In this document: piece after piece, positions 1 through 59,949 of the stretch
Layout of the letters: the number at the start of each line of letters is the position of its first letter
How positions within the stretch are numbered: the first letter of the stretch is position 1
Source of the DNA: Bacteroidales bacterium
Lineage (GTDB): Bacteria > Bacteroidota > Bacteroidia > Bacteroidales > VadinHA17
Direction: 5' to 3'
Assembly (NCBI GenBank): GCA_019429325.1
Contig: JAHYJA010000002.1
Location: 1-59,949 of the forward strand
Length of the DNA: 59,949 bases
Notes under the pieces: generated by a model
Databases searched by the model: none
Told to the model about the DNA's origin: nothing
What the model saw: the letters and a program-made list of their open reading frames with translations, nothing else
Program-made: the position numbers and the translations under genes

Positions 1-275
1 GCCACGGGGTCTTTTTCCGCAATGAGAATGAGCAGAACAGCGGTCACAGGAATACATTTACGGGTAATACTATTGAAAACAATGGGATGGACAGGGATTC
101 ATACGGTTTCTACATAGGAGGCGAAACCCGGGATATTAAGATCCATGACAATATTATCCGTTCGACCGGAAAGGGAAATCAAAAAACGGCAATATTCGTC
201 GGTAAGAAATCGTCGGGGATAACAGTGTCAGATAATACAATCTCCGGATCAAAAGAGATCGAATATGAAAAATAA
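1..275 (+). CDS. C-terminal fragment of a right-handed parallel beta-helix repeat protein (5' end outside window)
   Basis: Frame 3 is open from base 3 to the TAA at 273-275. The tail (GFYIGGETRDIKIHDNIIRSTGKGN...ITVSDNTISGS) shows the periodic xDNxI pattern of pectate-lyase-like beta-helix repeats. Confidence 0.45.
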   Translation, partial: HGVFFRNENEQNSGHRNTFTGNTIENNGMDRDSYGFYIGGETRDIKIHDNIIRSTGKGNQKTAIFVGKKSSGITVSDNTISGSKEIEYEK

Positions 276-395
276 AATCCTGACAAGGCTAACGAACACT
301 TTGTTAATCTATTAATCTGACTCATGCCTGCGAAAGGCTATTCAATCGAGGTTAGGTTCAGGATCTCTACAGCCAGGCTCTCATGATCCAGGCTG

Positions 396-980
396 TTACT
401 TTGGCCGCAGCATGCCTCCAAGAAGGGATCCCAGCAAACCCTTGCCTTTTGTTTGCTGACCAGCGCCACCCTTTAGAAGGAAACCGGCCACATCATCAAG
501 GATGCTCCCGTCACCATCAGCATCAAGAAGCGCCCCGATACCTGAGATCCCGGAGCCACCTGAATCCCGTTTCTTTGTAAGTGCTCCCAGAATGATCGGG
601 GTTAGCGCCGGTATCATTCTGGTGATTGTGGAAGCGTCAATATTCATGCTCCTGGCAAGCATCATTGCTGCCTGGGTACCACCACTATCTCCAAGCAATC
701 CCCCCATATTGGGATCGGGCGCCGCGGTTCTAGTCTTTGCAGAGACAAGATCCTTTATATTGTTCAATACTGATGAATCACCATATTTATTCAGGATGTG
801 ATTCACCCTTTCATCACCGCCACGTGTATCTTTCTGTCGCTTTAAGCCTGACAGAATAAGTGGAGCCAGCTGAGGGATCAGTTTCTGGACAGTGCCCCTG
901 TCAACATTCAGGCTGGAGGATAGTTGCGAGGTGACTTCCGGTCCGTAACTTTTCATGAATTCATCGATGAAATTTGCCAT
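396..980 (-). CDS. DUF937-like protein (Gly/Leu-rich repeated helical modules)
   Basis: 194-aa ORF with two repeated modules (...LIPQLAPLILSGLKRQ... / ...MIPALTPIILGALTKK...) and a Gly-rich tail, typical of DUF937 proteins. The overlapping + strand ORFs are shorter and low-complexity. Confidence 0.55.
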   Translation of the reverse strand: MANFIDEFMKSYGPEVTSQLSSSLNVDRGTVQKLIPQLAPLILSGLKRQKDTRGGDERVNHILNKYGDSSVLNNIKDLVSAKTRTAAPDPNMGGLLGDSGGTQAAMMLARSMNIDASTITRMIPALTPIILGALTKKRDSGGSGISGIGALLDADGDGSILDDVAGFLLKGGAGQQTKGKGLLGSLLGGMLRPK

Positions 981-1243
981 ATCAGATAAAATTAAATGAA
1001 TAAAAGAGGATATTTAAAATTGCTTCGTCAGGTATATTCTGTTAAAGTTAAACATTAATATTCATCTGACCTAAAGTGTATCTGTATCAAAATTTGTTGC
1101 TGAAGCAATATTATCCGGATTCGTCGCTTGACTTTAGTAACAGATATTATACCTTTACAAACGAAGCGTCCTTTTGCAGAATAGCAGTTGATCGACTAAA
1201 CAATAACCTGATCGAAACAATAATTCACAATAATAACAAAACA

Positions 1244-2215
1244 ATGAAATACAGAAAATTAGGAAGAACAAACCTTGATGTAAGTGAGATCGGTTATGGC
1301 ATGTGGGGTATGGCAGGATGGACCGGCTCGGATGACGAAGAATCACTTCGCTCACTTCAGTCGGCAGTCGATCTCGGATGCATCTTCTTCGATACTGCAT
1401 GGGGATATGGCAGCGGTAAGAGCGAAAGCATGCTCGGTAAAATTATAAGGGCAAACAAAGACAAGAGGCTCATTACAGCTACCAAAATGCCGCCTATGAA
1501 CTTCAAATGGCCGGCCAGACGCGAATATTCACTCGACGACTGTTATCCACCTGACCATATTGAAGAATATGTCGAAAAAAGCCTCAGGAATGCAGGTCTT
1601 GACTCTTTCGACCTCATGCAATTCCACACCTGGGAAGACCACTGGCTCGACGATGACCGGGGGATCAGGAAGATGATCGATCTGAAGGAAAAAGGATTGT
1701 TCCATGCCATCGGGATAAGCATGAACAGGTGGGAACCATGGAATGGTATCAGAGCTGTGAAAAGCGGTTTGATCGACACCGTACAGGTCATATATAACAT
1801 CTTCGACCAGAGCCCGGAAGATGAGCTCTTTCCTGCCTGCAGGGAGATGAACGTGGGTGTTATTGCCAGAGTCCCGTTCGATGAAGGTTCCCTGACCGGT
1901 ACACTCACCAGGGAGAGTAAATGGCCGGAAGGCGACTGGCGCAATACCTATTTTGTTCCGGATAACCTTATCTCAAGCGTGGAACGCGCAGATGCCCTCA
2001 AACCACTAGTCCCGGAAGGTTCCACAATGTCAGAGATGGCATTAAGGTTCATTCTCGGGGAACCGACTGTCAGTACGATTATCCCCGGTATGCGCAAAAC
2101 ACACCACGTTGTCGCAAATATGTCAGCCAGCGATGCCGGACAACTGGATCCTTCACTTATGAAAGAACTCAGGAGACACCGGTGGGATCGCAAACCGCAA
2201 AAATGGTCACAGTAA
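1244..2215 (+). CDS. aldo/keto reductase family oxidoreductase
   Basis: The canonical AKR N-terminus MKYRKLGRTNLDVSEIGYGMWG starts at ATG 1244. FDTAWGYG and a later GMRK motif are present. The GTG-1076 extension in the ORF track is AT-rich and non-homologous. Confidence 0.85.
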   Translation: MKYRKLGRTNLDVSEIGYGMWGMAGWTGSDDEESLRSLQSAVDLGCIFFDTAWGYGSGKSESMLGKIIRANKDKRLITATKMPPMNFKWPARREYSLDDCYPPDHIEEYVEKSLRNAGLDSFDLMQFHTWEDHWLDDDRGIRKMIDLKEKGLFHAIGISMNRWEPWNGIRAVKSGLIDTVQVIYNIFDQSPEDELFPACREMNVGVIARVPFDEGSLTGTLTRESKWPEGDWRNTYFVPDNLISSVERADALKPLVPEGSTMSEMALRFILGEPTVSTIIPGMRKTHHVVANMSASDAGQLDPSLMKELRRHRWDRKPQKWSQ

Positions 2216-2229
2216 CCTGCTGAAACTTT

Positions 2230-2697
2230 TCAGCCCTTGTCGTAGAATGCAGTCTCGACCAGATCGCCGTAGGACGAGTAAGCACTGGATTCAAGAACCA
2301 TATTACTGCCATCCAGTCTGAAGACCTCCACTATTGTAACATCACCTCCATCGCCAATCGCCAGTTTTGAAGTGATCTTCAGCGATTTTTTGTCATCGGC
2401 CCATACAGTAGATGATTTCTTTTGAGAGTCCTGCCACCCGGTATTGATGCACTCCTTACCGTCGAGGGTAAATTTGTCGGTTGTTGTAAACTCCTGCTCC
2501 TGAAAGCGTGATACTTTCTCAACGCTCAGATCATTCCCTTTCTGCACAACAGTGATCTTAAGCGGAGCCAGGCTGAACTCCTGGTTCAAACTGCTCTTTG
2601 ATGAGTTAATCTTCCAGGTCCCGGTGAAATTAACCTCCTGCGACACCAGGGATGCTGAAACCAGAAATGAAATCAGAAATAATAATGCTTTTTTCAT
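2230..2697 (-). CDS. small secreted protein, lipocalin-like beta-sheet hypothetical
   Basis: N-terminal signal peptide MKKALLFLISFLVSASLVSQ followed by alternating beta-strand-like sequence. No recognisable catalytic motif. Confidence 0.55.
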   Translation of the reverse strand: MKKALLFLISFLVSASLVSQEVNFTGTWKINSSKSSLNQEFSLAPLKITVVQKGNDLSVEKVSRFQEQEFTTTDKFTLDGKECINTGWQDSQKKSSTVWADDKKSLKITSKLAIGDGGDVTIVEVFRLDGSNMVLESSAYSSYGDLVETAFYDKG

Positions 2698-2873
2698 GAT
2701 GGTAATTTTATTAAGAGTTAATAAAAGTAGCTATTTAAATGAAACCGATTACAGCCCAAAAGGTTTTTCTTGATGCTATATGATCAGAAAAACATAAATT
2801 CCTGAAAATATTTTATATATTTATAAAATGTTGGGGTGAATCCGGGTCGCAATAAACTATTATCTGTCATACT

Positions 2874-3983
2874 ATGCCAAATTCAGTTTCAAAGATCAGG
2901 TCGAAAATCGCTGTTCTGGGAGCAGGACACGGAGGGCTGGCTATGGCCGGGCACCTGGCGCTTATGGGCCATAAGGTTAATCTTTTTAACCGGGGTGAGG
3001 AAAGGCTCTGGGGTGTCAGATCCTCAGGGCTGATAGAAGTAACCGGCGAGGTGGAAGGTTTTGGAAAAATAAACCTCGCCACTACAACAATGAAAGATGC
3101 AATAAAAGGAGTTGAGCTGATTATGGTAGTGGTTCCTGCCAGCGGTCACCGATGGATGGCTAAACAGATGGCTCCTCATCTGGTTGACGGGCAAATAGTT
3201 GTACTGCATCCGGGCAGAACCTTCGGGGCACTGGAATTCATACGGGTCCTGGACGAAATGAAGGTCAAGGCTGACGTTATCGTTTCTGAAGCACAGACAT
3301 TTATTTACGCGTCGCGTGCAACAGGCCCTTCGCAGGTGCATATCTTCAGGATAAAACACTCTATTCCGGTGGCCTCCATCAAGGCTCATCTTATCCCTAC
3401 CGTTATCAACAAACTAAGGCAGTTCTACCCTCAATTCATGCCCGGGGACAATATCTTTAAGACAAGCATGGAGAATATCGGCAGTGTTTTTCATCCTGCT
3501 CTCTGTGTTTTAAATGCCGGATGGATTGAGCACGATACCGACTTTCAGTTCTACCATGAGGGAGTGACTCCTTCCGTCGCCAGAATCCTGGAAAAAATTG
3601 ATGAAGAACGGGTAAGAGTTGCGGAAGCACTCGGAATCAGAGCCATTACTGCAAGACAGTGGCTTTACATGGCCTACAGCTCAACCGGACAGACACTCTT
3701 CCAGGCAATGAGAAAGAACAGCGGTTACAGGGGTATACTTGCTCCCAGGGCATTGAAAATGAGATATCTTGATGAAGATGTCCCTTTCAGTCTGGTTCCT
3801 ATAGCGTCGATAGGTAAGATGTTTAAGGTTGAGACACCCACCATCGATTCGGTTATTCACCTTGGATCCGGGATAAACTCTGTTGATTACCGGGCAAAAG
3901 GAAGAACAGTCGAAAACCTTGGTATTCAGGGTATGAGCCTCAGGGATCTCAGGCTTTTAGCTATCGGAGAAAAATCGAAGTAA
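2874..3983 (+). CDS. NAD(P)-dependent octopine/nopaline (opine) dehydrogenase family protein
   Basis: N-terminal Rossmann motif IAVLGAGHGGLAMAGHL. The C-terminal half (NIGSVFHPALCVLNAGWIE...FYHEGVTPSVARILEKIDEERVRVAEALGI) resembles the Octopine_DH helical domain. Confidence 0.75.
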   Translation: MPNSVSKIRSKIAVLGAGHGGLAMAGHLALMGHKVNLFNRGEERLWGVRSSGLIEVTGEVEGFGKINLATTTMKDAIKGVELIMVVVPASGHRWMAKQMAPHLVDGQIVVLHPGRTFGALEFIRVLDEMKVKADVIVSEAQTFIYASRATGPSQVHIFRIKHSIPVASIKAHLIPTVINKLRQFYPQFMPGDNIFKTSMENIGSVFHPALCVLNAGWIEHDTDFQFYHEGVTPSVARILEKIDEERVRVAEALGIRAITARQWLYMAYSSTGQTLFQAMRKNSGYRGILAPRALKMRYLDEDVPFSLVPIASIGKMFKVETPTIDSVIHLGSGINSVDYRAKGRTVENLGIQGMSLRDLRLLAIGEKSK

Positions 3984-3985
3984 TT

Positions 3986-5626
3986 ATGAAGAGTATTGCC
4001 GGTGCTGCCATAGGCAGTTGTGTTCACGTTGGTGGTTTACACCACTTTCTGAAGCTTGCTGAGGCTGAGGGGTATAAAACCAACTCCTGGGGCCCGGCTG
4101 TTTCTATTGAACGAGTTGTCAGGATCATCAGGGATGAAAAACCTGATATTACTGCACTAAGTTACCGGCTGACACCGGAAACCGCAGGCGAGCTGTTCGC
4201 TGAACTGAAACGGGAACTCTCCCGGGCAGGCATCAGTAATGCCAGAATGATTTTCGGTGGGACACCACCTGTTGCGATTGTGGCAGAGCAGTCAGGACTG
4301 TTTGAGCGTACTTTTAACGGAACTGAGCCTGTCGAAACAATAAAATCATATCTGAGGGGAGGCACAGGAGAAGTCTCGGAAGGAGCCTTCAGGCATACCC
4401 TTGTCAGGAGAATAGATCAGAAATACCCGTATCCGCTATTAAGGCATCACTTTGGCAGACCAACACTCGAAGAGACAATCACCGGAGTTAAAAAGATTTC
4501 GGAATCAGGGGTTCTCGATGTCCTTTCAATTGGTCCCGATCAGAATGCACAGGAACATTTCTTCAGTCCGGAGGAGATGGACCGGAGCCAGGACGGAGCC
4601 GGCGGTGTGCCGGTACGAAAACCTGAGGATCTGAGAGCCATTTACGAAAGCACCAGAACTGGGAATTATCCGCTTGTCAGATGCTATGCCGGCACCCGCG
4701 ATCTTCTGAAATGGGCTGAAATGAGTGTAAAGACCATTAACAACGCGTGGGCTGCAATCCCCCTCTGCTGGTATAGTGTGATTGACGGCAGGTCAGCCCG
4801 TACGGTCAGGGACGCGATTGGGGAGCATCAGGAGGTAATGCGCTGGTATGCCCGGAAAGGAATACCGGTAGAAGTTAATGAATCACATCAATGGAGCCTT
4901 CGGGATGCACACGATACACTCGCAGTAACCATGGCCTTCCTGGCAGCCTATAATGCAAAAAAGACGGGGGTCAGGCACTATGTTTCCCAATATATGTTCA
5001 ATAATCCGCCCGGAACCTCTGCCGAAATGGATATTGCAAAAATGATGGCAAAAAATGAAATGATAATGGAACTTTCTGACTCTGATTTCACAGTGTTCCG
5101 CGAAGTCAGGGCGGGACTCGCCCATTTTTCTGCAGACCCTTCATTTGCACAGGGCCAGCTTGCCGCTTCTGCCGTAATAAGCCTGGCATTAAAACCACAT
5201 ATTCTGCACGTAGTCGGTTTCAGCGAAGGTGATCATGCTATCTATGCTGACGAGCTTATCCAGAGCTGTAATATCGTTCACGGGGTGCTTCACAATACAC
5301 TGTACGGCATGCCGGACCTGACCGGAAACTCAGCCGTCATCAGCAGAAAAGATGAGCTTAAATCGGAGGCCAGGATTCTGCTCGATGAACTGGCAAAGAG
5401 AGGGAGTCACGTTAGCGACGACCCCTGGTCAGATCCTCAGGCAATATCAGATGCGATCAGGACAGGACTCCTTGACACTCCTCACTTTCAAGGTAACCCA
5501 CACCTGTGCGGGAGAATAGTAACCCGGCTGGTCGATGGCGCCTGGTATGCCATTGATCCTGAAACAGGAGAAAAATTAAGCGAGCCGGCAAGAATAAACA
5601 GGTTAGACCGAAGGCAGAAAAGCTGA
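3986..5626 (+). CDS. fused cobalamin-binding-domain-like / mutase TIM-barrel-like protein of unknown function
   Basis: Starts 2 nt after the previous stop. The N-terminal ~125 aa resemble the small B12-binding subunit of glutamate mutase (AIGSCVHVGG vs GSDCHAVG; later IFGGTPP). The remaining ~400 aa resemble, by eye, the large mutase barrel subunit (LRHHFGRPTLEE...VLDVLSIGPDQNAQ...). Confidence 0.55.
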   Translation: MKSIAGAAIGSCVHVGGLHHFLKLAEAEGYKTNSWGPAVSIERVVRIIRDEKPDITALSYRLTPETAGELFAELKRELSRAGISNARMIFGGTPPVAIVAEQSGLFERTFNGTEPVETIKSYLRGGTGEVSEGAFRHTLVRRIDQKYPYPLLRHHFGRPTLEETITGVKKISESGVLDVLSIGPDQNAQEHFFSPEEMDRSQDGAGGVPVRKPEDLRAIYESTRTGNYPLVRCYAGTRDLLKWAEMSVKTINNAWAAIPLCWYSVIDGRSARTVRDAIGEHQEVMRWYARKGIPVEVNESHQWSLRDAHDTLAVTMAFLAAYNAKKTGVRHYVSQYMFNNPPGTSAEMDIAKMMAKNEMIMELSDSDFTVFREVRAGLAHFSADPSFAQGQLAASAVISLALKPHILHVVGFSEGDHAIYADELIQSCNIVHGVLHNTLYGMPDLTGNSAVISRKDELKSEARILLDELAKRGSHVSDDPWSDPQAISDAIRTGLLDTPHFQGNPHLCGRIVTRLVDGAWYAIDPETGEKLSEPARINRLDRRQKS

Positions 5627-6097
5627 CTATTGGTGCAGTACCGGAATCTGACGGTTAATCGATTCTTCAAGTGAGATCAGTGTCTCCGTCCTTGAAATAC
5701 CAGGAATATTCTGAATCTTCTTAGTCAGAATATCACGCAGATGTTCATTGTCCTGTGTATAAACCTTTATGAACAGGGAGTAATTACCCGTAGTATAGTG
5801 GCATTCAATTATTTCCGAGATATCCTTGAATTTATTAATAACATCACGGTATTTTCCCGGATGATCCAGAAAGATACCGATATAGGCACAGGTTTTGAAA
5901 CCGACCAGCACGGGATCAACCTTGAACTCAGAACCTTTGATTACGCCTGTTTTAATTAGCCGCTGAACACGCTGATGAATTGCTGCTCCGGATACGTTGC
6001 ATTCCCTTGCCACCTCGAGATACGGGATTCTTGCATTCTTGGTTATAATATCAAGAATTTTCCTGTCGAGATTGTCGATTTGTATGTTTTCAGCCAT
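5627..6097 (-). CDS. Lrp/AsnC family transcriptional regulator
   Basis: MAENIQIDNLDRKILDIITKNARIPYLEVARECNVSGAAIHQRVQRLIKTGVI is a textbook AsnC HTH, followed by the RAM/ACT-like domain. ATG 6097 chosen over the hydrophobic upstream extension. Confidence 0.85.
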   Translation of the reverse strand: MAENIQIDNLDRKILDIITKNARIPYLEVARECNVSGAAIHQRVQRLIKTGVIKGSEFKVDPVLVGFKTCAYIGIFLDHPGKYRDVINKFKDISEIIECHYTTGNYSLFIKVYTQDNEHLRDILTKKIQNIPGISRTETLISLEESINRQIPVLHQ

Positions 6098-6236
6098 TTC
6101 CCAGAACATTAATGAATAATTTGAAACAATATAGTTTTCTGCATGTAAAACTAAGTGAAATATAAGGATAATAATTCTAATTATCAAAGAGATTTCTCAG
6201 AATAACAGATTATTTTAACCGAAGGGTTATCGTTTT

Positions 6237-7154
6237 TTAGACGGTTCTGTTGATAAGGCCGATAATGTCGTCAATTCCTGAAAATTTCCCGGCAATTAGG
6301 TATGCTTCTATACCTTGCAGTATCTTAACCGCGGCCTGGGGATCAATGAAGGAAGCCGTGCCAACCTGGATCGCCGAGGCACCTGCGAGAAAAAATTCTA
6401 TAGCATCGGAGGCCGTCATTATTCCGCCTATCCCGATCACAGGGATCTTTACTGCCCTGGCTGCCTGCCATACCATTCTGAGAGCCACAGGTTTTATTGC
6501 AGGGCCTGATAAACCTCCTGTTATTGCCGAGAGTGCAGGCTTCATCTTCTTTATATCCACTGACATCCCGACCAGAGTGTTAATCAGTGATATTGAGTCA
6601 GCTCCTTCCTCTTCTGCAATATGTGCAAACTCAGTAATATCGGTTACATTCGGCGACAGCTTCACAATAAGAATGCCTGGGAAAACAGCCCTGACAGCTC
6701 TTATGACTTCGCGGGCAGAAACCGGGTTCGTACCGAAAGCCATCCCTCCCATCTTTACATTCGGGCATGATATGTTAAGTTCAATGGCAGGTATCTTCTC
6801 CAGTCTGCTTACCCTCTCAGCCAGGGCTACATATTCTTCAATGTAATTGCCGTTAATGTTTACCATGACATTTGTGTCATAACCTGAGATGCGGGGATAG
6901 ATATGCTTCTCGAAATAATCGATACCCTTATTCTGGAGTCCTACGGCATTAAGCATCCCGGAGGGCGTCTCTGCCATGCGGGGATATGCATTACCCTCCC
7001 TTGGCTCCAAAGTGGTGCCCTTGACAATAATTCCTCCGAGCTTTGAAACATCCATAAAATCATCGAACTCACTGCCATACCCGAAGGTGCCTGATGCTGT
7101 AAGCACAGGATTTTTAAATTCCAGAGAGCCAATGGAAAAGCGAAGATCTACCAT
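6237..7154 (-). CDS. pyrD: dihydroorotate dehydrogenase, class 1B catalytic subunit
   Basis: [27 protein letters not shown]..., ELNISCPNV and [10 protein letters not shown] motifs. The start ATG overlaps the pyrK stop by 7 nt (ATGGTAG). Confidence 0.9.
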
Positions 7155-7915
7155 TTCAGATCGTTTATATTGAAAACCGGTCCGTCTATACAAGTACACT
7201 GATTGCCGTTTACCGTAGCTACGACACAGCACAGACATGCACCAATACCGCATGCCATAAGGTTCTCAAGCGAGACTTCACATTCTATACCCCTTGTTGC
7301 GGCATATCCTGCCACTGCCCTCATCATCGCATCGGGTCCGCAACAAAATATTCTGTCGTATTCTGATTCTGATAATACCGGGTGATCTGTTACCAAACCC
7401 TTTTCACCCTCCGACCCATCCTCTGTGGTAAGATACACCCTCCCAATCTTCGCATATTCCGCTTCCTCAATGATCCGTGCTCTGTTTCTGAAACCCAGAA
7501 GTATATCCGGCGAATTACCGTTTGATTTTAAGTATTTTCCCAGAAAGAGAAGAGGAGCTACGCCACATCCTCCGCCAACCAGCAGAAGTTTTTCTTCTTT
7601 CCCGGGCAGGCTGAATGAATTGCCCAGTGGGTATATAAGATTTAAATAATCGTCTTTTCCGAGCCCCGAAAGAACACCTGTCCCTCTGCCAGCTATCTGT
7701 ACAAGGAGCTTAAGTGTGTTTCTGGCATAATCAACATCATGTATTGAAAACGGCCTGCGAAGAAAGGTTTGAGGACTACCTTCAACTTTTGCCTGAACAA
7801 ACTGTCCTGGCTTCAATTCAGGCAGATCACTGCTTCCCGCAAGCTCAAGGATAAATAAATCGTTATTTAACCTCTGATTATCAACTATCTTAAAATCTTC
7901 AATGCGTTTCGGCAT
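7148..7915 (-). CDS. pyrK: dihydroorotate dehydrogenase electron-transfer subunit (FAD / 2Fe-2S)
   Basis: PGQFV...RRPFSI flavin motif, [15 protein letters not shown] motif, and a C-terminal Cys cluster [15 protein letters not shown] 7915 chosen; the track's longer ORF would overlap the upstream HTH gene. Confidence 0.85.
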
Positions 7916-7964
7916 ACTGCTTTTCTTTAACGCAAAGATAAAGCTAAAGAGAAACTTTCCGAAA

Positions 7965-8414
7965 TTATTTTCCCGGGAAATATTCTTCGAAAGTGTTGTT
8001 GCTATAGAAAAGAACAATCCTGGCAACAACCGGAGGCTTACCCGTTTCCTCTGCATTAGGCAATAACTGTCTCTTTTCTTCAACAGATGGCTTTTCCAGT
8101 GGATCTGTCGAATGTTCATCCTCTTTCACTGAAACCGGGGTCCTCTTTTCCTTTCTTTCTTCAGTCTTATCAGGGTAGTTTCCAAACAGATCGGGGATTT
8201 CCAGCCGCTTATACATTTCTCCCTTTCCGAATAATAACCAATCTACAGCCAGATATGGATAAGTTTCAAGCATTTTCACCACAAAATCGAGGCTGGGTTT
8301 GTTCCTTCCCGACAAGATATGCGAAATACCCGAAGGCTGGACACCAATTTCTTCTGCAAATAAAGCAGACGATTTGTTTTCTCTTTTAAGAAATTCAGAA
8401 ATGCGCTCTTTCAT
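7965..8414 (-). CDS. XRE-type helix-turn-helix transcriptional regulator
   Basis: N-terminal HTH (SSALFAEEIGVQPSGISHILSGRNKPSLDFVVKML...WLLFGKG), a charged linker, and a conserved-looking C-terminal IVLFYSNNTFEEY tail. Confidence 0.75.
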   Translation of the reverse strand: MKERISEFLKRENKSSALFAEEIGVQPSGISHILSGRNKPSLDFVVKMLETYPYLAVDWLLFGKGEMYKRLEIPDLFGNYPDKTEERKEKRTPVSVKEDEHSTDPLEKPSVEEKRQLLPNAEETGKPPVVARIVLFYSNNTFEEYFPGK

Positions 8415-8425
8415 AAAAAAATATT

Positions 8426-8486
8426 GTATTACAAATGTAATACTTATATTAATTACACATGTAATTATTCGTATTTACATCTGTAA
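8426..8486. promoter_or_regulatory. three tandem inverted repeats, consensus TTACA-N2-TGTAA (candidate operators)
   Basis: GTATTACA-AA-TGTAATAC (8426-8443, perfect 8-bp arms). TAATTACA-CA-TGTAATTA (8450-8467, perfect 8-bp arms). TTACA-TC-TGTAA (8475-8486). Centres are spaced 24 and 22 bp apart, 12-72 bp upstream of the HTH gene start at 8414. Confidence 0.45.
8432..8439 (-). promoter_or_regulatory. Bacteroidota -7 promoter box (TAnnTTTG) for the HTH regulator gene
   Basis: The minus strand reads TACATTTG, embedded in the first palindrome, 17 nt upstream of the ATG at 8414. Confidence 0.35.
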
Positions 8487-8791
8487 TCATAAGTATTTCG
8501 ATGATTCATATTGTGCCTGCCTTCTGTTTGCATGTCATTGATAATAAGCTATATACAAAAAATAAGTAGCCTGAAGTCTTAATTAAGTTTAGTTTGGTAT
8601 TATCCTGGTATATAGCTCGTTATGATTAATATCTAAATCGTTATTGCTGTTTGACGACGCAGAACGCCTGTATACATATACCCATATATAAGATAAATTA
8701 CATATTGGTGCTGATAAAGAGTGTTTTAAATATCTTCTATATTTTATTGAAAATTAATTCACTTTTGTCAGTTTACTTGTTTGATTTTGTG

Positions 8792-8805
8792 ATTACAAAT
8801 GTAAT
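8792..8805. promoter_or_regulatory. fourth copy of the ATTACA-AA-TGTAAT palindrome
   Basis: The 14-mer ATTACAAATGTAAT is identical to 8428-8441 and lies 364 bp away, inside the long non-coding region. Confidence 0.3.
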
Positions 8806-9160
8806 TAAGTATGTATTTCTGCTTGGTTTACAGTTGTAACCTGACAAAAATTCCAGTTTAATTGCCCATTTTTTTCAGGACTGGTTCAACAGACTCTTAT
8901 TCCCTGGTATGACATTCAAATATGGTTTAAGTAAGGTGTCTCCTTCTTTGGACTTTAAGTTCAGGAAAGTTCGAACCTCTTTGGATCCTGGTATTTTTAC
9001 AGATTTCTTAAACCCTCTGAGGATTGATTATTTATCCATTATCCTGCCTCTCCTCTTTTATTTTAAATTCTCCGGGGGCCTGTTATGATTAAAATACTTA
9101 CTCATTTAAAAGGAATTTAGCATAAGTTTTTTTTTCTTTACGCAATTTAATTCCAAGCAG

Positions 9161-10396
9161 ATGTCAAGAACCCGCTTTTCGTTTCCTCTTCACTATCAGA
9201 TATTAATTGCTATCGTCGCAGGAGGGTTTTTCGGTTATATATTTCATGACCAGGTGATCTATACCAACTGGGCAGGTGAAATTTTTCTCCGGGCCCTTAA
9301 TATGATCATCGTTCCCCTGATTCTTTGTTCGATTACAACCGGAGTTGCCAGTGTCGGGTCGGGGAGTAATCTGGGCCGGCTGGGCTTGAAGACGATTGGA
9401 TTCTATTTGTTTTCGACCTTTCTGGCAATTGTCACCGGTTTCTTTTTCGTTACGCTTATTAAGCCCGGCACCGGCGCTGATCTGGGCTTCAGGGTGCCTG
9501 TGGAAGATCTTTCTGCCGTCTCAGACGGTTTTGGCGGGACGCTTATAAAAATAGTGCCGACTAACATATTTGAGGCAATGATGCAGGGACAGATGCTATC
9601 AATAATCTTCTTCGCGATTCTGTTTGGGTTTTTCATGACCAGAGTAAGCGACAACGGGCGCATTATTCTTTTGGATGTGATAAACGCCCTTCTGGACGTA
9701 ATTATGAAGATCACCCTGTTCATAATCAGGTTCACTCCTATTGGCATTTTCAGCATTACAGCAAAGGTGATTGCACAGCAGATTAACATGGGTAACGAAA
9801 TCAGCGAGATAATAAGCAGGCTGGGGCTTTACTTTATTACTGTATCCCTTGGATTGCTGATTCATGGCGCTGTTACCCTGCCCCTGCTGGTCAGGCTGAT
9901 AGGAAAAGCCAATCCCCTGAAGCATTTAAGGAACATGGCTACACCTTTACTGACAGCTTTTTCCACTTCGTCGTCAAATGCCACACTTCCTCTGACGATG
10001 GAAGCTGTTGAAACTAAAGACGGCGTTTCAAACAAGATAGCCAGCTTTACCCTGCCGATCGGAGCCACCATTAATATGGACGGAACTGCACTCTATGAGT
10101 GCGTTGCTGTAATGTTCATTGCCCAGGCCTATGGAATAGAACTTACAGTTACACAACAGCTGATAGTGGTAATGACAGCATTGCTTGCAGCTATAGGATC
10201 TGCCGGTATACCGATGGCAGGCCTGGTGATGATGGCCGTGGTTCTGAAAGCTGTCGGTTTGCCGCTGGAGGGTATCGGGCTTGTTCTGGCAGTAGACAGG
10301 ATACTCGATATGTTCAGGACAACCATCAATGTTTACGGCGACACATGCTGTGCCGTAATTGTAGCAAAATCAGAAGGGGAGACTCTGAAGATATGA
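9161..10396 (+). CDS. dicarboxylate/amino acid:cation symporter (DAACS / GltP family)
   Basis: 411 aa, polytopic. Family motifs SSSNATLP, TINMDGTALYE and VDRILDMFRTTINV are present. Confidence 0.9.
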   Translation: MSRTRFSFPLHYQILIAIVAGGFFGYIFHDQVIYTNWAGEIFLRALNMIIVPLILCSITTGVASVGSGSNLGRLGLKTIGFYLFSTFLAIVTGFFFVTLIKPGTGADLGFRVPVEDLSAVSDGFGGTLIKIVPTNIFEAMMQGQMLSIIFFAILFGFFMTRVSDNGRIILLDVINALLDVIMKITLFIIRFTPIGIFSITAKVIAQQINMGNEISEIISRLGLYFITVSLGLLIHGAVTLPLLVRLIGKANPLKHLRNMATPLLTAFSTSSSNATLPLTMEAVETKDGVSNKIASFTLPIGATINMDGTALYECVAVMFIAQAYGIELTVTQQLIVVMTALLAAIGSAGIPMAGLVMMAVVLKAVGLPLEGIGLVLAVDRILDMFRTTINVYGDTCCAVIVAKSEGETLKI

Positions 10397-10499
10397 GCGT
10401 AGAGCGTAGAGCGTAGAGCGTAGAGCGTAGAGCGTAGAGCGGGGAGCGTAGAGCGGGGAGCGGGGAGCAGGGAGCGGAGAGCAGGGAGCAGGGAGCGTA
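10395..10499. repeat. 15 tandem heptanucleotide units (GAGCGTA x6, then degenerate GAGCGGG/GAGCAGG/GAGCGGA, ending GAGCGTA)
   Basis: Counted directly: 105 nt = 15 x 7. It starts inside the TGA stop of the symporter gene and ends 6 nt before the stop of the convergent gene at 10506. Confidence 0.95.
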
Positions 10500-10505
10500 A
10501 AGATT

Positions 10506-11102
10506 TCAGAAAACGACAGAGATGCGTATTTCAGGGTTGCTGTAGAGGCCGTAGCCTGAGTCGTTAAGGGCCCATAAAACCATAAAATTCAATGCTGACC
10601 TGCGACCGATCGGCTGGCTGATCCCGCCTCCGGCAAGGAGTGTGCCGGTAGTGAACCTATCCGACTGATAAGGGGGAAGCTTCCAGAATTCGGACTCCAG
10701 ACTCAGAACCTCATATTCAGTATGGAGGAACATCCCTATATGAATTCCCAGCGGGACCACCGAATTAAGATCCTGAATAAATAGGAACTGAAGATATGAC
10801 CTGCCCCCGTAGATAGTCGTCTTCTCATAAGGGTTTTTATAAAACCTGAAATTTGGTCCGGCCGCAACTCCAAGCCGGGGTAATAACCACAGTCCCACCA
10901 CAGGAGAGATCTGGATATCCGTTATGGTCCCGAACTGAAGGCCAATACTTCCGCCATAGAATAGTCTCTCTTTAAGAGGGGGAACATCCTTTTTGGTTGC
11001 CTGTGCACAAAGAACCGACAATGAAGCAATAAATACCAGCATCATAGAAATGGACTTTCTGAAAAGCCGCACCCGGTCCGAGGTATCTCCGTATGGGATC
11101 AT
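10506..11102 (-). CDS. outer-membrane beta-barrel (porin-family-like) protein
   Basis: Signal peptide (...MMLVFIASLSVLCAQA), alternating beta-strand pattern, and a C-terminal aromatic beta-signal (...IRISVVF). The start could be an internal Met (positions 20-21). Confidence 0.55.
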   Translation of the reverse strand: MIPYGDTSDRVRLFRKSISMMLVFIASLSVLCAQATKKDVPPLKERLFYGGSIGLQFGTITDIQISPVVGLWLLPRLGVAAGPNFRFYKNPYEKTTIYGGRSYLQFLFIQDLNSVVPLGIHIGMFLHTEYEVLSLESEFWKLPPYQSDRFTTGTLLAGGGISQPIGRRSALNFMVLWALNDSGYGLYSNPEIRISVVF

Positions 11103-11177
11103 ATCGTCAAATTTGTATCTTTACACATTATCCTGCAAATAAACGAAAAAAAAGAATTTTAAACATCACGGCATATC

Positions 11178-11873
11178 ATGAATATAATAGTTAACGGAGG
11201 CACCCGCGGGATCGGAAGGGAGATTGCACTTTATCTTTCCCGCGACAGGGACAACCAGATCGTGGTGACTGGCAGGGATACTGAAGCGCTCGGAAAACTG
11301 GCTTCTGAAAGCCTTTACAATAACATATCATCCATCGAGGTGGACCTGTCAGACATTGATAATCAGACCGGATCATTCAGGGATCAGATTTACAACAGAT
11401 TCAGTCTGGTCGATATCCTTATCAACAATGCCGGTTTGCTGACAACCAGGGAATTCATGAACTTCACTAATCAGGAAGCCAGGCTGATATTAGAGACCAA
11501 TTTTATCGGACCTGCCACTGTGATCAGATTGCTTAAGCCACTTATGATCAAGGGATCACACATAGTCAATATTGCCAGTATGGGAGGGTTTCAGGGGAGT
11601 TCAAAATACAGGGGACTCTCCTACTACAGCTGTTCCAAGGCTGCGCTTGCCTGTCTCACTGAATGCCTCTCCGAGGAATTCAGGGAAGAGGGCATCATTG
11701 TTAACTGTTTGGCTCTGGGCTCAGTACAGACTGAAATGTTCGCTGAAGCATTCCCCGGATTCAGAGCCCCTGTCAACGCGGAGGAGATGGGAGCTTTTAT
11801 TGGTGATTTTGCCCTCAGGGGCAGACAATTCTTCAATGGGAAAATAATACCGGTAGCCTCAAACAATCCCTGA
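11178..11873 (+). CDS. SDR family oxidoreductase
   Basis: GGTRGIG cofactor motif, NNAG, and catalytic YYSCSK (YxxxK). Confidence 0.85.
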   Translation: MNIIVNGGTRGIGREIALYLSRDRDNQIVVTGRDTEALGKLASESLYNNISSIEVDLSDIDNQTGSFRDQIYNRFSLVDILINNAGLLTTREFMNFTNQEARLILETNFIGPATVIRLLKPLMIKGSHIVNIASMGGFQGSSKYRGLSYYSCSKAALACLTECLSEEFREEGIIVNCLALGSVQTEMFAEAFPGFRAPVNAEEMGAFIGDFALRGRQFFNGKIIPVASNNP

Positions 11874-11884
11874 ACAGTTATTAT

Positions 11885-12961
11885 TCAGTCATATTCCTTT
11901 ATCTCAGTTTTACCGTCGAGTGCCAGGAGACCGTTGTATGCGAGGGCTTTCATCTCATCCTCTCCGGGATAAACGATCACTTCCGCGATGAATTGAACCA
12001 TTTGTTTAATATACCCGGTATGAGATTCCTTATTGGCCATTCCGCCAGTGAGTATTATGGCATCGACCTGCCCGTCAAGAACAGCTGCCATTGCTCCTAT
12101 TTCCTTTCCGACCTGGTAAGCTGAAGCCCTGGCTATCAGAAGTGCCTTCGGATCGCCATTTTCTGCCAGTCTGCATACTTCCACGAAGCTGTTGGTGCCC
12201 AGATAGGCCACCATGCCTCCTTTCCCGGTTAACATTCTTCTGACTCCGTCACGGTCATATTTCCCGCTGAAGCAAAGGTCTGCCAGCTGGCCGGAGGGCA
12301 ATCCGCCTGATCGTTCCGGAGAAAAGGGTCCGTCGCCGTTGAGAGCATTATTGACATCGATCACCCTTCCCTTCCTGTGAGCGCCGACACTCACTCCCCC
12401 ACCAAGGTGTACCACAATCAGGTTCAAATCTTCATATCTTCTGCCTGATGAGTCAGCATAAGCCCGTGCAACAGCTTTCTGGTTAAGGGCGTGAAAAATT
12501 GATATCCGTTCGATTTCCGGATGTCCTGACACCCTTGCAAGCGGCTGAAGCTCATCCACAACAACGGGATCGACGATGAACGCTGAAGCGGCACCAAGTG
12601 ATGAAGCTATCTCGTCGGCTATCAGACCCCCCAGGTTGCTTGCATGCTCTCCTCTCGATCCGCTTCTCAGATCATCCTTCATCCTTTCATTCACCCTGTA
12701 TACTCCCGATTCAATCGGTTTTACAAGTCCCCCACGGCCAACTACGGCCGCGATACGGGAAAAATCAATCCCTCTCTCCTTCAGTTCATCCATTATCAGA
12801 TCCTTTCTGAAATGAAACTGGTCAGAGATTCTGCTGAACACAGATAATTCAGCTGATGAGTGACGGAGTATTTTTTCAAAAATCAGCACATCTTCCTCAA
12901 AAAGGGCGAATTTTGTGGAGGTGGATCCCGGATTGAGTGCAAGAATCAGTCGGTTACTCAT
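11885..12961 (-). CDS. buk: butyrate kinase
   Basis: N-terminus ILALNPGSTSTKFALFE, ASKHA-fold motifs (VVHLGGGVSVGAH) and a length of 358 aa are typical of Buk. Confidence 0.9.
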   Translation of the reverse strand: MSNRLILALNPGSTSTKFALFEEDVLIFEKILRHSSAELSVFSRISDQFHFRKDLIMDELKERGIDFSRIAAVVGRGGLVKPIESGVYRVNERMKDDLRSGSRGEHASNLGGLIADEIASSLGAASAFIVDPVVVDELQPLARVSGHPEIERISIFHALNQKAVARAYADSSGRRYEDLNLIVVHLGGGVSVGAHRKGRVIDVNNALNGDGPFSPERSGGLPSGQLADLCFSGKYDRDGVRRMLTGKGGMVAYLGTNSFVEVCRLAENGDPKALLIARASAYQVGKEIGAMAAVLDGQVDAIILTGGMANKESHTGYIKQMVQFIAEVIVYPGEDEMKALAYNGLLALDGKTEIKEYD

Positions 12962-13005
12962 TGGATGAATTTGTGATTTGAGGCAAATTACTAAAAAAGA
13001 ATTAT

Positions 13006-13908
13006 CTATGCCATAAGGCAGGCTAAAGCGATACAGTAATATTTTGAGTTTTCGCTCTCGCTTCTCGACATTACTATTACTGGCCTGGTTGTACCTCTTA
13101 TGAGTCCGGCAAGCTCACCGCCTGCAAACAGCACAAGCGCTTTGTAGAATGGGTTGCATGATTCAAGAGACGGAAAGAGAAGAATATCGGCATCACCCTC
13201 AACCGGAGTACTGACACCCTTTATTGCAGGACTTTTTCTGTCGCAAGCAAGAAAAATGTCGAGTGGCCCGTCCATGGTGCAACTCCTTATCTGTCCGCGG
13301 TCTGACATTTTACACATCACTGCATAATCCACCGGGTTATCGAAGTGACGGCTCATCTTTTCAGAGGCTCCGATAAGGGCAATCTTTGGCTTTGTTATCC
13401 CAAAACGCTCAGCCATTTCAATAGCATATTCCGCCATCGCAACCTTCTGTTCGAGGTTCGGAAACGGGATCACGGCGGGATCGGTAACAAACAGAAGTTT
13501 ATGATATGCCGGCATTTCAATTGCGCAGACGTAGCTGAGTATTGCACCGGGAATCATGATTCCCCTTTCCCTGTCCATAACAGCCCTGAGGAATTTGTCG
13601 GTTCCCACCTGGCCTTTCATTATAATATCCGCTTCTCCGCTGCCTGCCAGCCTGATGGCATGGGTGCAGGCATCTGCCTCTCCGGATGAGGGAATGATGC
13701 TAAAAGCTTTGGCGTCAATCCCCCGTGCCGAACAGATGCTTTTAATCGTGTCAGGGATACCGATCATCAATGCCTCAATGAAACCTTCACTTACGGCTCT
13801 GTTTATTGCGCCGATGCTGTTATCGTCGTGTGCCCAGGCAACTGCCACCCGTTGCCTTTTCCCCTGCGAAAGCACCTTTTCCACTATCTGGCTTAGGGAA
13901 CTTATCAT
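13006..13908 (-). CDS. ptb: phosphate butyryltransferase family protein, paralogue 2
   Basis: 300 aa PTA_PTB fold (ADIIMKGQVGTDKFLRAV..., DGPLDIFLA..., ADILLFPSLESCNPFYK). Confidence 0.8.
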   Translation of the reverse strand: MISSLSQIVEKVLSQGKRQRVAVAWAHDDNSIGAINRAVSEGFIEALMIGIPDTIKSICSARGIDAKAFSIIPSSGEADACTHAIRLAGSGEADIIMKGQVGTDKFLRAVMDRERGIMIPGAILSYVCAIEMPAYHKLLFVTDPAVIPFPNLEQKVAMAEYAIEMAERFGITKPKIALIGASEKMSRHFDNPVDYAVMCKMSDRGQIRSCTMDGPLDIFLACDRKSPAIKGVSTPVEGDADILLFPSLESCNPFYKALVLFAGGELAGLIRGTTRPVIVMSRSESENSKYYCIALACLMA

Positions 13909-13917
13909 GGTAAACGG

Positions 13918-14820
13918 TTATTTGCTTGCAGCTGCAGAAAGCAGAATACTGTCGTATTTGGCCTGTTCCGAATCGGATCTCGATGTTAGAACAATCGGCA
14001 CCAGTGCACCCAGTATTATGGATGCCACTTTTGCTTTAGCGAAGAAGACGAGCGATTTATACAGAACATTCCCTACCTCGATATCCGGCATCAGCAAAAG
14101 GTCCGTGTCGCCTGCAACTTCACTTTTTATGTTTTTATGTCTGGCGCTTTCAAGACTTATGGCATTGTCGAAGGCCAGAGGTCCATCAATGATGCAGTTT
14201 CTTATCTGATCGCGCTGGTTCATTTTCGAGAGAAGGGCGGCATCGAGCGTCGCTTCCATATTCTCATTTACCATTTCAACGGCACCCAGTACGGCTACTT
14301 TTGGCATCCTGTAACCAAGCCTGTTAAGAAACGCCACAGAGTTATTGACAATAGCAATTTTATCTTTCAGGTTAGGAGCTATATTCATGGCGACATCAGT
14401 AACTGCGATGAGCTTGTGATAGGTCTCCACCTCAAACAGGGCAATATGAGAAAGAAGATTACCGGTCCTGAGGCCCCATTCCTTGTTGAGTACACACTTC
14501 AGCAATGTTGATGTTCCCACTTTCCCTTTCATGAGAATGTCAGCCTGTTTGCTGCTTAGCATCCTTACTGCCATCTCAACGGCCATTTCAGTGTCGGGTT
14601 CATGGATAATCCTGAGGCCCGCAATATTATAGCCGTTTTCATCTGAGATGTTTTGAATCCCCTCCTTGTCGCCGATAAGAATCGGCTCAATGATATCATC
14701 CATCCAGGCTCTCAGTACGGCACTCAGCGAATGCTGATCCTGCGCGGCTGCCAGAACCAGCTTTCTGCGTGGTTTGCCGGCAACGATACTCTTCAGATCA
14801 CTCATATTCTTCAATACCAT
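13918..14820 (-). CDS. ptb: phosphate butyryltransferase family protein, paralogue 1
   Basis: 300 aa PTA_PTB fold (ADILMKGKVGTSTLLKCV..., DGPLAFDNA..., TDLLLMPDIEVGNVLYK). By eye only about one third identical to the neighbour. Confidence 0.8.
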   Translation of the reverse strand: MVLKNMSDLKSIVAGKPRRKLVLAAAQDQHSLSAVLRAWMDDIIEPILIGDKEGIQNISDENGYNIAGLRIIHEPDTEMAVEMAVRMLSSKQADILMKGKVGTSTLLKCVLNKEWGLRTGNLLSHIALFEVETYHKLIAVTDVAMNIAPNLKDKIAIVNNSVAFLNRLGYRMPKVAVLGAVEMVNENMEATLDAALLSKMNQRDQIRNCIIDGPLAFDNAISLESARHKNIKSEVAGDTDLLLMPDIEVGNVLYKSLVFFAKAKVASIILGALVPIVLTSRSDSEQAKYDSILLSAAASK

Positions 14821-14864
14821 AGCGCTGCTGTATTAGTTCCGGGTTCCGGGTTTATGGTTAAGGG

Positions 14865-16076
14865 TCAGACTGTATGATGTTCAACTATATATCTGGTGTC
14901 AGATGCTATGACCAGTTCCTCGTCAGTGGTGATGGCCATTACAGTTACCTTCGATTCTGGCTTCGATATAATCTTGTCCTTGCTCTTTACACCATTGTTG
15001 GCATCAAAATCGAAGATTATTCCAAGATTCTCCATATCAGAACAGATCATTGCCCTCATCTTGAAATCGTTTTCTCCGACACCACCTGTAAATATAAGGA
15101 GGTCAAGGCCATTAAGGGCGGCAATATATGAACCGATGAATTTCTTTACCTTATAGGCATACATGTTAAGGGCCAGCAATGCCTTTTCATTCCCTTCTGC
15201 CGCAGCCAGTTCAAGGTCGCGCATATCTGACGATAACTGGGAAATACCTGCAACCCCGCTTTTCTTATTAATAAGGTTATTCACTCCGGTTACATTCAGA
15301 TGCTCCTTGTCGGCTATATAAATAAGGACACCCGGATCTATTTCTCCAGTTCTTGTCCCCATTATGAGACCGTCGACCGGAGTGAAACCCATCGATGTAT
15401 CTATCGACCGTCCGTTTTGCACGGCCGTAATTGATGCTCCGTTTCCCAGATGGCAGGTTATTATCTTAAGATCTTTCAGATCCCTGCCCAGAAGTCCGGC
15501 AGCCTTGGATGCCACAAATTTATGACTGGTCCCGTGGTATCCGTATTTCCTTATCCTGTACTTTTCGTAATACTCATAGGGTAAAGCGTACATATATGCA
15601 TAATCAGGCATTGTCTGATGAAATGATGTATCAAATACGGCAACCTGGGGGATTCCGGGAATCAGTTTCTCAACCGATAATATCCCTTTCAGATTTGCAG
15701 GGTTATGAAGCGGTGCAAGCTCACTGAACAGTTCAATATTTCTTTTAACATCATTATCAACCAGTACACTCTCCTTGTAATCTTCTCCTCCGTTGACCAC
15801 TCTGTGACCAACAGCCTTGATTTCGTTTACATCATCAATTACTCCGTATTTTTTGTCGGTAAGAGCAGCCATTACCATATTGATCCCGGTTGTATGGTCA
15901 GGTATATCCGTAATAACCTTGTAAGGTTCCTTGCCGGTTGGTTTATGTGTAAGGATGCTGTCGTTCAGGCCAATACGTTCAAGAAGACCCTTCGCCATCA
16001 TATGAGTGCCGTCTGCCATGTTGAATAACTGGTATTTGATGGAAGAGCTTCCGCAATTCAAAACGAGAATGATCAT
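14865..16076 (-). CDS. ackA: acetate kinase
   Basis: ILVLNCGSSSIKYQLF N-terminus, GHRVVNGG, YGYHGTSH and HLGNGASI motifs. Confidence 0.95.
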   Translation of the reverse strand: MIILVLNCGSSSIKYQLFNMADGTHMMAKGLLERIGLNDSILTHKPTGKEPYKVITDIPDHTTGINMVMAALTDKKYGVIDDVNEIKAVGHRVVNGGEDYKESVLVDNDVKRNIELFSELAPLHNPANLKGILSVEKLIPGIPQVAVFDTSFHQTMPDYAYMYALPYEYYEKYRIRKYGYHGTSHKFVASKAAGLLGRDLKDLKIITCHLGNGASITAVQNGRSIDTSMGFTPVDGLIMGTRTGEIDPGVLIYIADKEHLNVTGVNNLINKKSGVAGISQLSSDMRDLELAAAEGNEKALLALNMYAYKVKKFIGSYIAALNGLDLLIFTGGVGENDFKMRAMICSDMENLGIIFDFDANNGVKSKDKIISKPESKVTVMAITTDEELVIASDTRYIVEHHTV

Positions 16077-16110
16077 AATATTTATTTTCTTATTAGTTTT
16101 TATATTCCTG

Positions 16111-17112
16111 CTATTTGCCTGCGGCCTGATTGGCAGTAATTGCTATCATGCTCACGATATCATTAACCGAACAACCCCGCGACAGGTCGTTGATCGGCGC
16201 CGCCATGCCCTGCAGTATCGGACCGATGGCTTCTGCCCGGGCAAGCCTCTGAACAAGCTTGTATGCTATATTGCCTGATTCGAGGTTAGGGAAGATAAGG
16301 ATATTTGCTTTCCCGGCAATTTTGCTTCCCGGTGCTTTCTTCTGGCCGATCGATTCGACAAGTGCTGCATCTGCCTGCAATTCCCCTTCAATCAGGAGGT
16401 CGGGTGCCATTTCCTTTGCTAACCTGGCAGCATTAACGACCTTATCAACCATCGGGTGACAAGCGCTTCCCATTGTAGAAAAGCTAAGCAAAGCTATTCT
16501 TGGTTCGAAACCTGCAATAGCCCTGGCTGTATGAGCTGTAGCCACCGCAATTTCTGCCAGTTGTTTTTCATCAGGATCCGGATGAACTGCGCCATCCGCA
16601 AAAATCAGTACCCCTTCCTCACCGAAATTCCTGTCAGGCAATATCATAATAAAGGCGCCGGAGACAACTGAAATTCCGGGAGCAGTTTTAACATAATGGA
16701 AGGCAGGCCGCAAAACATCACCTGTTGAGTGATCGGCTCCTGATACCTCTCCATCGGCGTCCCCGTTCTTGATCATCATGACCCCGAGATAAAGAGGATC
16801 CTCAATCAGTCGCGATGCCTCCTCTTTTGTCATCCCCTTGTGTTTCCTCAGTTCCACCATCATATCAATATATTGAGACTTCTTATCATGAGATGCGGGA
16901 TTGACGATAGTGGCCATTCCAATATTCAGTAATCCGAGCTCCTTCGCATGGCTCCTTATCCCGTCGGGATCCCCCAGCAATATTATCTGAGCAAGTCCAT
17001 CTGCAATAGCCTCATCAGCAGCTTTAATTGTTCTTTCTTCATAAGCTTCAGGCAATACAATACGTTTATTATATTTTCTGGCATTCTGTTTAATCCGATC
17101 CAATAACTCCAT
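16111..17112 (-). CDS. pta: phosphate acetyltransferase (short form)
   Basis: RIVLPEAYEERTIKAA, VSGADHSTGD and ANILIFPNLESGNIAYK are classic Pta motifs. Confidence 0.9.
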   Translation of the reverse strand: MELLDRIKQNARKYNKRIVLPEAYEERTIKAADEAIADGLAQIILLGDPDGIRSHAKELGLLNIGMATIVNPASHDKKSQYIDMMVELRKHKGMTKEEASRLIEDPLYLGVMMIKNGDADGEVSGADHSTGDVLRPAFHYVKTAPGISVVSGAFIMILPDRNFGEEGVLIFADGAVHPDPDEKQLAEIAVATAHTARAIAGFEPRIALLSFSTMGSACHPMVDKVVNAARLAKEMAPDLLIEGELQADAALVESIGQKKAPGSKIAGKANILIFPNLESGNIAYKLVQRLARAEAIGPILQGMAAPINDLSRGCSVNDIVSMIAITANQAAGK

Positions 17113-17295
17113 TGTATATCAATATTTTAAAAAATTTATTCTGTCTAAATGTACGAAAAAAAAGTACGATTACACAATTATCAGATATATGATTATTGTC
17201 AGGGTTAACATTATTTCACAAAAAATGCAGCCGCAACGGAGTCCTGTGAAACCTGATCAAATCATTTTCCTAATTTAGCGTTTTTAATTCTGCCC

Positions 17296-20259
17296 ATGGA
17301 AGTAAATCCTGTCGTTTTGCGCTTAGATGCACTTAGTGAGACCCTTGAGGGCGACCTGAAGCACGATCTGATAACCCGCACTATATATTCAACCGACGCT
17401 TCACCTTATAAGGAGATGCCGTTTGCTGTTGCCTGGCCCCGGGGAGCATCCGACATAAAGAAGATCATTGCTTTTGCCATAAAAGAGGATATAAGTGTAA
17501 CTGTCAGGGCTGCAGGTACATCTCTTGCAGGTCAGGTAGTAGGTTCGGGGATTATCGTGGATATCTCGAGGTATATGAACAGGATTCTCGAGATAAACAG
17601 TGACGGAAAGTGGGCAAGAGTACAACCCGGGGTGGTCCTGGATGAGCTTAATATGGCTGTCAGAGAGCATGGACTATTTTTCGGGCCCGAAACGTCAACA
17701 TCCAGCAGGTGCAATATTGGCGGGATGGTCGGGAACAATGCCTGCGGAGCACACTCTCTTGTTTACGGATCCACAAGAGATCACACTATTGAGCTGAAAA
17801 CTATTCTCAGTGACGGGTCAGAAGCAACCTTCGGCCCGGTCGGCAGTGACGCCTTCAGCCGGAAATGCGGTCTGGCAACCCTCGAAGGGAAAATATACCG
17901 GAACATAAAGGAAATACTCGATAATCCGCTTAACCGTAAAAGCATCAGGGAAGAGTTTCCGCATCCTTCAATCCCAAGGAGAAATACCGGATATGCTCTT
18001 GATCTGCTCCTTGATTCTGAATTATTTGATGAAGAATCAGGCAAAGAATTCAATTTCTGCAAACTTCTTGCCGGATCGGAAGGAACCCTGGCCATAATCA
18101 CAGAAATTAAACTGAATCTGGTTCCGGTACCGCCACCCCATAAGGTACTTGTCTGTATTCACCTCAGAGACAGGAAAGAGGCCTTCAGGGCAAACCTTGT
18201 GGCTCTTAAATTCGGGCCGTCGGCTGTTGAGATGATGGATAACAGAATTCTTGAACTGGCAGCGGACAACCTCAGCCAGAGGAATAACAGGTTCTTTATT
18301 GACGGGGAACCAGGGGCTGTGGTAATAGTTGAATTTGTCCGGGAGAGCGCTGAGGAAACCGATAAGGTCGTCTCCGATATGATAAATGCGCTTAAGTCTG
18401 CCGGATACGGATACTCCTGGCCTGTCATAAAAGGCAGGGATATATCAAAGGTCTGGGACTTGCGAAAAGCAGGTCTGGGCGTTCTGACAAAAATGAAAGG
18501 TGATGCCAAGCCTGTTTCCCTCATTGAAGATACAGCCGTGAGGGTTGAGGAGCTTCCTGATTACATGGATGAATTTGAGAAAATGCTCTCAGCATACGGA
18601 AAAGAAGTTGTTTATCATGCACATATCGGGACCGGAGAACTGCACATGCGACCTGTTCTGAACCTTAAGGATCAGGGTGATACCGAACTATTCCGTACCC
18701 TTGGACTTGAAACGGCCAGGCTGGTCAAAAAATACAGGGGCTCGATGAGCGGAGAGCACGGGGACGGCAGGTTAAGGGGCGAATTCATTCCCGTAATTAT
18801 TGGTGAACACAATTACGAACTTCTCAGAAGCCTTAAAAAAGTGTGGGATCCGGCAGAAATCCTGAACCGGGGTAAGATAACCGATACAGGGAGGATGAAC
18901 ACTTTCCTAAGATATGTTCCGGGGGTAAAAACGCGGGAAATCGAAACAATCTATGATTTCACATCAACAGACGGGATCATAAGGGCCGCTGAACAGTGCA
19001 ACGGATCGGGAGATTGTCGCAAATCAGTTAAAATCGGAGGTACAATGTGTCCCAGTTTCATGGCCACCGGAATCGAGGAGTACAGTACGCGGGCGCGTGC
19101 AAATATCTTAAGGGAGTTTCTGAGCAGGGAGGATACCGACCCATGGGATCATCATGAGATTTATGAAATCCTTGATCTTTGCCTTAGCTGTAAAGGTTGT
19201 AAAGCAGAATGTCCTTCAGGTGTTGATATTACCAAGCTTAAATCGGAGTTCCTGCAACACTGGTACGACAAGCACGGCGTACCGCTACGGACAAGGCTGA
19301 TAGCCTATATATCAGTGCTTAACAGGCTGGGGGCATTAGCTCCGGCAATATTTAATTTCTTTGTACGGAACCCCCTTACATCCGCTTTAATAAAAAAGGT
19401 CACCGGTTTCGCTCAAAAACGTACTATACCTTTATTATATAAGACAACATTAAGAAAGTGGATAAAAAAAGAACTTGTAAAACTAAATCCGGTAAGCCCG
19501 GCAGGCTCGGTCGTGCTTTTCGTTGACGAGTTCACCGATTATAACGACACATACATTGGTATCACAGTCATAAAATTGCTGACGACCCTGAACTATAAGG
19601 TAATAATAACTGAACATGACGTCAGTGCCAGGACATTCATTTCAAAAGGCCTTATCAGAAAAGCAAAAAAAATCATAAGAAGAAATATTAATAATCTCGC
19701 AGGCCTGGTGACTCCTGATATTCCTCTTATCGGTATTGAACCATCCGCAATTCTCGGCTTCAGGGATGAGTATCCCGAACTGGCAGGAAATGACCTTAAG
19801 GAGAAGGCTGAAAGACTCTCCGCCAGCAGTTTTCTCATTGACGAATTCATTGCCGCCGAATTCCGGGCAGGAAGGATATCACGCGAATCGTTCACAGACG
19901 AAAAAAGAAAGATATTACTGCATGCACATTGTCAGCAAAAGGCAGTCGCCTCATCGGCATGCACCATTGAAATGCTATCCATCCCTTCCTGCTATTCGGT
20001 CAGTGAGATCCCTTCGGGGTGCTGCGGCATGGCCGGATCGTTCGGTTATGAAAAGGAACATTATGATCTGTCGGCCAGGGTTGGGGAACTGGTCCTTTTT
20101 CCGGAGATAAGGGAGAGTGAAGATGACACAATTATCGTTGCTCCCGGTACCAGTTGCAGGCACCATATCAGCGATGGTACGGGAAGAAAAGCCCTTCATC
20201 CCGCAGAGGTCCTTTACAATGCACTTAAGAATAACGGAATCAGATCAACGGGCGTATAA
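17296..20259 (+). CDS. YdiJ-like FAD-linked oxidase fused to 4Fe-4S and CCG (GlcF-like) domains
   Basis: 987 aa. N-terminal FAD_binding_4/GlcD-like region; two Cys clusters (CNGSGDCRK...CPS and CLSCKGCKAECPSG); C-terminal CCG-type motifs (HAHCQQKA, PSGCCGMAGSFG). Confidence 0.8.
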   Translation: MEVNPVVLRLDALSETLEGDLKHDLITRTIYSTDASPYKEMPFAVAWPRGASDIKKIIAFAIKEDISVTVRAAGTSLAGQVVGSGIIVDISRYMNRILEINSDGKWARVQPGVVLDELNMAVREHGLFFGPETSTSSRCNIGGMVGNNACGAHSLVYGSTRDHTIELKTILSDGSEATFGPVGSDAFSRKCGLATLEGKIYRNIKEILDNPLNRKSIREEFPHPSIPRRNTGYALDLLLDSELFDEESGKEFNFCKLLAGSEGTLAIITEIKLNLVPVPPPHKVLVCIHLRDRKEAFRANLVALKFGPSAVEMMDNRILELAADNLSQRNNRFFIDGEPGAVVIVEFVRESAEETDKVVSDMINALKSAGYGYSWPVIKGRDISKVWDLRKAGLGVLTKMKGDAKPVSLIEDTAVRVEELPDYMDEFEKMLSAYGKEVVYHAHIGTGELHMRPVLNLKDQGDTELFRTLGLETARLVKKYRGSMSGEHGDGRLRGEFIPVIIGEHNYELLRSLKKVWDPAEILNRGKITDTGRMNTFLRYVPGVKTREIETIYDFTSTDGIIRAAEQCNGSGDCRKSVKIGGTMCPSFMATGIEEYSTRARANILREFLSREDTDPWDHHEIYEILDLCLSCKGCKAECPSGVDITKLKSEFLQHWYDKHGVPLRTRLIAYISVLNRLGALAPAIFNFFVRNPLTSALIKKVTGFAQKRTIPLLYKTTLRKWIKKELVKLNPVSPAGSVVLFVDEFTDYNDTYIGITVIKLLTTLNYKVIITEHDVSARTFISKGLIRKAKKIIRRNINNLAGLVTPDIPLIGIEPSAILGFRDEYPELAGNDLKEKAERLSASSFLIDEFIAAEFRAGRISRESFTDEKRKILLHAHCQQKAVASSACTIEMLSIPSCYSVSEIPSGCCGMAGSFGYEKEHYDLSARVGELVLFPEIRESEDDTIIVAPGTSCRHHISDGTGRKALHPAEVLYNALKNNGIRSTGV

Positions 20260-21411
20260 TCAATTCCTTATTGAATTGTAATACTCGGTGAAGATCTCAT
20301 TGATAAGAGGTCTGTAATAAAGCCAGAAGAATCTCCTTGTGTCATCAGGCTTGTCTGAATAAAGTAATCCTTTAAGCTTTTCCACGCCAACGAATCTTGA
20401 TGTGCAGTACCAGACCGGGCTTGTGGCGAAATCTCCTGAAAAATAATAAGTTCTTCTGTCAACCGGATCAAGAATTGCAGCAGGAAACTCATTGTCAAGC
20501 ATATTATTAAAGAGGACGGTATCTCCAGCCGCCGTGGTTTCAAGCCTGAACTTCGAAATTACTTCATTCTCCAGAGGATCAATAATATCAAACCAGTTCC
20601 CGAAAGCAACGGAGGAAGGCACCCCGTATTTGTCGCATTGTTCCTGTTCGGTAATTATATAAGGTATGGGGTTGGTCAGGTGAGTCCCCTCTTCCAGAAC
20701 AATTATGTTCTTCTCTGTAAGGAGTACAACACCAGCCTTTGTAAAGGTCCACGGCTGCTTGTATTGTTTTCTGTACATTGCAGTCAGCCAGATAGGGAAA
20801 TCCCTGTCAAGGCTGTCGAGCTTCGGAAAATATTTTCCGGTCCATCCCGTAAACTGCAGTCCCAGTTTCTCCTGTGTTCTGTACGATTCGAACTGGGCGG
20901 TGGGGAAGTCAAAAGTATTGTATTCGAGTATGACCAGCTTGTTCTTCTCTTTCATCTCATTAATGAGAATGTAATCGTTATTGTTCAAACCGCCATAGAG
21001 CCTTCTTGACCTGCGGCTTTTATTGATCCCTGCATAAAAGTCGTTAAAAAAGACCCCATAGGTATCAGCTATATAAAGGGCATCACTCTTTTCGGGAAGA
21101 TCGATCATATCGGAAAGACGGTATTCCCTTTTTGTACTTCCCCTTTCCTTGAGAGGCCTTGTGGGAGAGAATCCGTAATAATCCTTTTTGTAGGAATAAC
21201 TGGTTTTATTGGTGTTTTTTACAAATCTGTTGTTTGTAAGTACCCATACAAATGATTTGTGCCTGATACGCTCCAGAGTGGGTACGGTTTTGTTAAGTAT
21301 TATTATGTCCAAAGGCTTTTTCTCCTGAAAAGTCCAGCGGATCAGATTAACTACAGGCAGGGCTACTAAAACTGCCAGAATAATAATTACTATTAACAGA
21401 GGCTTTTTCAT
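20260..21411 (-). CDS. membrane-anchored hypothetical protein
   Basis: A single N-terminal TM segment (KKPLLIVIIILAVLVALPVV) followed by a ~350-aa soluble domain with no motif I recognise. It is the longest ORF at the locus, with ordinary-looking composition. Confidence 0.55.
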   Translation of the reverse strand: MKKPLLIVIIILAVLVALPVVNLIRWTFQEKKPLDIIILNKTVPTLERIRHKSFVWVLTNNRFVKNTNKTSYSYKKDYYGFSPTRPLKERGSTKREYRLSDMIDLPEKSDALYIADTYGVFFNDFYAGINKSRRSRRLYGGLNNNDYILINEMKEKNKLVILEYNTFDFPTAQFESYRTQEKLGLQFTGWTGKYFPKLDSLDRDFPIWLTAMYRKQYKQPWTFTKAGVVLLTEKNIIVLEEGTHLTNPIPYIITEQEQCDKYGVPSSVAFGNWFDIIDPLENEVISKFRLETTAAGDTVLFNNMLDNEFPAAILDPVDRRTYYFSGDFATSPVWYCTSRFVGVEKLKGLLYSDKPDDTRRFFWLYYRPLINEIFTEYYNSIRN

Positions 21412-21719
21412 AACTGGATGAATATCTGAAATAATTCAAATACTTTAACAATAACCTTGATTACCAAGAATTTTATCAATAAATAAACTGTTAAAAGTAT
21501 TAATTTATTTTTTCAAATGAAACAAATTTACTTCAATTTACCAAAAAATTCTAATTTTCAAGCGATTGGGTATTAATAACCGCAAGCTGTATTATCACCT
21601 CTCGGGTCGGCTCCTGCCGCTTTTCTTCCATCCGGAAGGATCTGTATGGCATTTACCCTGCCGATGTAAAAAATAGTAACGGTGGAAGATCACATCTCCA
21701 AACGTGTCCGGTTTTTATG

Positions 21720-21727
21720 TAATTTTG
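21720..21727 (+). promoter_or_regulatory. TAnnTTTG -7 box upstream of rarA
   Basis: TAATTTTG, 16 nt upstream of ATG 21744. Confidence 0.3.
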
Positions 21728-21743
21728 GGCAAACATTTTCACC

Positions 21744-23054
21744 ATGCTGGCAAATCAGCCTCTTGCAGAAAGACTGCGGCCGAAAACCCTTGATGATTTC
21801 TGCGGACAGGACCATCTTGTCGGCAGCAACGCTGTTCTGAGAAAGGTTATTGAATCGGGAAATCTGCCTTCATTTATTTTGTGGGGACCTCCCGGAACAG
21901 GAAAAACAACACTTGCCTTAATAATTGCCCATACCCTTAAGAGGCCCTTTTTCCATCTCAGTGCGGTCCACTCGGGAGTGAAGGACGTGAGGGAGACGAT
22001 AGAGAAGGCAAAAAAACAACAATTCTTCAACCAGCCGAACCCGATACTCTTCATCGACGAGATTCACCGTTTCAACAAGTCTCAGCAGGATTCACTGCTG
22101 AGTGCTGTTGAGCAGGGGGTAATAACGCTGATCGGTGCAACAACGGAAAATCCTTCATTCGAGGTGATCTCCCCTCTCCTATCGAGATGCCAGGTCTATA
22201 TAATGAATCCGCTAAGTGAACAGGAACTTGCCGGGTTGCTGGACAGAGCACTTTCAAAAGATGCATACCTTTCACAATTCGAGATAGAAATCACTGAATA
22301 TGAAGCGTTCATCCGAATCTCAGGAGGCGACGCCAGAAAGCTCTATAATGCCCTTGAGCTTGTTGTTGCCTCTGAAGCAGATGAGAGTCTCGCGCAGAAG
22401 ATAAAGATCGATAATGACAAGGTTCTGAAACATGTCCAGAAGAACCTTGCACTCTATGATAAGAACGGAGAACAGCATTATGACATCATTTCCGCGTTCA
22501 TCAAATCACTCAGGGGCAGTGATCCCAATGCATCAGTTTATTGGCTCGCCAGGATGGTCGAGGGTGGTGAGGACCCTAAGTTCATCGCCAGACGCATGCT
22601 GATCCTGGCTGCCGAAGACATCGGCATTGCCAACCCGAATGCGCTTCTTCTTGCCCAGGCATGCTTCGAGGCTGTCAATGTTACAGGCTGGCCGGAATCC
22701 AGAATAATACTATCCGAAACAGCTGTATATCTTGCGTTGTCCCCAAAGAGCAATTCATCCTACCTGGCAATTGAGAACGCCATTGAAGTGGTAAGAGAGA
22801 CCGGCGATCTGCCTGTGCCTCTTAACATCAGGAATGCTCCCACCAGGCTCATGAAGGATCTTGAGTATGGCAAGGGGTATAAATATGCCCACAGCTATGA
22901 CGGCAATTTTGTTGCTGACAATTTCCTTCCCGGGAAAATCCAGGGCAGGATTTTCTTTGAACCCGGGGCAAATCCAAAGGAAGATGAGATAAGGAAGAAG
23001 CTGGCAGGCATGTGGAAAGGTGTTTATAAATATAATAAGGACCAAACCATTTGA
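21744..23054 (+). CDS. rarA: replication-associated recombination protein A (AAA+ ATPase)
   Basis: PLAERLRPKTLDDFCGQDHL, Walker A GPPGTGKTT, FIDEIHRFNK, and a C-terminal MgsA domain (ARRMLILAAEDIG). Confidence 0.9.
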   Translation: MLANQPLAERLRPKTLDDFCGQDHLVGSNAVLRKVIESGNLPSFILWGPPGTGKTTLALIIAHTLKRPFFHLSAVHSGVKDVRETIEKAKKQQFFNQPNPILFIDEIHRFNKSQQDSLLSAVEQGVITLIGATTENPSFEVISPLLSRCQVYIMNPLSEQELAGLLDRALSKDAYLSQFEIEITEYEAFIRISGGDARKLYNALELVVASEADESLAQKIKIDNDKVLKHVQKNLALYDKNGEQHYDIISAFIKSLRGSDPNASVYWLARMVEGGEDPKFIARRMLILAAEDIGIANPNALLLAQACFEAVNVTGWPESRIILSETAVYLALSPKSNSSYLAIENAIEVVRETGDLPVPLNIRNAPTRLMKDLEYGKGYKYAHSYDGNFVADNFLPGKIQGRIFFEPGANPKEDEIRKKLAGMWKGVYKYNKDQTI

Positions 23055-23083
23055 ATTGACAATTTTGTTATTTTTACAGGTCA

Positions 23084-23911
23084 ATGAACACCAATGGAAT
23101 AAATATCCCCGGGCTAAAATTCCGGGAGTCTGGCAATTTCCTTCTCATCGCAGGCCCGTGTGTGGTTGAAAGTGAGGATACAGTTTTCACGACAGCTGAT
23201 AGAATATATCAACTGTCTGAAAAATATGAGATACCTTTTATCTTCAAGGCGTCCTACAGGAAGGCAAACCGTTCGCATGCCGGATCTTTTACAGGCATAG
23301 GTGATAAAAAAGCCCTCGGGATCCTTGGGAGAATCAGGAATCACTATTCTGTTCCTGTAATTACAGATATTCATAATCCCGGAGAGGCCGCGTTAGCTGC
23401 AGAATATACTGACATCCTGCAGATACCGGCTTTCCTGTGCCGGCAATCCGACCTTCTTGTTGCAGCTGCAATGACCGGCAAATGGGTTAACATAAAGAAG
23501 GGCCAGTTTTTGTCAGGATCATCAATGAGATTTGCGGTGGATAAGGTGAGAAATTCCGGTAATAATAATATTATGGTGACTGAAAGGGGCAACATGTTCG
23601 GTTACCAGGACCTGGTTGTGGATTTCAGGAACATCCCTGCGATGCAGGACATCGGGGTACCTGTAATAGTGGACATCACCCATTCACTTCAGCAGCCAAA
23701 CCAGGAAACAGGCATCTCGGGCGGGAAACCGGAACTGATTGAGACATTGGGCAAAGCCGCGATCAGCGTTGGTGCTGACGGAATTTTTATTGAGACTCAT
23801 CCCGACCCTGCTTCGGCTAAATCGGACGGGGCCAATATGCTTAAACTTGATAAACTTGAAGATCTTCTGATAAAATTATCTGCTTTACGAAAAACTATCA
23901 ATTCATTTTAA
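23084..23911 (+). CDS. kdsA: 3-deoxy-8-phosphooctulonate synthase
   Basis: LIAGPCVVES, FKASYRKANRS, LQIPAFLCRQSDL and VDITHSLQQP motifs. Confidence 0.9.
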   Translation: MNTNGINIPGLKFRESGNFLLIAGPCVVESEDTVFTTADRIYQLSEKYEIPFIFKASYRKANRSHAGSFTGIGDKKALGILGRIRNHYSVPVITDIHNPGEAALAAEYTDILQIPAFLCRQSDLLVAAAMTGKWVNIKKGQFLSGSSMRFAVDKVRNSGNNNIMVTERGNMFGYQDLVVDFRNIPAMQDIGVPVIVDITHSLQQPNQETGISGGKPELIETLGKAAISVGADGIFIETHPDPASAKSDGANMLKLDKLEDLLIKLSALRKTINSF

Positions 23912-23956
23912 AAATTACAACTAACCTTATTTTAATAACATTTAAAAACAAAGTGT

Positions 23957-24664
23957 ATGAAAAAACTATTTCTGGTTATGGCAGGACTATTGGCAGCCAC
24001 TGTCATTCAATCCCAGTCGCTGGAAGAGATCGTTAAAAAGTATTCCGATGCCAACGGACTCGATAATCTTAAAAATGTTACAACTATCAGGATCACAGGA
24101 AAGATGTCCACAATGGGTATGGAAATGCCGCTGGAAATGTTTATGAAAAATCCTGACAAGATAAAAATGGTATACAGTTTCAGCGGGCAGAACATGGTAA
24201 CGGTTTTTGACGGGGAAAAAGGGTATATGGTGAATCCTCTGATGGGTTCAAGCGAACCGGTGGCCCTCACCCCGGAACAGACAAGGCAGATACAGGATAA
24301 CAACGCCTTCAGGAACCAGCTGGTTGAATATCTCAGCAACGGAAAACTGACGCTTGAGGGTGAAGAGGCAGTTGCCGGGAAGCCCGCCTGGAAGCTGAAA
24401 GCACTGGTCGACGGTGCGGACCCGGTATACATGTTTGTCGATAAGGCAAGCTATTATATTGTCAAATCTGCGACTACCGTTAATCAGATGGGAAATACCA
24501 TGAATGTGGAGACTCTGATGTCTGATTATACAAACACCAACGGAGTTGTACTGCCAAAGAAAACTACAACCATTGCAAATGGCATGGAGGCGGCATCTGT
24601 TACTTTTGAAAAAGTAGAAGTAAATGTGCCCATTGAGGACTCCGTGTTCACAATAAAATTGTAA
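23957..24664 (+). CDS. secreted LolA-fold-like (outer-membrane lipoprotein-sorting-like) protein
   Basis: Signal peptide MKKLFLVMAGLLAATVIQSQS, and all-beta composition resembling LolA/LppX-fold proteins. Confidence 0.55.
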   Translation: MKKLFLVMAGLLAATVIQSQSLEEIVKKYSDANGLDNLKNVTTIRITGKMSTMGMEMPLEMFMKNPDKIKMVYSFSGQNMVTVFDGEKGYMVNPLMGSSEPVALTPEQTRQIQDNNAFRNQLVEYLSNGKLTLEGEEAVAGKPAWKLKALVDGADPVYMFVDKASYYIVKSATTVNQMGNTMNVETLMSDYTNTNGVVLPKKTTTIANGMEAASVTFEKVEVNVPIEDSVFTIKL

Positions 24665-24683
24665 CTGTACCAATAAAACTGAA

Positions 24684-24712
24684 GCAGGGACATTGAAATT
24701 CAATGCCCCTGC
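24684..24712 (-). terminator. hairpin terminator immediately 3' of rnpB
   Basis: 13-bp stem (GCAGGGACATTGA / TCAATGCCCCTGC) with a 3-nt loop. The single mismatch becomes a G-U pair only on the minus strand, where it is followed by TTCAGTTTTATT. Confidence 0.55.
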
Positions 24713-24713
24713 T

Positions 24714-25106
24714 GTGTGCAGCTGGCCTGTAAGCCGGATTCTGTCCCGGTCCTGTTATCTGCAAAAGAAGTTAAGACCGGTTTTCATCATTTATCTTGTC
24801 ACGATATCGCTATCGCGATCATACGACCCACCCCCCGGCATCGGACGAGCAATCCTTTCAGGCCGGTATACATGGTCTTTCAACCCATAAGGTGTACGGC
24901 TTCCCGTGTTGCCACAGGAACCGGTGAGCTCTTACCTCACCTTTTCACCCTTATCCCGACGGATCGGGACGGTTATTTTCTGTTACACTACTATACCCTC
25001 GCGGATATCTTCCCGTTAGGAAGCATGGTGCTCTGTGTTGTCCGGACTTTCCTTTCCGGTATTCCGGCTGAGCCGGCCCGGAACGATGAAACGTCCAGCT
25101 GCACTG
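24714..25106 (-). ncRNA. rnpB: RNase P RNA, bacterial type A
   Basis: The minus strand reads ...GGAAAGGAAAGUCCGGACAACA... (CR-I), ...AAGGGUGAAAAGGUGAGGUAAGAGCUCACC... and ...GGGACAGAAUCCGGCUUACAGG... (CR-V). The P1 stem is formed by GUGCAGCUGG (25104-25095) and CCAGCUGCAC (24725-24716). Ends are approximate to within a few nt. Confidence 0.88.
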
Positions 25107-25143
25107 CAAAGTTAGTAAATTAAGGAATAACTGAAAAATTGGC

Positions 25144-25151
25144 TATTTTTG
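25144..25151 (+). promoter_or_regulatory. TAnnTTTG -7 box upstream of queA
   Basis: TATTTTTG, 13 nt upstream of ATG 25165. Confidence 0.3.
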
Positions 25152-25164
25152 CCAGCAAGTGAAA

Positions 25165-26394
25165 ATGAAAACGATTGAGACACTTGCAGGTCAGATCAGC
25201 ATAGCAGATCATGTTTATGACCTGCCCGAAGACAGGATAGCCCAATTTCCTGAAAAAGAAAGAGATAATTCAAAATTACTCTATTCCAGGGGAGATCTGG
25301 TCAGTGATGACATATTCCGGAATATTGCCAATTACATTCCCCGGAATTCACTTCTTGTTTTCAACAATACCAGGGTAATAAGGGCGAGAATTCTCTTCCG
25401 GAAGGAGACTGGAGCCTCAATTGAAGTTTTTTGCATCGAACCTCTCGATCCGGGCGAATATGAACTCTCGTTCAGTTCAACGAAGCCTGTCGTATGGAAA
25501 TGTATCGTCGGCAACCTTAAAAAATGGAAAAGCGGAAGCCTGAAGAAGAGAATTCTTTCCGGAGGCAAGGAGAATGAGGTAATTGCTGAAAAAGCCGGAC
25601 CAGACGGAGAAACGATAAATGTTAGATTCATCTGGGACAATCCGGGACTTAATTTTGGTGAAATAATTGAAAAAGCGGGCCGCCTGCCTCTGCCCCCTTA
25701 TATTAAAAGAGAAGACGATGGCAATGATGCAGTCTCCTACCAGACTCTCTATTCGAGGTTTAACGGTTCTGTGGCAGCGCCAACAGCCGGACTGCATTTT
25801 ACCGGTGAGGTCCTTGAGAGGATCAGAAGAAAAGGCATCAGGAGTGCGGAACTGACTCTCCATATAGGCGCCGGAACCTTTAAACCTGTAAAGACCGGTA
25901 ATGTTCTCGGGCATGAAATGCACACTGAACACTTCATTATCGACAGAAACACCATTGAAACGATCCGGACTTTCCGGAACACCATCCTTTCGGTCGGAAC
26001 TACCTCGGTCAGGACACTTGAAAGCCTTTACTGGCTGGGAGTTAAAACCATCACCGGCAGGCTGCCGGGAGAGCTTGCACGAACACTTGACCAGTGGGAA
26101 TCATACGATGTCATCGATAACATAACTACTGATGAATCACTTACGGCATTGATTGAAGCGATGGACAGTAAAGGTGAAAAGTATCTTCATGCCTCCACCC
26201 GGTTGATGATCATACCAGGTTATGATTTCCGTATGATCAGCGGATTGATCACAAATTTCCATCAGCCGGGAAGTACCCTTCTGCTTTTGGTATCGGCCTT
26301 CACAGGGAAGAAATGGAAAAGGATCTACGATTATGCACTCAGAAATGGCTTCAGGTTCCTCAGCTATGGAGACGCATCACTTATTTTAAAATAA
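25165..26394 (+). CDS. queA: S-adenosylmethionine:tRNA ribosyltransferase-isomerase
   Basis: YDLPEDRIAQFP, LPLPPYI, YQTLYSRFNGSVAAPTAGLHF and TNFHQPGSTLLLLVSAF motifs. ATG 25165 preferred over GTG 25159. Confidence 0.9.
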   Translation: MKTIETLAGQISIADHVYDLPEDRIAQFPEKERDNSKLLYSRGDLVSDDIFRNIANYIPRNSLLVFNNTRVIRARILFRKETGASIEVFCIEPLDPGEYELSFSSTKPVVWKCIVGNLKKWKSGSLKKRILSGGKENEVIAEKAGPDGETINVRFIWDNPGLNFGEIIEKAGRLPLPPYIKREDDGNDAVSYQTLYSRFNGSVAAPTAGLHFTGEVLERIRRKGIRSAELTLHIGAGTFKPVKTGNVLGHEMHTEHFIIDRNTIETIRTFRNTILSVGTTSVRTLESLYWLGVKTITGRLPGELARTLDQWESYDVIDNITTDESLTALIEAMDSKGEKYLHASTRLMIIPGYDFRMISGLITNFHQPGSTLLLLVSAFTGKKWKRIYDYALRNGFRFLSYGDASLILK

Positions 26395-26570
26395 TATGCA
26401 CGGGGCAGGTTTCTGTCTTACGGGCGGACATTTTTGGACAAATATTCACAACATCAAACACCTGGAAATCTTATACTAATATTTTTTATTTAATTTTGTA
26501 GTCAGAGTACATATTTTTTTCTTGATTGCGTAATGATTTTTTTGTTTATTTGGCACTTTAAAATATTCTG

Positions 26571-26801
26571 ATGGAAACTAACAGACTATTGAGACAGATG
26601 GGGGCAGTTTTTGGGGTGTTCATGACGTTCTTCTATGTCGGGATAGGAATCTATCTGGCCTTCTTCTTTGACATGAGCACACTTGATAAAACCGTTCTGG
26701 TCATAATGGGTGTAGCTTTTATTATTATGGGAATATACCGGGCTTTCCGGAGTTATCAGAAGATTGTTGAAGCTTTTTTTACACATGATCCTGATGAGTA
26801 A
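26571..26801 (+). CDS. small two-TM membrane protein (hypothetical)
   Basis: 76 aa with two clear hydrophobic helices (AVFGVFMTFFYVGIGIYLAFFF; VLVIMGVAFIIMGIY). No homology recognised. Confidence 0.4.
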   Translation: METNRLLRQMGAVFGVFMTFFYVGIGIYLAFFFDMSTLDKTVLVIMGVAFIIMGIYRAFRSYQKIVEAFFTHDPDE

Positions 26802-26963
26802 CGAATTATCATGCTCTCCGGATAGGGACAAGAGTGGCACAGGCTTTGCAGAGACATTTCAGGAAATAATTGCTTTACTAACGGAAAAGTTTCTATGAGC
26901 AAATTATCAGATATACAAAATTTTATTAAGTTTGCCTGCCAAATCTCTCTTTTGGGGATCACT

Positions 26964-27926
26964 ATGCTTAAAAAGATCATAGGCCAATTTTTTTTGACAG
27001 GACTGAGATATATGCTCTTTGGTGCTGCACTGGTCCTTATTTCCTGTCAGGGAGGTAGCAGGTCAGGACCAAAAGAGACTCCCACCAGTGGAAATATAAG
27101 GATAGCTGTTGATGAATCTTTTCAACCGATTATTGACGATGAGATTTACATATTTACCAGTCTCTATCATAACGCACATATTGAACCTCTTTATATGCCG
27201 GAAGTTGATGTGGTAAACTACTTCATGAGCGACTCCGTGAAAATGATGGTTACCGGCAAGAAGCTGACAGACAATCAGATAAAATATCTCCGTGACACAC
27301 TTGTTGTTGCAAGAACAACCACCTTTGCTTACGACGGGCTGGCGCTGATAACCAACCTGGCAAACCAGGACACCTTGCTGAGATATGAAACTGTACGTGA
27401 TATCTTCAGGGGAAATGTCAAAAGCTGGAAGGAGATCAATCCAAAATCTAAACAAAACCAGATAAGCGTTATTTTTGACAACACCAGATCGGGGAACATC
27501 AGATATTTTAAGGAGATCTTTGAGATTGACGGGGCGCTTGGAGATAACTTTTTTGCGGTGAATAATAATCCCGAGGTAATTGACTATGTTTCAAGGAATC
27601 CGGATGCTCTGGGTATAATAAGTGTAAACTGGATAAGTGAGCCCTACGATTCGCTGAGCAGGAGCTTCATGGAAAGAATCAATGTAGTGGCGGTGTCGCG
27701 AAGGTTTATCAGCGACGGGACCTACTACAGGCCATACCCTGGGTCTATCTATGAAAAGTCATACCCGTTTGTCAGAGAAGTCTATATGATTTCACGCGAG
27801 ACCTTCAGCGGTCTCGGGTCTGGATTTATTCAATGGGCCACAGCAGAACAGGGACAGAGGATCGTACTTAAATCAGGCCTTGTGCCTGCTACAATGCCTG
27901 TAAGGCTTGTTCAGATAAGGAAATGA
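26964..27926 (+). CDS. PstS-family (PBP-like) substrate-binding lipoprotein
   Basis: Lipoprotein signal ...AALVLISC at ATG 26964. The periplasmic-binding-protein type II pattern (GNIRIAVDESF..., GIISVNWI, GQRIVLKSGLVP) resembles the phosphate-binding PBP_like_2 family. Confidence 0.65.
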   Translation: MLKKIIGQFFLTGLRYMLFGAALVLISCQGGSRSGPKETPTSGNIRIAVDESFQPIIDDEIYIFTSLYHNAHIEPLYMPEVDVVNYFMSDSVKMMVTGKKLTDNQIKYLRDTLVVARTTTFAYDGLALITNLANQDTLLRYETVRDIFRGNVKSWKEINPKSKQNQISVIFDNTRSGNIRYFKEIFEIDGALGDNFFAVNNNPEVIDYVSRNPDALGIISVNWISEPYDSLSRSFMERINVVAVSRRFISDGTYYRPYPGSIYEKSYPFVREVYMISRETFSGLGSGFIQWATAEQGQRIVLKSGLVPATMPVRLVQIRK

Positions 27927-28015
27927 TAATGTAAAATATATTAATACAATTGATATTTTAAAAAGCGAAAAAAGAAAAGTAATTAATGGATAATTGTTAT
28001 AAAAACAAGAAAACT

Positions 28016-30262
28016 ATGAAACTCAAATTCTTCAGACCGGTAATTTTACTGGCATTCATTGTTTCAGTCATGCTGACAGGGAATATTCAGGCTCAGGACT
28101 TAAACAGTGCCATCCTCCTTACCAAGAGTGAGCAATACGAAAGAGCAAGAACCATGTTTCAGCAACTGATTCAAAAGGAGCCTTCAAATGCCAGGAATTT
28201 TTTCTTCTTAGGAGAAAATTATCTTCTCGGCTACTTTGCCGACACGATCTCCAATTCACTCACCGTGGCAGCCAATGAGGCAAAAGAGATATATCAGAGA
28301 GGAGTATCTGCCAATGCAAATGAACCACTTAACTACGTAGGACTGGCAAAAGTTGCCAATTACCTGGGTGACGACAGGACCGCCGATGAAATGCGGGCAA
28401 AGGCACAGAGTTTTCTCCTTCCTTACAAGAAGATTAAGAAGATAGTGCCTCCGGCCAGGGATTATGCTTTTACTCTTGCTAAAGTTGCAGAATCCTACAT
28501 TAAGGATGGCAAAGTGGATACTGCAAAAGCCCTGCCTCTGATAAGGCATGCGCTGAAAATAGACGGTAAGAACGCTGAGATATACCTTATTACAGGAGAT
28601 ATCTACATGCTTGTAAATGATGGTTCAAATGCGATCAGAAATTATAACCTTGCACAGTTTTATGATCCCAAGTCTCCGACAGCCAATATGAAGATCGGTT
28701 ATGTATATGCCAGAAGCGGAGCGCTGCAGTCTGCACTTGAATACTTTGAAGAAGCCATAAGCCTTGATGACAGCTACGCACCTGCATATCGTGAACTGGG
28801 TCAGCTTTACTGGAAAGCAGGCCGGCTTGAGCAGTCAAAAACAAATTACAGGAAGTACCTCGATCTTACAGCAGGCAATATACCTGCAAAGATCCTTTAT
28901 GTCAACTCCCTGTTCTATGCCAACGATTATGATGAGGTCATAAAGAATGTGGAGGAGATCCTTATGGTTGATCAGTCCAGGACCTATATGAACAGGATAG
29001 CAGGTTATTCCAGTTTCGACAAGAAAAACCCGGACTATGACAAGGCTCTGGAATACATGGAAAAACTGTTTGCTTCCGTTGCACCGGAGCGTATCATCAA
29101 GAAAGATTATCAATATTTGGCAAGGATCCTTCTGGCCAGGAACCAGGGTTATTCCAAACTTGTCGATGAGCGAAATTCCCTGAAAACCCAGCTTGACAGG
29201 GAAAAGTTACGGTTAAACGCTTCCACAACCGCTGCCGACAGGACAAAATATAAGGCATCCGTTGATAACCTTAGTGGCAGGATCGCAAAGCTTAATGATG
29301 AAATCGGGAAAGCTGACCTGGAAATCGACAGGGCTTTTAAGGCATACGACAAACTGCTTGAATACAATCCTGAAGACAGGGTTGTACTGAACGAGATGGC
29401 AGCCAGCTATTATTCCTTCAGAAGGTTCGAGGGAGCAGCAAAAACGTGGGGCAAAATGATAAGTCTCGGCAAAGACGATATTGAAGATTATATGAGAGTA
29501 GGAAGGGCATACTACAATGGAGAAAAATACAAGAGTGCCGATTCAGTTTTTAACATCGTGACAAAAAGAGAACCTGATTATATCGACGCTTATGTCTATA
29601 TTGCCAGGACCTATTCAAGGATGGACCCAGAATTAAAACTTGGTCTGGCAAGACCAAAATTTGAAACGCTCATTGAAAAGGCAAAAGTTGATTCAGTCAG
29701 GAATTCGGTTCAGATGATCGAAGCGTTCAGATATCTTGGGAGCTATCACACCATGAATAACAATCTTGGCAGGGCCAGGGATTATTACAACCGGATGATA
29801 AACCTCGACCCCAACAACAGGGACAGCAGGGTAATGGGGTATCTCGGGATCGGAACCACTGAGACAGAATTAGCAAGAAATGAGCAGACCCTTGAGGGAA
29901 AAGTCGCCATTCTGAACCGGGCTATTGAAGCTTACAACAGGACCTTGGAGATTGATCCTGCCAATGCCTCGGTAAAAGCAATGCTCAAATCCATTCAGGA
30001 TTACCAGGCCAATATCAAGAAGGGTATCAATCCCAATGAAATAAAGGGCGTTATAAGAAATTCAGCCGGGCAGCCTATCCCCTATGCATCTGTCAGAGTC
30101 AAGGATACGGCTGCTGAAAATCTTGCCAATGCCAAAGGGGAATACAAGTTTGAGATCCCTCAGGGGTCAGAGTTCCTGATCATAAGCGCCGACGGATACG
30201 CTCCAAAAGAGATACCTGTCACAGCTACAAGAACTTACAATGTCACTCTCGAGCCGCAGTGA
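28016..30262 (+). CDS. TPR-repeat protein with C-terminal CarboxypepD_reg-like domain
   Basis: Signal peptide MKLKFFRPVILLAFIVSVMLTGNIQAQ and many TPR-like A/Y/L repeats. The last ~85 aa (IKGVIRNSAGQPIPYASVRVKD...GEYKFEIPQGSEFLIISADGYAPKEI) match the carboxypeptidase-regulatory fold. Confidence 0.75.
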   Translation: MKLKFFRPVILLAFIVSVMLTGNIQAQDLNSAILLTKSEQYERARTMFQQLIQKEPSNARNFFFLGENYLLGYFADTISNSLTVAANEAKEIYQRGVSANANEPLNYVGLAKVANYLGDDRTADEMRAKAQSFLLPYKKIKKIVPPARDYAFTLAKVAESYIKDGKVDTAKALPLIRHALKIDGKNAEIYLITGDIYMLVNDGSNAIRNYNLAQFYDPKSPTANMKIGYVYARSGALQSALEYFEEAISLDDSYAPAYRELGQLYWKAGRLEQSKTNYRKYLDLTAGNIPAKILYVNSLFYANDYDEVIKNVEEILMVDQSRTYMNRIAGYSSFDKKNPDYDKALEYMEKLFASVAPERIIKKDYQYLARILLARNQGYSKLVDERNSLKTQLDREKLRLNASTTAADRTKYKASVDNLSGRIAKLNDEIGKADLEIDRAFKAYDKLLEYNPEDRVVLNEMAASYYSFRRFEGAAKTWGKMISLGKDDIEDYMRVGRAYYNGEKYKSADSVFNIVTKREPDYIDAYVYIARTYSRMDPELKLGLARPKFETLIEKAKVDSVRNSVQMIEAFRYLGSYHTMNNNLGRARDYYNRMINLDPNNRDSRVMGYLGIGTTETELARNEQTLEGKVAILNRAIEAYNRTLEIDPANASVKAMLKSIQDYQANIKKGINPNEIKGVIRNSAGQPIPYASVRVKDTAAENLANAKGEYKFEIPQGSEFLIISADGYAPKEIPVTATRTYNVTLEPQ

Positions 30263-30316
30263 TATTTCTGAGTCAAATAAATTTGCTATTTTATTGGAAA
30301 TGAATAATTGATAATT

Positions 30317-30324
30317 TATATTTG
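30317..30324 (+). promoter_or_regulatory. TAnnTTTG -7 box upstream of exbB
   Basis: TATATTTG, 38 nt upstream of ATG 30363. Confidence 0.3.
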
Positions 30325-30362
30325 CAAATCGTAAAAAATCTTAAACCTAAACAGATCAAAAA

Positions 30363-31178
30363 ATGAGTAAAAAAGGAAGTTCTTTCAAAGATGCGTTGCA
30401 AAGTATATTTGCGACAGGTGCTATTTTAATAGCTTTTATCGTTGCCGTTCTTTTGTTTACGAAAGTAATGGGTAATCCTGTTAACTTCGAAGGAGGCAAC
30501 CCCCAGGGACATGCTCTTCAGGGCAATTATCTCGGAATCGTTTATAAAGGAGGTTTCGTCGTACCGGTACTTATGACGCTTGTCATGGTTATAATTATCT
30601 TCGCTGTGGAGAGGTTAATCACCCTTGGAAGGGCAAAAGGGAAAGGAAGATTGAACCAGTTCGTCCGGCATCTCCAGACTCTCCTGGCCCAGGATAAGAT
30701 TGAAGAGGCTGTTGAAGCATGTGACAAGCAGAAAGGCTCACTTGCAAACGTGATGAAAGCGGGTCTGGCACGTTATCGCGACCTTCAGGCAGACCAGGAC
30801 CTTGAAAGGGACCAGAAGATCCTCTCCATTCAGAAAGCTTACGAAGAGGCTACCGCACTTGAGCTGCCAATGCTCAGCCGGAACATGGTTATCTTCAGTA
30901 CACTTGCTCCCTTCTCCGTTCTCGTAGGTCTTATCGGTACAGTTCTTGGTATGATCCGTGCTTTCGCCGCTCTTGCACAGGCTGGTGCTCCTGATGCTCT
31001 CGCTCTGTCGCAGGGTATTTCTGAAGCGCTTATAAATACTGCGTTCGGTATCACCGGAGGTGCTCTCTCAATTCTCGCTTATGCCTTTTTCTCAACTAAA
31101 ATCGACGCCTACACATTTAAAATCGATGAGGCAGGTTTCAGCCTGACACAGACATTTGCAGAGTCCCTGAAGAAGTAG
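30363..31178 (+). CDS. exbB: MotA/TolQ/ExbB proton-channel family protein
   Basis: Three-TM topology and the conserved GLIGTVLGMIRAF...ISEALINTAFGI motif. Confidence 0.9.
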   Translation: MSKKGSSFKDALQSIFATGAILIAFIVAVLLFTKVMGNPVNFEGGNPQGHALQGNYLGIVYKGGFVVPVLMTLVMVIIIFAVERLITLGRAKGKGRLNQFVRHLQTLLAQDKIEEAVEACDKQKGSLANVMKAGLARYRDLQADQDLERDQKILSIQKAYEEATALELPMLSRNMVIFSTLAPFSVLVGLIGTVLGMIRAFAALAQAGAPDALALSQGISEALINTAFGITGGALSILAYAFFSTKIDAYTFKIDEAGFSLTQTFAESLKK

Positions 31179-31216
31179 ATCTTTTGGTTGAAAATTAATT
31201 AATAAATATAATTGAA

Positions 31217-31855
31217 ATGCCAAAGATTAAAATAGCATCAAAACCGCCACATGTCGACATGACCCCAATGGTTGACCTCTTCGCTGTCGTGTTGATATTC
31301 CTAATGCTTACAACCACTTTCAGAATTACGGAACCGGGCGTTGTTGATACACCTTATTCAATATCAGAAAGACCTGTACTGGATTTTAACATTATGACGG
31401 TAGTTATCTCCAACGATGGAAGAGTCTTTTTCAACGTTGATAACGGACCTGACACGATACTCAAATTCAGGCAGAAGATACTCGCCGAGATGGGCGGGCA
31501 TTATGGTATTGAATTTACACAGGAAGAACTTACCAAATTCGGGAACTTCCCGGCCTCAATAGGTGTGCCAATCGAACGCATGAAAGAGTTTCTTGCAATA
31601 GACAACCCTGCAGACAAAGCTGCCTTCCAGAGAGGAGTCCCTCTCGACTCTGCCGATAACCAGCTTGCTATGTGGGTTCTTTATACCCGCCAGGTTAATC
31701 CTGCGGTAAACGCGTCCATCAAGGGAGACTCCGGAGTGGAATTCCCCATCGTCAAACGGGTACTGGATGTACTCCAGGATAGGAACGTAAACAGGTTTAA
31801 CCTGATTACCAGTCTGAGATCAGCTGATGTTAAACTAGAAGAAATACCTGAATAA
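31217..31855 (+). CDS. exbD: ExbD/TolR biopolymer transport protein (long form)
   Basis: N-terminal DMTPMVDLFAVVLIFLM anchor motif. Confidence 0.85.
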   Translation: MPKIKIASKPPHVDMTPMVDLFAVVLIFLMLTTTFRITEPGVVDTPYSISERPVLDFNIMTVVISNDGRVFFNVDNGPDTILKFRQKILAEMGGHYGIEFTQEELTKFGNFPASIGVPIERMKEFLAIDNPADKAAFQRGVPLDSADNQLAMWVLYTRQVNPAVNASIKGDSGVEFPIVKRVLDVLQDRNVNRFNLITSLRSADVKLEEIPE

Positions 31856-31856
31856 T

Positions 31857-32525
31857 ATGGCAGAAGTAGCTGAACAAGATACCGGGAAAAAAGGCGGGAG
31901 GCAAAAAGTAAAGCCACCCCCGCACATTGATATGACACCGATGGTTGACCTGATGTGCCTGCTTATAGTATTCTTTATGCTTACTGCAGCTTTCACAAAG
32001 GCAAAGATCATGGAAATCAACCTTCCTGAGAAGATCAGGGATCCGAACGTGGAACCTCCGAAAATCCCGGAAAGTCGTACCGTGAATATTATTCTCGGAC
32101 CGGACGACCGTGTTTTCTGGTACCCCGGAATGGTGAGAGAGGAAGATTACAGCAACCCTCCGCCTTTAAGGGAGACCTCCTTTGGCGCTGACGGAATACG
32201 TCGCCTCCTTGTTGAAAGGAACAGAACCCTCTTTAAAAGAATCGACGATTTCAATAATGAAATACTCACCGGGCGGATCAGCCTCCCGAGAGATTCAATC
32301 GAAAGTGAGATCAGGAGATTAAAGAGAGATGATGACACCGGACCGATTGTGCTAATAAAAGCGTACAAATCAGCAACCTATGGAAATTTTGTCGAAATTC
32401 TCGACGAGATGAACATCGTTGGCGTGGCCCGTTATTCATTCGTGGATCTGAGCTGGATTGAAAACTTTATGGTTGAGAGAGCTCTGGGGATCTCTTCTAC
32501 CGCATCAGCCTCAACTGGTAATTAA
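31857..32525 (+). CDS. exbD: ExbD/TolR biopolymer transport protein (second paralogue)
   Basis: DMTPMVDLMCLLIVFFM anchor motif. Starts 1 nt after the preceding stop. Confidence 0.85.
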   Translation: MAEVAEQDTGKKGGRQKVKPPPHIDMTPMVDLMCLLIVFFMLTAAFTKAKIMEINLPEKIRDPNVEPPKIPESRTVNIILGPDDRVFWYPGMVREEDYSNPPPLRETSFGADGIRRLLVERNRTLFKRIDDFNNEILTGRISLPRDSIESEIRRLKRDDDTGPIVLIKAYKSATYGNFVEILDEMNIVGVARYSFVDLSWIENFMVERALGISSTASASTGN

Positions 32526-32543
32526 CCTGTAACTTTTACTAAT

Positions 32544-33332
32544 ATGGCAAAAGATAAAATTGATGCTCCCTCATTTCTTGAAATAGTATTCGAGAAAAGG
32601 AACAAAGAATATGGAGCTTATGTCCTGCGAAAGAAATATGCACGGACTATGATCCTTGCAATGCTTGTAGGTATAGTGGGTTTTTCAGCCGGGGTAATAA
32701 CACCTTATCTGAATGCCAAAGCTATGGAAGGCAGACAGGGAAGAGAAGAGTATGTCGTTGAGCTCCAGATGGAGAATCTGGATCAGCCGACAGATGCAGT
32801 AGCACCTCCTCCTCCCCCGCCTCCGCCACCGGCAGAAGAAGCTGTTCAGCAAACCAGGTATGTACCACCCGTGGTGGTTGATACCATAAAACCTGAAGAG
32901 GTCCGCCAGCTGATGACTGCTGACGACGCGAGAATCGAGATAGTTGACGCCGACGTTACGGAAGTGTTTGCCGTGGCTGAAGTTATGGAAGAAGTACAGG
33001 AAGAAGAAGCTGAACCTGAACCATTCATCGTCGTTGAAGAGATGCCCATGTTCCCTGGCGGAGAAGCCGCTCTTCTGGATTATATCGGCGCTAATACACA
33101 GTACCCTGAGATCGCAAAGGAAAACAACATCCAGGGAAGGGTTATTGTGAGGTTCTGTGTTACGGCAAAAGGTGGTGTAAGTCAGGTATCCATCCTGAAG
33201 AGTGTTGATCCCGAGCTCGATAAGGAAGCAATGAGGGTAGTTTCTACCCTCCCCTCATTCCGACCGGGTAAACAGGGCGGGAAACCTGTGCCGGTATGGT
33301 ACATGGTGCCCATTACGTTTACGCTTAAGTAA
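32544..33332 (+). CDS. tonB: energy transducer TonB
   Basis: N-terminal TM anchor, a PPPPPPPPPAEE proline-rich spacer, an acidic tract, and a C-terminal TonB domain (MPMFPGGEAALLDYI...YPEIAKENNIQGRVIVRF...GKPV). Confidence 0.85.
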   Translation: MAKDKIDAPSFLEIVFEKRNKEYGAYVLRKKYARTMILAMLVGIVGFSAGVITPYLNAKAMEGRQGREEYVVELQMENLDQPTDAVAPPPPPPPPPAEEAVQQTRYVPPVVVDTIKPEEVRQLMTADDARIEIVDADVTEVFAVAEVMEEVQEEEAEPEPFIVVEEMPMFPGGEAALLDYIGANTQYPEIAKENNIQGRVIVRFCVTAKGGVSQVSILKSVDPELDKEAMRVVSTLPSFRPGKQGGKPVPVWYMVPITFTLK

Positions 33333-33355
33333 ACCTGATAAGAACTTTTTTATAA

Positions 33356-33383
33356 AAACGCCGGATCAGCTGATCCGGCGTTT
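33356..33383. terminator. bidirectional rho-independent terminator between tonB and the threonine aldolase gene
   Basis: Perfect palindrome ACGCCGGATCAGCTGATCCGGCGT, flanked by an A-tract upstream and a T-tract downstream. Confidence 0.75.
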
Positions 33384-33387
33384 CCTT

Positions 33388-34425
33388 TTAATGATTCTCA
33401 AGCTCATTCTCAAGGAGCACGGAAAAATCTTCAATATCCTCAGGAGTAGTGTCCCAACTGGTCATCAGCCGGTACTCCGACAGAGCCTCATTCCATGGAT
33501 AGAAAAAATAGTGAGGCAGAAGTCTTTCAGCAACACCGTGCGGCATTATGACAAATACTCCATTCGACTCCACAGGCTGGGTTATCACGAGTTTATCCCT
33601 GATCCTGTCAGCCAGAAGCCTGGCCATCCTGTTTGAATGAGAAGCATTCAGTTTCCATAGATCGTTCCGGAAATACGCGATAAACTGAGCCGAAATAAAT
33701 CTCATCTTGGATGCAAGATGCATCCCCTGTTTTCTGATATACCTGAAATCCGTTGAAAGATCCCTGCCGGTGAAGCATACCGCTTCTCCAAACATCATCC
33801 CGTTCTTTGTTCCGCCAAATGAAAGAATATCAACACCGGAATCAGTAGTGAACGACCTGAAGGGAAGATCGAGCGATACGGCCGCATTTGATATGCGTGC
33901 ACCATCCATGTGGAGAAGCATCCCCTTTGAGTGAACGTGGTCTGCTATATTCCTTATTTCATCAGGCGTATAAACAGTCCCCATCTCGGTCGCCTGAGTA
34001 ATTGAGACCACCTTTGGCTGTGAATGATGCTCAAAACCAAATCCGTGAAGATGCTTTTCAAGCATCTCTGTTCTTATCTTGCCGTCAGGTGTATCGACGG
34101 TCAATACTTTACAGCCGGTGAATTTCTCCGGAGCTCCGCATTCATCCTGCTCGATATGGGCAGTAAAGGCCGTTACGACCGAATTCCATGACCGTGTAAC
34201 GGCACTTAAGCCCAACACATTGGCAGCCGTGCCGGTAAAGACGAAGAATGTTTCAGTCTCATCACCGAGATGATCTTTGAAAAGCTGTTCAGCTTCACTG
34301 GTGTAAATGTCGGCACCATAACCTACCGCGTGACCAACATTCACAGCGGCAAGCTCCTTAAGTATATCAGGATGCACGCCGGCATTATTGTCACTGGCAA
34401 AGCCTCTCTTGATAATATGCTTCAT
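33388..34425 (-). CDS. ltaE: low-specificity L-threonine aldolase (beta-eliminating lyase family)
   Basis: FASDNNAGVHPDIL N-terminus, HMDGARISNA, and FGGTKNG (PLP lysine). Confidence 0.85.
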   Translation of the reverse strand: MKHIIKRGFASDNNAGVHPDILKELAAVNVGHAVGYGADIYTSEAEQLFKDHLGDETETFFVFTGTAANVLGLSAVTRSWNSVVTAFTAHIEQDECGAPEKFTGCKVLTVDTPDGKIRTEMLEKHLHGFGFEHHSQPKVVSITQATEMGTVYTPDEIRNIADHVHSKGMLLHMDGARISNAAVSLDLPFRSFTTDSGVDILSFGGTKNGMMFGEAVCFTGRDLSTDFRYIRKQGMHLASKMRFISAQFIAYFRNDLWKLNASHSNRMARLLADRIRDKLVITQPVESNGVFVIMPHGVAERLLPHYFFYPWNEALSEYRLMTSWDTTPEDIEDFSVLLENELENH

Positions 34426-34450
34426 TTAACGGATGGGAGGATTAAATCTC

Positions 34451-35659
34451 TTAAGTGCGGATCTTTGATCCTTTCAGGGCAAAGTAAGTTATATATGCGT
34501 AATATACAAACAGACAGCATATTGCCACAACAAGGCCAATTCCTCTCTGGATGCCTCCCATCATTATCGGCAGTAGAGCAGCGCCTATTACCGAGGTGGC
34601 AATTACTCCCGAACCAACTTTGGAATGAATGCCGAGATCCTCCAGGGCAAGATTATAGATACATGGCCACATGATCGAGTGCATAAGCCCGGTTCCAAGG
34701 AACAGCACCAGACCAATCCAGCTCATACCCATTCCACCCAGAACAAGTGATAATAACAGCATTAAAGCACCAATAACGGCGTTGAAACTCAGTATCTTGC
34801 TTGCGGTATACTTCCTGAGGATAAAAATACCGGCTACACGCCCTACCATCAGTCCTGCCCAGTAATAAGCCAGCAATCTTGTCCGCATTTCTCCATCAAA
34901 ATCGAATCCCAGTTTGGCTGAATAATCCGCAAAGAAACTTGGGATACCTATTTCAACTCCCATATAGAAGAATATTGCGAGTGACCCCAGCCACATGTGA
35001 GGATATTTGTAGGCGCTCTTCTTGATCTTTTTTACAACTCCTTCTACCGTTTCAGGCTCTTTGATCTCAGGCAGCTTAAGGAAGAACATAACAACAACTA
35101 TCACCAGTGTAACAATACCGATGCCTGCAAAAGGTCCCTGAACAGTCTTAGGGTCAGTTCCTCCTCCCGTATTGGCTGATACGATCAGCATCGACACAAA
35201 GATCGGTGCAATAACCGTAGCAACCGAGTTCAGGGCATTTGTAAGCGTCAGGCGGCTCGCAGCCGTCTCGGGACTGCCCAGGGCATTAACGTAGGGATTT
35301 GCAGCCACCTGCAGTAATACCACTCCTATTGCGAAAACCGATACTGCACTGAGGAAACCGTAGTACCCGATAGCAACACCCGGTATGCAAAGGAAGAAGC
35401 CTAAGCTGATCATTCCCAGGCCGGCAAGAACGCCGTTTTTGTATCCGATACGATTCAGAAGGTAACCAACAGGGATCGACAGAATATAAGCCCCGTAAAA
35501 AAAGGTGTTCGGAAGCTGTTTCTCAACCTCGTTGAGGCCGAAGGCATCTTTCAGGTAATTGATCAGCGAATTGTTCATGGTTGTGATGAAGCCCAGCAGA
35601 AAGAAAAGTGAGGCCATCACGATAAGCGGAAAAAGGTAGGAAGAGTTTTTGTTTTGCAT
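34451..35659 (-). CDS. sugar MFS transporter (glucose/galactose GluP-like)
   Basis: 402 aa with 12-TM MFS topology. The N-terminal LGFITTMNNSLINYLKDAF motif is typical of the FucP/GluP subfamily. Sits adjacent to galM-galK. Confidence 0.8.
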   Translation of the reverse strand: MQNKNSSYLFPLIVMASLFFLLGFITTMNNSLINYLKDAFGLNEVEKQLPNTFFYGAYILSIPVGYLLNRIGYKNGVLAGLGMISLGFFLCIPGVAIGYYGFLSAVSVFAIGVVLLQVAANPYVNALGSPETAASRLTLTNALNSVATVIAPIFVSMLIVSANTGGGTDPKTVQGPFAGIGIVTLVIVVVMFFLKLPEIKEPETVEGVVKKIKKSAYKYPHMWLGSLAIFFYMGVEIGIPSFFADYSAKLGFDFDGEMRTRLLAYYWAGLMVGRVAGIFILRKYTASKILSFNAVIGALMLLLSLVLGGMGMSWIGLVLFLGTGLMHSIMWPCIYNLALEDLGIHSKVGSGVIATSVIGAALLPIMMGGIQRGIGLVVAICCLFVYYAYITYFALKGSKIRT

Positions 35660-35710
35660 CTCTTTAAGTTTAATTATGTTATAATCAAAAATCTGATAAT
35701 CTGGTACGGG

Positions 35711-36763
35711 TTATCTGGTGCTGAATTTATGTATGCAAACGTGCCTGTATTCCTCGCCGGGATTCAGGATTATCGAGGGGAAATGGGGTTTGTTGATCGC
35801 ATCGGCGAAGTGCTGGGTTTCGAGGCAGAATGACCATCTTCTTCCGTATCTCCTTCCTCCCTTTCCCTTTTCATTGTCAATCCAGTTAGCAGTATATAAC
35901 TGAACACCGGGCTGGGTGGTATGTATTTCCATCACTCTCCCTGATGCAGGATCGTATGCTACTGCGGCAAGCCCCCGCGTTCCGGTGCGATGCTTAAGGA
36001 CAAAGTTATGGTCGTAACCTGCACCGTATCTTATCTGATCATGATCCGCTTCAATCAATTCCCCGATTTTCCTTGGTTCAGTGAAATCCATCGGTGTTCC
36101 CCTGATACTGAGTATTTCTCCTGTGGGGACCGAAGTCTCGTCGGTAGGTGTAAAAAAAGAGGCATTGATCATCAGTTCATGGTCATATATGCTCCCTGAA
36201 CCCTCACCGGCAAGGTTAAAATATGAATGGCTCGCAAGGTTCACTATTGTGGTCTTATCAGTTACAGCCTGGTATCCGATCTGCAATTCATTTTCGTCAG
36301 TCAGGGTATATGTCACTGAAACTCTGAGGTTTCCCGGATATCCTTCTTCTCTGTCAGGCGACAGGTACTCCAGGAGAACTTCAGATGTGGAGTAACGGAT
36401 CACATCCCAGACTACCCTGTTGTATCCTGTTATTCCGCCATGCAGGTGGTTCGGGCCATTATTAACGGCAAGTGAATACTCTTTCCCCAGCAGGGTGAAT
36501 TTTCCCCTGGCTATACGGTTTGCACAACGTCCGCAAATGGCTCCCATATAGGGACCGTTACCATTAATGTAATCAGAAATGTTATCATATCCCTGGACTA
36601 TATCTGCCATATTGCCTTCGCGGTCAGGCACATAGATACTGACAATAATGGCTCCGAAATTCGTTACCTGAGCAACAAGCCCGTTGTTATTTTTCAAAGT
36701 ATAGAGACCAACCGGCTTCCCGTTGTGTACTCCGGCGAACGATTCTTCCCTTATTATATTCAT
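35711..36763 (-). CDS. galM: aldose 1-epimerase (galactose mutarotase)
   Basis: NGPNHLHGG, ASHSYFNL, YDHNFVL and FCLETQHFPD-like motifs. Confidence 0.9.
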   Translation of the reverse strand: MNIIREESFAGVHNGKPVGLYTLKNNNGLVAQVTNFGAIIVSIYVPDREGNMADIVQGYDNISDYINGNGPYMGAICGRCANRIARGKFTLLGKEYSLAVNNGPNHLHGGITGYNRVVWDVIRYSTSEVLLEYLSPDREEGYPGNLRVSVTYTLTDENELQIGYQAVTDKTTIVNLASHSYFNLAGEGSGSIYDHELMINASFFTPTDETSVPTGEILSIRGTPMDFTEPRKIGELIEADHDQIRYGAGYDHNFVLKHRTGTRGLAAVAYDPASGRVMEIHTTQPGVQLYTANWIDNEKGKGGRRYGRRWSFCLETQHFADAINKPHFPSIILNPGEEYRHVCIHKFSTR

Positions 36764-36810
36764 AGTTTTGTTCTTTGCTTCCTTAATAGATGATGATCGC
36801 TTCAGCCAGT

Positions 36811-38097
36811 CTATAACTCTACCAATCCTGCTCCCTGATGTCTTATAAAAAGGTTATGGCATGACCCTTTTCCATAAACATGCTCAAGTGTGCTTACATA
36901 TTTGCCGAGAAGATTCTGAGGGACGAATGCCTGGATGGTACCGGCAAATCCTCCGCCATGTACCCGCCACGCACCTTCGCCCTTCAGCACCAGCTCGCTC
37001 AGCGCCAAAGCAAGGGAGACGTTCTGCTCCCTGATATTGCTGACCGGGTAAATATTCTGGTTATACATGTATGAACTGTAACCTGAATCAACAACCATCC
37101 CCAGGAACGATTTAAAGTCATTTCTTTCAAGCGCCTCTACCTGGTCGACAACCCTCTGGTTGTCTCCCTGGAAGTGTATGGCACGCAGAATAGCCCTGTC
37201 ACCAACTTTTTCACGTATTTTGGGTGCTATCTCAAGCACCTGTTGGAGGCTTACCTCGCGGAGTACTTTTGCTCCCAATTCTGCTGCCACGGCCTTCATA
37301 TCAGTCGGAAGGGAAGCATATTCATCATTAAGGTCGGCGTGGCTCCCCCCGGTATCAGTGATAACCAGTGAAAATCCTGTTGCCACAAAATCGAAATTTA
37401 CTTTTTTAACAACAGGTTTCGAAGGATCTTTAAAATCAATTGTGATAAGGCCGCCCATGGCACAAGCCGTCTGGTCCATCAGTCCGCAGGGTTTGCCGAA
37501 ATAGTTGTTTTCTGAATACTGTCCGATGATTGCATTCTCGATCGGATCGAGTTTTCCATCATTGAAAAAATGGCTGATTATTGCACCGATAAGCACTTCG
37601 AAGGAGGCAGAGGAGCTTAATCCTGATCCCTTCGGCACACCACCATCAATACAGGCGTCAAAACCGCCAATGGCATAGCCCAGATCCTTTAGCCGGGAAC
37701 ATATACCCCGCACCAGGGCTGCTGATGTATATCTCTCACTTTCATCTGGTTTAAGGGATGTCAGATCAACTTCAAACTTCGGATAATCCTCCGACCAGAT
37801 CCGTATTACGTTTTTACCGTTCTTTCCGGCGATGCCGGCAATGTCGAGGTTGACTGCACCTGCAAGCACCCTTCCGTAATTATGGTCTGTGTGATTGCCC
37901 CCGATTTCCGTGCGGCCGGGAGAACTGAAATATGACGCATCATTACTGTCACCAAATTCACCGGCATATCTGCTTAATAATTCAATATACCTTGAAGCAT
38001 TTCGTTTCAAAACAACCGGATCATTTCCGTAAAGTTCGCGGAATGCTCTGTTATCACCATTATTGATCTTTTCAATCAGATTTTTTGTCTTTGTCAT
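36811..38097 (-). CDS. galK: galactokinase
   Basis: GRTEIGGNHTDHNYG signature and the GHMP motif GGVPKGSGLSSSASFE. ATG 38097 chosen; the track's upstream extension is hydrophobic junk. Confidence 0.9.
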   Translation of the reverse strand: MTKTKNLIEKINNGDNRAFRELYGNDPVVLKRNASRYIELLSRYAGEFGDSNDASYFSSPGRTEIGGNHTDHNYGRVLAGAVNLDIAGIAGKNGKNVIRIWSEDYPKFEVDLTSLKPDESERYTSAALVRGICSRLKDLGYAIGGFDACIDGGVPKGSGLSSSASFEVLIGAIISHFFNDGKLDPIENAIIGQYSENNYFGKPCGLMDQTACAMGGLITIDFKDPSKPVVKKVNFDFVATGFSLVITDTGGSHADLNDEYASLPTDMKAVAAELGAKVLREVSLQQVLEIAPKIREKVGDRAILRAIHFQGDNQRVVDQVEALERNDFKSFLGMVVDSGYSSYMYNQNIYPVSNIREQNVSLALALSELVLKGEGAWRVHGGGFAGTIQAFVPQNLLGKYVSTLEHVYGKGSCHNLFIRHQGAGLVEL

Positions 38098-38222
38098 GGA
38101 AATTTTATTTTGAGGATTATGATTGAACGTAAATATAATAATTGTCATTAAATAATGAATGAGGCTGTCCCAAAACATAATCCGGGACAGCCTCCTTCAA
38201 GAAATGATTATTAACCAGGCTT

Positions 38223-39554
38223 TTACTTATGCTTACTGCCAACCAGGGCAAAAAATACAATATAAAGGTAACAGATAATCGGCAGAATAAATGAAAATCT
38301 CACACCTATTCCGTCAGCAAGGAGGCCCATAAGGACAGGGATCACCGCTCCACCGACAATCATTGTATTGATAAGTCCTGAAGCCATGCTGAGTTCACCC
38401 TTGTCAAGCCCGTCAACACCGAGTGCAAAAATATTGGGGAACATAATTGAGTTAAAGAACCCTATGGATAAACCTACCCAAAGAATGATTGGTCCATTGA
38501 CAGACATTACCACTACCAGCAACAAAGCGGCAATTAAGCCGAAAACAGCGAGAGATCTGCTTGCATTGCCCCTGCCGAGCTGCATTGCAAGATAATTTAC
38601 CACGGCAATCCCTGCGAAAATCAGACCATCGGTTATTTCTTTTCTTACGAACCAGCCGACGAACATGGCAAGGGCAACAACAAGGACAGCATACATGTAT
38701 TTCTTTGATTTTTCAACATCCGAGAGCATGAATGATCCGTAAAACCTGCCAACCATTGCACCACCCCAGTAAAGGGCTATCATCATTGCGGCATCATTTC
38801 TGGCTATCTGCAAGGCTTCCTGGAAATATCTCTGAAGCATGGCTGCAGATCCTACTTCGGCACCTACGTAACAGAAAATACCTACAGCACCCAGAATCGT
38901 ATGCGTATGGCTCCAGACACTTTTCTTTTCAACACCTTTGGTTGGAATTTCGGGGAGCCTTAAAAAATAGATAGCCACAGCAATAATAATAACCACTATG
39001 GCAATGATTAAGAACGGAGTGGTCGGGACTGATTCAGCGGCGTTGAGAGCTGCAGTTGCGGCTGCCTTAAAAACGAACAGACCTGCAAGAATTGGTGCAA
39101 TATAGGTCGCAATGGAGTTAAGTGCCTGGGTAAGGTTTAGTCTGGCCGAAGCAGTCTGTGATGGTCCAAGCGCAGTGACGTAGGGATTCGCAGCTGTTTG
39201 CAGAAAGACGACACCGCCAGCCATGATAAAAATAGCAAACAGGAAAAATGGAAAGGATATTGCTTTCGCGGCAGGAAAAAACAGAAAGCTGCCGACAGCC
39301 ACAAGTAAAAGACCAAGAATAACACCTGCCTTGTAACCGATCCTCTTGATTATGCCACCGGCTGTAAAAGAGAGTACAAAATAGGTAAAGAAAAAGGCCC
39401 CATTAACCAGCTGGGCCTGAAAGTTCGACAGCTCAAAAACTGCCTTGAACTTATCTGCCAGCGTAATATTAAAAGTCGTAACGAATCCGAACAGGAAGAA
39501 GATCATTCCCATAAAGGCCATGCCGATGGCCTGCGTGTTTTTCTGTTCTGTCAT
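38223..39554 (-). CDS. sugar MFS transporter (FucP/GluP family, second paralogue)
   Basis: 443 aa with 12-TM MFS topology and an N-terminal FLFGFVTTFNITLADKFK motif. Confidence 0.8.
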   Translation of the reverse strand: MTEQKNTQAIGMAFMGMIFFLFGFVTTFNITLADKFKAVFELSNFQAQLVNGAFFFTYFVLSFTAGGIIKRIGYKAGVILGLLLVAVGSFLFFPAAKAISFPFFLFAIFIMAGGVVFLQTAANPYVTALGPSQTASARLNLTQALNSIATYIAPILAGLFVFKAAATAALNAAESVPTTPFLIIAIVVIIIAVAIYFLRLPEIPTKGVEKKSVWSHTHTILGAVGIFCYVGAEVGSAAMLQRYFQEALQIARNDAAMMIALYWGGAMVGRFYGSFMLSDVEKSKKYMYAVLVVALAMFVGWFVRKEITDGLIFAGIAVVNYLAMQLGRGNASRSLAVFGLIAALLLVVVMSVNGPIILWVGLSIGFFNSIMFPNIFALGVDGLDKGELSMASGLINTMIVGGAVIPVLMGLLADGIGVRFSFILPIICYLYIVFFALVGSKHK

Positions 39555-39694
39555 TGTGTGAATTTTTAGGTTTTACAAATTAATTTTTCAGGTTTTCAAA
39601 TGAAGTAAAAATACATTTTAAGATCGATTTTCAAACATTTACAGGCTTTTTTTTTGGAGTGCCGCACTTTTTCTTTGATGTCCCTTAATATAAT

Positions 39695-39702
39695 TACATT
39701 TG
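39695..39702 (+). promoter_or_regulatory. TAnnTTTG -7 box upstream of truA
   Basis: TACATTTG, 13 nt upstream of GTG 39716. Confidence 0.3.
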
Positions 39703-39715
39703 CAAAAACCAGTAT

Positions 39716-40471
39716 GTGAAAACAAGATATTTCATATTCATCTCATACAAAGGAACTTCATACCATGGGTGGCAGTATCAGCCCAATTCCCTGACGGTTC
39801 AGCAGATCCTTGATGAAGCATTAAGCGCCATTACAGGTGAAAAGATCGCTTCGACAGGTGCCGGACGAACGGATGCCGGAGTCCATGCACTGGTTTTTTG
39901 CGCTCACTTCGACTCCGGTTTGAATGATCTGGATACCAGAGGTGGCATCATTCCGAGTCTGAACGGTTTTCTTCCTGAAGATATTTCAGTTACCGGCTTA
40001 AGAAAGGTTATCCCTGAATCAAGTGCCCGGTTCAGCGCACTTTCCAGAACATATAAATACTACATTTCAAGAAAAAAAGATCCTTTCAGGAAAGATTTCA
40101 GCTGGCTTCACACCGGCAGTATAGATGTGGATCTCATGAATAAGGCATCATTTCTGCTGACGCGTTACTCTGATTTTACAAGTTTCAGCAAACTGCACTC
40201 GGATACCCGGACCAATATCTGCAGGATATTTGACGCTTCGTGGGAAGAGGTAGACAACCAGCTGATCTTCACGATCAAAGCCGACAGATTCCTGAGGAAT
40301 ATGGTAAGGGCCGTTGCCGGAACTCTTATTCAGGTAGGGAGGGGCAGAACAAGCCTGGAAGAGTTTGAAGAGATAATACTTGCCAAAGACCGATCCAGAG
40401 CCGGAGGATCAGTGCCTGCACGGGGACTTTTCCTCACAGCGATCGAATATCCGGAAAACATATTTATTTAA
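39716..40471 (+). CDS. truA: tRNA pseudouridine(38-40) synthase
   Basis: YKGTSYHGWQYQPN and catalytic GAGRTDAGVHA motifs. GTG start. The stop overlaps the convergent aroE stop (TTAA, 4-nt overlap). Confidence 0.9.
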   Translation: MKTRYFIFISYKGTSYHGWQYQPNSLTVQQILDEALSAITGEKIASTGAGRTDAGVHALVFCAHFDSGLNDLDTRGGIIPSLNGFLPEDISVTGLRKVIPESSARFSALSRTYKYYISRKKDPFRKDFSWLHTGSIDVDLMNKASFLLTRYSDFTSFSKLHSDTRTNICRIFDASWEEVDNQLIFTIKADRFLRNMVRAVAGTLIQVGRGRTSLEEFEEIILAKDRSRAGGSVPARGLFLTAIEYPENIFI

Positions 40472-41217
40472 AATTGCCCGCTGTTCCAGATCTCCCACGA
40501 TCTCTCTGCCTGTGAGTGAAGCATTTTGATACCGCTTATGATCCTGCAACCTCTCTCCTGCCCCATTTTCAGGAATGATGTTATTTCCGGATTATAAACC
40601 AGATCAAAAAGTATATGCTTTCCTTCAAGAAGATCATAATCTATATCCGGACTGCTTTCAATGTCAGGGAACATTCCCAGCGGGGTTGTATTCACAATAA
40701 GGTCGGTCTTCTTCATTAATTCCGCAGTGATATCATGATAATTCAACGCGCCTGCCTTTCCTGTCCTTGAGATTCTTGAAAAAGGGAACCCGTATTTCCC
40801 GAGAACGTAACAGACTGCTTTTGAACTTCCACCGGTACCGAGAACCATGGCCCGGTTTATTTCAGTAATATACGGATCGATTGATTCTCTTATTCCCGTA
40901 ACGTCAGAATTGAATCCGGCAATTTCAATCTTGCCCTGTGTTCTATTGATCTTCAATACATTAACTGCATCTATCTCCTCAGCCTCCGGATCTATGGAAT
41001 CCAGAAACCTGATTATTTCAGATTTATACGGGATAGTCACGTTAAGGCCTGCAAGATCCGGTACTCTGTGGAGAAGATCATAAAAGCCGTCGAGGTTTTC
41101 GAGCGGATAATTATCGTATGAGCAATCGTCGATCTGCTCATTGAGAAATTTTCCGGTGAAGTATTTCCTTGAGAAGGAGTGTCCCAGCGGGTATCCGATA
41201 AGTCCGAATCTCCTCAT
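40468..41217 (-). CDS. aroE: shikimate dehydrogenase
   Basis: FGLIGYPLGHSFS N-terminus, NVTIPYK, and the VLGTGGSSKAV Rossmann motif. ATG 41217 preferred over 41268. Confidence 0.85.
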   Translation of the reverse strand: MRRFGLIGYPLGHSFSRKYFTGKFLNEQIDDCSYDNYPLENLDGFYDLLHRVPDLAGLNVTIPYKSEIIRFLDSIDPEAEEIDAVNVLKINRTQGKIEIAGFNSDVTGIRESIDPYITEINRAMVLGTGGSSKAVCYVLGKYGFPFSRISRTGKAGALNYHDITAELMKKTDLIVNTTPLGMFPDIESSPDIDYDLLEGKHILFDLVYNPEITSFLKMGQERGCRIISGIKMLHSQAERSWEIWNSGQF

Positions 41218-41260
41218 AATGTCTGCACCTGTATTATTATCCCTCAGTGGGGAAGTACTG

Positions 41261-42037
41261 TTATCCATTCTTCAGTTCCGGAGGCAGAAACCGGAAGAAG
41301 GTATCACCGCGAAGTCCGCAGCGCAGGGATTCGAGAGGAATGATCTCATTAGGGGCAATATTGCCGAGGTTCACATTGGCTCCGAAATTATTGATAAACC
41401 AGATCTGCTGGGGCTTTAGCGGTGCTTCCCAGATTACTTTATCAAAGCCAATATGTTCTGAAATGGCACTTATCAAAGCTGTATTCGCCGACCCGTCGTC
41501 GTTATAGATACCAACTGTGCCTGACTCCCGCGCTTCCGCAATCACTTTGACCGAGCCTGCCCCGAGCTCGGACTTCATCATGCTAACCCATTCATCCGGC
41601 GTGTAGACCACGTTCTTCTTTTTGGATCCCACTTCAGAAATAACAGTGCCTCTTTCAGCAAGACGCTCAATATATTCAAGCTTTCTTCCATGCTCGATCT
41701 CGAAAGATCCGTCGGATACCTCAACAAACTCAAACTCATATTTATCAAGGAAATCAATGTAATCACCGAACATATTCCTCACAATAAAAGCTTCAAAGAG
41801 GGTGCCACCGGGATAGGGAATTACATCATGCTTCTTGTACAACTGCACTTTCCTTTCAAAATGTGGAGTCAGGATCGACGTGCCGAATCCCAGTTTTACA
41901 AAATCGGTATAGCCGCTGCCAACCGACATGAAATCTTCTGCTTCCCTGAGGCTCATGCCCTTATCCATAACCATGGTAATTCCTTCTTTTCGCGGTTTCT
42001 CAGGCCTGTCGGGAATGTATGGTAGAATTGTTTTCAT
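41261..42037 (-). CDS. comA: phosphosulfolactate synthase (ComA family)
   Basis: 258 aa. The N-terminus ...RPEKPRKEGITMVMDKG...YTDFVKLGFGTS... is characteristic of (2R)-phospho-3-sulfolactate synthase TIM barrels. Confidence 0.75.
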   Translation of the reverse strand: MKTILPYIPDRPEKPRKEGITMVMDKGMSLREAEDFMSVGSGYTDFVKLGFGTSILTPHFERKVQLYKKHDVIPYPGGTLFEAFIVRNMFGDYIDFLDKYEFEFVEVSDGSFEIEHGRKLEYIERLAERGTVISEVGSKKKNVVYTPDEWVSMMKSELGAGSVKVIAEARESGTVGIYNDDGSANTALISAISEHIGFDKVIWEAPLKPQQIWFINNFGANVNLGNIAPNEIIPLESLRCGLRGDTFFRFLPPELKNG

Positions 42038-42063
42038 CTGACTTCAATATTCTGATTAATAAA

Positions 42064-43482
42064 TCATATCAGGTTACTGCTCTTCAGTAGTTTCCTGATT
42101 TTCCGGCTTAACAGATTATTGGGAAGAAATCCGGCGAACCCTGCAAAAAGATCTTTATCGGTGGTCAGGGCTATCATCAGGTGTCTGTATGCCTTGTCGG
42201 GGCTTCCTGCATAAATATGGCATGTTGCCAGAAGGTAACTTATTCCCGGCACGTCCCCTATTATCTTATAGGCCTTTTCCAGATATGGCAAAGCTTTTCT
42301 CTGCAGGCCTTCCTTTATAATGATCCTCCCCAGTTCGGTCCATACCTCATCGTAATAAGCATCGAGCTTAAGAGCTTCCCTGTAGCATCTCAGTGCAGCT
42401 TTTTTCTCACCCATGGCATTATGAGCCCTTCCAAGGAGGAACCATATTTCCGGATTCTCATCATCCAGCCTGACTGCCTTCATCAGAAAGATAAGGCTAT
42501 CGTCAGGTTTGCCGGTAATCAGAGCTATTATACCCAGGCCAAGCCACGGTTCAGCAAAATCAGGTGAGAGCTCGATTGCATCAAGATAATATTTACGGGC
42601 AAGGATCAGTTCATTCGTCTTTTCATAACACTCTGCAAGATAAGTCATTGCCTCAAAATTCTCCGGTTCGATCTCGAGATACTCATGATAGACGGGTATC
42701 GCTTCGGGATACCTCTCAAGGTTACTGAGGATGTTCCCTTTATTGAAGAGTGCAAAAGTATTCTGGGAGTTGATTGCAAGGGCGAAATCGTAGGCTTCTA
42801 TCGCCTTGTCATAATATTCAAGCTTGCTGTATATGATCCCCAGATTGTACCATGCACTGTCTGAAAATGGCTCCTCTTCGAGGTATTTCAGATAATAGTA
42901 GATACTGTTCTCGAAATCTTCCGTCTTTTCGTATGCATAGGCAAGATCATAAAGATGGGCATAAAACTCCGGCTCGAGATCTGTAAGCTTCAGCAGGTAT
43001 GGAATAAGGTGTTCATAATAATTGAGGTTCTGAAGGACGGATGTTATCGCAAACAATATATTTTCAACTTCATCGGAATCGAGAGTCAGGGAATAGTCGA
43101 ACATTTTCTTTGCTCCCTGTATATCCCCAAGCATTCCCATGGCTGTACCCTTTGCGATATAAATCTCGTGGTTTCCGGGCTCAATGCTCTCAAGCTTTCT
43201 CAAGATAGTAAGAGTCTCTACCGCCCGCCCCTTATCAAGAAGCACCCTTGCCTTGCGAAGCTGTATTGAAACGGAGTTCGGGTGTTGTTCCGTTGCCAGT
43301 GTTGCTGCCTCAAATGCCTTTACGGAATTGTTGTTCTCGATATAAAAATCAATTATGGATTCAAATTCAATTACATCAAAGAAATAACTCTCATTATTCC
43401 TTTTCATCCTCTCAAACTTCTGGACCGCATGCTTTATCTCTTCCTCATATGAGAATCCAAATCTCTCTTCTTCCATGTTCAA
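42064..43482 (-). CDS. TPR-repeat protein (cytoplasmic)
   Basis: 472 aa made almost entirely of 34-aa TPR units (W/Y-x-x-G/A-x-x-Y pattern). No signal peptide. Confidence 0.75.
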   Translation of the reverse strand: MNMEEERFGFSYEEEIKHAVQKFERMKRNNESYFFDVIEFESIIDFYIENNNSVKAFEAATLATEQHPNSVSIQLRKARVLLDKGRAVETLTILRKLESIEPGNHEIYIAKGTAMGMLGDIQGAKKMFDYSLTLDSDEVENILFAITSVLQNLNYYEHLIPYLLKLTDLEPEFYAHLYDLAYAYEKTEDFENSIYYYLKYLEEEPFSDSAWYNLGIIYSKLEYYDKAIEAYDFALAINSQNTFALFNKGNILSNLERYPEAIPVYHEYLEIEPENFEAMTYLAECYEKTNELILARKYYLDAIELSPDFAEPWLGLGIIALITGKPDDSLIFLMKAVRLDDENPEIWFLLGRAHNAMGEKKAALRCYREALKLDAYYDEVWTELGRIIIKEGLQRKALPYLEKAYKIIGDVPGISYLLATCHIYAGSPDKAYRHLMIALTTDKDLFAGFAGFLPNNLLSRKIRKLLKSSNLI

Positions 43483-43727
43483 AAAATGATGTGTACAAAA
43501 ATAGTAACAATTTACTTAAGGTTATTTTGAGGTCTGTACAATTATCAACATTTTAATCTTTTTTTAAACACCTAAGATTCAACGCCATACAAAATTATCA
43601 TATTAAAAACAACGTTTTTAAGGAATCCCACGCAACCAAACCGCATAAATTTTCATCTATGTTGTATGAATTGAATTTTTACCCCTATATTCATTATACC
43701 CTAGAATTAACCTAAATTCTACCTTCG

Positions 43728-43753
43728 AAAAGCCGGGCAATGACCCGGTTTTT
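43728..43753 (+). terminator. orphan terminator-like hairpin in a divergent intergenic region
   Basis: AAAAGCCGGGCAATGACCCGGTTTTT: a GC-rich 5-7 bp stem, a 6-nt loop and a U-tract. No annotated + strand gene lies upstream. Confidence 0.4.
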
Positions 43754-43764
43754 CATTTAATATT

Positions 43765-43772
43765 TATATTTG
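43765..43772 (+). promoter_or_regulatory. TAnnTTTG -7 box upstream of the PD40 lipoprotein gene
   Basis: TATATTTG, 33 nt upstream of ATG 43806. Confidence 0.3.
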
Positions 43773-43805
43773 TGGCAGATGTCTTTCCCGGAAAAATATA
43801 TAAAC

Positions 43806-44810
43806 ATGGTCAAAAATTGTTTTAACATATCATTGATATTCTGTGCTTTAACAATATTTTCCCTTTTTTACGGCTGTAAGAAGAGTGAAAATCCTGTCAA
43901 ACTTCTGCCAGGGACCTTTCCTGACACTGTAATAAGCCTTTCGGGAATAAACTCATCCAATGATGATTTTAACATGAATCTGCCGCAATTGTTCGGAGCG
44001 ATACCGGTTATCTTTTCAAGTAACAGGGGTAGCTCAGGCGGTCAGTTTGACTTCGTACAGGGTCTGGTCACATTTACTTTCGACCAGACAAACGGGAACT
44101 TTTCTGTTAATTCTGAAATGGCCGGTAATCCTTTCTATAATTCCATTCTTTCCAAAACGAATACGCCTGAGAATGAGTTTGGCCCCTACTCTTTCTTCAG
44201 TACTGCTGACGGTTTTGAATACTTTATTTATTCGACTGTTAATGATGAAGGTAATCTGGATTTTTATTATCTCAAACATCTTCCCTACTTTGGTTCGTCC
44301 CTCCCTTCCATTAACGGGCCTTCTCCCGTAACGCTTCTGAACACCTCATCCGAAGAAGCTTACATCTGTTTTGGTACCAGTCAGGATACCATCTATTTTT
44401 CATCGGACAGGGACAGCAATTTCAGGATTTATCGTCATGCCAGGCCACCCGGAACAAGCCCGGAGGCCTGGTTCAACTCCGCTTACGCTCCCTCCTTGCT
44501 GATCGGAAGCCTTACCAGTGAAGGAGATACAAAATGTCCTTATGTCCACAGGAATATCATGGTCTTCGCATCAAACCGCCCGGGAGGTTACGGGGGTTAT
44601 GACCTGTACTATTCCCTGTTCAGTGGGGGGAACTGGAGCTCCCCGGTTAATTTCGGGCCTGAGATCAATACTTCTTCAGATGAATACAGACCGGTTCTCG
44701 GGACATTTCAGGATTTCACAAATCATTTCATGATCTTCTCTTCTGACCGGCCTGGAGGCAAAGGTGGGTTCGATCTGTATCTTTCAGGTATCGAATTCCA
44801 GGATAATTAA
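43806..44810 (+). CDS. lipoprotein with TolB-like (PD40 / WD40-like beta-propeller) repeats
   Basis: Lipobox ...IFSLFYGC. Repeated [12 protein letters not shown] / [17 protein letters not shown] / [17 protein letters not shown] motifs are typical of PD40 repeats. Confidence 0.65.
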
Positions 44811-44826
44811 TCAATTACGCCTGATA

Positions 44827-45696
44827 TTACCTGTTAGCTGCTGCCATAAGTGTATTTCTCAGGAGCGAAACCCTGGTCATGGGTCCCACTCCGCCCGGTA
44901 CCGGGGTAATGAATGAGCATTTGGGGGCAACATTCTCAAAATCAACATCACCGGCAAGCTTAAAACCGGATTTGCTGTCTGGCGATGGGATTCGGGTGGT
45001 TCCTACATCTATTATCACCGCCCCTTGTTTCACCATTTCGGCTTTAACAAAAGAGGGAGATCCGATAGCGGCAATAATGATATCTGCCTGCCTTAGTATT
45101 CCCGCCAGATCCCTGGTCCGGCTGTGTGTGACAATTACCGTTGCATCCATACCCTTCTGTGACAAAAGGATACTGACGGGACGGCCGACAATATTGCTGC
45201 GTCCCGCCACCACGCACAACCTGCCGGAAGTTTCTATGCCATATCTTTTTATAAGCTCGGTTATACCGTAGGGCGTCGCCGGGAGAAAACAGGGAAGTCC
45301 GATCATCATTTTGCCAAGGTTGACGGGATGAAACCCATCTGCATCCTTCGCAGGATCGATTGACTCAATGACCTTATTCTCTTCTATATGGCCGGGTAAC
45401 GGCAGCTGAACAATAAATCCGTCAATATCATCATTCCTGTTGAGCCGGGCTATCTCCTCAAGCAATACGGCTTCGGTTATACCGGCACCGAACCTCAGGA
45501 GAGTCGATTTAAAACCAACCTCATTGCAGTCCTTTACCTTGTTAGCCACGTATGTCTCGCTGGCGCCATCGTTTCCGACAAGAATTGCTGCCAGGTGCGG
45601 CACCCGCCGTCCCTCCTTCTTCATTTCAGCAACTGCTTCAGCTATTTCGGATTTAATTTCAGCGGCTGTTGTTTTGCCGTCTATTAGTTTATACAT
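44827..45696 (-). CDS. folD: bifunctional methylenetetrahydrofolate dehydrogenase/cyclohydrolase
   Basis: [35 protein letters not shown] and [10 protein letters not shown] motifs. Confidence 0.95.
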
Positions 45697-45699
45697 GGG

Positions 45700-47022
45700 T
45701 TATCTTCTTTTTGCCATCAGCTGTGAGACATTTCCTCCCTTTGTCATCATCCTCATCATTTTCCGGGTCTCGTCAAACTGTTTCAGGAGTCTGTTTACGT
45801 CCTGCACCGTTGTGCCGCTTCCCATTGCAATTCGCTTGCGTCTGCTTCCGTTAAGAACCACCGGATTCACTCTCTCCTCAGGTGTCATACTTCTTATGAT
45901 TGCTTCAATGCTTTTAAAGGCATCATCGTCAATATCAAGATCCTTCACAGCTTTACCTACCCCGGGGATCATCGACATAAGGTCCTTTACATTACCCATC
46001 TTCTTGATCTGCTGTATCTGTGATATGAAGTCGTTGAAGTCGAACTGATTCTTTGCTATCTTCTTTTGAAGCTTCCTGGCTTCTTCGGCGTCGTATTGTT
46101 CCTGTGCCTTTTCAACAAGCGACACAATATCCCCCATTCCAAGGATCCTGTCAGCCATGCGTCCCGGATAGAAGATGTCCAGCGCATCCATCTTTTCACC
46201 TGTACTGACGAACTTTATGGGTTTGTTTACGACGGATTTGATCGACAGGGCAGCACCGCCTCTGGTATCACCGTCCAGTTTGGTCAGCACAACTCCGTTG
46301 AAATCGAGTCGTTCATTGAACTCCTTCGCAGTATTTACCGCGTCCTGACCGGTCATCGAATCGACCACGAACAGTATTTCGTGAGGATTTACCGCCTCCT
46401 TTACCGAAGAGATCTCGTTCATCATGGTTTCGTCGATTGCGAGCCGGCCCGCGGTATCGATTATAACAACATCATAGCCTTTAGTTTTTGCTTCCCTGAT
46501 TGAGTTTCTGGCAATCTGTACGGGATTCATATTACCCTCTTCCGTATAGACAGGCACCTCAGTCTGTGTTCCGATGATCTTAAGCTGTTCGATGGCCGCG
46601 GGACGGTACACATCACCCGCTACAAGCAGGGGGTGCTTACCTCTCTTGCTTTTCACCCAAAGTGCCAGCTTTCCGCTGAATGTTGTTTTTCCTGAACCCT
46701 GAAGGCCGGCAATGAGTATTATGGCCGGGTTGACCTTGATATTGATATCGCTCTTATCGCCACCCATGAGCTCTGCGAGCTCGTCGTGAACCAGTTTAAC
46801 CATCATCTGGGCAGGGTTGACCGACCTCAGTACCTCCTGCCCCAATGCCTTCTCCTTGACCGTATCGGTAAACTGCTTGGCTATCTTGAAATTAACGTCA
46901 GCATCAAGCAGCGCCCTGCGTACCTCTTTAAGTGTCTCAGCAACGTTAATCTCAGAAATTCGACCATGCCCTTTCAGAATCTTAAAGGATTTCTCGAGGC
47001 GTTCACTCAGATTTTCGAACAT
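45700..47022 (-). CDS. ffh: signal recognition particle protein
   Basis: [10 protein letters not shown]-terminus, [21 protein letters not shown], and a Met-rich C-terminal M domain. Confidence 0.95.
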
Positions 47023-47054
47023 AATTACACACTAAAAATTGTTTCAGACAAATT

Positions 47055-48842
47055 TTACATTCGTTCAGGCATTTCAATCCCAAGGAGCCACATCCCTGCG
47101 GACAGGACACGGCTTGTCAGTCCGGAAAGGATAAGTCTGAAATTCCTTAATGCCTTGTTTTCCTCACCAAGGATGGAAAAATCGTGGTAGAACTGATTGT
47201 ATTCCTTCGAAAGCTCATAACAATAGTTGGCAATCATGGCAGGGCTGTACGCTGCGGCGGCTTCTCTTACGGTGACGGGAAATCTCCTCAGGAGCTTTAT
47301 GAGATCAATCTCCTTCTGTCCCGGCCTGGCACTCATCAACTGAGAGATATCCGGCTCAATCCCCATCTCCCCGGCCTTGCGGTATACTGATCCTATCCTT
47401 GCGTACGTGTACTGGATAAATGGGCCCGTATTGCCATTAAAATCGATTGATTCACCGGGATTAAATGTCATGTTTTTATGGGGATCAACCTTAAGAATGT
47501 AGTACTTGAGGGCACCAAGCCCTATTTTCCTGAAGATATCAGCCTTCTCCTCCTCTGAGAAACCGGACAGCTTACCCAGTTCCATTGATACATCCCTGGC
47601 AGTCTCCTTCATTTCCCTTATGAGGTCATCAGCATCGACTGTAGTTCCTTCGCGCGATTTCATTTTCCCATCCGGCAGTTCAACCATTCCGTATGAAAAA
47701 TGGATCAGTCCGTCTGCCCATTTATATCCAAGCTTTTTCATAAGTACCCTCAGTACCTGGAAATGATAATTCTGTTCGTTGCCAACCACATAGATCGTCT
47801 TCTCAAACCTGTAGTCGTTATGGCGCGCCACAGCGGTGCCGAGATCCTGGGTAATATATACGGCGGTACCATCGGATCGCTGTAATACTTTATGGTCGAG
47901 ACCTTCAGCCGTAAGGTCTGCCCAGATTGAATTATCATTATGGCTGTAGAGTATCTTATCCCTGAGAGCAGACAGAACTATCTCCTTTCCTGTCTTGTAT
48001 GTTTCTGATTCGTAGTAAATTTTGTCAAAGTCGACCCCCAGCATTCTGTAAGTCTCTTCAAATCCCTCGTAAACCCATGAATTCATCGTTCTCCAGAGAT
48101 CTACAACCTCCTTTTCCCCGGCTTCCCATCTGACAAGCATCTCCCTTGCCTCCTGCATCAGCGGAGCTGAATTCCTGGCTTCAGCCTCTCCTGTTCCCTG
48201 CAAAACCAGCTCTTCAATCTGAGCCTTGTACTCCCGTTCAAAAGTCACATAATACTTCCCGACAAAATGGTCTCCCTTCATGCCAGTGCTCTCCGGAGTC
48301 TCTCCATTACCATATTTCTGCCAGGCGAGCATCGACTTGCAGATATGAATGCCCCGGTCGTTTACTATGTTGGTCTTGTAAACGTTATGTCCACACGAAG
48401 AAAGTATCCTGAACAACGAATATCCCAGAAGATTATTACGTATGTGCCCAAGATGAAGCGGTTTGTTGGTGTTGGGTGAAGAGTATTCGACAAGAATGGT
48501 TTCGGGATTATCTACCCTGCAGACACTGAAAAGATCTTCTTCTCCTGCTGTTGCCCGGAAATATTCCATCCACCACCTGTCGGATATCTCAAGGTTGAGA
48601 AACCCCTTGACCACATTGAAACCTGTTACTGCAGGAAGTTTTTCGCTTAAGTAAGCTCCGATATCCTTCCCGGTCTGCTCAGGGGTGTTTTTGGAAAAGC
48701 GCAGAATTGGGAATACAACCAGGGTAAAATCACCCCTGAAATCTTTCCTGGTCTCCTGAATCTGAATCAGTTCATCCTCCGCATCATTGTTATAGAGGGT
48801 TTTAACAGCCTCTTTGATGCAGTTCTTAATGACACTCTCCAT
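47055..48842 (-). CDS. argS: arginine--tRNA ligase
   Basis: SPNTNKPLHLGHIRN (HIGH) and a C-terminal anticodon-binding domain ending in M. ATG 48842 chosen. Confidence 0.95.
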   Translation of the reverse strand: MESVIKNCIKEAVKTLYNNDAEDELIQIQETRKDFRGDFTLVVFPILRFSKNTPEQTGKDIGAYLSEKLPAVTGFNVVKGFLNLEISDRWWMEYFRATAGEEDLFSVCRVDNPETILVEYSSPNTNKPLHLGHIRNNLLGYSLFRILSSCGHNVYKTNIVNDRGIHICKSMLAWQKYGNGETPESTGMKGDHFVGKYYVTFEREYKAQIEELVLQGTGEAEARNSAPLMQEAREMLVRWEAGEKEVVDLWRTMNSWVYEGFEETYRMLGVDFDKIYYESETYKTGKEIVLSALRDKILYSHNDNSIWADLTAEGLDHKVLQRSDGTAVYITQDLGTAVARHNDYRFEKTIYVVGNEQNYHFQVLRVLMKKLGYKWADGLIHFSYGMVELPDGKMKSREGTTVDADDLIREMKETARDVSMELGKLSGFSEEEKADIFRKIGLGALKYYILKVDPHKNMTFNPGESIDFNGNTGPFIQYTYARIGSVYRKAGEMGIEPDISQLMSARPGQKEIDLIKLLRRFPVTVREAAAAYSPAMIANYCYELSKEYNQFYHDFSILGEENKALRNFRLILSGLTSRVLSAGMWLLGIEMPERM

Positions 48843-49081
48843 TAATATCTCTGTTTTTCCGCCTGCAAATATAACATTTTTAAAATATTGCCGTATAAAA
48901 CAGAGATCCCGCGACAGAAGGATCAGAACCAATCGGGCATTTTTTCAAACAGACTGGTTTTATTTATAGACTGGCGATTATTTTTGACAATTGTTCATTT
49001 CTTTTTGATGAAGGGTATGGAATAAACTTAAAAGAAGTTTTATTTTTGATTATGGTACTTAAATTCAGAAGCGGCAAAAAA

Positions 49082-49552
49082 ATGAAAGAGCCCATTTCCC
49101 CAAGCGAGCTGAAGAATCTTTTTGTAGACCCCACAGAAAAATCTCCCCTGATCGACCTTAACCATTTTACAGGAGAACTTATTATTGCGGGCAAATCGAT
49201 TCCTGTAAATGCAATCAAAATTTTCGAACCTGTCTTTAAATGGGTGACCGATTATGTGAAAAATCCCAGGCACACGACTAACCTCAGGCTTAATCTGGAA
49301 TATTTCAATACTGCATCCTCCATCTGGCTGGCAAAGATTGTCAAGGCTCTGGCCGGGATCAAAAATCCTGAATACGTACTCTTCCTTCATATATACTTCC
49401 CGATCGAAGATTTTGAAGATATCGAGGATATCAAGGACGATCTCAGTCCTGTTATCGACGTTATCAGCAATTCCACAGTAAGCATCGGTTTGAAGATATA
49501 CGGCACTGATGAACAAGGCAAGATCCTCAAGGAATCGATGATCTTCATCTAA
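49082..49552 (+). CDS. DUF1987 (SiaC-like) domain protein
   Basis: ...GELIIAGKSIPVNAIKIFEPVFKWVTDYVKNP...LRLNLEYFNTASS... matches the SiaC/DUF1987 pattern (G-S-xPEN, F-P-WL, L-YFNTSS). The longer antisense ORF has no recognisable features. Confidence 0.6.
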   Translation: MKEPISPSELKNLFVDPTEKSPLIDLNHFTGELIIAGKSIPVNAIKIFEPVFKWVTDYVKNPRHTTNLRLNLEYFNTASSIWLAKIVKALAGIKNPEYVLFLHIYFPIEDFEDIEDIKDDLSPVIDVISNSTVSIGLKIYGTDEQGKILKESMIFI

Positions 49553-49638
49553 AACCCACCGGGACCTTTTATCCTGCAATCCATAGAATCTTTTAATTTT
49601 TTGGCCTAACTTTGTTATGCCATAATTTTTTTTGAACA

Positions 49639-51150
49639 ATGCGAAAATTTTGCTTTATTCTGATTTTAATAATATTTCTTGTAATGGAAAGCTATTCCCA
49701 GAAAAGACAGGCTGACCGTCAACCGGCAGCCGCAGGAAGATTTTACGCCGCCAATAAAGAAACACTCATGAACGATCTCTCCCGGCACTTCGGGAACTGC
49801 GTGAAAAGCCCCGGAAATCAGAATGTCAGAGCTATTATCAGTCCTCACGCCGGCTATGTCTTCTCGGGCAATACCGCCGCTTCAGCTTTCTCCGCTGTTG
49901 ACAGGGACAAACCTCTTAAAAACATCTTCATCATAGGCTCCAGCCATATAATGCTGTTCGACGGCGCTTCAGTATATGGTTCAGGAGATTTTATTACCCC
50001 ATTGGGTAAGATAACCGTAAACAAAGAGATAGCAGGGAAACTCAGCAAAGAGAACAGAGTTTTCAACACATCGGTAACGGCTCATACACAGGAGCACAGC
50101 CTTGAAGTACAGATTCCATTTATCCAGTACTACTTTACCTCAGATCCCATGATCGTTCCCATCATTATAGGAACCAACAATACAAACAGTGTAAGGAAAA
50201 TCGCCGACGCTCTTAAGCCATGGTTCACGCAGGAAAATCTTTTTGTTATCAGCAGTGATTTCTCTCATTATCCTTCCTACAAGGATGCCATGGAAACAGA
50301 TGACATCACTGCCAACAGCATCGTCTCAGGGAATCCACAGGAATTTCTTAATACACTGAAGAGGAACTCCGAGAGAAATATTCCGGGACTCTCAACGAGC
50401 ATGTGCGGATGGACATCTGGTCTGCTGCTTATGTATCTGACCGAAGGAAATGACCTGCTCGAATATAAACGTATAGATTATTGCAACTCCGGTGACACCC
50501 GCTATGGCAATAAGGATGAAGTAGTTGGTTATCATGCGATTGCCGTTATCGAAAAAAACAATAAGCCGGCAGCCGCAAATTCACTTACAGATGAAATCTC
50601 CCTGACAGAACGGGAGACAGAAATGCTCTTCTCAATAGCTCGCAGCAGCATACAATCAAAGCTCGACAACCAGAAAATAACCCTCCCTGATGAAAAATCA
50701 CTTCCTGAGTTGTTCAGAAAGCCACTGGGGGCTTTTGTCACACTTAAAATAGACGGAAAATTAAGGGGTTGCATTGGCAGATTCGTCTCATCAGATCCAC
50801 TCTATGAAGTTGTTTCCGCATCGGCATGCTCTTCAGCATTTGAAGATGCCCGGTTCTCTCCTCTTACCAAACGGGAATATTCCAGAACCGAGATGGAAAT
50901 AACCGTCCTCGGACCCCTCAGAAAGATAAATGATATTAAGGAAATTATACCGGGTAAACATGGCATCTATATTAAAAAGGATTTCAGATCCGGAACAATG
51001 CTGCCCCAGGTTGCCACAGAGAACGGATGGAGCCTCGAGGAGTTCCTCGGCTATACATCGCGCGACAAGGCCGGTATAGGATGGGACGGATGGAAAAACG
51101 CCGAAATATATATTTACGAGGGACTGGTTCTTGAGGAAAACAAAAAGTAA
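49639..51150 (+). CDS. fused AmmeMemoRadiSam system protein B (MEMO1-like) and protein A (AMMECR1), with N-terminal signal peptide
   Basis: Signal/anchor MRKFCFILILIIFLVMESYS. MEMO motifs ISPHAGYVFSG, EHSLEVQIPF and SSDFSHY. AMMECR1 motifs LRGCIGRF, DARFSPL and LPQVA in the last ~190 aa. Confidence 0.85.
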   Translation: MRKFCFILILIIFLVMESYSQKRQADRQPAAAGRFYAANKETLMNDLSRHFGNCVKSPGNQNVRAIISPHAGYVFSGNTAASAFSAVDRDKPLKNIFIIGSSHIMLFDGASVYGSGDFITPLGKITVNKEIAGKLSKENRVFNTSVTAHTQEHSLEVQIPFIQYYFTSDPMIVPIIIGTNNTNSVRKIADALKPWFTQENLFVISSDFSHYPSYKDAMETDDITANSIVSGNPQEFLNTLKRNSERNIPGLSTSMCGWTSGLLLMYLTEGNDLLEYKRIDYCNSGDTRYGNKDEVVGYHAIAVIEKNNKPAAANSLTDEISLTERETEMLFSIARSSIQSKLDNQKITLPDEKSLPELFRKPLGAFVTLKIDGKLRGCIGRFVSSDPLYEVVSASACSSAFEDARFSPLTKREYSRTEMEITVLGPLRKINDIKEIIPGKHGIYIKKDFRSGTMLPQVATENGWSLEEFLGYTSRDKAGIGWDGWKNAEIYIYEGLVLEENKK

Positions 51151-51152
51151 TC

Positions 51153-53585
51153 ATGTATCATGTAGCGGGCACATCCTCAATTGCAATTATATTATACCTG
51201 ATCAGTTATTTCCTATACCGTAACGGCTTCTATACACTACAGATACACAGGAAATTATGGAATTCAATCCTGGCCCTTACATTCCTGTTCACAGCCCTTG
51301 CAGGTATCTTTCTTGCACTTCAGATCAATTATAAATGGAATATCCCTCTCACCGGCTTCCTGCTTAAATGGCACGTGGAAACCGGTGTGGCCATGGCCTT
51401 TGCCGGTTTCTTTCATCTGCTCTGGCACGTTTCGTATTACCTGAGATTGTTTGAGAAACATGACACGCCATCAGGCGAAAAGACATTTAATAACACCGAT
51501 ACAGCTGGCATTAAGGTCAACCTTTTTATAGTTGGTTTTATAAGCTCGGCTTTTCAGCTTTTGCTGATAAGGGAAATGATGAACCTCACAGGAGGGTATG
51601 AGCTTATTACCGGCACCTTTCTGGCTTCGTGGCTGATCACCTCGGCTATCGGATCTGTAATAGCCGGCAAATCAAACCTGTACAACCTGAAAAGAATTAA
51701 TCTGATCTTTTCTGTGAGCCCGCTGGTTTCTGTTTTTTTGTTTCTCCTGCTCTCCCGACTGTTTCTTAATACTGGAGAGACACCGGGCTTTCTGGCAAGT
51801 ATGATCTATACTCTTCTTGTGCTGCTGCCTTTCTGTACCATCTCGGGCTTCACTTTTATCAAATTAATCTCGGCAGCAAGATTATCAAGGAATTATACTC
51901 CCGGAAAATCTTTTTCAATTGAGACCGGCGGCGGTATAATATCAGGTATTTTAGTCGCAATTCTGAGCGCCGGCCTTCTTAATACCTATCAGATGTTGCT
52001 GGTACTAATCGTTTCCGGTGTTTCGTATGCTTTGCTGACATTTTACATTAAGTCGCCTGTGACCGGAATCATTGTCAGAACAATAGTTTTTATCCTCCTC
52101 TCCACGCTGATCATTACAAATCCTGATATTCTTTTCCGGTCACTGCTACTGCCCGGCATAACAGTCAACAGCTCGGAAGACACTCCATACGGGAATATTG
52201 TCAGAGGTGAATATGGTGGTGAACCCAGCATTTATTACAACCAGAGACTGGTTGCTTACCATGCCAATAGTGTTGAAAGGGAGGAGAATATTCACTACGC
52301 TGTGCTGCAGAGCGTCAATCCCGATAAATTGCTTCTGATCTCCGGTTCGATAAACTCCCATTTCGCGGAGATACTGAAGCATCCTGTAAGGGAAGTGGTG
52401 TATGTCGAACGCGATCCGGCCCTGACAAGACTGGAGGATATCCCTTTGCATGAAGGGCAGGCCAGGCTGGTTATTGAAACTGATGATGCATTCAGGTATA
52501 TAAGAAGCACCCCGAAAATGTTTGACGTCATTATACTTCTTCTACCCCCACCGTCCTCACTTCTTCTGAATAAATATTATACTGTTGAATTCTTCAGGTC
52601 AGTAAAGTCCCGGCTTAATCCCGGCGGAATCTTCATGTGTTCGCCAGGCATCTCATCAGGTTATTATAACGACGAAATGCTAAGACTCTTTTCTTCAGTT
52701 TATAATACACTCTCGGATGAATTCAGGAATGTTTTACCGATTGAGGGACATAAACTTTATTTTATTGCGTCGGATTCTGAACTCTCAGCATCATTCTGCC
52801 AACTTGCCGATGAAAGAAAAATCCAGAATACCTATGTCTCTGCCGATTTCCTCTCTGACGATCTGGTAACTGCAAAGTCAGAGGAGATCGTTGCCCTGAT
52901 GGACACGAATGTGAAAAGGAACAGGGCAATGTTCCCTGTAGCCTGCTTCTATTACCAGTCATATAATTTAAGCAGGAACATTCACCAGAAAACCCCATCG
53001 ATCATAATAATCCTGACTCTTTTTGTGCTTCCCATGTTCCTAATCAAAAGAAGGAATATACTTATGTATTCCTGTGCATCAGCGCTTGCGGGCTTTGAAA
53101 TCATCGTGCTTGTGATCCTTCAGATCACAGCCGGTAACATGTACCAGCTTACCGGCCTTATAATTGCAGGCCTTATGACCGGTCTTGCATACGGGGCGGG
53201 ATTCAGCATAAGCTTGCTTAATAATCTTTCAGTTACGGTCAAGAGTCTCATCCTTGTCTGCTCGTATCTACTTGCAGGTCTTATTGTTACAGGAATTACA
53301 GAAATAAAATCCCTCCAGCTTGTAACCGGGCTTCTTATCCTTTCTGCATTCATTCCGGCCCTGCTCACCGGGCACCTTTTCCGGATATTTACTTTAAAAA
53401 GCGGTTCAGAAGCAGATTCCGTCACTTCAGCGGTTTATACAGCCGACCTGGCAGGTTCTGCCCTTGGTTTTATTCTGATCTCAGGGCTTATTGTGCCTGC
53501 TCTCGGGATCAGGGCAGGAATATTTATCATAGCTGCTATGGTAATAAGCGGTTTTGTTGCCGGTGGGGCAGGAAAAAAGCTTTAG
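51153..53585 (+). CDS. polytopic membrane protein with central spermidine-synthase-like (PABS) domain
   Basis: 810 aa. About 8 N-terminal and about 7 C-terminal hydrophobic helices flank a soluble domain that aligns by eye with SpeE (LLLISGSINS..VYVERDP..DDAFRYI..FDVIILLLPPP..LNPGGIF). Starts 2 nt after the previous stop. Confidence 0.7.
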   Translation: MYHVAGTSSIAIILYLISYFLYRNGFYTLQIHRKLWNSILALTFLFTALAGIFLALQINYKWNIPLTGFLLKWHVETGVAMAFAGFFHLLWHVSYYLRLFEKHDTPSGEKTFNNTDTAGIKVNLFIVGFISSAFQLLLIREMMNLTGGYELITGTFLASWLITSAIGSVIAGKSNLYNLKRINLIFSVSPLVSVFLFLLLSRLFLNTGETPGFLASMIYTLLVLLPFCTISGFTFIKLISAARLSRNYTPGKSFSIETGGGIISGILVAILSAGLLNTYQMLLVLIVSGVSYALLTFYIKSPVTGIIVRTIVFILLSTLIITNPDILFRSLLLPGITVNSSEDTPYGNIVRGEYGGEPSIYYNQRLVAYHANSVEREENIHYAVLQSVNPDKLLLISGSINSHFAEILKHPVREVVYVERDPALTRLEDIPLHEGQARLVIETDDAFRYIRSTPKMFDVIILLLPPPSSLLLNKYYTVEFFRSVKSRLNPGGIFMCSPGISSGYYNDEMLRLFSSVYNTLSDEFRNVLPIEGHKLYFIASDSELSASFCQLADERKIQNTYVSADFLSDDLVTAKSEEIVALMDTNVKRNRAMFPVACFYYQSYNLSRNIHQKTPSIIIILTLFVLPMFLIKRRNILMYSCASALAGFEIIVLVILQITAGNMYQLTGLIIAGLMTGLAYGAGFSISLLNNLSVTVKSLILVCSYLLAGLIVTGITEIKSLQLVTGLLILSAFIPALLTGHLFRIFTLKSGSEADSVTSAVYTADLAGSALGFILISGLIVPALGIRAGIFIIAAMVISGFVAGGAGKKL

Positions 53586-53658
53586 TTTTCTTAAATTTGA
53601 GAAATTTAATCAATCTCTCGTGCCGCGTAACGGATCCGACATAAGCAAACGTGAGTTC

Positions 53659-54756
53659 ATGAAAAAGTGTCTGGCTTTTTCAGCAGGGATGGCTTGCTTA
53701 CCCGCCTCCGTGACATTTGCCGGCATACCCCGGCCGGATCAGTCCGCCGGCAGAAAAATTGCATTGTTCCAGGAAGAGACTCCCAGAGGGATAATGTGCA
53801 GGATTTGTCCGAATGAGTGTGTTCTCAGAGAGGGTGAACTTAGTCAGTGCAATAATCGCAGAGTGATCAGATCGAAACTATATACGCTTGCGTATGGTAA
53901 TCCGTGTTCAGCGAATGTTGATCCTGTTGAGAAAAAGCCTTTTTATCACTTCCTGCCTGGTTCGAGAACATATTCTATCGCCACCGCAGGCTGCAATATG
54001 GCATGCCTCAATTGCCAGAACTGGTCCATATCACAGACGAGTCCCGTTAAAACCAGGAACTTTGATCTGATGCCGGCGAAAGTACTTGAGGAATGCGTCG
54101 TCAGGGATTGTAAATCCATTGCATATACCTATACTGAGCCTGTAACATTCTATGAATACACCTACGAAACTGCCACTCTCGCAAAAAAAGCCGGGATAAA
54201 AAATATTCTCAAAACTAACGGATATATCAACCAGGAGCCACTCCGGCAGCTTTGCACCGTAATAGATGCGGCCAACGTCGATCTGAAATCATTTAACAAC
54301 AACACCTATCTGAGGCTTACAGGAGGAAAGCTGCAACCTGTCCTCGATTCATTGCTTACTTACAGGGATATGGGGGTTTGGCTGGAAATAACATATCTTA
54401 TTGTCCCCGCATGGACCGACAATACTGATGAAATACGGCAAATGTGCAGATGGCTGAGCAATAACGGTCTGGCTAAATCACCAATACATTTCAGCAGGTT
54501 TTACCCTACGCATAAGCTGCAGCAACTACCGCCCACCCCGGTAGAGACCCTGGAAAAGGCAGCAAAGATAGCAGCTGAGGAAGGTCTTCTCTATGTATAC
54601 ACAGGCAATGTTCCAGGCAATCAGCTCTCCGACACAAAATGTCCGGCTTGCAGTTCCACAGTTATCTCAAGGCAGGGTTACCGTGTTGCGTACAACACCC
54701 TGAGGGAAGGTAAATGCCCGAAATGTGCCGCATCAGTTGAAGGCATCTGGACCTGA
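53659..54756 (+). CDS. AmmeMemoRadiSam system radical SAM enzyme
   Basis: N-terminal Cys module CRICPNECVL...C, radical SAM CNMACLNC (CxxxCxxC), and C-terminal CPAC...CPKC. The start is uncertain: ATG 53659, GTG 53620 or the track's 53554. Confidence 0.85.
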   Translation: MKKCLAFSAGMACLPASVTFAGIPRPDQSAGRKIALFQEETPRGIMCRICPNECVLREGELSQCNNRRVIRSKLYTLAYGNPCSANVDPVEKKPFYHFLPGSRTYSIATAGCNMACLNCQNWSISQTSPVKTRNFDLMPAKVLEECVVRDCKSIAYTYTEPVTFYEYTYETATLAKKAGIKNILKTNGYINQEPLRQLCTVIDAANVDLKSFNNNTYLRLTGGKLQPVLDSLLTYRDMGVWLEITYLIVPAWTDNTDEIRQMCRWLSNNGLAKSPIHFSRFYPTHKLQQLPPTPVETLEKAAKIAAEEGLLYVYTGNVPGNQLSDTKCPACSSTVISRQGYRVAYNTLREGKCPKCAASVEGIWT

Positions 54757-54769
54757 TCTCATGAGCTGA

Positions 54770-56809
<2,040 letters not shown>

Positions 56810-56855
56810 CCAATAAGCGTTGCATACATTATCAAAAAACTCTTAGGTTTGCAAA

Positions 56856-57428
56856 ATGGAACTCTTCAGAAGAATAAGGCTGAAAGCAGGCAGATTTATG
56901 CTCTCCAGGAGGCTGTCGCGGGCACACAGGAAAGTTTCATATACAGGTATAGCCCATGTTAAAAACATTTTAATTGTATGGGACGCATCAAAACCTGAGG
57001 ATTTTGCCTCATTGTCTAAGTTTTACCTCAGGATGCAGGAGAGAAGTATTAACGTTGATATTCTGGGCTATTATCCCGGCGTTACACTCCCTGACCAGTA
57101 TACAGCAATCAGATATTTTACCTGTTTAAGGAGAAACGAGCTGAATTATTTTTATTTTCCTGTATTGCCCGGGGCTGAAAAATTCGTTAAAACCCCGTAT
57201 GACGTACTGATTGATATAAATTTTGAGCAATTGTTGCCCTTACTTTTCATTTCAGGATTGTCTGAAGCTCATTTCAAAGCAGGCCTGTCGGACAGCCAGC
57301 CCGAAAAGTCTCCTTTTGATCTTTTAATGAATATAAATAAACCGGTCAGTATTGATAATTACCTTACTCAGGTTGTGCACTATCTTGAGATGATAAATTC
57401 GGGAACAGAAGAAAAAGTTGATAAGTAA
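56856..57428 (+). CDS. conserved hypothetical protein upstream of dapA
   Basis: 190-aa ORF with normal composition and no recognisable motif. A TAGGTTTG box at 56844-56851 sits only 4 nt from this ATG, so the true start may be the internal Met at 56898. Confidence 0.5.
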   Translation: MELFRRIRLKAGRFMLSRRLSRAHRKVSYTGIAHVKNILIVWDASKPEDFASLSKFYLRMQERSINVDILGYYPGVTLPDQYTAIRYFTCLRRNELNYFYFPVLPGAEKFVKTPYDVLIDINFEQLLPLLFISGLSEAHFKAGLSDSQPEKSPFDLLMNINKPVSIDNYLTQVVHYLEMINSGTEEKVDK

Positions 57429-57438
57429 TTGATTAGAA

Positions 57439-58323
57439 ATGAAAAAGCTGAAAGGCACCGGTGTTGCCATAATTACACCCTTCAAGAATGATTCCAGCAT
57501 CGATTTTACTTCGCTGGGCCGCATAATCGAACACGTTATAACGGGGGGCATTGGTTACATCGTTTTGATGGGGACCACCGGGGAATCTGTGACCCTTACA
57601 AAGGATGAGAAGAAGGCACTGATGTCTTATGTCCTTGAGATTATTGACAACAGGGTCCCGCTAATCGTCGGGATAGGAGGCAATAATACCCAGGAAATCA
57701 TCAGTTTCATAAGAAATTCCGGATTAAAGGGTGTTGACGGGATACTCTCCGTTGCACCCTGTTACAACAAGCCTAATCAAAGAGGTATTTTACAGCATTT
57801 CAAGGCTATTGCCACATCCACTCCCCTGCCGATAATCCTGTATAATGTCCCGGGCAGGACCTGCAGCAATATTTCTGCCGACACCTGTCTTCAGCTTGCC
57901 CATGACTGTGAGAATATTGTAGCGATCAAGGAGGCCTCAGGAGACATGACGCAGATCATGAATATTATAAAAAACAAACCTGAGAACTTCCACCTGATCT
58001 CAGGTGATGATCTGATGACTCTTCCGATCATTGCAGCAGGCGGCTCGGGCGTCATTTCCGTGCTCGCAAACGCGTTTCCTGCCCAGTGCTGTGAGTTGGT
58101 GAGCCAGTCGCTCAAGAATAATTTCAAACCGGCCCGCGAGATACAGTTCCGTTTCCTGGAGATGATTGAATTGCTTTTTACCGAGGGCAATCCGGCAGGA
58201 ATAAAAGCAGTACTCAGCTCAATGAACCTTTGTCAGAATTACCTGCGCCTGCCCCTTGTCCCGGTCACGCGAAGCACTTATTTAAGGATCCAGAAAGCTA
58301 TTGAGGAAGTAAGCAGGTTCTGA
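57439..58323 (+). CDS. dapA: 4-hydroxy-tetrahydrodipicolinate synthase
   Basis: GTGVAIITPF, GTTGES, YNVPGRT and the active-site KEASG motif. Confidence 0.95.
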   Translation: MKKLKGTGVAIITPFKNDSSIDFTSLGRIIEHVITGGIGYIVLMGTTGESVTLTKDEKKALMSYVLEIIDNRVPLIVGIGGNNTQEIISFIRNSGLKGVDGILSVAPCYNKPNQRGILQHFKAIATSTPLPIILYNVPGRTCSNISADTCLQLAHDCENIVAIKEASGDMTQIMNIIKNKPENFHLISGDDLMTLPIIAAGGSGVISVLANAFPAQCCELVSQSLKNNFKPAREIQFRFLEMIELLFTEGNPAGIKAVLSSMNLCQNYLRLPLVPVTRSTYLRIQKAIEEVSRF

Positions 58324-59949
58324 TCATACATTCGGCCTTGCACCTTCAGGAGCTTCATGCATCCGTCCATGGCAATGCTTGTATTTCTTCCCGCTGCCAC
58401 AGGGGCACGGATCGTTTCTGCCTATCTTTTTGTCGACCCTCACCGGTTCAGCTTTCTGATTCCTGTCAGGCCCGCCCCCTGTACTGCTGTATTGAGAGAA
58501 ATCGCTTTTTGAAGTGCGGTATTTGCTCATATCAACCTGTCGTCTTCTCTGGGCCTCCTTAACCTGCTCAGGATCCTGTACGGGAATATGTCCTTTCATG
58601 AGCGTACTTACGACATCCTTATTTACCTTCATTACCATTGTCTTGAAGAGCTCAAATGATTCGAACTTATAAATAAGCAGGGGATCTTTCTGTTCGTAGG
58701 TGGCGTTCTGAACCGACTGTTTGAGTTCGTCCATCTCACGCAGGTGCTCCTTCCACGCATCATCTATGGTGGCAAGAACAATGGTCTTCTCATATGCCTT
58801 TGCCAGTTCCTTTCCTTCCGATTCGGCGGCCAGCTTAAGGTTGGTCACTACCTGAAATACCTTTATTCCGTCGGAGATGGGAACAACGACGTTTTCATAA
58901 GCATGTGCCATTCTGTCGTAAACATCCTTGAGAACAGGGTAGGCTTGCTGAGAAATTGTTTCTTCCTTACGTTTATGGGTATCAAGCACCTTTGCATAGA
59001 CCTGATCAACTATTTGTTCCGGGCTGATTTTCAGAAACTCTTCCCTGGGAACAGGTGAATCCATTGAAAATGACCTGATAAGGTCAAAATCGAACCCTTC
59101 AAAGTCTCCCTCTTTCTGATAAGTCTCGACAAGATTCTCAGTGACATCGTACATCATATTGGCTATATCGACACTCAGTCTTTCACCGAGCAGGGCATGG
59201 CGTCTCTTTTTATATATCACCTCCCTCTGTGAATTCATCACATCATCATATTCGAGAAGCCTTTTCCTGATGCCGAAATTATTTTCCTCAACTTTTTTCT
59301 GAGCCCTTTCGATTGATTTCGTGATCATAGGGTGCTGGATCATTTCACCGTCCTTAAGGCCGAGCTTGTCCATTATCCCGGCTATTCTTTCAGAGCCGAA
59401 CAATCTCATCAGTTCATCTTCGAGCGAAACGAAGAACTGGGAGGAACCGGGATCTCCCTGGCGTCCGGAGCGGCCCCTCAGCTGACGGTCCACCCTTCTG
59501 GATTCATGCCGTTCGGTGCCAACGATGGCAAGTCCCCCTGCCTGCCTGACTTCTTCTGTCAGCTTTATGTCGGTTCCCCGACCTGCCATATTGGTTGCAA
59601 TAGTAACAGTGCCTGCTTTCCCGGCCTCAGCCACTATCTCAGCCTCGCGCTGATGCAGTTTCGCGTTGAGAACATTATGCCTGAGTCCCTTCATCTTGAG
59701 CATCCTGCTCAGCAGTTCTGAAATTTCGACCGAGGTTGTACCCACCAGCACGGGACGACCCTGACGATTCATGCTGGCTATTTCGTCGATTACCGCATTA
59801 TATTTTTCCCTCTTTGTCTTATAAACCTGATCCTCCCTGTCGAACCTGATGACCGGCCTGTTCGTGGGAATAACAACAACGTCGAGCTTGTAGATGTTCC
59901 AGAACTCTCCTGCCTCTGTTTCGGCTGTTCCCGTCCTTCCGGCCAGCTT
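58324..59949 (-). CDS. secA: preprotein translocase ATPase SecA (C-terminal ~540 aa; 5' end outside window)
   Basis: The frame stays open from 59772 to the window edge (...[32 protein letters not shown]...). The C-terminal zinc motif [14 protein letters not shown] is present. Confidence 0.95.

Follow-up and report, generated by a model that had tools for sequence, protein, structure and literature searches.

A widely conserved operon pairing an opine dehydrogenase family gene with a putative B12-dependent, glutamate-mutase-like gene

Which reaction could an opine dehydrogenase share with a protein that looks like a one-piece B12 mutase, and does that protein depend on B12 at all? The question is raised by two adjoining genes of a Bacteroidales bacterium in the window analysed here, i.e. 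the whole 59,949-nt stretch of contig JAHYJA010000002.1, and it is of general concern since, to our knowledge, the list of adenosylcobalamin isomerase reactions has hardly grown for decades.

Layout and conservation of the gene pair

An opine dehydrogenase family gene (2874..3983, plus strand, 369 aa), resembling N-(1-D-carboxyethyl)-L-norvaline dehydrogenase (CENDH), was identified from the ORF list, Pfam and a PDB alignment, and is followed on the same strand by a gene (3986..5626) for a 546-aa protein that, according to its AF2 model and Foldseek, fuses a B12-binding domain to a barrel like that of the glutamate mutase E subunit (GlmE). As read in the sequence, their junction (3981..3988, plus strand) consists of the TAA stop of the dehydrogenase gene (3981-3983), a 2-nt spacer and the ATG start of the mutase-like gene at 3986; the latter has its TGA stop at 5624-5626, followed from 5627 on by CTA, the minus-strand stop of a convergent regulator gene. 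These boundaries are exactly those of the initial annotation (2874-3983, 3986-5626 and a convergent end at 5627), which had also proposed a tight coupling of the two genes and a search for their co-occurrence in other genomes. Both are borne out, the first by the 2-nt gap and both by the finding of the dehydrogenase gene directly upstream, in the same orientation, at 76 of 83 loci, which are the loci of the Cys type described below and come from more than ten phyla, among them Bacteroidota, Ignavibacteriota, Firmicutes, Aminicenantes, Nitrospirota, Armatimonadota, Hydrogenedentota and Spirochaetes, with one archaeal metagenome-assembled genome. Most intergenic distances in related loci fall between −4 and +30 nt, and at 13 loci the two genes overlap by 4 nt. 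The dehydrogenase and mutase-like genes form one operon, and the pair is real and widely conserved.

More than 7,600 homologues of the 546-aa protein were found at the 90% clustering level; none was found on plasmids. Some databases label family members 'methionine synthase'. An asparagine-synthetase-like (AsnB-like) gene lies downstream of the pair in 52 of the 83 Cys-type loci and is missing in the window, and a polar amino acid ABC transporter adjoins the pair in several Firmicutes loci. A sister clade with the canonical DxHxxG Asp has an opine dehydrogenase partner in 56 of 79 loci, and its pairs sit in surface-glycan clusters, flanked by ATP-grasp ligase genes; one member of the family, P0132, carries a fused ATP-grasp domain. 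Cys-type relatives of about 1,225 aa contain a fused MutL/GlmL domain (PF13941, 7e-76; GlmL by phmmer, 9e-31), MutL/GlmL being a proposed reactivase of glutamate mutase. As separate genes, neither an adenosyltransferase nor a reactivase (GlmL/MutL) was found at any of the 83 Cys-type loci; methylaspartate ammonia-lyase was absent from the same 83 loci, and it and GlmL/MutL from the window. Two further leads were dropped: a dehydrogenase-mutase fusion ORF at one locus (L052) has its two parts in different frames and is thus an artefact of the long open frames that high-GC DNA produces, and a link to osmotic stress, suggested by MscS, ClC, NhaD-like and MarC-like genes (named by eye) in 10-12 loci, is too patchy.

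The convergent gene (5627..6097, minus strand) encodes an AsnC/Lrp-type regulator (Pfam AsnC_trans_reg, 1.2e-19, and HTH_24; NCBIfam AsnC, 1.1e-47, below its cut-off), whose 156-aa form starts at the ATG at 6097 and matches the 156 aa of its orthologues. The initial annotation was right that this gene directly abuts the pair, but it is not a conserved partner: an AsnC gene lies near the pair in only 6 of the 83 loci, all of them of the closest relatives, and convergently, and so we rejected it as a conserved regulator of the pair. It adjoins the mutase-like gene here because the AsnB-like gene, which the relative L005 keeps, is missing. An RNA element scan of the window returned RNase P RNA only and no cobalamin riboswitch, no cobalamin transport or salvage gene was seen in the annotated part of the 60-kb window, and scans for sigma-70 promoters and terminators gave counts no higher than in shuffles.

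Domains and active-site residues of the two proteins

The 369-aa protein matched Pfam Octopine_DH (PF02317) at 1.7e-46 (158.4 bits versus a cut-off of 30), and its residues 12-360 aligned end to end with residues 7-355 of the Arthrobacter CENDH (PDB 1bg6, E = 1.1e-68). With CENDH it has in common the dinucleotide motif GxGxxG, reading GAGHGG here, and the catalytic triad, His207, Arg297 and Asp302 aligning with His202, Arg292 and Asp297 of CENDH; this triad is invariant in 71 of 71 partner dehydrogenase genes. What sets the window enzyme apart from CENDH and other opine dehydrogenases is that it is locked in an operon with a B12-type enzyme, an arrangement that we know of for no characterised opine dehydrogenase.

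In the 546-aa protein, residues 1-115 (3986..4330, plus strand) were assigned to an N-terminal B12-binding Rossmann domain by Pfam, a family profile and Foldseek, in line with the likeness to the small cobalamin-binding subunit of glutamate mutase (GlmS) proposed in the initial annotation. The match to PF02310 (7.4e-7, residues 4-101) lay below the gathering score; the family profile found 4jgi in the PDB at 1.9e-7, along with MttC, 1y80 and MetH; and Foldseek aligned this domain of the AF2 model with GlmS (1i9c_A, TM 0.74) and HcmB (4r3u_D), with TM-scores of 0.74-0.82 overall. The first strand of the model begins at residue 3, and no helical cap precedes the Rossmann domain.

The canonical Asp of the DxHxxG loop hydrogen-bonds the cofactor histidine, and its mutation cripples glutamate mutase and methionine synthase; we know of no characterised B12 enzyme that carries Cys in its place. 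Here the loop reads C12-V-H14-V-G-G17 (codons 12-17, 4019..4036, plus strand), with His and Gly kept and Asp replaced by Cys just as first read, and in HMMER alignments with the corrinoid proteins 4jgi and MttC (7xcn_M) these three residues, C12, H14 and G17, fall on the D, H and G of the loop. The conservation of Cys at the Asp position, for which a check among orthologues had been suggested, is far beyond chance: 48 homologues of 68-94% identity show no variation at C12, H14 and G17, nor at S59, L62 and G91-G92, and of 19 cluster representatives (38-52% identity) 18 keep all three loop residues, while of the 340 family sequences whose N-terminus could be aligned 263 have Cys at the position and 71 have Asp. 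Swaps between Cys and Asp recur on the family tree, the Asp-bearing orthologues L151, L160 and L162 (GNDVHIAG) being nested in the Cys clade and the Cys-bearing L097 being placed inside the Asp clade; the histidine is lost in two members, P0136 and P0150. The 546-aa protein is predicted to bind cobalamin base-off/His-on through His14.

Residues 147-546 (4424..5626, plus strand), delimited by hhalign and predicted strands, comprise the barrel and a C-terminal region. The AF2 model (pLDDT 82.7) found its best Foldseek matches in GlmE (1cb7_B/6h9e_B, E = 2.4e-15; for 1cb7_B, TM 0.56/0.63 over 441 columns) at about 17% identity, followed by ornithine and lysine aminomutases (E = 1e-9 to 4e-8) and methylmalonyl-CoA mutase. 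The by-eye likeness of these ~400 aa to the large TIM-barrel mutase subunit is supported, and the structural comparison with glutamate mutase S and E matched both folds. Alignment of the family with a GlmE profile by hhalign gave E = 7.7e-6 and a probability of 84% over 362 columns, pairing residues 149-533 with GlmE 60-440; the comparison is usable only with profiles on both sides, the single-sequence probability being 4%. The barrel had no PDB match by sequence with a single sequence or a 15-sequence profile, the window protein did not match PF06368 (Met_asp_mut_E) in the Pfam search, a model which P0132 alone in the family passes (27.5 bits versus a cut-off of 26.6), and NCBIfam gave no family for the 546-aa protein. 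The sequence support for homology to GlmE is modest.

Eight β-strands were found at residues 151-409 of the model, and the invariant barrel residues cluster at the strand ends or just past them. GlmE Arg66, Arg100, Arg149 and Glu171, the glutamate-binding residues (1cb7/1i9c), align in the profile alignment with His155, Gln189, Tyr234 and Ala257, the register near Arg149 being uncertain by two residues with Arg232 as an alternative to Tyr234. Because these arginines and Glu171 are replaced, the 546-aa protein is predicted not to be a strict glutamate mutase and its substrate not to be glutamate. Its Glu414 (codon 5225..5227, plus strand), invariant in close homologues and throughout alignments A1 and A3, with a conservation of at least 90% in alignment A2, is aligned with GlmE Glu330, which contacts the adenosyl group (PMC4413051).

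Candidate reactions

We consider it probable that the 546-aa protein is a new isomerase dependent on adenosylcobalamin, its reaction being tied to opine-type chemistry; the conserved pair, the fold and the catalytic triad support the two-enzyme amino-acid-modifying cassette of the initial annotation, in which B12-type chemistry was combined with an opine-type reduction. The dehydrogenase is of the NAD(P)H-dependent opine type, a family whose enzymes catalyse the reversible coupling of an amino group with a 2-oxo acid to form an N-(1-carboxyalkyl) amine. In its partner, the Rossmann domain would hold cobalamin base-off/His-on through His14, with Cys12 in place of the His-bonding Asp, and the GlmE-like barrel would hold the adenosyl group, through Glu414, and the substrate. 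Homolysis of the Co–C bond would yield a 5′-deoxyadenosyl radical that drives the 1,2-rearrangement of either an amino acid or an N-carboxyalkyl amino acid, a compound which the dehydrogenase would make or consume. The product may then be amidated by the asparagine-synthetase-like enzyme in most relatives, and handled by ATP-grasp ligases inside the surface-glycan clusters in the sister clade; the window lineage would have lost the amidating gene, so that the pair stands alone here.

Several other readings draw on part of the same evidence. GlmE as the best structural match, the passing of Met_asp_mut_E by P0132 and the existence of MutL-fused relatives would all suit an ordinary glutamate mutase (glutamate to 3-methylaspartate) with fused S and E subunits, but this is extremely unlikely in view of the four replaced glutamate-binding positions, the missing PF06368 match and low identity of the window protein, the failure to find a methylaspartase or GlmL gene nearby, and a constant partner, the opine dehydrogenase, that the methylaspartate pathway does not use. 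A mutase followed by a dehydrogenase is the logic of the ornithine and lysine fermentations, and it would be matched here by an aminomutase that needs both PLP and B12, such as ornithine 4,5- or lysine 5,6-aminomutase, with the dehydrogenase oxidatively deaminating the shifted amine. Such enzymes are the second-best structural matches, and the ABC transporter beside the pair in Firmicutes is compatible with them; DAPDH is named in PMC4413051. The GlmE match is, however, a million-fold better in E-value, and the partner is by family a secondary-amine (opine) dehydrogenase with a full catalytic triad. In the known aminomutases (OAM and 5,6-LAM), PLP is bound by a conserved lysine that closely follows the cofactor histidine within the Rossmann domain; no obvious PLP lysine is present here because K23, the only lysine near that histidine, varies across the family (K/R/D/A/T/Q among representatives), and we hold an aminomutase to be unlikely.

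The Rossmann domain might also be free of B12, the Cys-His pair forming a metal site or redox switch and the barrel being non-radical or regulatory. The replaced Asp, the sub-threshold PF02310 score, the two members devoid of the histidine and the B12 accessory genes not found nearby would speak for it, but the remaining B12 motif elements are invariant, Asp and Cys are swapped between close orthologues, the Glu that contacts the adenosyl group is retained, Cys-type members with reactivase-like fusions exist, and no further conserved cysteine could complete a metal cluster, C233, C261 and C428 each being variable, which makes this reading rather improbable. A methylcobalamin-type corrinoid methyltransferase with the barrel as substrate-activating module is very unlikely: the B12 domain is nearest by sequence to methyltransferase corrinoid proteins and MetH, NCBIfam gives MtgC, and the database naming mentioned above agrees, but the Rossmann fold is preceded by no helical cap, the matches of the barrel are radical mutases, with MttB, MtaB and pterin-binding barrels absent among the matches listed, and adenosylcobalamin is suggested both by the Glu330 equivalent and by the MutL fusions.

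Returning to the adenosylcobalamin isomerase, a more specific form of it, which we think doubtful, would be a new class acting on an N-carboxyalkyl (opine-type) substrate made by the partner. Its pocket would have been opened by the loss of the arginine claw and Glu171, a Cys-His pair under the cobalt would replace the near-universal Asp-His, and unusual amino acids would generally be built as precursors by the trio of mutase, opine dehydrogenase and amide ligase. If so, the products would be free metabolites in anaerobes like this Bacteroidales organism and would decorate surface glycans in the sister clade. The sister clade ties the same chemistry to capsule or O-antigen-type clusters of gut and rumen bacteria. 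The family is large, its more than 7,600 clusters at 90% identity covering more than ten phyla and including cultured thermophilic Firmicutes, and once its reaction is solved, the metabolism of anaerobes will have gained a B12-dependent step and a widespread orphan opine dehydrogenase its explanation. Since Cys has replaced Asp in the His-on loop naturally, and with reversions, the family lends itself to a study of how Co–C bond chemistry is tuned by the residue that backs the cobalt-binding histidine.

Comparison with known systems

The initial annotation could not match the pair to a characterised pathway, and none was found here either, literature searches returning no biochemical work or published function for the family, cobalamin binding included; but a B12-dependent family with such a dehydrogenase neighbour had already been predicted by Zhang, Rodionov, Gelfand and Gladyshev (2009, BMC Genomics 10:78; PMC2667541). 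As described in the relevant section of that paper, the family has a distant N-terminal B12-binding domain, is always found beside a pfam02317 octopine/nopaline dehydrogenase, in some genomes has an asparagine synthase or D-Ala-D-Ala ligase (ATP-grasp) nearby, and was known from 11 genomes of four phyla, Clostridia included, with its large domain called only 'TIM-barrel-like' (PMC2667541). The window family likewise has the distant B12 domain and the pfam02317 neighbour, the asparagine synthase being missing in the window, and counts Clostridia such as Thermoanaerobacter and Caldanaerobacter among its loci. Because the taxa overlap and the gene context is identical, the two are, by description and gene context, very likely the same family; the Cys variant, the GlmE relationship and the glycan-cluster sister clade, all seen here, do not appear in that section (PMC2667541).

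With glutamate mutase (GlmS/GlmE or MutS/MutE, EC 5.4.99.1) the 546-aa protein shares the cap-less B12 Rossmann domain, the His loop, the Ser, Leu and Gly-Gly motifs, the barrel with its C-terminal extension and the adenosyl-contacting Glu. It differs in being one polypeptide with the B12 domain first, in the Cys for Asp of DxHxxG, in the replaced arginine claw and Glu171 at an overall identity of ~17%, and in its partner, an opine dehydrogenase instead of methylaspartase. Ornithine 4,5-aminomutase with 2,4-diaminopentanoate dehydrogenase, and lysine 5,6-aminomutase with 3,5-diaminohexanoate dehydrogenase, likewise combine a B12 mutase with an NAD(P)-dependent dehydrogenase acting on a C–N bond, but use PLP on a conserved lysine, carry the B12 domain C-terminally and employ unrelated dehydrogenases. 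In pyrrolysine biosynthesis, the PylB mutase, the PylC ATP-grasp ligase and the PylD dehydrogenase act together, and this route is analogous in following the same three-part logic as the present superfamily, in which an amino acid mutase of the radical type is combined with a carboxylate-amine ligase and an NAD-linked dehydrogenase. The likeness is one of logic only, since PylB is a radical SAM enzyme and the Pyl proteins, all three, lack homology to those described here.

The gene pair and its opine dehydrogenase

The pair is encoded on the plus strand by the opine dehydrogenase gene (369 aa, 2874–3983) and the mutase gene (546 aa, 3986–5626), followed by a convergent minus-strand gene with its end at 5627. 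Direct reading of the sequence agreed with the initial annotation on the ORF sizes and positions, the close junction and the C-V-H-V-G-G motif: the TAA stop of the dehydrogenase gene (3981–3983) precedes the next ATG at 3986, the TGA stop of the mutase gene (5624–5626) meets a minus-strand stop codon from 5627, and C-V-H-V-G-G occupies mutase codons 12–17 (nt 4019–4036). GC content is even over the pair region.

The upstream gene product is a typical opine dehydrogenase; it matched Pfam Octopine_DH at 1.7e-46, kept an intact GxGxxG motif and gave a full-length alignment to N-(1-D-carboxyethyl)-L-norvaline dehydrogenase (1bg6, 1.1e-68). In the alignment, His207, Arg297 and Asp302 pair with the catalytic residues His202, Arg292 and Asp297 of 1bg6, and the three were unchanged in 71 of 71 partner genes, i.e. 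the opine dehydrogenase genes beside the mutase gene.

A gap of 660 nt separates the dehydrogenase gene from an aldo/keto reductase gene upstream of it (1076–2215, +), an arrangement shared by the window's two closest relatives. Farther along, an acyl-phosphate gene run at 11885–17112 (−) comprises an acetokinase-family gene (butyrate-kinase-like by eye), two tandem PTA_PTB paralogues, an acetate kinase and a phosphotransacetylase, and after it comes a 987-aa FAD-oxidase/Fe-S protein (17296–20259). The sole Rfam match in the window was a bacterial class A RNase P RNA (24714–25102, −; 242.5 bits).

Fold and cofactor loop of the 546-aa protein

The only Pfam match of the 546-aa protein was a B12-binding domain at residues 4–101 (7.4e-7, under the gathering score), and no NCBIfam family was matched. 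A 48-sequence family profile compared with solved corrinoid proteins recovered 4jgi at 1.9e-7, and also MttC, 1y80 and MetH; in the alignments to corrinoid proteins, Cys12, His14 and Gly17 matched the Asp, His and Gly positions of the DxHxxG motif. The AlphaFold model, based on a 48-sequence alignment (mean pLDDT 82.7), displayed a Rossmann domain beginning at residue 3 without a helical cap ahead of it, and then an eight-stranded barrel. By Foldseek against the PDB, glutamate mutase E subunits were matched at E 2.4e-15 (1cb7_B and 6h9e_B; TM 0.56/0.63, ~440 columns), ornithine 4,5-aminomutase at ~1e-9, lysine 5,6-aminomutase at ~1e-8 and methylmalonyl-CoA mutase at ~1e-6, and the small B12 subunits GlmS and HcmB matched the N-terminal domain at TM 0.74–0.82. 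The sequence evidence agreed with the GlmE fold match: the family member P0132 passed Pfam Met_asp_mut_E, and a 38-sequence family profile aligned with a GlmE profile, made from the E. coli O157 gene plus homologues, at E 7.7e-6 over 362 columns (1.7e-6 in global mode). The large domain is thereby assigned to the glutamate mutase E fold, which is new here. Both domains proposed in the initial annotation were borne out, the N-terminal B12-binding domain by the corrinoid profile and GlmS/HcmB matches, and the large mutase barrel by the 1cb7_B and GlmE profile matches; the protein would be expected to bind cobalamin and to carry out radical chemistry.

C12, H14 and G17 were unchanged in 48 homologues at 68–94% identity and were found in 18 of 19 representatives at 38–52% identity, so the CxHxxG variant noticed in the window is conserved among homologues. 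Among 340 family sequences, a census that mirrors sampling and not natural frequencies, 263 had Cys at the loop position, 71 had Asp, and two had lost the cofactor histidine. The latter two representatives, P0136 and P0150 (motifs GDPKYTNE and GDGPRTGA), may be degenerate. On a quick neighbour-joining distance tree without support values, Asp was borne by deeper clades (motifs DAHTLG and NDPHTxG; ~610–630 aa) and Cys by the clade of the window protein, with nested exceptions, namely three Asp orthologues within the Cys clade (L151, L160 and L162; GNDVHIAG) and one Cys member within the Asp clade (L097; GDCPHTEG). Therefore, Cys and Asp swap at one position in otherwise similar proteins, a pattern that is more in keeping with a functional His-on site than with a defunct one. 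As no other conserved cysteine was found among the family representatives compared, a metal cluster in the protein is unlikely. That Cys-x-His marks a clade and interchanges with Asp-x-His is new here.

Distribution and gene neighbourhoods

The mutase family is large: of 8,000 candidates examined at the 90% identity level, >7,600 clusters scored E <1e-3, and at the 50% level 709 representatives did so. A scan at one genome per species yielded 80 loci, which were found in thermophilic Firmicutes (e.g. Caldanaerobacter subterraneus, Tepidanaerobacter, Thermoanaerobacter, Fervidicola and Maledivibacter), in Bacteroidales, Rikenellaceae, Ignavibacteria, Melioribacter, Aminicenantes, Nitrospirota, Armatimonadota, Hydrogenedentota and Spirochaetes, and once in Archaea, in a Methanomicrobia MAG. 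Over the 83 loci used for context counts, the dehydrogenase gene was present in 78, and in 76 it was the same-strand gene immediately before the mutase gene, with a 4-nt overlap in 13, and four of the five loci lacking it were cut by a contig end; the pair is thus conserved across genomes, and the dehydrogenase and mutase reactions would presumably be linked. Two metagenomic cluster representatives (P0143 and P0175) read as in-frame fusions of a dehydrogenase C-terminus and the mutase; their ends show frameshift signs, and the fusions may be assembly errors. The neighbour of the pair in several loci from Firmicutes was a polar amino acid ABC transporter whose ATPase, permease and binding protein were named by eye (L074 4038–6433, L055 10331–12408 and L071 5018–6503).

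An AsnB-like gene was located 3′ of the mutase gene in 52 of the 83 loci, and the nearest solved relative of its product was E. coli AsnB (1.2e-46), with beta-lactam synthetase far behind. The downstream genes of L021–L082 displayed a short form of ~446 aa, starting with MAGIAG and without the N-terminal Cys nucleophile (e.g. L030 9662–11008), and a long form of ~490 aa starting with MCGI (e.g. L026 9647–11134). No AsnB-like gene was found anywhere in the whole window. In L005, a relative at 79% identity whose flanking genes are the same, one (9840–11180) sits between the mutase gene and the Lrp/AsnC regulator gene (AsnC gene; in the window 5627–6097, −); therefore, the abutment in the window (5620–5630) would result from the loss of an AsnB-like gene that the window lineage appears to have undergone. 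Both this often-present third gene and its apparent loss from the window lineage are new here. The observation in the initial annotation was correct and its core interpretation holds, except that the link of the AsnC gene to the pair fell away, with that gene close to the pair in no more than 6 of 83 loci and the abutment traced to the AsnB-like loss.

Neither an adenosyltransferase nor a GlmL gene was found in the Cys-type (CxHxxG) loci. Cys-type proteins of ~1,225–1,266 aa carry a C-terminal fused domain of MutL/GlmL, a proposed glutamate mutase reactivase (L155 6968–10642, L156, L157, L159, P0155 and P0157), and in L155 and L157 an opine-dehydrogenase-like gene lies ~400 nt upstream of the fused gene.

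With Asp-type (DxHxxG) relatives as queries, a metagenome scan yielded 79 loci, 56 of which kept an opine-dehydrogenase-family gene (Pfam PF02317 at 7e-27, catalytic triad conserved). These relatives (NDPHTxG, ~610 aa), a sister clade that is new here, sit in surface-glycan clusters (L098–L152, e.g. L119 5136–13355 and L110 2736–12555), together with genes for an initiating sugar transferase (Bac_transf), a DegT aminotransferase, an epimerase/dehydratase, GT2 and GT4 glycosyltransferases, an aldo/keto reductase (recurring in 11 loci) and two ATP-grasp ligase kinds, ATP-grasp_4 directly upstream in 34 loci and ATPgrasp_ST downstream in 27. P0132 bears a fused ATP-grasp domain. Mutase, opine-type dehydrogenase and carboxylate-amine ligase together make up the recurring theme. 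The Asp-type partner dehydrogenases (L084–L152, e.g. L124 9904–11157) keep the catalytic His/Arg/Asp, and most have GSSQSG in place of the window GAGHGG, so their dinucleotide binding may differ from that of the window enzyme.

Comparison with known systems

The gene pair had been discovered before. Zhang et al. (2009; PMC2667541) described a distant N-terminal B12 domain in the family, reported the gene as 'always adjacent' to one for an octopine/nopaline dehydrogenase (pfam02317), placed D-Ala-D-Ala ligase and asparagine synthase genes near it in several organisms, and called for experiments. Literature searches found no published follow-up on this family, the sole related note being on the up-regulation of an 'octopine dehydrogenase' gene (Teth514_2108), which may be a partner gene, in a Thermoanaerobacter strain adapted to ethanol (PMC3751872).

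By conservation and the AlphaFold model, invariant family residues, including R153, H155, D185, Q189, R232, Y234, D267, R269, E296, W303 and H408, sit at or just past barrel strands, where a cofactor-facing barrel active site would be expected. No conserved lysine was found near the cofactor histidine in the family representatives compared, which argues against a PLP aminomutase. The protein is not a glutamate mutase proper, given the replacement of the glutamate-binding GlmE residues Arg66, Arg100, Arg149 and Glu171, which in the profile alignment become His155, Gln189, Tyr234 (register here uncertain by two residues) and Ala257; any substrate or physiological role of the pair we can only infer. 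In contrast, the adenosyl-contacting GlmE Glu330 pairs with Glu414 of the window protein, invariant in close homologues. Glutamate mutase relies on Glu330 to stabilise the dissociated adenosyl radical pair, a role played by Glu370 in methylmalonyl-CoA mutase (PMC4413051). This is new evidence suggesting a substrate pocket that differs from that of GlmE, with the adenosyl-contacting glutamate of glutamate mutase kept.

Follow-up and report, generated by a model that had tools for sequence, protein, structure and literature searches.

Four genes follow one another on the forward strand of the window, by which we mean the whole 59,949-nucleotide stretch of Bacteroidales DNA that was analysed. They encode a SiaC-family (DUF1987) protein (49082..49552), a 503-aa Memo-AMMECR1 (AmrB-AmrA) fusion (49639..51150), an 810-aa membrane protein of 17 helices (51153..53585) and a 378-aa radical SAM enzyme (53620..54756 with a corrected GTG start), which we call AmrS after amrS, the RefSeq gene name for the AmmeMemoRadiSam radical SAM enzyme. 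The four reading frames are those described in a first-pass annotation made from the letters alone. The successive gaps measure 86 nt, 2 nt and, with the corrected start, 34 nt, and the SiaC, fusion and radical SAM starts are closely preceded by Bacteroidota-type -7 boxes (TAnnTTTG). In three relatives an opposite-strand permease gene is found between the membrane gene and the radical SAM gene. The SiaC-like protein matches Pfam SiaC (E = 2e-19) and reaches 48 bits with the NCBIfam SiaC equivalog, below the 150-bit cut-off. Its gene is present in most of 84 close Bacteroidales loci and in 0/84 distant loci. It does lie 86 nt upstream of the fusion gene, as the first-pass annotation had it, but it is a clade-specific neighbour only and not a core component.

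All three AmmeMemoRadiSam families are matched above curated cut-offs. Residues 27-303 of the fusion match TIGR04336 (AmmeMemoSam_B, E = 8e-69), residues 329-495 match TIGR04335 (AmmeMemoSam_A, E = 4.5e-45), and AmrS matches TIGR04337 (E = 2.9e-100, 335 bits against a cut-off of 220), which bears out the identities first assigned from motifs. Memo, AMMECR1 and the radical SAM enzyme all keep their catalytic residues in the exported-type forms described below. Across 58 fusions, the conserved positions are H70, H103, H153, E156, D207, H210 and C256 in the Memo part and L-R376-G377-C378-I-G380 in the AMMECR1 part; the conserved cysteines of AmrS are C60/C63/C67, C125/C129/C132 and C341/C344/C366/C369. 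The fusion itself had been taken as atypical. It is previously known and hence not new: AMMECR1-dioxygenase fusions were already reported in 2007 (PMC2034487), and the B-A fusion is also found in signal-less systems, for example Ideonella amrB.

The fusion has 26 N-terminal residues ahead of its homology to human MEMO1 and TIGR04336. They contain a predicted Sec-type signal peptide (49639..49698, forward strand), MRKFCFILILIIFLVMESYS followed by Q, with the n-h-c layout of a cleaved signal. The N-terminus is hydrophobic in 78/80 close fusions and in 48/49 complete distant ones (126/129 complete cases overall). In Bacteroidota relatives the signal ends in '..SQ', with the predicted cut between S and Q, and in others it ends in lipobox-like (Cys) or AxA sites.

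The reading frame of AmrS is open upstream of ATG 53659, where the gene was originally placed. In a 91%-identical relative an ATG lies exactly at the position of GTG 53620 of the window, and on this basis the gene most likely spans 53620-54756; the identity of the enzyme stands and its start is revised. Starting at ATG 53659 would remove a conserved N-terminal motif. This motif is a Tat-like signal (53620..53724, forward strand), ..S-K10-R11-E-F-M-K-K plus CLAFSAGMACLPASVTFAG, and it aligns column by column with the canonical twin-arginine signals of high-GC relatives. Over 56 orthologs the aligned positions are S/D/T/N, R (32) or K (24), R (56/56), x, F (44), L/I/M and K/R, which fits the Tat consensus S/T-R-R-x-F-L-K, with K-R in place of R-R at Bacteroidota-type loci. 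K-R with a hydrophobic stretch is found in 79/81 close loci. The distant loci whose N-terminus is complete comprise 32 with R-R and a hydrophobic stretch, 25 with K-R and a hydrophobic stretch and two with R-R and a weaker stretch; none lacks the motif. The RR-type orthologs match Pfam TAT_signal or UCR_Fe-S_N in 8/8 cases tested, one of them above the cut-off of UCR_Fe-S_N, the Rieske Tat-signal model. Thus, the signal-peptide-like N-termini first noticed on both enzymes are conserved across close and distant loci.

The membrane protein begins 2 nt after the fusion gene and includes the PABS (aminopropyltransferase)-like domain that had been suspected (Pfam Spermine_synth at aa 380-497, 40.6 bits against a cut-off of 22.9). 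NCBIfam holds no AmmeMemoRadiSam model for it. In the AF2 model (pLDDT 77.9, pTM 0.79), its core consists of two six-helix halves, aa 117-299 (51501..52049) and aa 637-805 (53061..53567), and alignment of the first half to aa 634-808 with hhalign (probability 97.8%, E = 8.5e-13, 160 columns) supports the inference of a duplicated 6+6 helix bundle. Pfam MFS_1 does not match the core, and Foldseek finds only a weak match to the MFS transporter SLC45A4 (E = 2e-3), so we describe the core as MFS-like on the strength of the internal repeat and this match. R140 and E141/E150 are invariant charged residues inside the membrane.

The PABS-like domain (aa ~336-600, 52158..52952) is flanked by two extra helices, TM7 and TM8. 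It was identified with Foldseek (1uir and 6bq2, E = 1e-9, target TM-score 0.63-0.68) and phmmer (Thermus thermophilus SpeE, E = 2e-15); scores with the SpeE equivalog models are far below cut-offs. Relative to T. thermophilus SpeE, GGGEG is replaced by SGSINS and the catalytic D-x-x-D by L-x-x-P. The domain has therefore lost its catalytic Asp pair (a family-wide loss) and GGGDG motif, and it retains the acidic ribose/adenine-binding residues E419 and D445. These comparisons indicate computationally that the domain is catalytically dead but keeps its adenosine-binding residues; there are no ligand-binding data. Counted over 24 family members, K+R residues in the short loops average 1.5 on the side of the PABS-like domain and 19.1 on the opposite side. 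The bias is consistent in 24/24, and from the positive-inside rule the domain is predicted to face the periplasm.

The first 95 residues (51153..51437) form a His/Trp-rich module of three helices in which five residues (H74, H88, H92, W36 and N37) are invariant and two more, H32 and W91, reach at least 90% conservation. AF2 confidence is low over this module, and many family members are affected by its absence, in forms of ~710 aa. Among 26 members, sub-threshold Pfam matches are to DUF4405 (10/26), Ferric_reduct (9/26) and cytochrome b561 (6/26), with a best E of 0.009. DUF4405 proteins have been shown experimentally to bind heme b (PMC11334425). Given only this weak resemblance to heme-b cytochromes and no heme-binding data, a heme-b electron-transfer domain is possible.

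We compared the locus across genomes using 84 close loci (80 from species-representative genomes and four from metagenome/MAG contigs) and 84 distant loci (L085-L168), in which the membrane protein is 25-32% identical. In the close set the fusion, membrane and radical SAM genes are kept together wherever the contig is complete, and the flanking genes for Ffh, ArgRS, LigA, DUF6913 and DapA are also conserved. In the distant set the membrane gene adjoins Memo, AMMECR1 or radical SAM genes in 74/84 loci, 50 with all three and 24 with some; the 10 with none are mostly short contigs. The flanks of these loci are unrelated, the genes occur in three orders (collinear, divergent and convergent), and the GC content of linked loci ranges from 0.34 to 0.71. 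The three genes also remain together in distant Bacteroidota, where the flanks are unrelated. Exceptions are L085, without a nearby radical SAM gene, and L086, without a nearby Memo/AMMECR1 gene. Apart from these genes, the only ones that recur in the distant loci encode Tat-signal DUF362 proteins (21 loci), histidine kinases or, in 4 loci, a B12-type radical SAM protein. The synteny of the membrane protein with AmmeMemoRadiSam genes thus holds in the 80 close genomes and in distant loci, and it is very likely an obligate partner of Memo, AMMECR1 and the radical SAM enzyme.

Where the membrane gene is missing, the signals differ. None of seven plasmid- or chromid-borne amrS homologs has a membrane partner within 6-8 kb, and 0/7 carry a signal; the membrane protein itself has zero plasmid matches. 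Export signals are also absent from the canonical AmmeMemoRadiSam proteins examined (Ideonella, Trichlorobacter, Sinorhizobium, Methylocystis and Mycobacterium, and the PDB entries of archaeal AMMECR1 and human MEMO1). Segatella hominis has a signal-bearing fusion, a signal-less radical SAM enzyme and no membrane partner; therefore, the two enzymes need not share a compartment.

Our proposal for the locus is an extracytoplasmic AmmeMemoRadiSam module of four components, to which we assign a probability of roughly 0.55 on computational evidence only, without experimental data. Gene content, linkage, signal motifs, topology and catalytic-residue loss were established computationally, and profiles, synteny and export signals support the envelope-associated variant, with the membrane protein as functional partner, that the first-pass annotation suggested. 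That all three proteins are extracytoplasmic we regard as probable. The fusion would be exported by Sec and its signal peptide cleaved before Gln. AmrS would be exported folded with its Fe-S clusters through the Tat-type signal, in which K-R would replace the twin arginine in Bacteroidota (the presence of tatA/tatC in the lineage is not established). The membrane protein would meet both enzymes through its periplasmic PABS-like domain, inserted into the central loop of the duplicated 6+6 MFS-like core with an extra helix on either side, and may provide for needs of a radical SAM enzyme that are not met outside the cytoplasm. In such a scheme SAM would be exported through the transporter-like core, the dead, adenosine-binding domain would hold it or pass it on and, in Bacteroidota forms, the His-rich module would serve as a heme-b relay for electrons. 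This supply of SAM and electrons is inferred and remains tentative; substrate access is an alternative inferred role. AmrS is closest to the activases of pyruvate formate-lyase, enzymes whose targets are proteins, and its own target for activation or modification might be the Memo-AMMECR1 protein itself or a substrate in the envelope.

To our knowledge, the function of the AMMECR1/Memo/radical-SAM trio is still unexplained, periplasmic activity has not been demonstrated for any radical SAM enzyme, and the periplasm is not known to contain SAM; we found nothing in the literature on a periplasmic radical SAM enzyme or periplasmic SAM. If AmrS works outside the cytoplasm, this would be very unusual for a radical SAM enzyme. 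Possession of AMMECR1 is strongly indicative of an anaerobe (PMC13386939), which makes an oxygen-labile periplasmic enzyme plausible in these organisms.

The membrane protein could instead be the substrate or scaffold, its transmembrane core only anchoring the complex, with AmrS installing a radical or post-translational modification on the PABS-like domain or on docked Memo-AMMECR1. The proximity of AmrS to activases that act on proteins fits this, as do the invariant E377, H381, E406, K409 and Y504 of the PABS-like domain, which aminopropyl transfer does not explain, and linkage and co-localisation fit it equally well. The arrangement in Segatella, with an exported fusion and a cytoplasmic radical SAM enzyme, suggests that the enzyme can act on the fusion before export, by analogy with anaerobic sulfatase maturases, which modify their protein at that stage. 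We nevertheless consider it unlikely, because a mere anchor needs no conserved duplicated 12-helix core with invariant R140 and E141/E150, and because it leaves unexplained both the source of SAM and electrons for a periplasmic radical SAM enzyme and the appearance of the AmrS signal only with the membrane protein.

Less likely still, the membrane protein could transport or flip a membrane lipid (an isoprenoid, quinone or polyprenyl-linked compound) and present it to the periplasmic enzymes, with the PABS-like domain binding the head group and SAM supplied otherwise. Such a lipid-facing role is compatible with a polytopic 6+6 core that carries a periplasmic domain, and a pocket that has lost the aminopropyltransferase catalytic residues may serve another use. 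A 2019 abstract by Burroughs and colleagues is reported to connect the clade that includes Memo with modification of nucleotide bases and of aliphatic isoprenoids. However, no lipid or isoprenoid biosynthesis genes are recurrent in the 84 distant loci, and conservation of the adenosine-binding residues of real PABS enzymes argues for a nucleoside ligand.

The enzymes might also stay in the cytoplasm, the K-R motif not being a working Tat signal and the hydrophobic N-termini tethering them to the inner membrane face. SAM and low-potential reductants are cytoplasmic, canonical AmmeMemoRadiSam proteins lack signals, and the K-R signal of the window matches neither TIGR01409 nor Pfam TAT_signal or UCR_Fe-S_N. 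Against this, the same column is R-R in 32 orthologs of the type that match Tat models, the fusion has an n-h-c layout with S-Q in Bacteroidota or a lipobox-like Cys elsewhere, and the partner domain is predicted to be periplasmic in 24/24 family members. Natural K-R Tat signals exist, such as that of Salmonella TtrB, and conservative R-to-K changes are reportedly tolerated (work by Stanley and colleagues in 2000). We judge retention in the cytoplasm improbable. Conserved housekeeping flanks in the close clade would allow inherited synteny without function, with the membrane protein an unrelated membrane-bound polyamine synthase or transporter, but this is contradicted by linkage at 25-32% identity across unrelated flanks, three gene orders and a wide range of GC contents, by the family-wide loss of the Asp residues and by the low SpeE scores, and we give it almost no weight.

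Several known systems share parts of the proposed extracytoplasmic module. After its own family, AmrS best matches the activases of pyruvate formate-lyase and other glycyl-radical enzymes, its closest characterised and structurally solved relatives (TIGR02493, E = 1e-18; PDB 3c8f, E = 3e-10 over the radical SAM core). It differs from PflA in an extra N-terminal CxxCxxxC, a C-terminal four-Cys motif and the Tat-type signal, it scores far below PflA cut-offs, and no glycyl-radical enzyme is encoded near the locus. With Tat-exported Fe-S proteins (the Rieske protein, hydrogenase small subunits) the AmrS family shares an S/T-R-R-x-F-L-K-type signal on an Fe-S protein, although the window copy has K-R and not R-R; we know of no SAM-dependent radical enzyme as Tat cargo. 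Relatives of the membrane protein are named 'fused MFS/spermidine synthase' or 'spermidine synthase' by NCBI and JGI, and NF037959 ('fused MFS/spermidine synthase') and PRK03612 likewise join a polytopic region to a PABS fold. The membrane protein falls below both curated cut-offs (24 against 40 bits and 62 against 472 bits), its PABS domain lies between the core halves and not at one end and is predicted to be periplasmic, and it lacks the catalytic Asp and has the extra N-terminal His-rich module. We know of no function for this family or for NF037959/PRK03612-type proteins. Conserved His in transmembrane helices is shared by the His-rich module with DUF4405, MsrQ/ferric-reductase-type proteins and cytochrome b561, although the module has three helices and not six and all its matches are sub-threshold; those relays follow the same logic of passing electrons to an extracytosolic enzyme (PMC11334425). 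Another is canonical AmmeMemoRadiSam (amrA/amrB/amrS), whose three families are all present here in adjacent genes, with catalytic and cluster-binding residues conserved and with a B-A fusion that canonical systems also have. Whereas the canonical proteins examined have neither signals nor a membrane partner, this locus combines a Tat-type radical SAM enzyme, a predicted Sec-exported fusion and a 17-helix fourth gene.

The four plus-strand open reading frames described in the first-pass annotation are all present. The three AmmeMemoRadiSam families are neighbours on one strand (49639-54756), and both close and distant loci keep this neighbourhood. The 503-aa product of 49639-51150 (+), called here the fusion, had been read as Memo joined to AMMECR1, and TIGR04336, TIGR04335, Pfam Memo and Pfam AMMECR1 all match it: residues 27-303 correspond to TIGR04336 (protein B, 231.9 bits against a cut-off of 26) and residues 329-495 to TIGR04335 (protein A, 153.1 bits against a cut-off of 99). 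The identity proposed for the last gene, the AmmeMemoRadiSam radical SAM enzyme AmrS, is supported by TIGR04337 (335.5 bits, cut-off 220). Its start had been placed at ATG 53659, which is probably too far downstream: the frame is open upstream, a conserved motif is encoded there, and in L047 (Bacteroidales bacterium UBA5621, 91% identical) an ATG stands at the position of GTG 53620. Thus, the gene most likely spans 53620-54756 (+). Between these two genes, starting 2 nt past the fusion stop codon, lies the gene for the 810-aa membrane protein (51153-53585, +). The suggested search with Spermine_synth gave its sole database match (Pfam, 40.6 bits, cut-off 22.9, residues 380-497). Scores against the SpeE equivalog models were 40 bits for TIGR00417 (cut-off 250), 46 for PRK00811 (260) and 62 for PRK03612 (472), and NF037959, "fused MFS/spermidine synthase", reached 24.4 bits (cut-off 40) over the spermidine-synthase-like (PABS-like) part only. 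The 156-aa product of the upstream gene (49082-49552, +), described as a SiaC-like DUF1987 protein, is a member of the SiaC/DUF1987 family but not a SiaC equivalog (NF038265, 48 bits against a cut-off of 150), and no phosphatase, kinase or diguanylate cyclase gene, the partners in SiaABCD, adjoins it.

Residues expected for catalysis are retained. The Memo metal-site residues H70, H103, D207, H210 and C256 are conserved across the exported forms, as is the AMMECR1 motif L-R-G-C-I-G (Cys in 55 of 58 sequences). In AmrS the cluster motifs C60/C63/C67, C125/C129/C132 and C341/C344/C366/C369 are conserved, the second of these being the CxxxCxxC motif kept in 56 orthologs. From this conservation we infer that the exported forms are working enzymes, not relics.

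Export-type N-termini had been claimed for both enzymes, and sequence comparison supports this, with a predicted Sec-type signal on the fusion and a Tat-like signal on AmrS, each conserved in relatives. In the fusion, residues 1-26 lie ahead of the part homologous to MEMO1 and the family model and have a signal-peptide layout, MRKFCFILILIIFLVMESYS followed by Q. A hydrophobic N-terminus is found in 78 of 80 close relatives and in 48 of 49 distant ones with complete N-termini. The segment ends in "..SQ" in Bacteroidota relatives and in lipobox-like Cys or AxA sites in other lineages. In Bacteroidetes, signal peptidase I substrates begin with Gln, a rule that the "..SQ" end fits.

In AmrS, a K-R pair followed by a hydrophobic stretch lies upstream of the first Cys motif in 79 of 81 proteins of the close clade. 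Among the distant orthologs with complete N-termini, 32 have R-R and 25 K-R with a hydrophobic stretch, two have R-R with a weaker stretch, and none lacks the basic-pair motif. The alignment of 56 orthologs reads [S/D/T/N], then R (32) or K (24), R (56 of 56), any residue, F (44), [L/I/M] and [K/R]. Judged by alignment, these columns correspond to the Tat consensus S/T-R-R-x-F-L-K, except that Bacteroidota-type loci have Lys for the first Arg; the window protein begins S-K-R-E-F-M-K-K before its hydrophobic stretch. All eight R-R N-termini tested match Pfam TAT_signal (best E 1.7e-4), and one of those tested scores above the cut-off of the Rieske Tat-signal model. The window K-R N-terminus matches neither of these models, nor TIGR01409. 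One rival reading is that the export signals are non-functional. The Tat assignment in the window rests on positional homology with the R-R orthologs because the Tat models miss the K-R form, and no Tat components were found among the scanned open reading frames of this 60-kb window; conservative R-to-K changes are, for their part, tolerated by Tat. The hydrophobic stretch of the K-R-type signal also has a conserved Cys at its end (..SAG[LM]xC[FL]P.., encoded at 53668-53700 in the window, and in orthologs). A lipoprotein reading of this Cys was rejected, since position -1 is mostly occupied by L, I, V, M or F.

The family of the membrane protein is large: a search of a representative library gave 5,490 members at E <= 1e-3, of which 1,433 reached E <= 1e-30. 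The family comprises forms of about 800-850 aa and forms of about 710 aa that lack the first ~115 residues. Relatives were found at 547 loci in species-representative genomes, and the best 80 of the 547, which we examined, all come from uncultured Bacteroidales MAGs of one clade. In this close clade the order SiaC-family gene, fusion, membrane gene, AmrS gene is kept, but so are the housekeeping flanks, with Ffh and ArgRS on one side and LigA, DUF6913 and DapA on the other. The close clade alone therefore cannot distinguish a functional link from inherited synteny. Across the close loci (L001-L084) the membrane protein diverges fastest, at 48-65% identity to the window protein except in the nearest relative, L047; its neighbours are mostly at 60-76% (Memo), 65-80% (AMMECR1) and 65-76% (AmrS).

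More distant loci separate the two explanations. On four Bacteroidota contigs, at about 30% identity and with unrelated flanks, the membrane gene still lies beside the fusion gene, the AmrS gene or both. A metagenome scan seeded with the ~710-aa forms supplied 80 further distant loci, at 25-32% identity to the window protein. Memo, AMMECR1 and AmrS all lie beside the membrane gene in 50 of the 84 distant loci and some of them do so in 24; the 10 loci with none are mostly short contigs. The GC content of these loci ranges from 0.34 to 0.71, and the genes stand in one of three orders: as in the window (collinear), with the fusion gene divergent from the membrane gene, and with the AmrS and fusion genes convergent on it. 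The first-pass annotation had proposed a neighbourhood survey and named lack of synteny in related genomes as the outcome that would refute its operon; synteny held in close and distant loci alike. Because the linkage persists at such distances, we regard the membrane protein, on the evidence of gene context, as a conserved fourth component of this AmmeMemoRadiSam variant. No model in NCBIfam release 20 names it as such. The SiaC-family gene lies beside the system in 0 of 84 distant loci, that is, nowhere outside the clade of the window.

Several loci depart from these arrangements or add to them. L085 (10536-11351) has fusion and membrane genes with an RraA-like gene and no AmrS gene nearby, and L086 (5973-7483) has membrane and AmrS genes without Memo or AMMECR1, with two unannotated open reading frames upstream (247 and 220 aa). 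Four distant Bacteroidota-type loci have, upstream of the fusion gene and divergent from it, a gene for a 732-aa radical SAM protein (L088, 4037-6235; same cluster in L113, L117 and L145). It matches Pfam Radical_SAM only, and its B12-binding-like appearance is an untested impression. In the high-GC convergent loci (L140-L168 group), the system is flanked by one or two DUF362 proteins of ~337 aa that carry canonical Tat signals (for example L146, 13173-14186 and 6917-7933; the DUF362 cluster is present in 21 loci), and a DUF6599 lipoprotein is often near. The DUF362 and DUF6599 proteins may be lineage-specific extra components.

The AlphaFold2 model of the membrane protein (pLDDT 77.9, pTM 0.79) places three N-terminal helices, seven helices, a globular domain (residues ~336-600) and seven more helices in succession. 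The globular domain has a complete aminopropyltransferase fold (Foldseek matches 1uir and 6bq2, E 1e-9, target TM-score 0.63-0.68). Relative to T. thermophilus SpeE, the GGGEG motif that binds dcSAM is SGSINS in the window, and the catalytic D-L-T-D-P is L-L-P-P-P, or N-x-P-x-P-S-T across the wider family. The acidic residues E419 and D445, at the positions of ribose and adenine contacts, are conserved across the family. Because the catalytic and dcSAM motifs are gone and these two residues are kept, the domain is, to judge from its motifs, probably no longer an aminopropyltransferase and may still bind an adenosyl ligand, for which there are no binding data. Lipid presentation is a rival role for the membrane protein; the residues that its PABS-like domain retains are those at ribose and adenine contacts.

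The membrane core consists of two homologous halves, residues 117-300 and 634-808 (hhalign probability 97.8%, E 8.5e-13), and can thus be read as a duplicated 6+6 bundle that resembles an MFS transporter and holds, in its central loop, an inserted unit of helix 7, PABS-like domain and helix 8. The spliced 12-helix core of six family members gave no match to Pfam MFS_1, whereas the true MFS proteins of the window (cluster at 34451-39554) match it easily. The sole MFS structural match, SLC45A4, is weak (Foldseek, E 2e-3, rmsd 27 A). Averaged over 24 family members, the short loops carry 19.1 Lys and Arg residues on one side of the membrane and 1.5 on the opposite side. The PABS-like domain is predicted to lie on the K/R-poor, periplasmic side, and both halves of the core agree on this independently.

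The N-terminal module has five invariant residues (H74, H88, H92, W36 and N37), and H32 is at least 90% conserved. Its sub-threshold Pfam matches are concentrated in the DUF4405, ferric-reductase and cytochrome b561 families. For DUF4405, the window protein gives E 0.38-0.67 and 10 of 26 members match (best E 0.009), with no score reaching the cut-off. Binding of heme b by DUF4405 proteins has been shown by experiment (PMC11334425). A heme-b domain here is a lead only, because the confidence of the AlphaFold2 model is low in this module.

A homology search with the fusion returned close relatives only, and a contrast set was drawn from plasmid and chromid records. It comprises seven homologs of amrS, as RefSeq names the gene for this radical SAM enzyme, from Ideonella, Trichlorobacter, Sinorhizobium (two), Methylocystis, Candidatus Mycobacterium methanotrophicum and Segatella hominis. 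None of the seven has a membrane PABS-like gene within 6-8 kb, and a search of the plasmid records with the membrane protein gave no match. All seven enzymes have short hydrophilic N-termini running directly into the Cys motif, with no signal (0 of 7). The Tat-type signal on AmrS is present at 138 of 140 loci with the membrane partner versus 0 of 7 without it. Thus, across these 140 and 7 loci, the signal co-occurs with the membrane partner and is found only where the membrane protein is present.

The same set bears on the fusion of proteins B and A, which had been called atypical. It is ordinary: Ideonella amrB is a B-A fusion without a signal, and such a fusion was already reported in 2007 (PMC2034487). 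Segatella hominis, a cultured Prevotellaceae species, is the exception in the set (L169, 4408-6825, NZ_CP137560.1). Its 491-aa amrB is a B-A fusion with a signal-like N-terminus, MRKIVLVVLLTMCMMMEA, whereas its amrS product (295 aa) has neither a signal nor the C-terminal Cys motif, and a membrane partner is missing. Such a pairing of exported fusion and cytoplasmic radical SAM enzyme may mean that maturation precedes export.

Only 2 nt lie between the fusion and membrane genes, which couples the two, although there are no transcript data. Bacteroidota-type -7 boxes (TAnnTTTG, + strand) lie 41 nt upstream of the SiaC-family start (49041-49048), 32 nt upstream of the fusion start (49607-49614), 28 nt upstream of the AmrS start (53592-53599) and immediately upstream of the DUF6913 start (56844-56851). 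Over the whole window such boxes are no commoner than expected (39 against 41.5). A scan for sigma-70 promoters and terminators exceeded its shuffled controls only slightly, with a consensus that does not cover Bacteroidota-type promoters. In three close relatives (L035, L055 and L075) the gap between membrane and AmrS genes is ~2.8 kb. In L035, the only one whose gap contents were read, it holds an oppositely oriented gene for a 798-aa FtsX/MacB-like ABC permease (12524-14920), so the AmrS gene can be transcribed on its own.

Elsewhere in the window, the product of 41261-42037 (-) is a strong match to ComA, (2R)-phospho-3-sulfolactate synthase (E 3e-86), in a Bacteroidales genome, its gene adjoining a gene with a shikimate-dehydrogenase N-terminal domain. 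The 987-aa product of 17296-20259 (+) fuses an FAD-linked oxidase to a 4Fe-4S dicluster domain. The products of 20260-21411 (-; 383 aa) and 23957-24664 (+; 235 aa), both of fair size, match nothing in Pfam at E <= 1e-5. The cluster at 34451-39554 (-) resembles one for galactose utilisation (MFS transporter, aldose 1-epimerase, galactokinase, second MFS transporter) and is ordinary context.

The most economical reading of the locus is an extracytoplasmic AmmeMemoRadiSam module, because three independent lines (the Sec signal of the fusion, the Tat-type signal of AmrS and the periplasm-facing domain of the partner) agree and because AmrS carries its signal only alongside the membrane protein. 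The envelope-associated variant envisaged in the first-pass annotation is supported to this extent, by computation alone; Tat genes in the lineage have not been checked. On this extracytoplasmic reading the membrane protein would, by inference, supply a radical SAM enzyme with what is lacking outside the cytoplasm. SAM would arrive through the transporter-like core and the adenosine-binding dock and, in Bacteroidota, electrons would arrive through the heme-b-like N-terminal module; high-GC lineages instead have the Tat-signal DUF362 proteins nearby. In full, this would be the first periplasmic radical SAM system, a Tat-exported AmrS and a Sec-exported Memo-AMMECR1 protein serviced by a membrane protein that exports or presents SAM via a catalytically dead periplasmic domain, with heme-b electron transfer in Bacteroidota. 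We consider this full proposal doubtful, with a probability of roughly 0.3. If it is true, the strict co-occurrence of Tat signal and membrane partner defines an "export kit" for extracytoplasmic radical SAM chemistry.

The membrane protein might instead be a substrate or scaffold. As to the substrate, AmrS is closest to glycyl-radical activases, and this kinship, together with the exported fusion and cytoplasmic enzyme of Segatella, points to the Memo-AMMECR1 protein itself as a plausible target of AmrS.

Conservation of the AMMECR1/Memo/radical-SAM trio extends from archaea to humans, and AMMECR1 and MEMO1 are human disease-linked genes; to our knowledge, no substrate or reaction has been assigned to the trio. 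The variant offers testable handles, namely a likely envelope compartment, an obligate-looking fourth partner with a nucleoside-binding fold, and the co-occurrence rule. Should AmrS work extracytoplasmically, radical SAM chemistry could no longer be assumed to be cytoplasmic, and SAM and low-potential electrons would need a way across the membrane. In a 2026 survey AMMECR1 is the strongest Pfam marker of anaerobes (PMC13386939), which fits an oxygen-labile periplasmic enzyme.

We did not find in the searchable literature a partnership of the membrane family with AmmeMemoRadiSam, a Tat-type signal on its radical SAM enzyme, radical SAM enzymes that are periplasmic or exported by Tat, the placement of the PABS-like domain on the periplasmic side or the rule linking signal and partner, nor anything relevant on the fused MFS/spermidine synthase. 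Burroughs et al. 2019, who reportedly added to the known gene contexts of Memo, may have recorded some of these features. Already known are the trio, the B-A fusion and "fused MFS/spermidine synthase" as an annotation name. An older proposal has the AMMECR1/Memo/radical-SAM system modify RNA bases (PMC2034487). An exported version is hard to reconcile with that role, and attention therefore shifts to protein maturation or envelope substrates.
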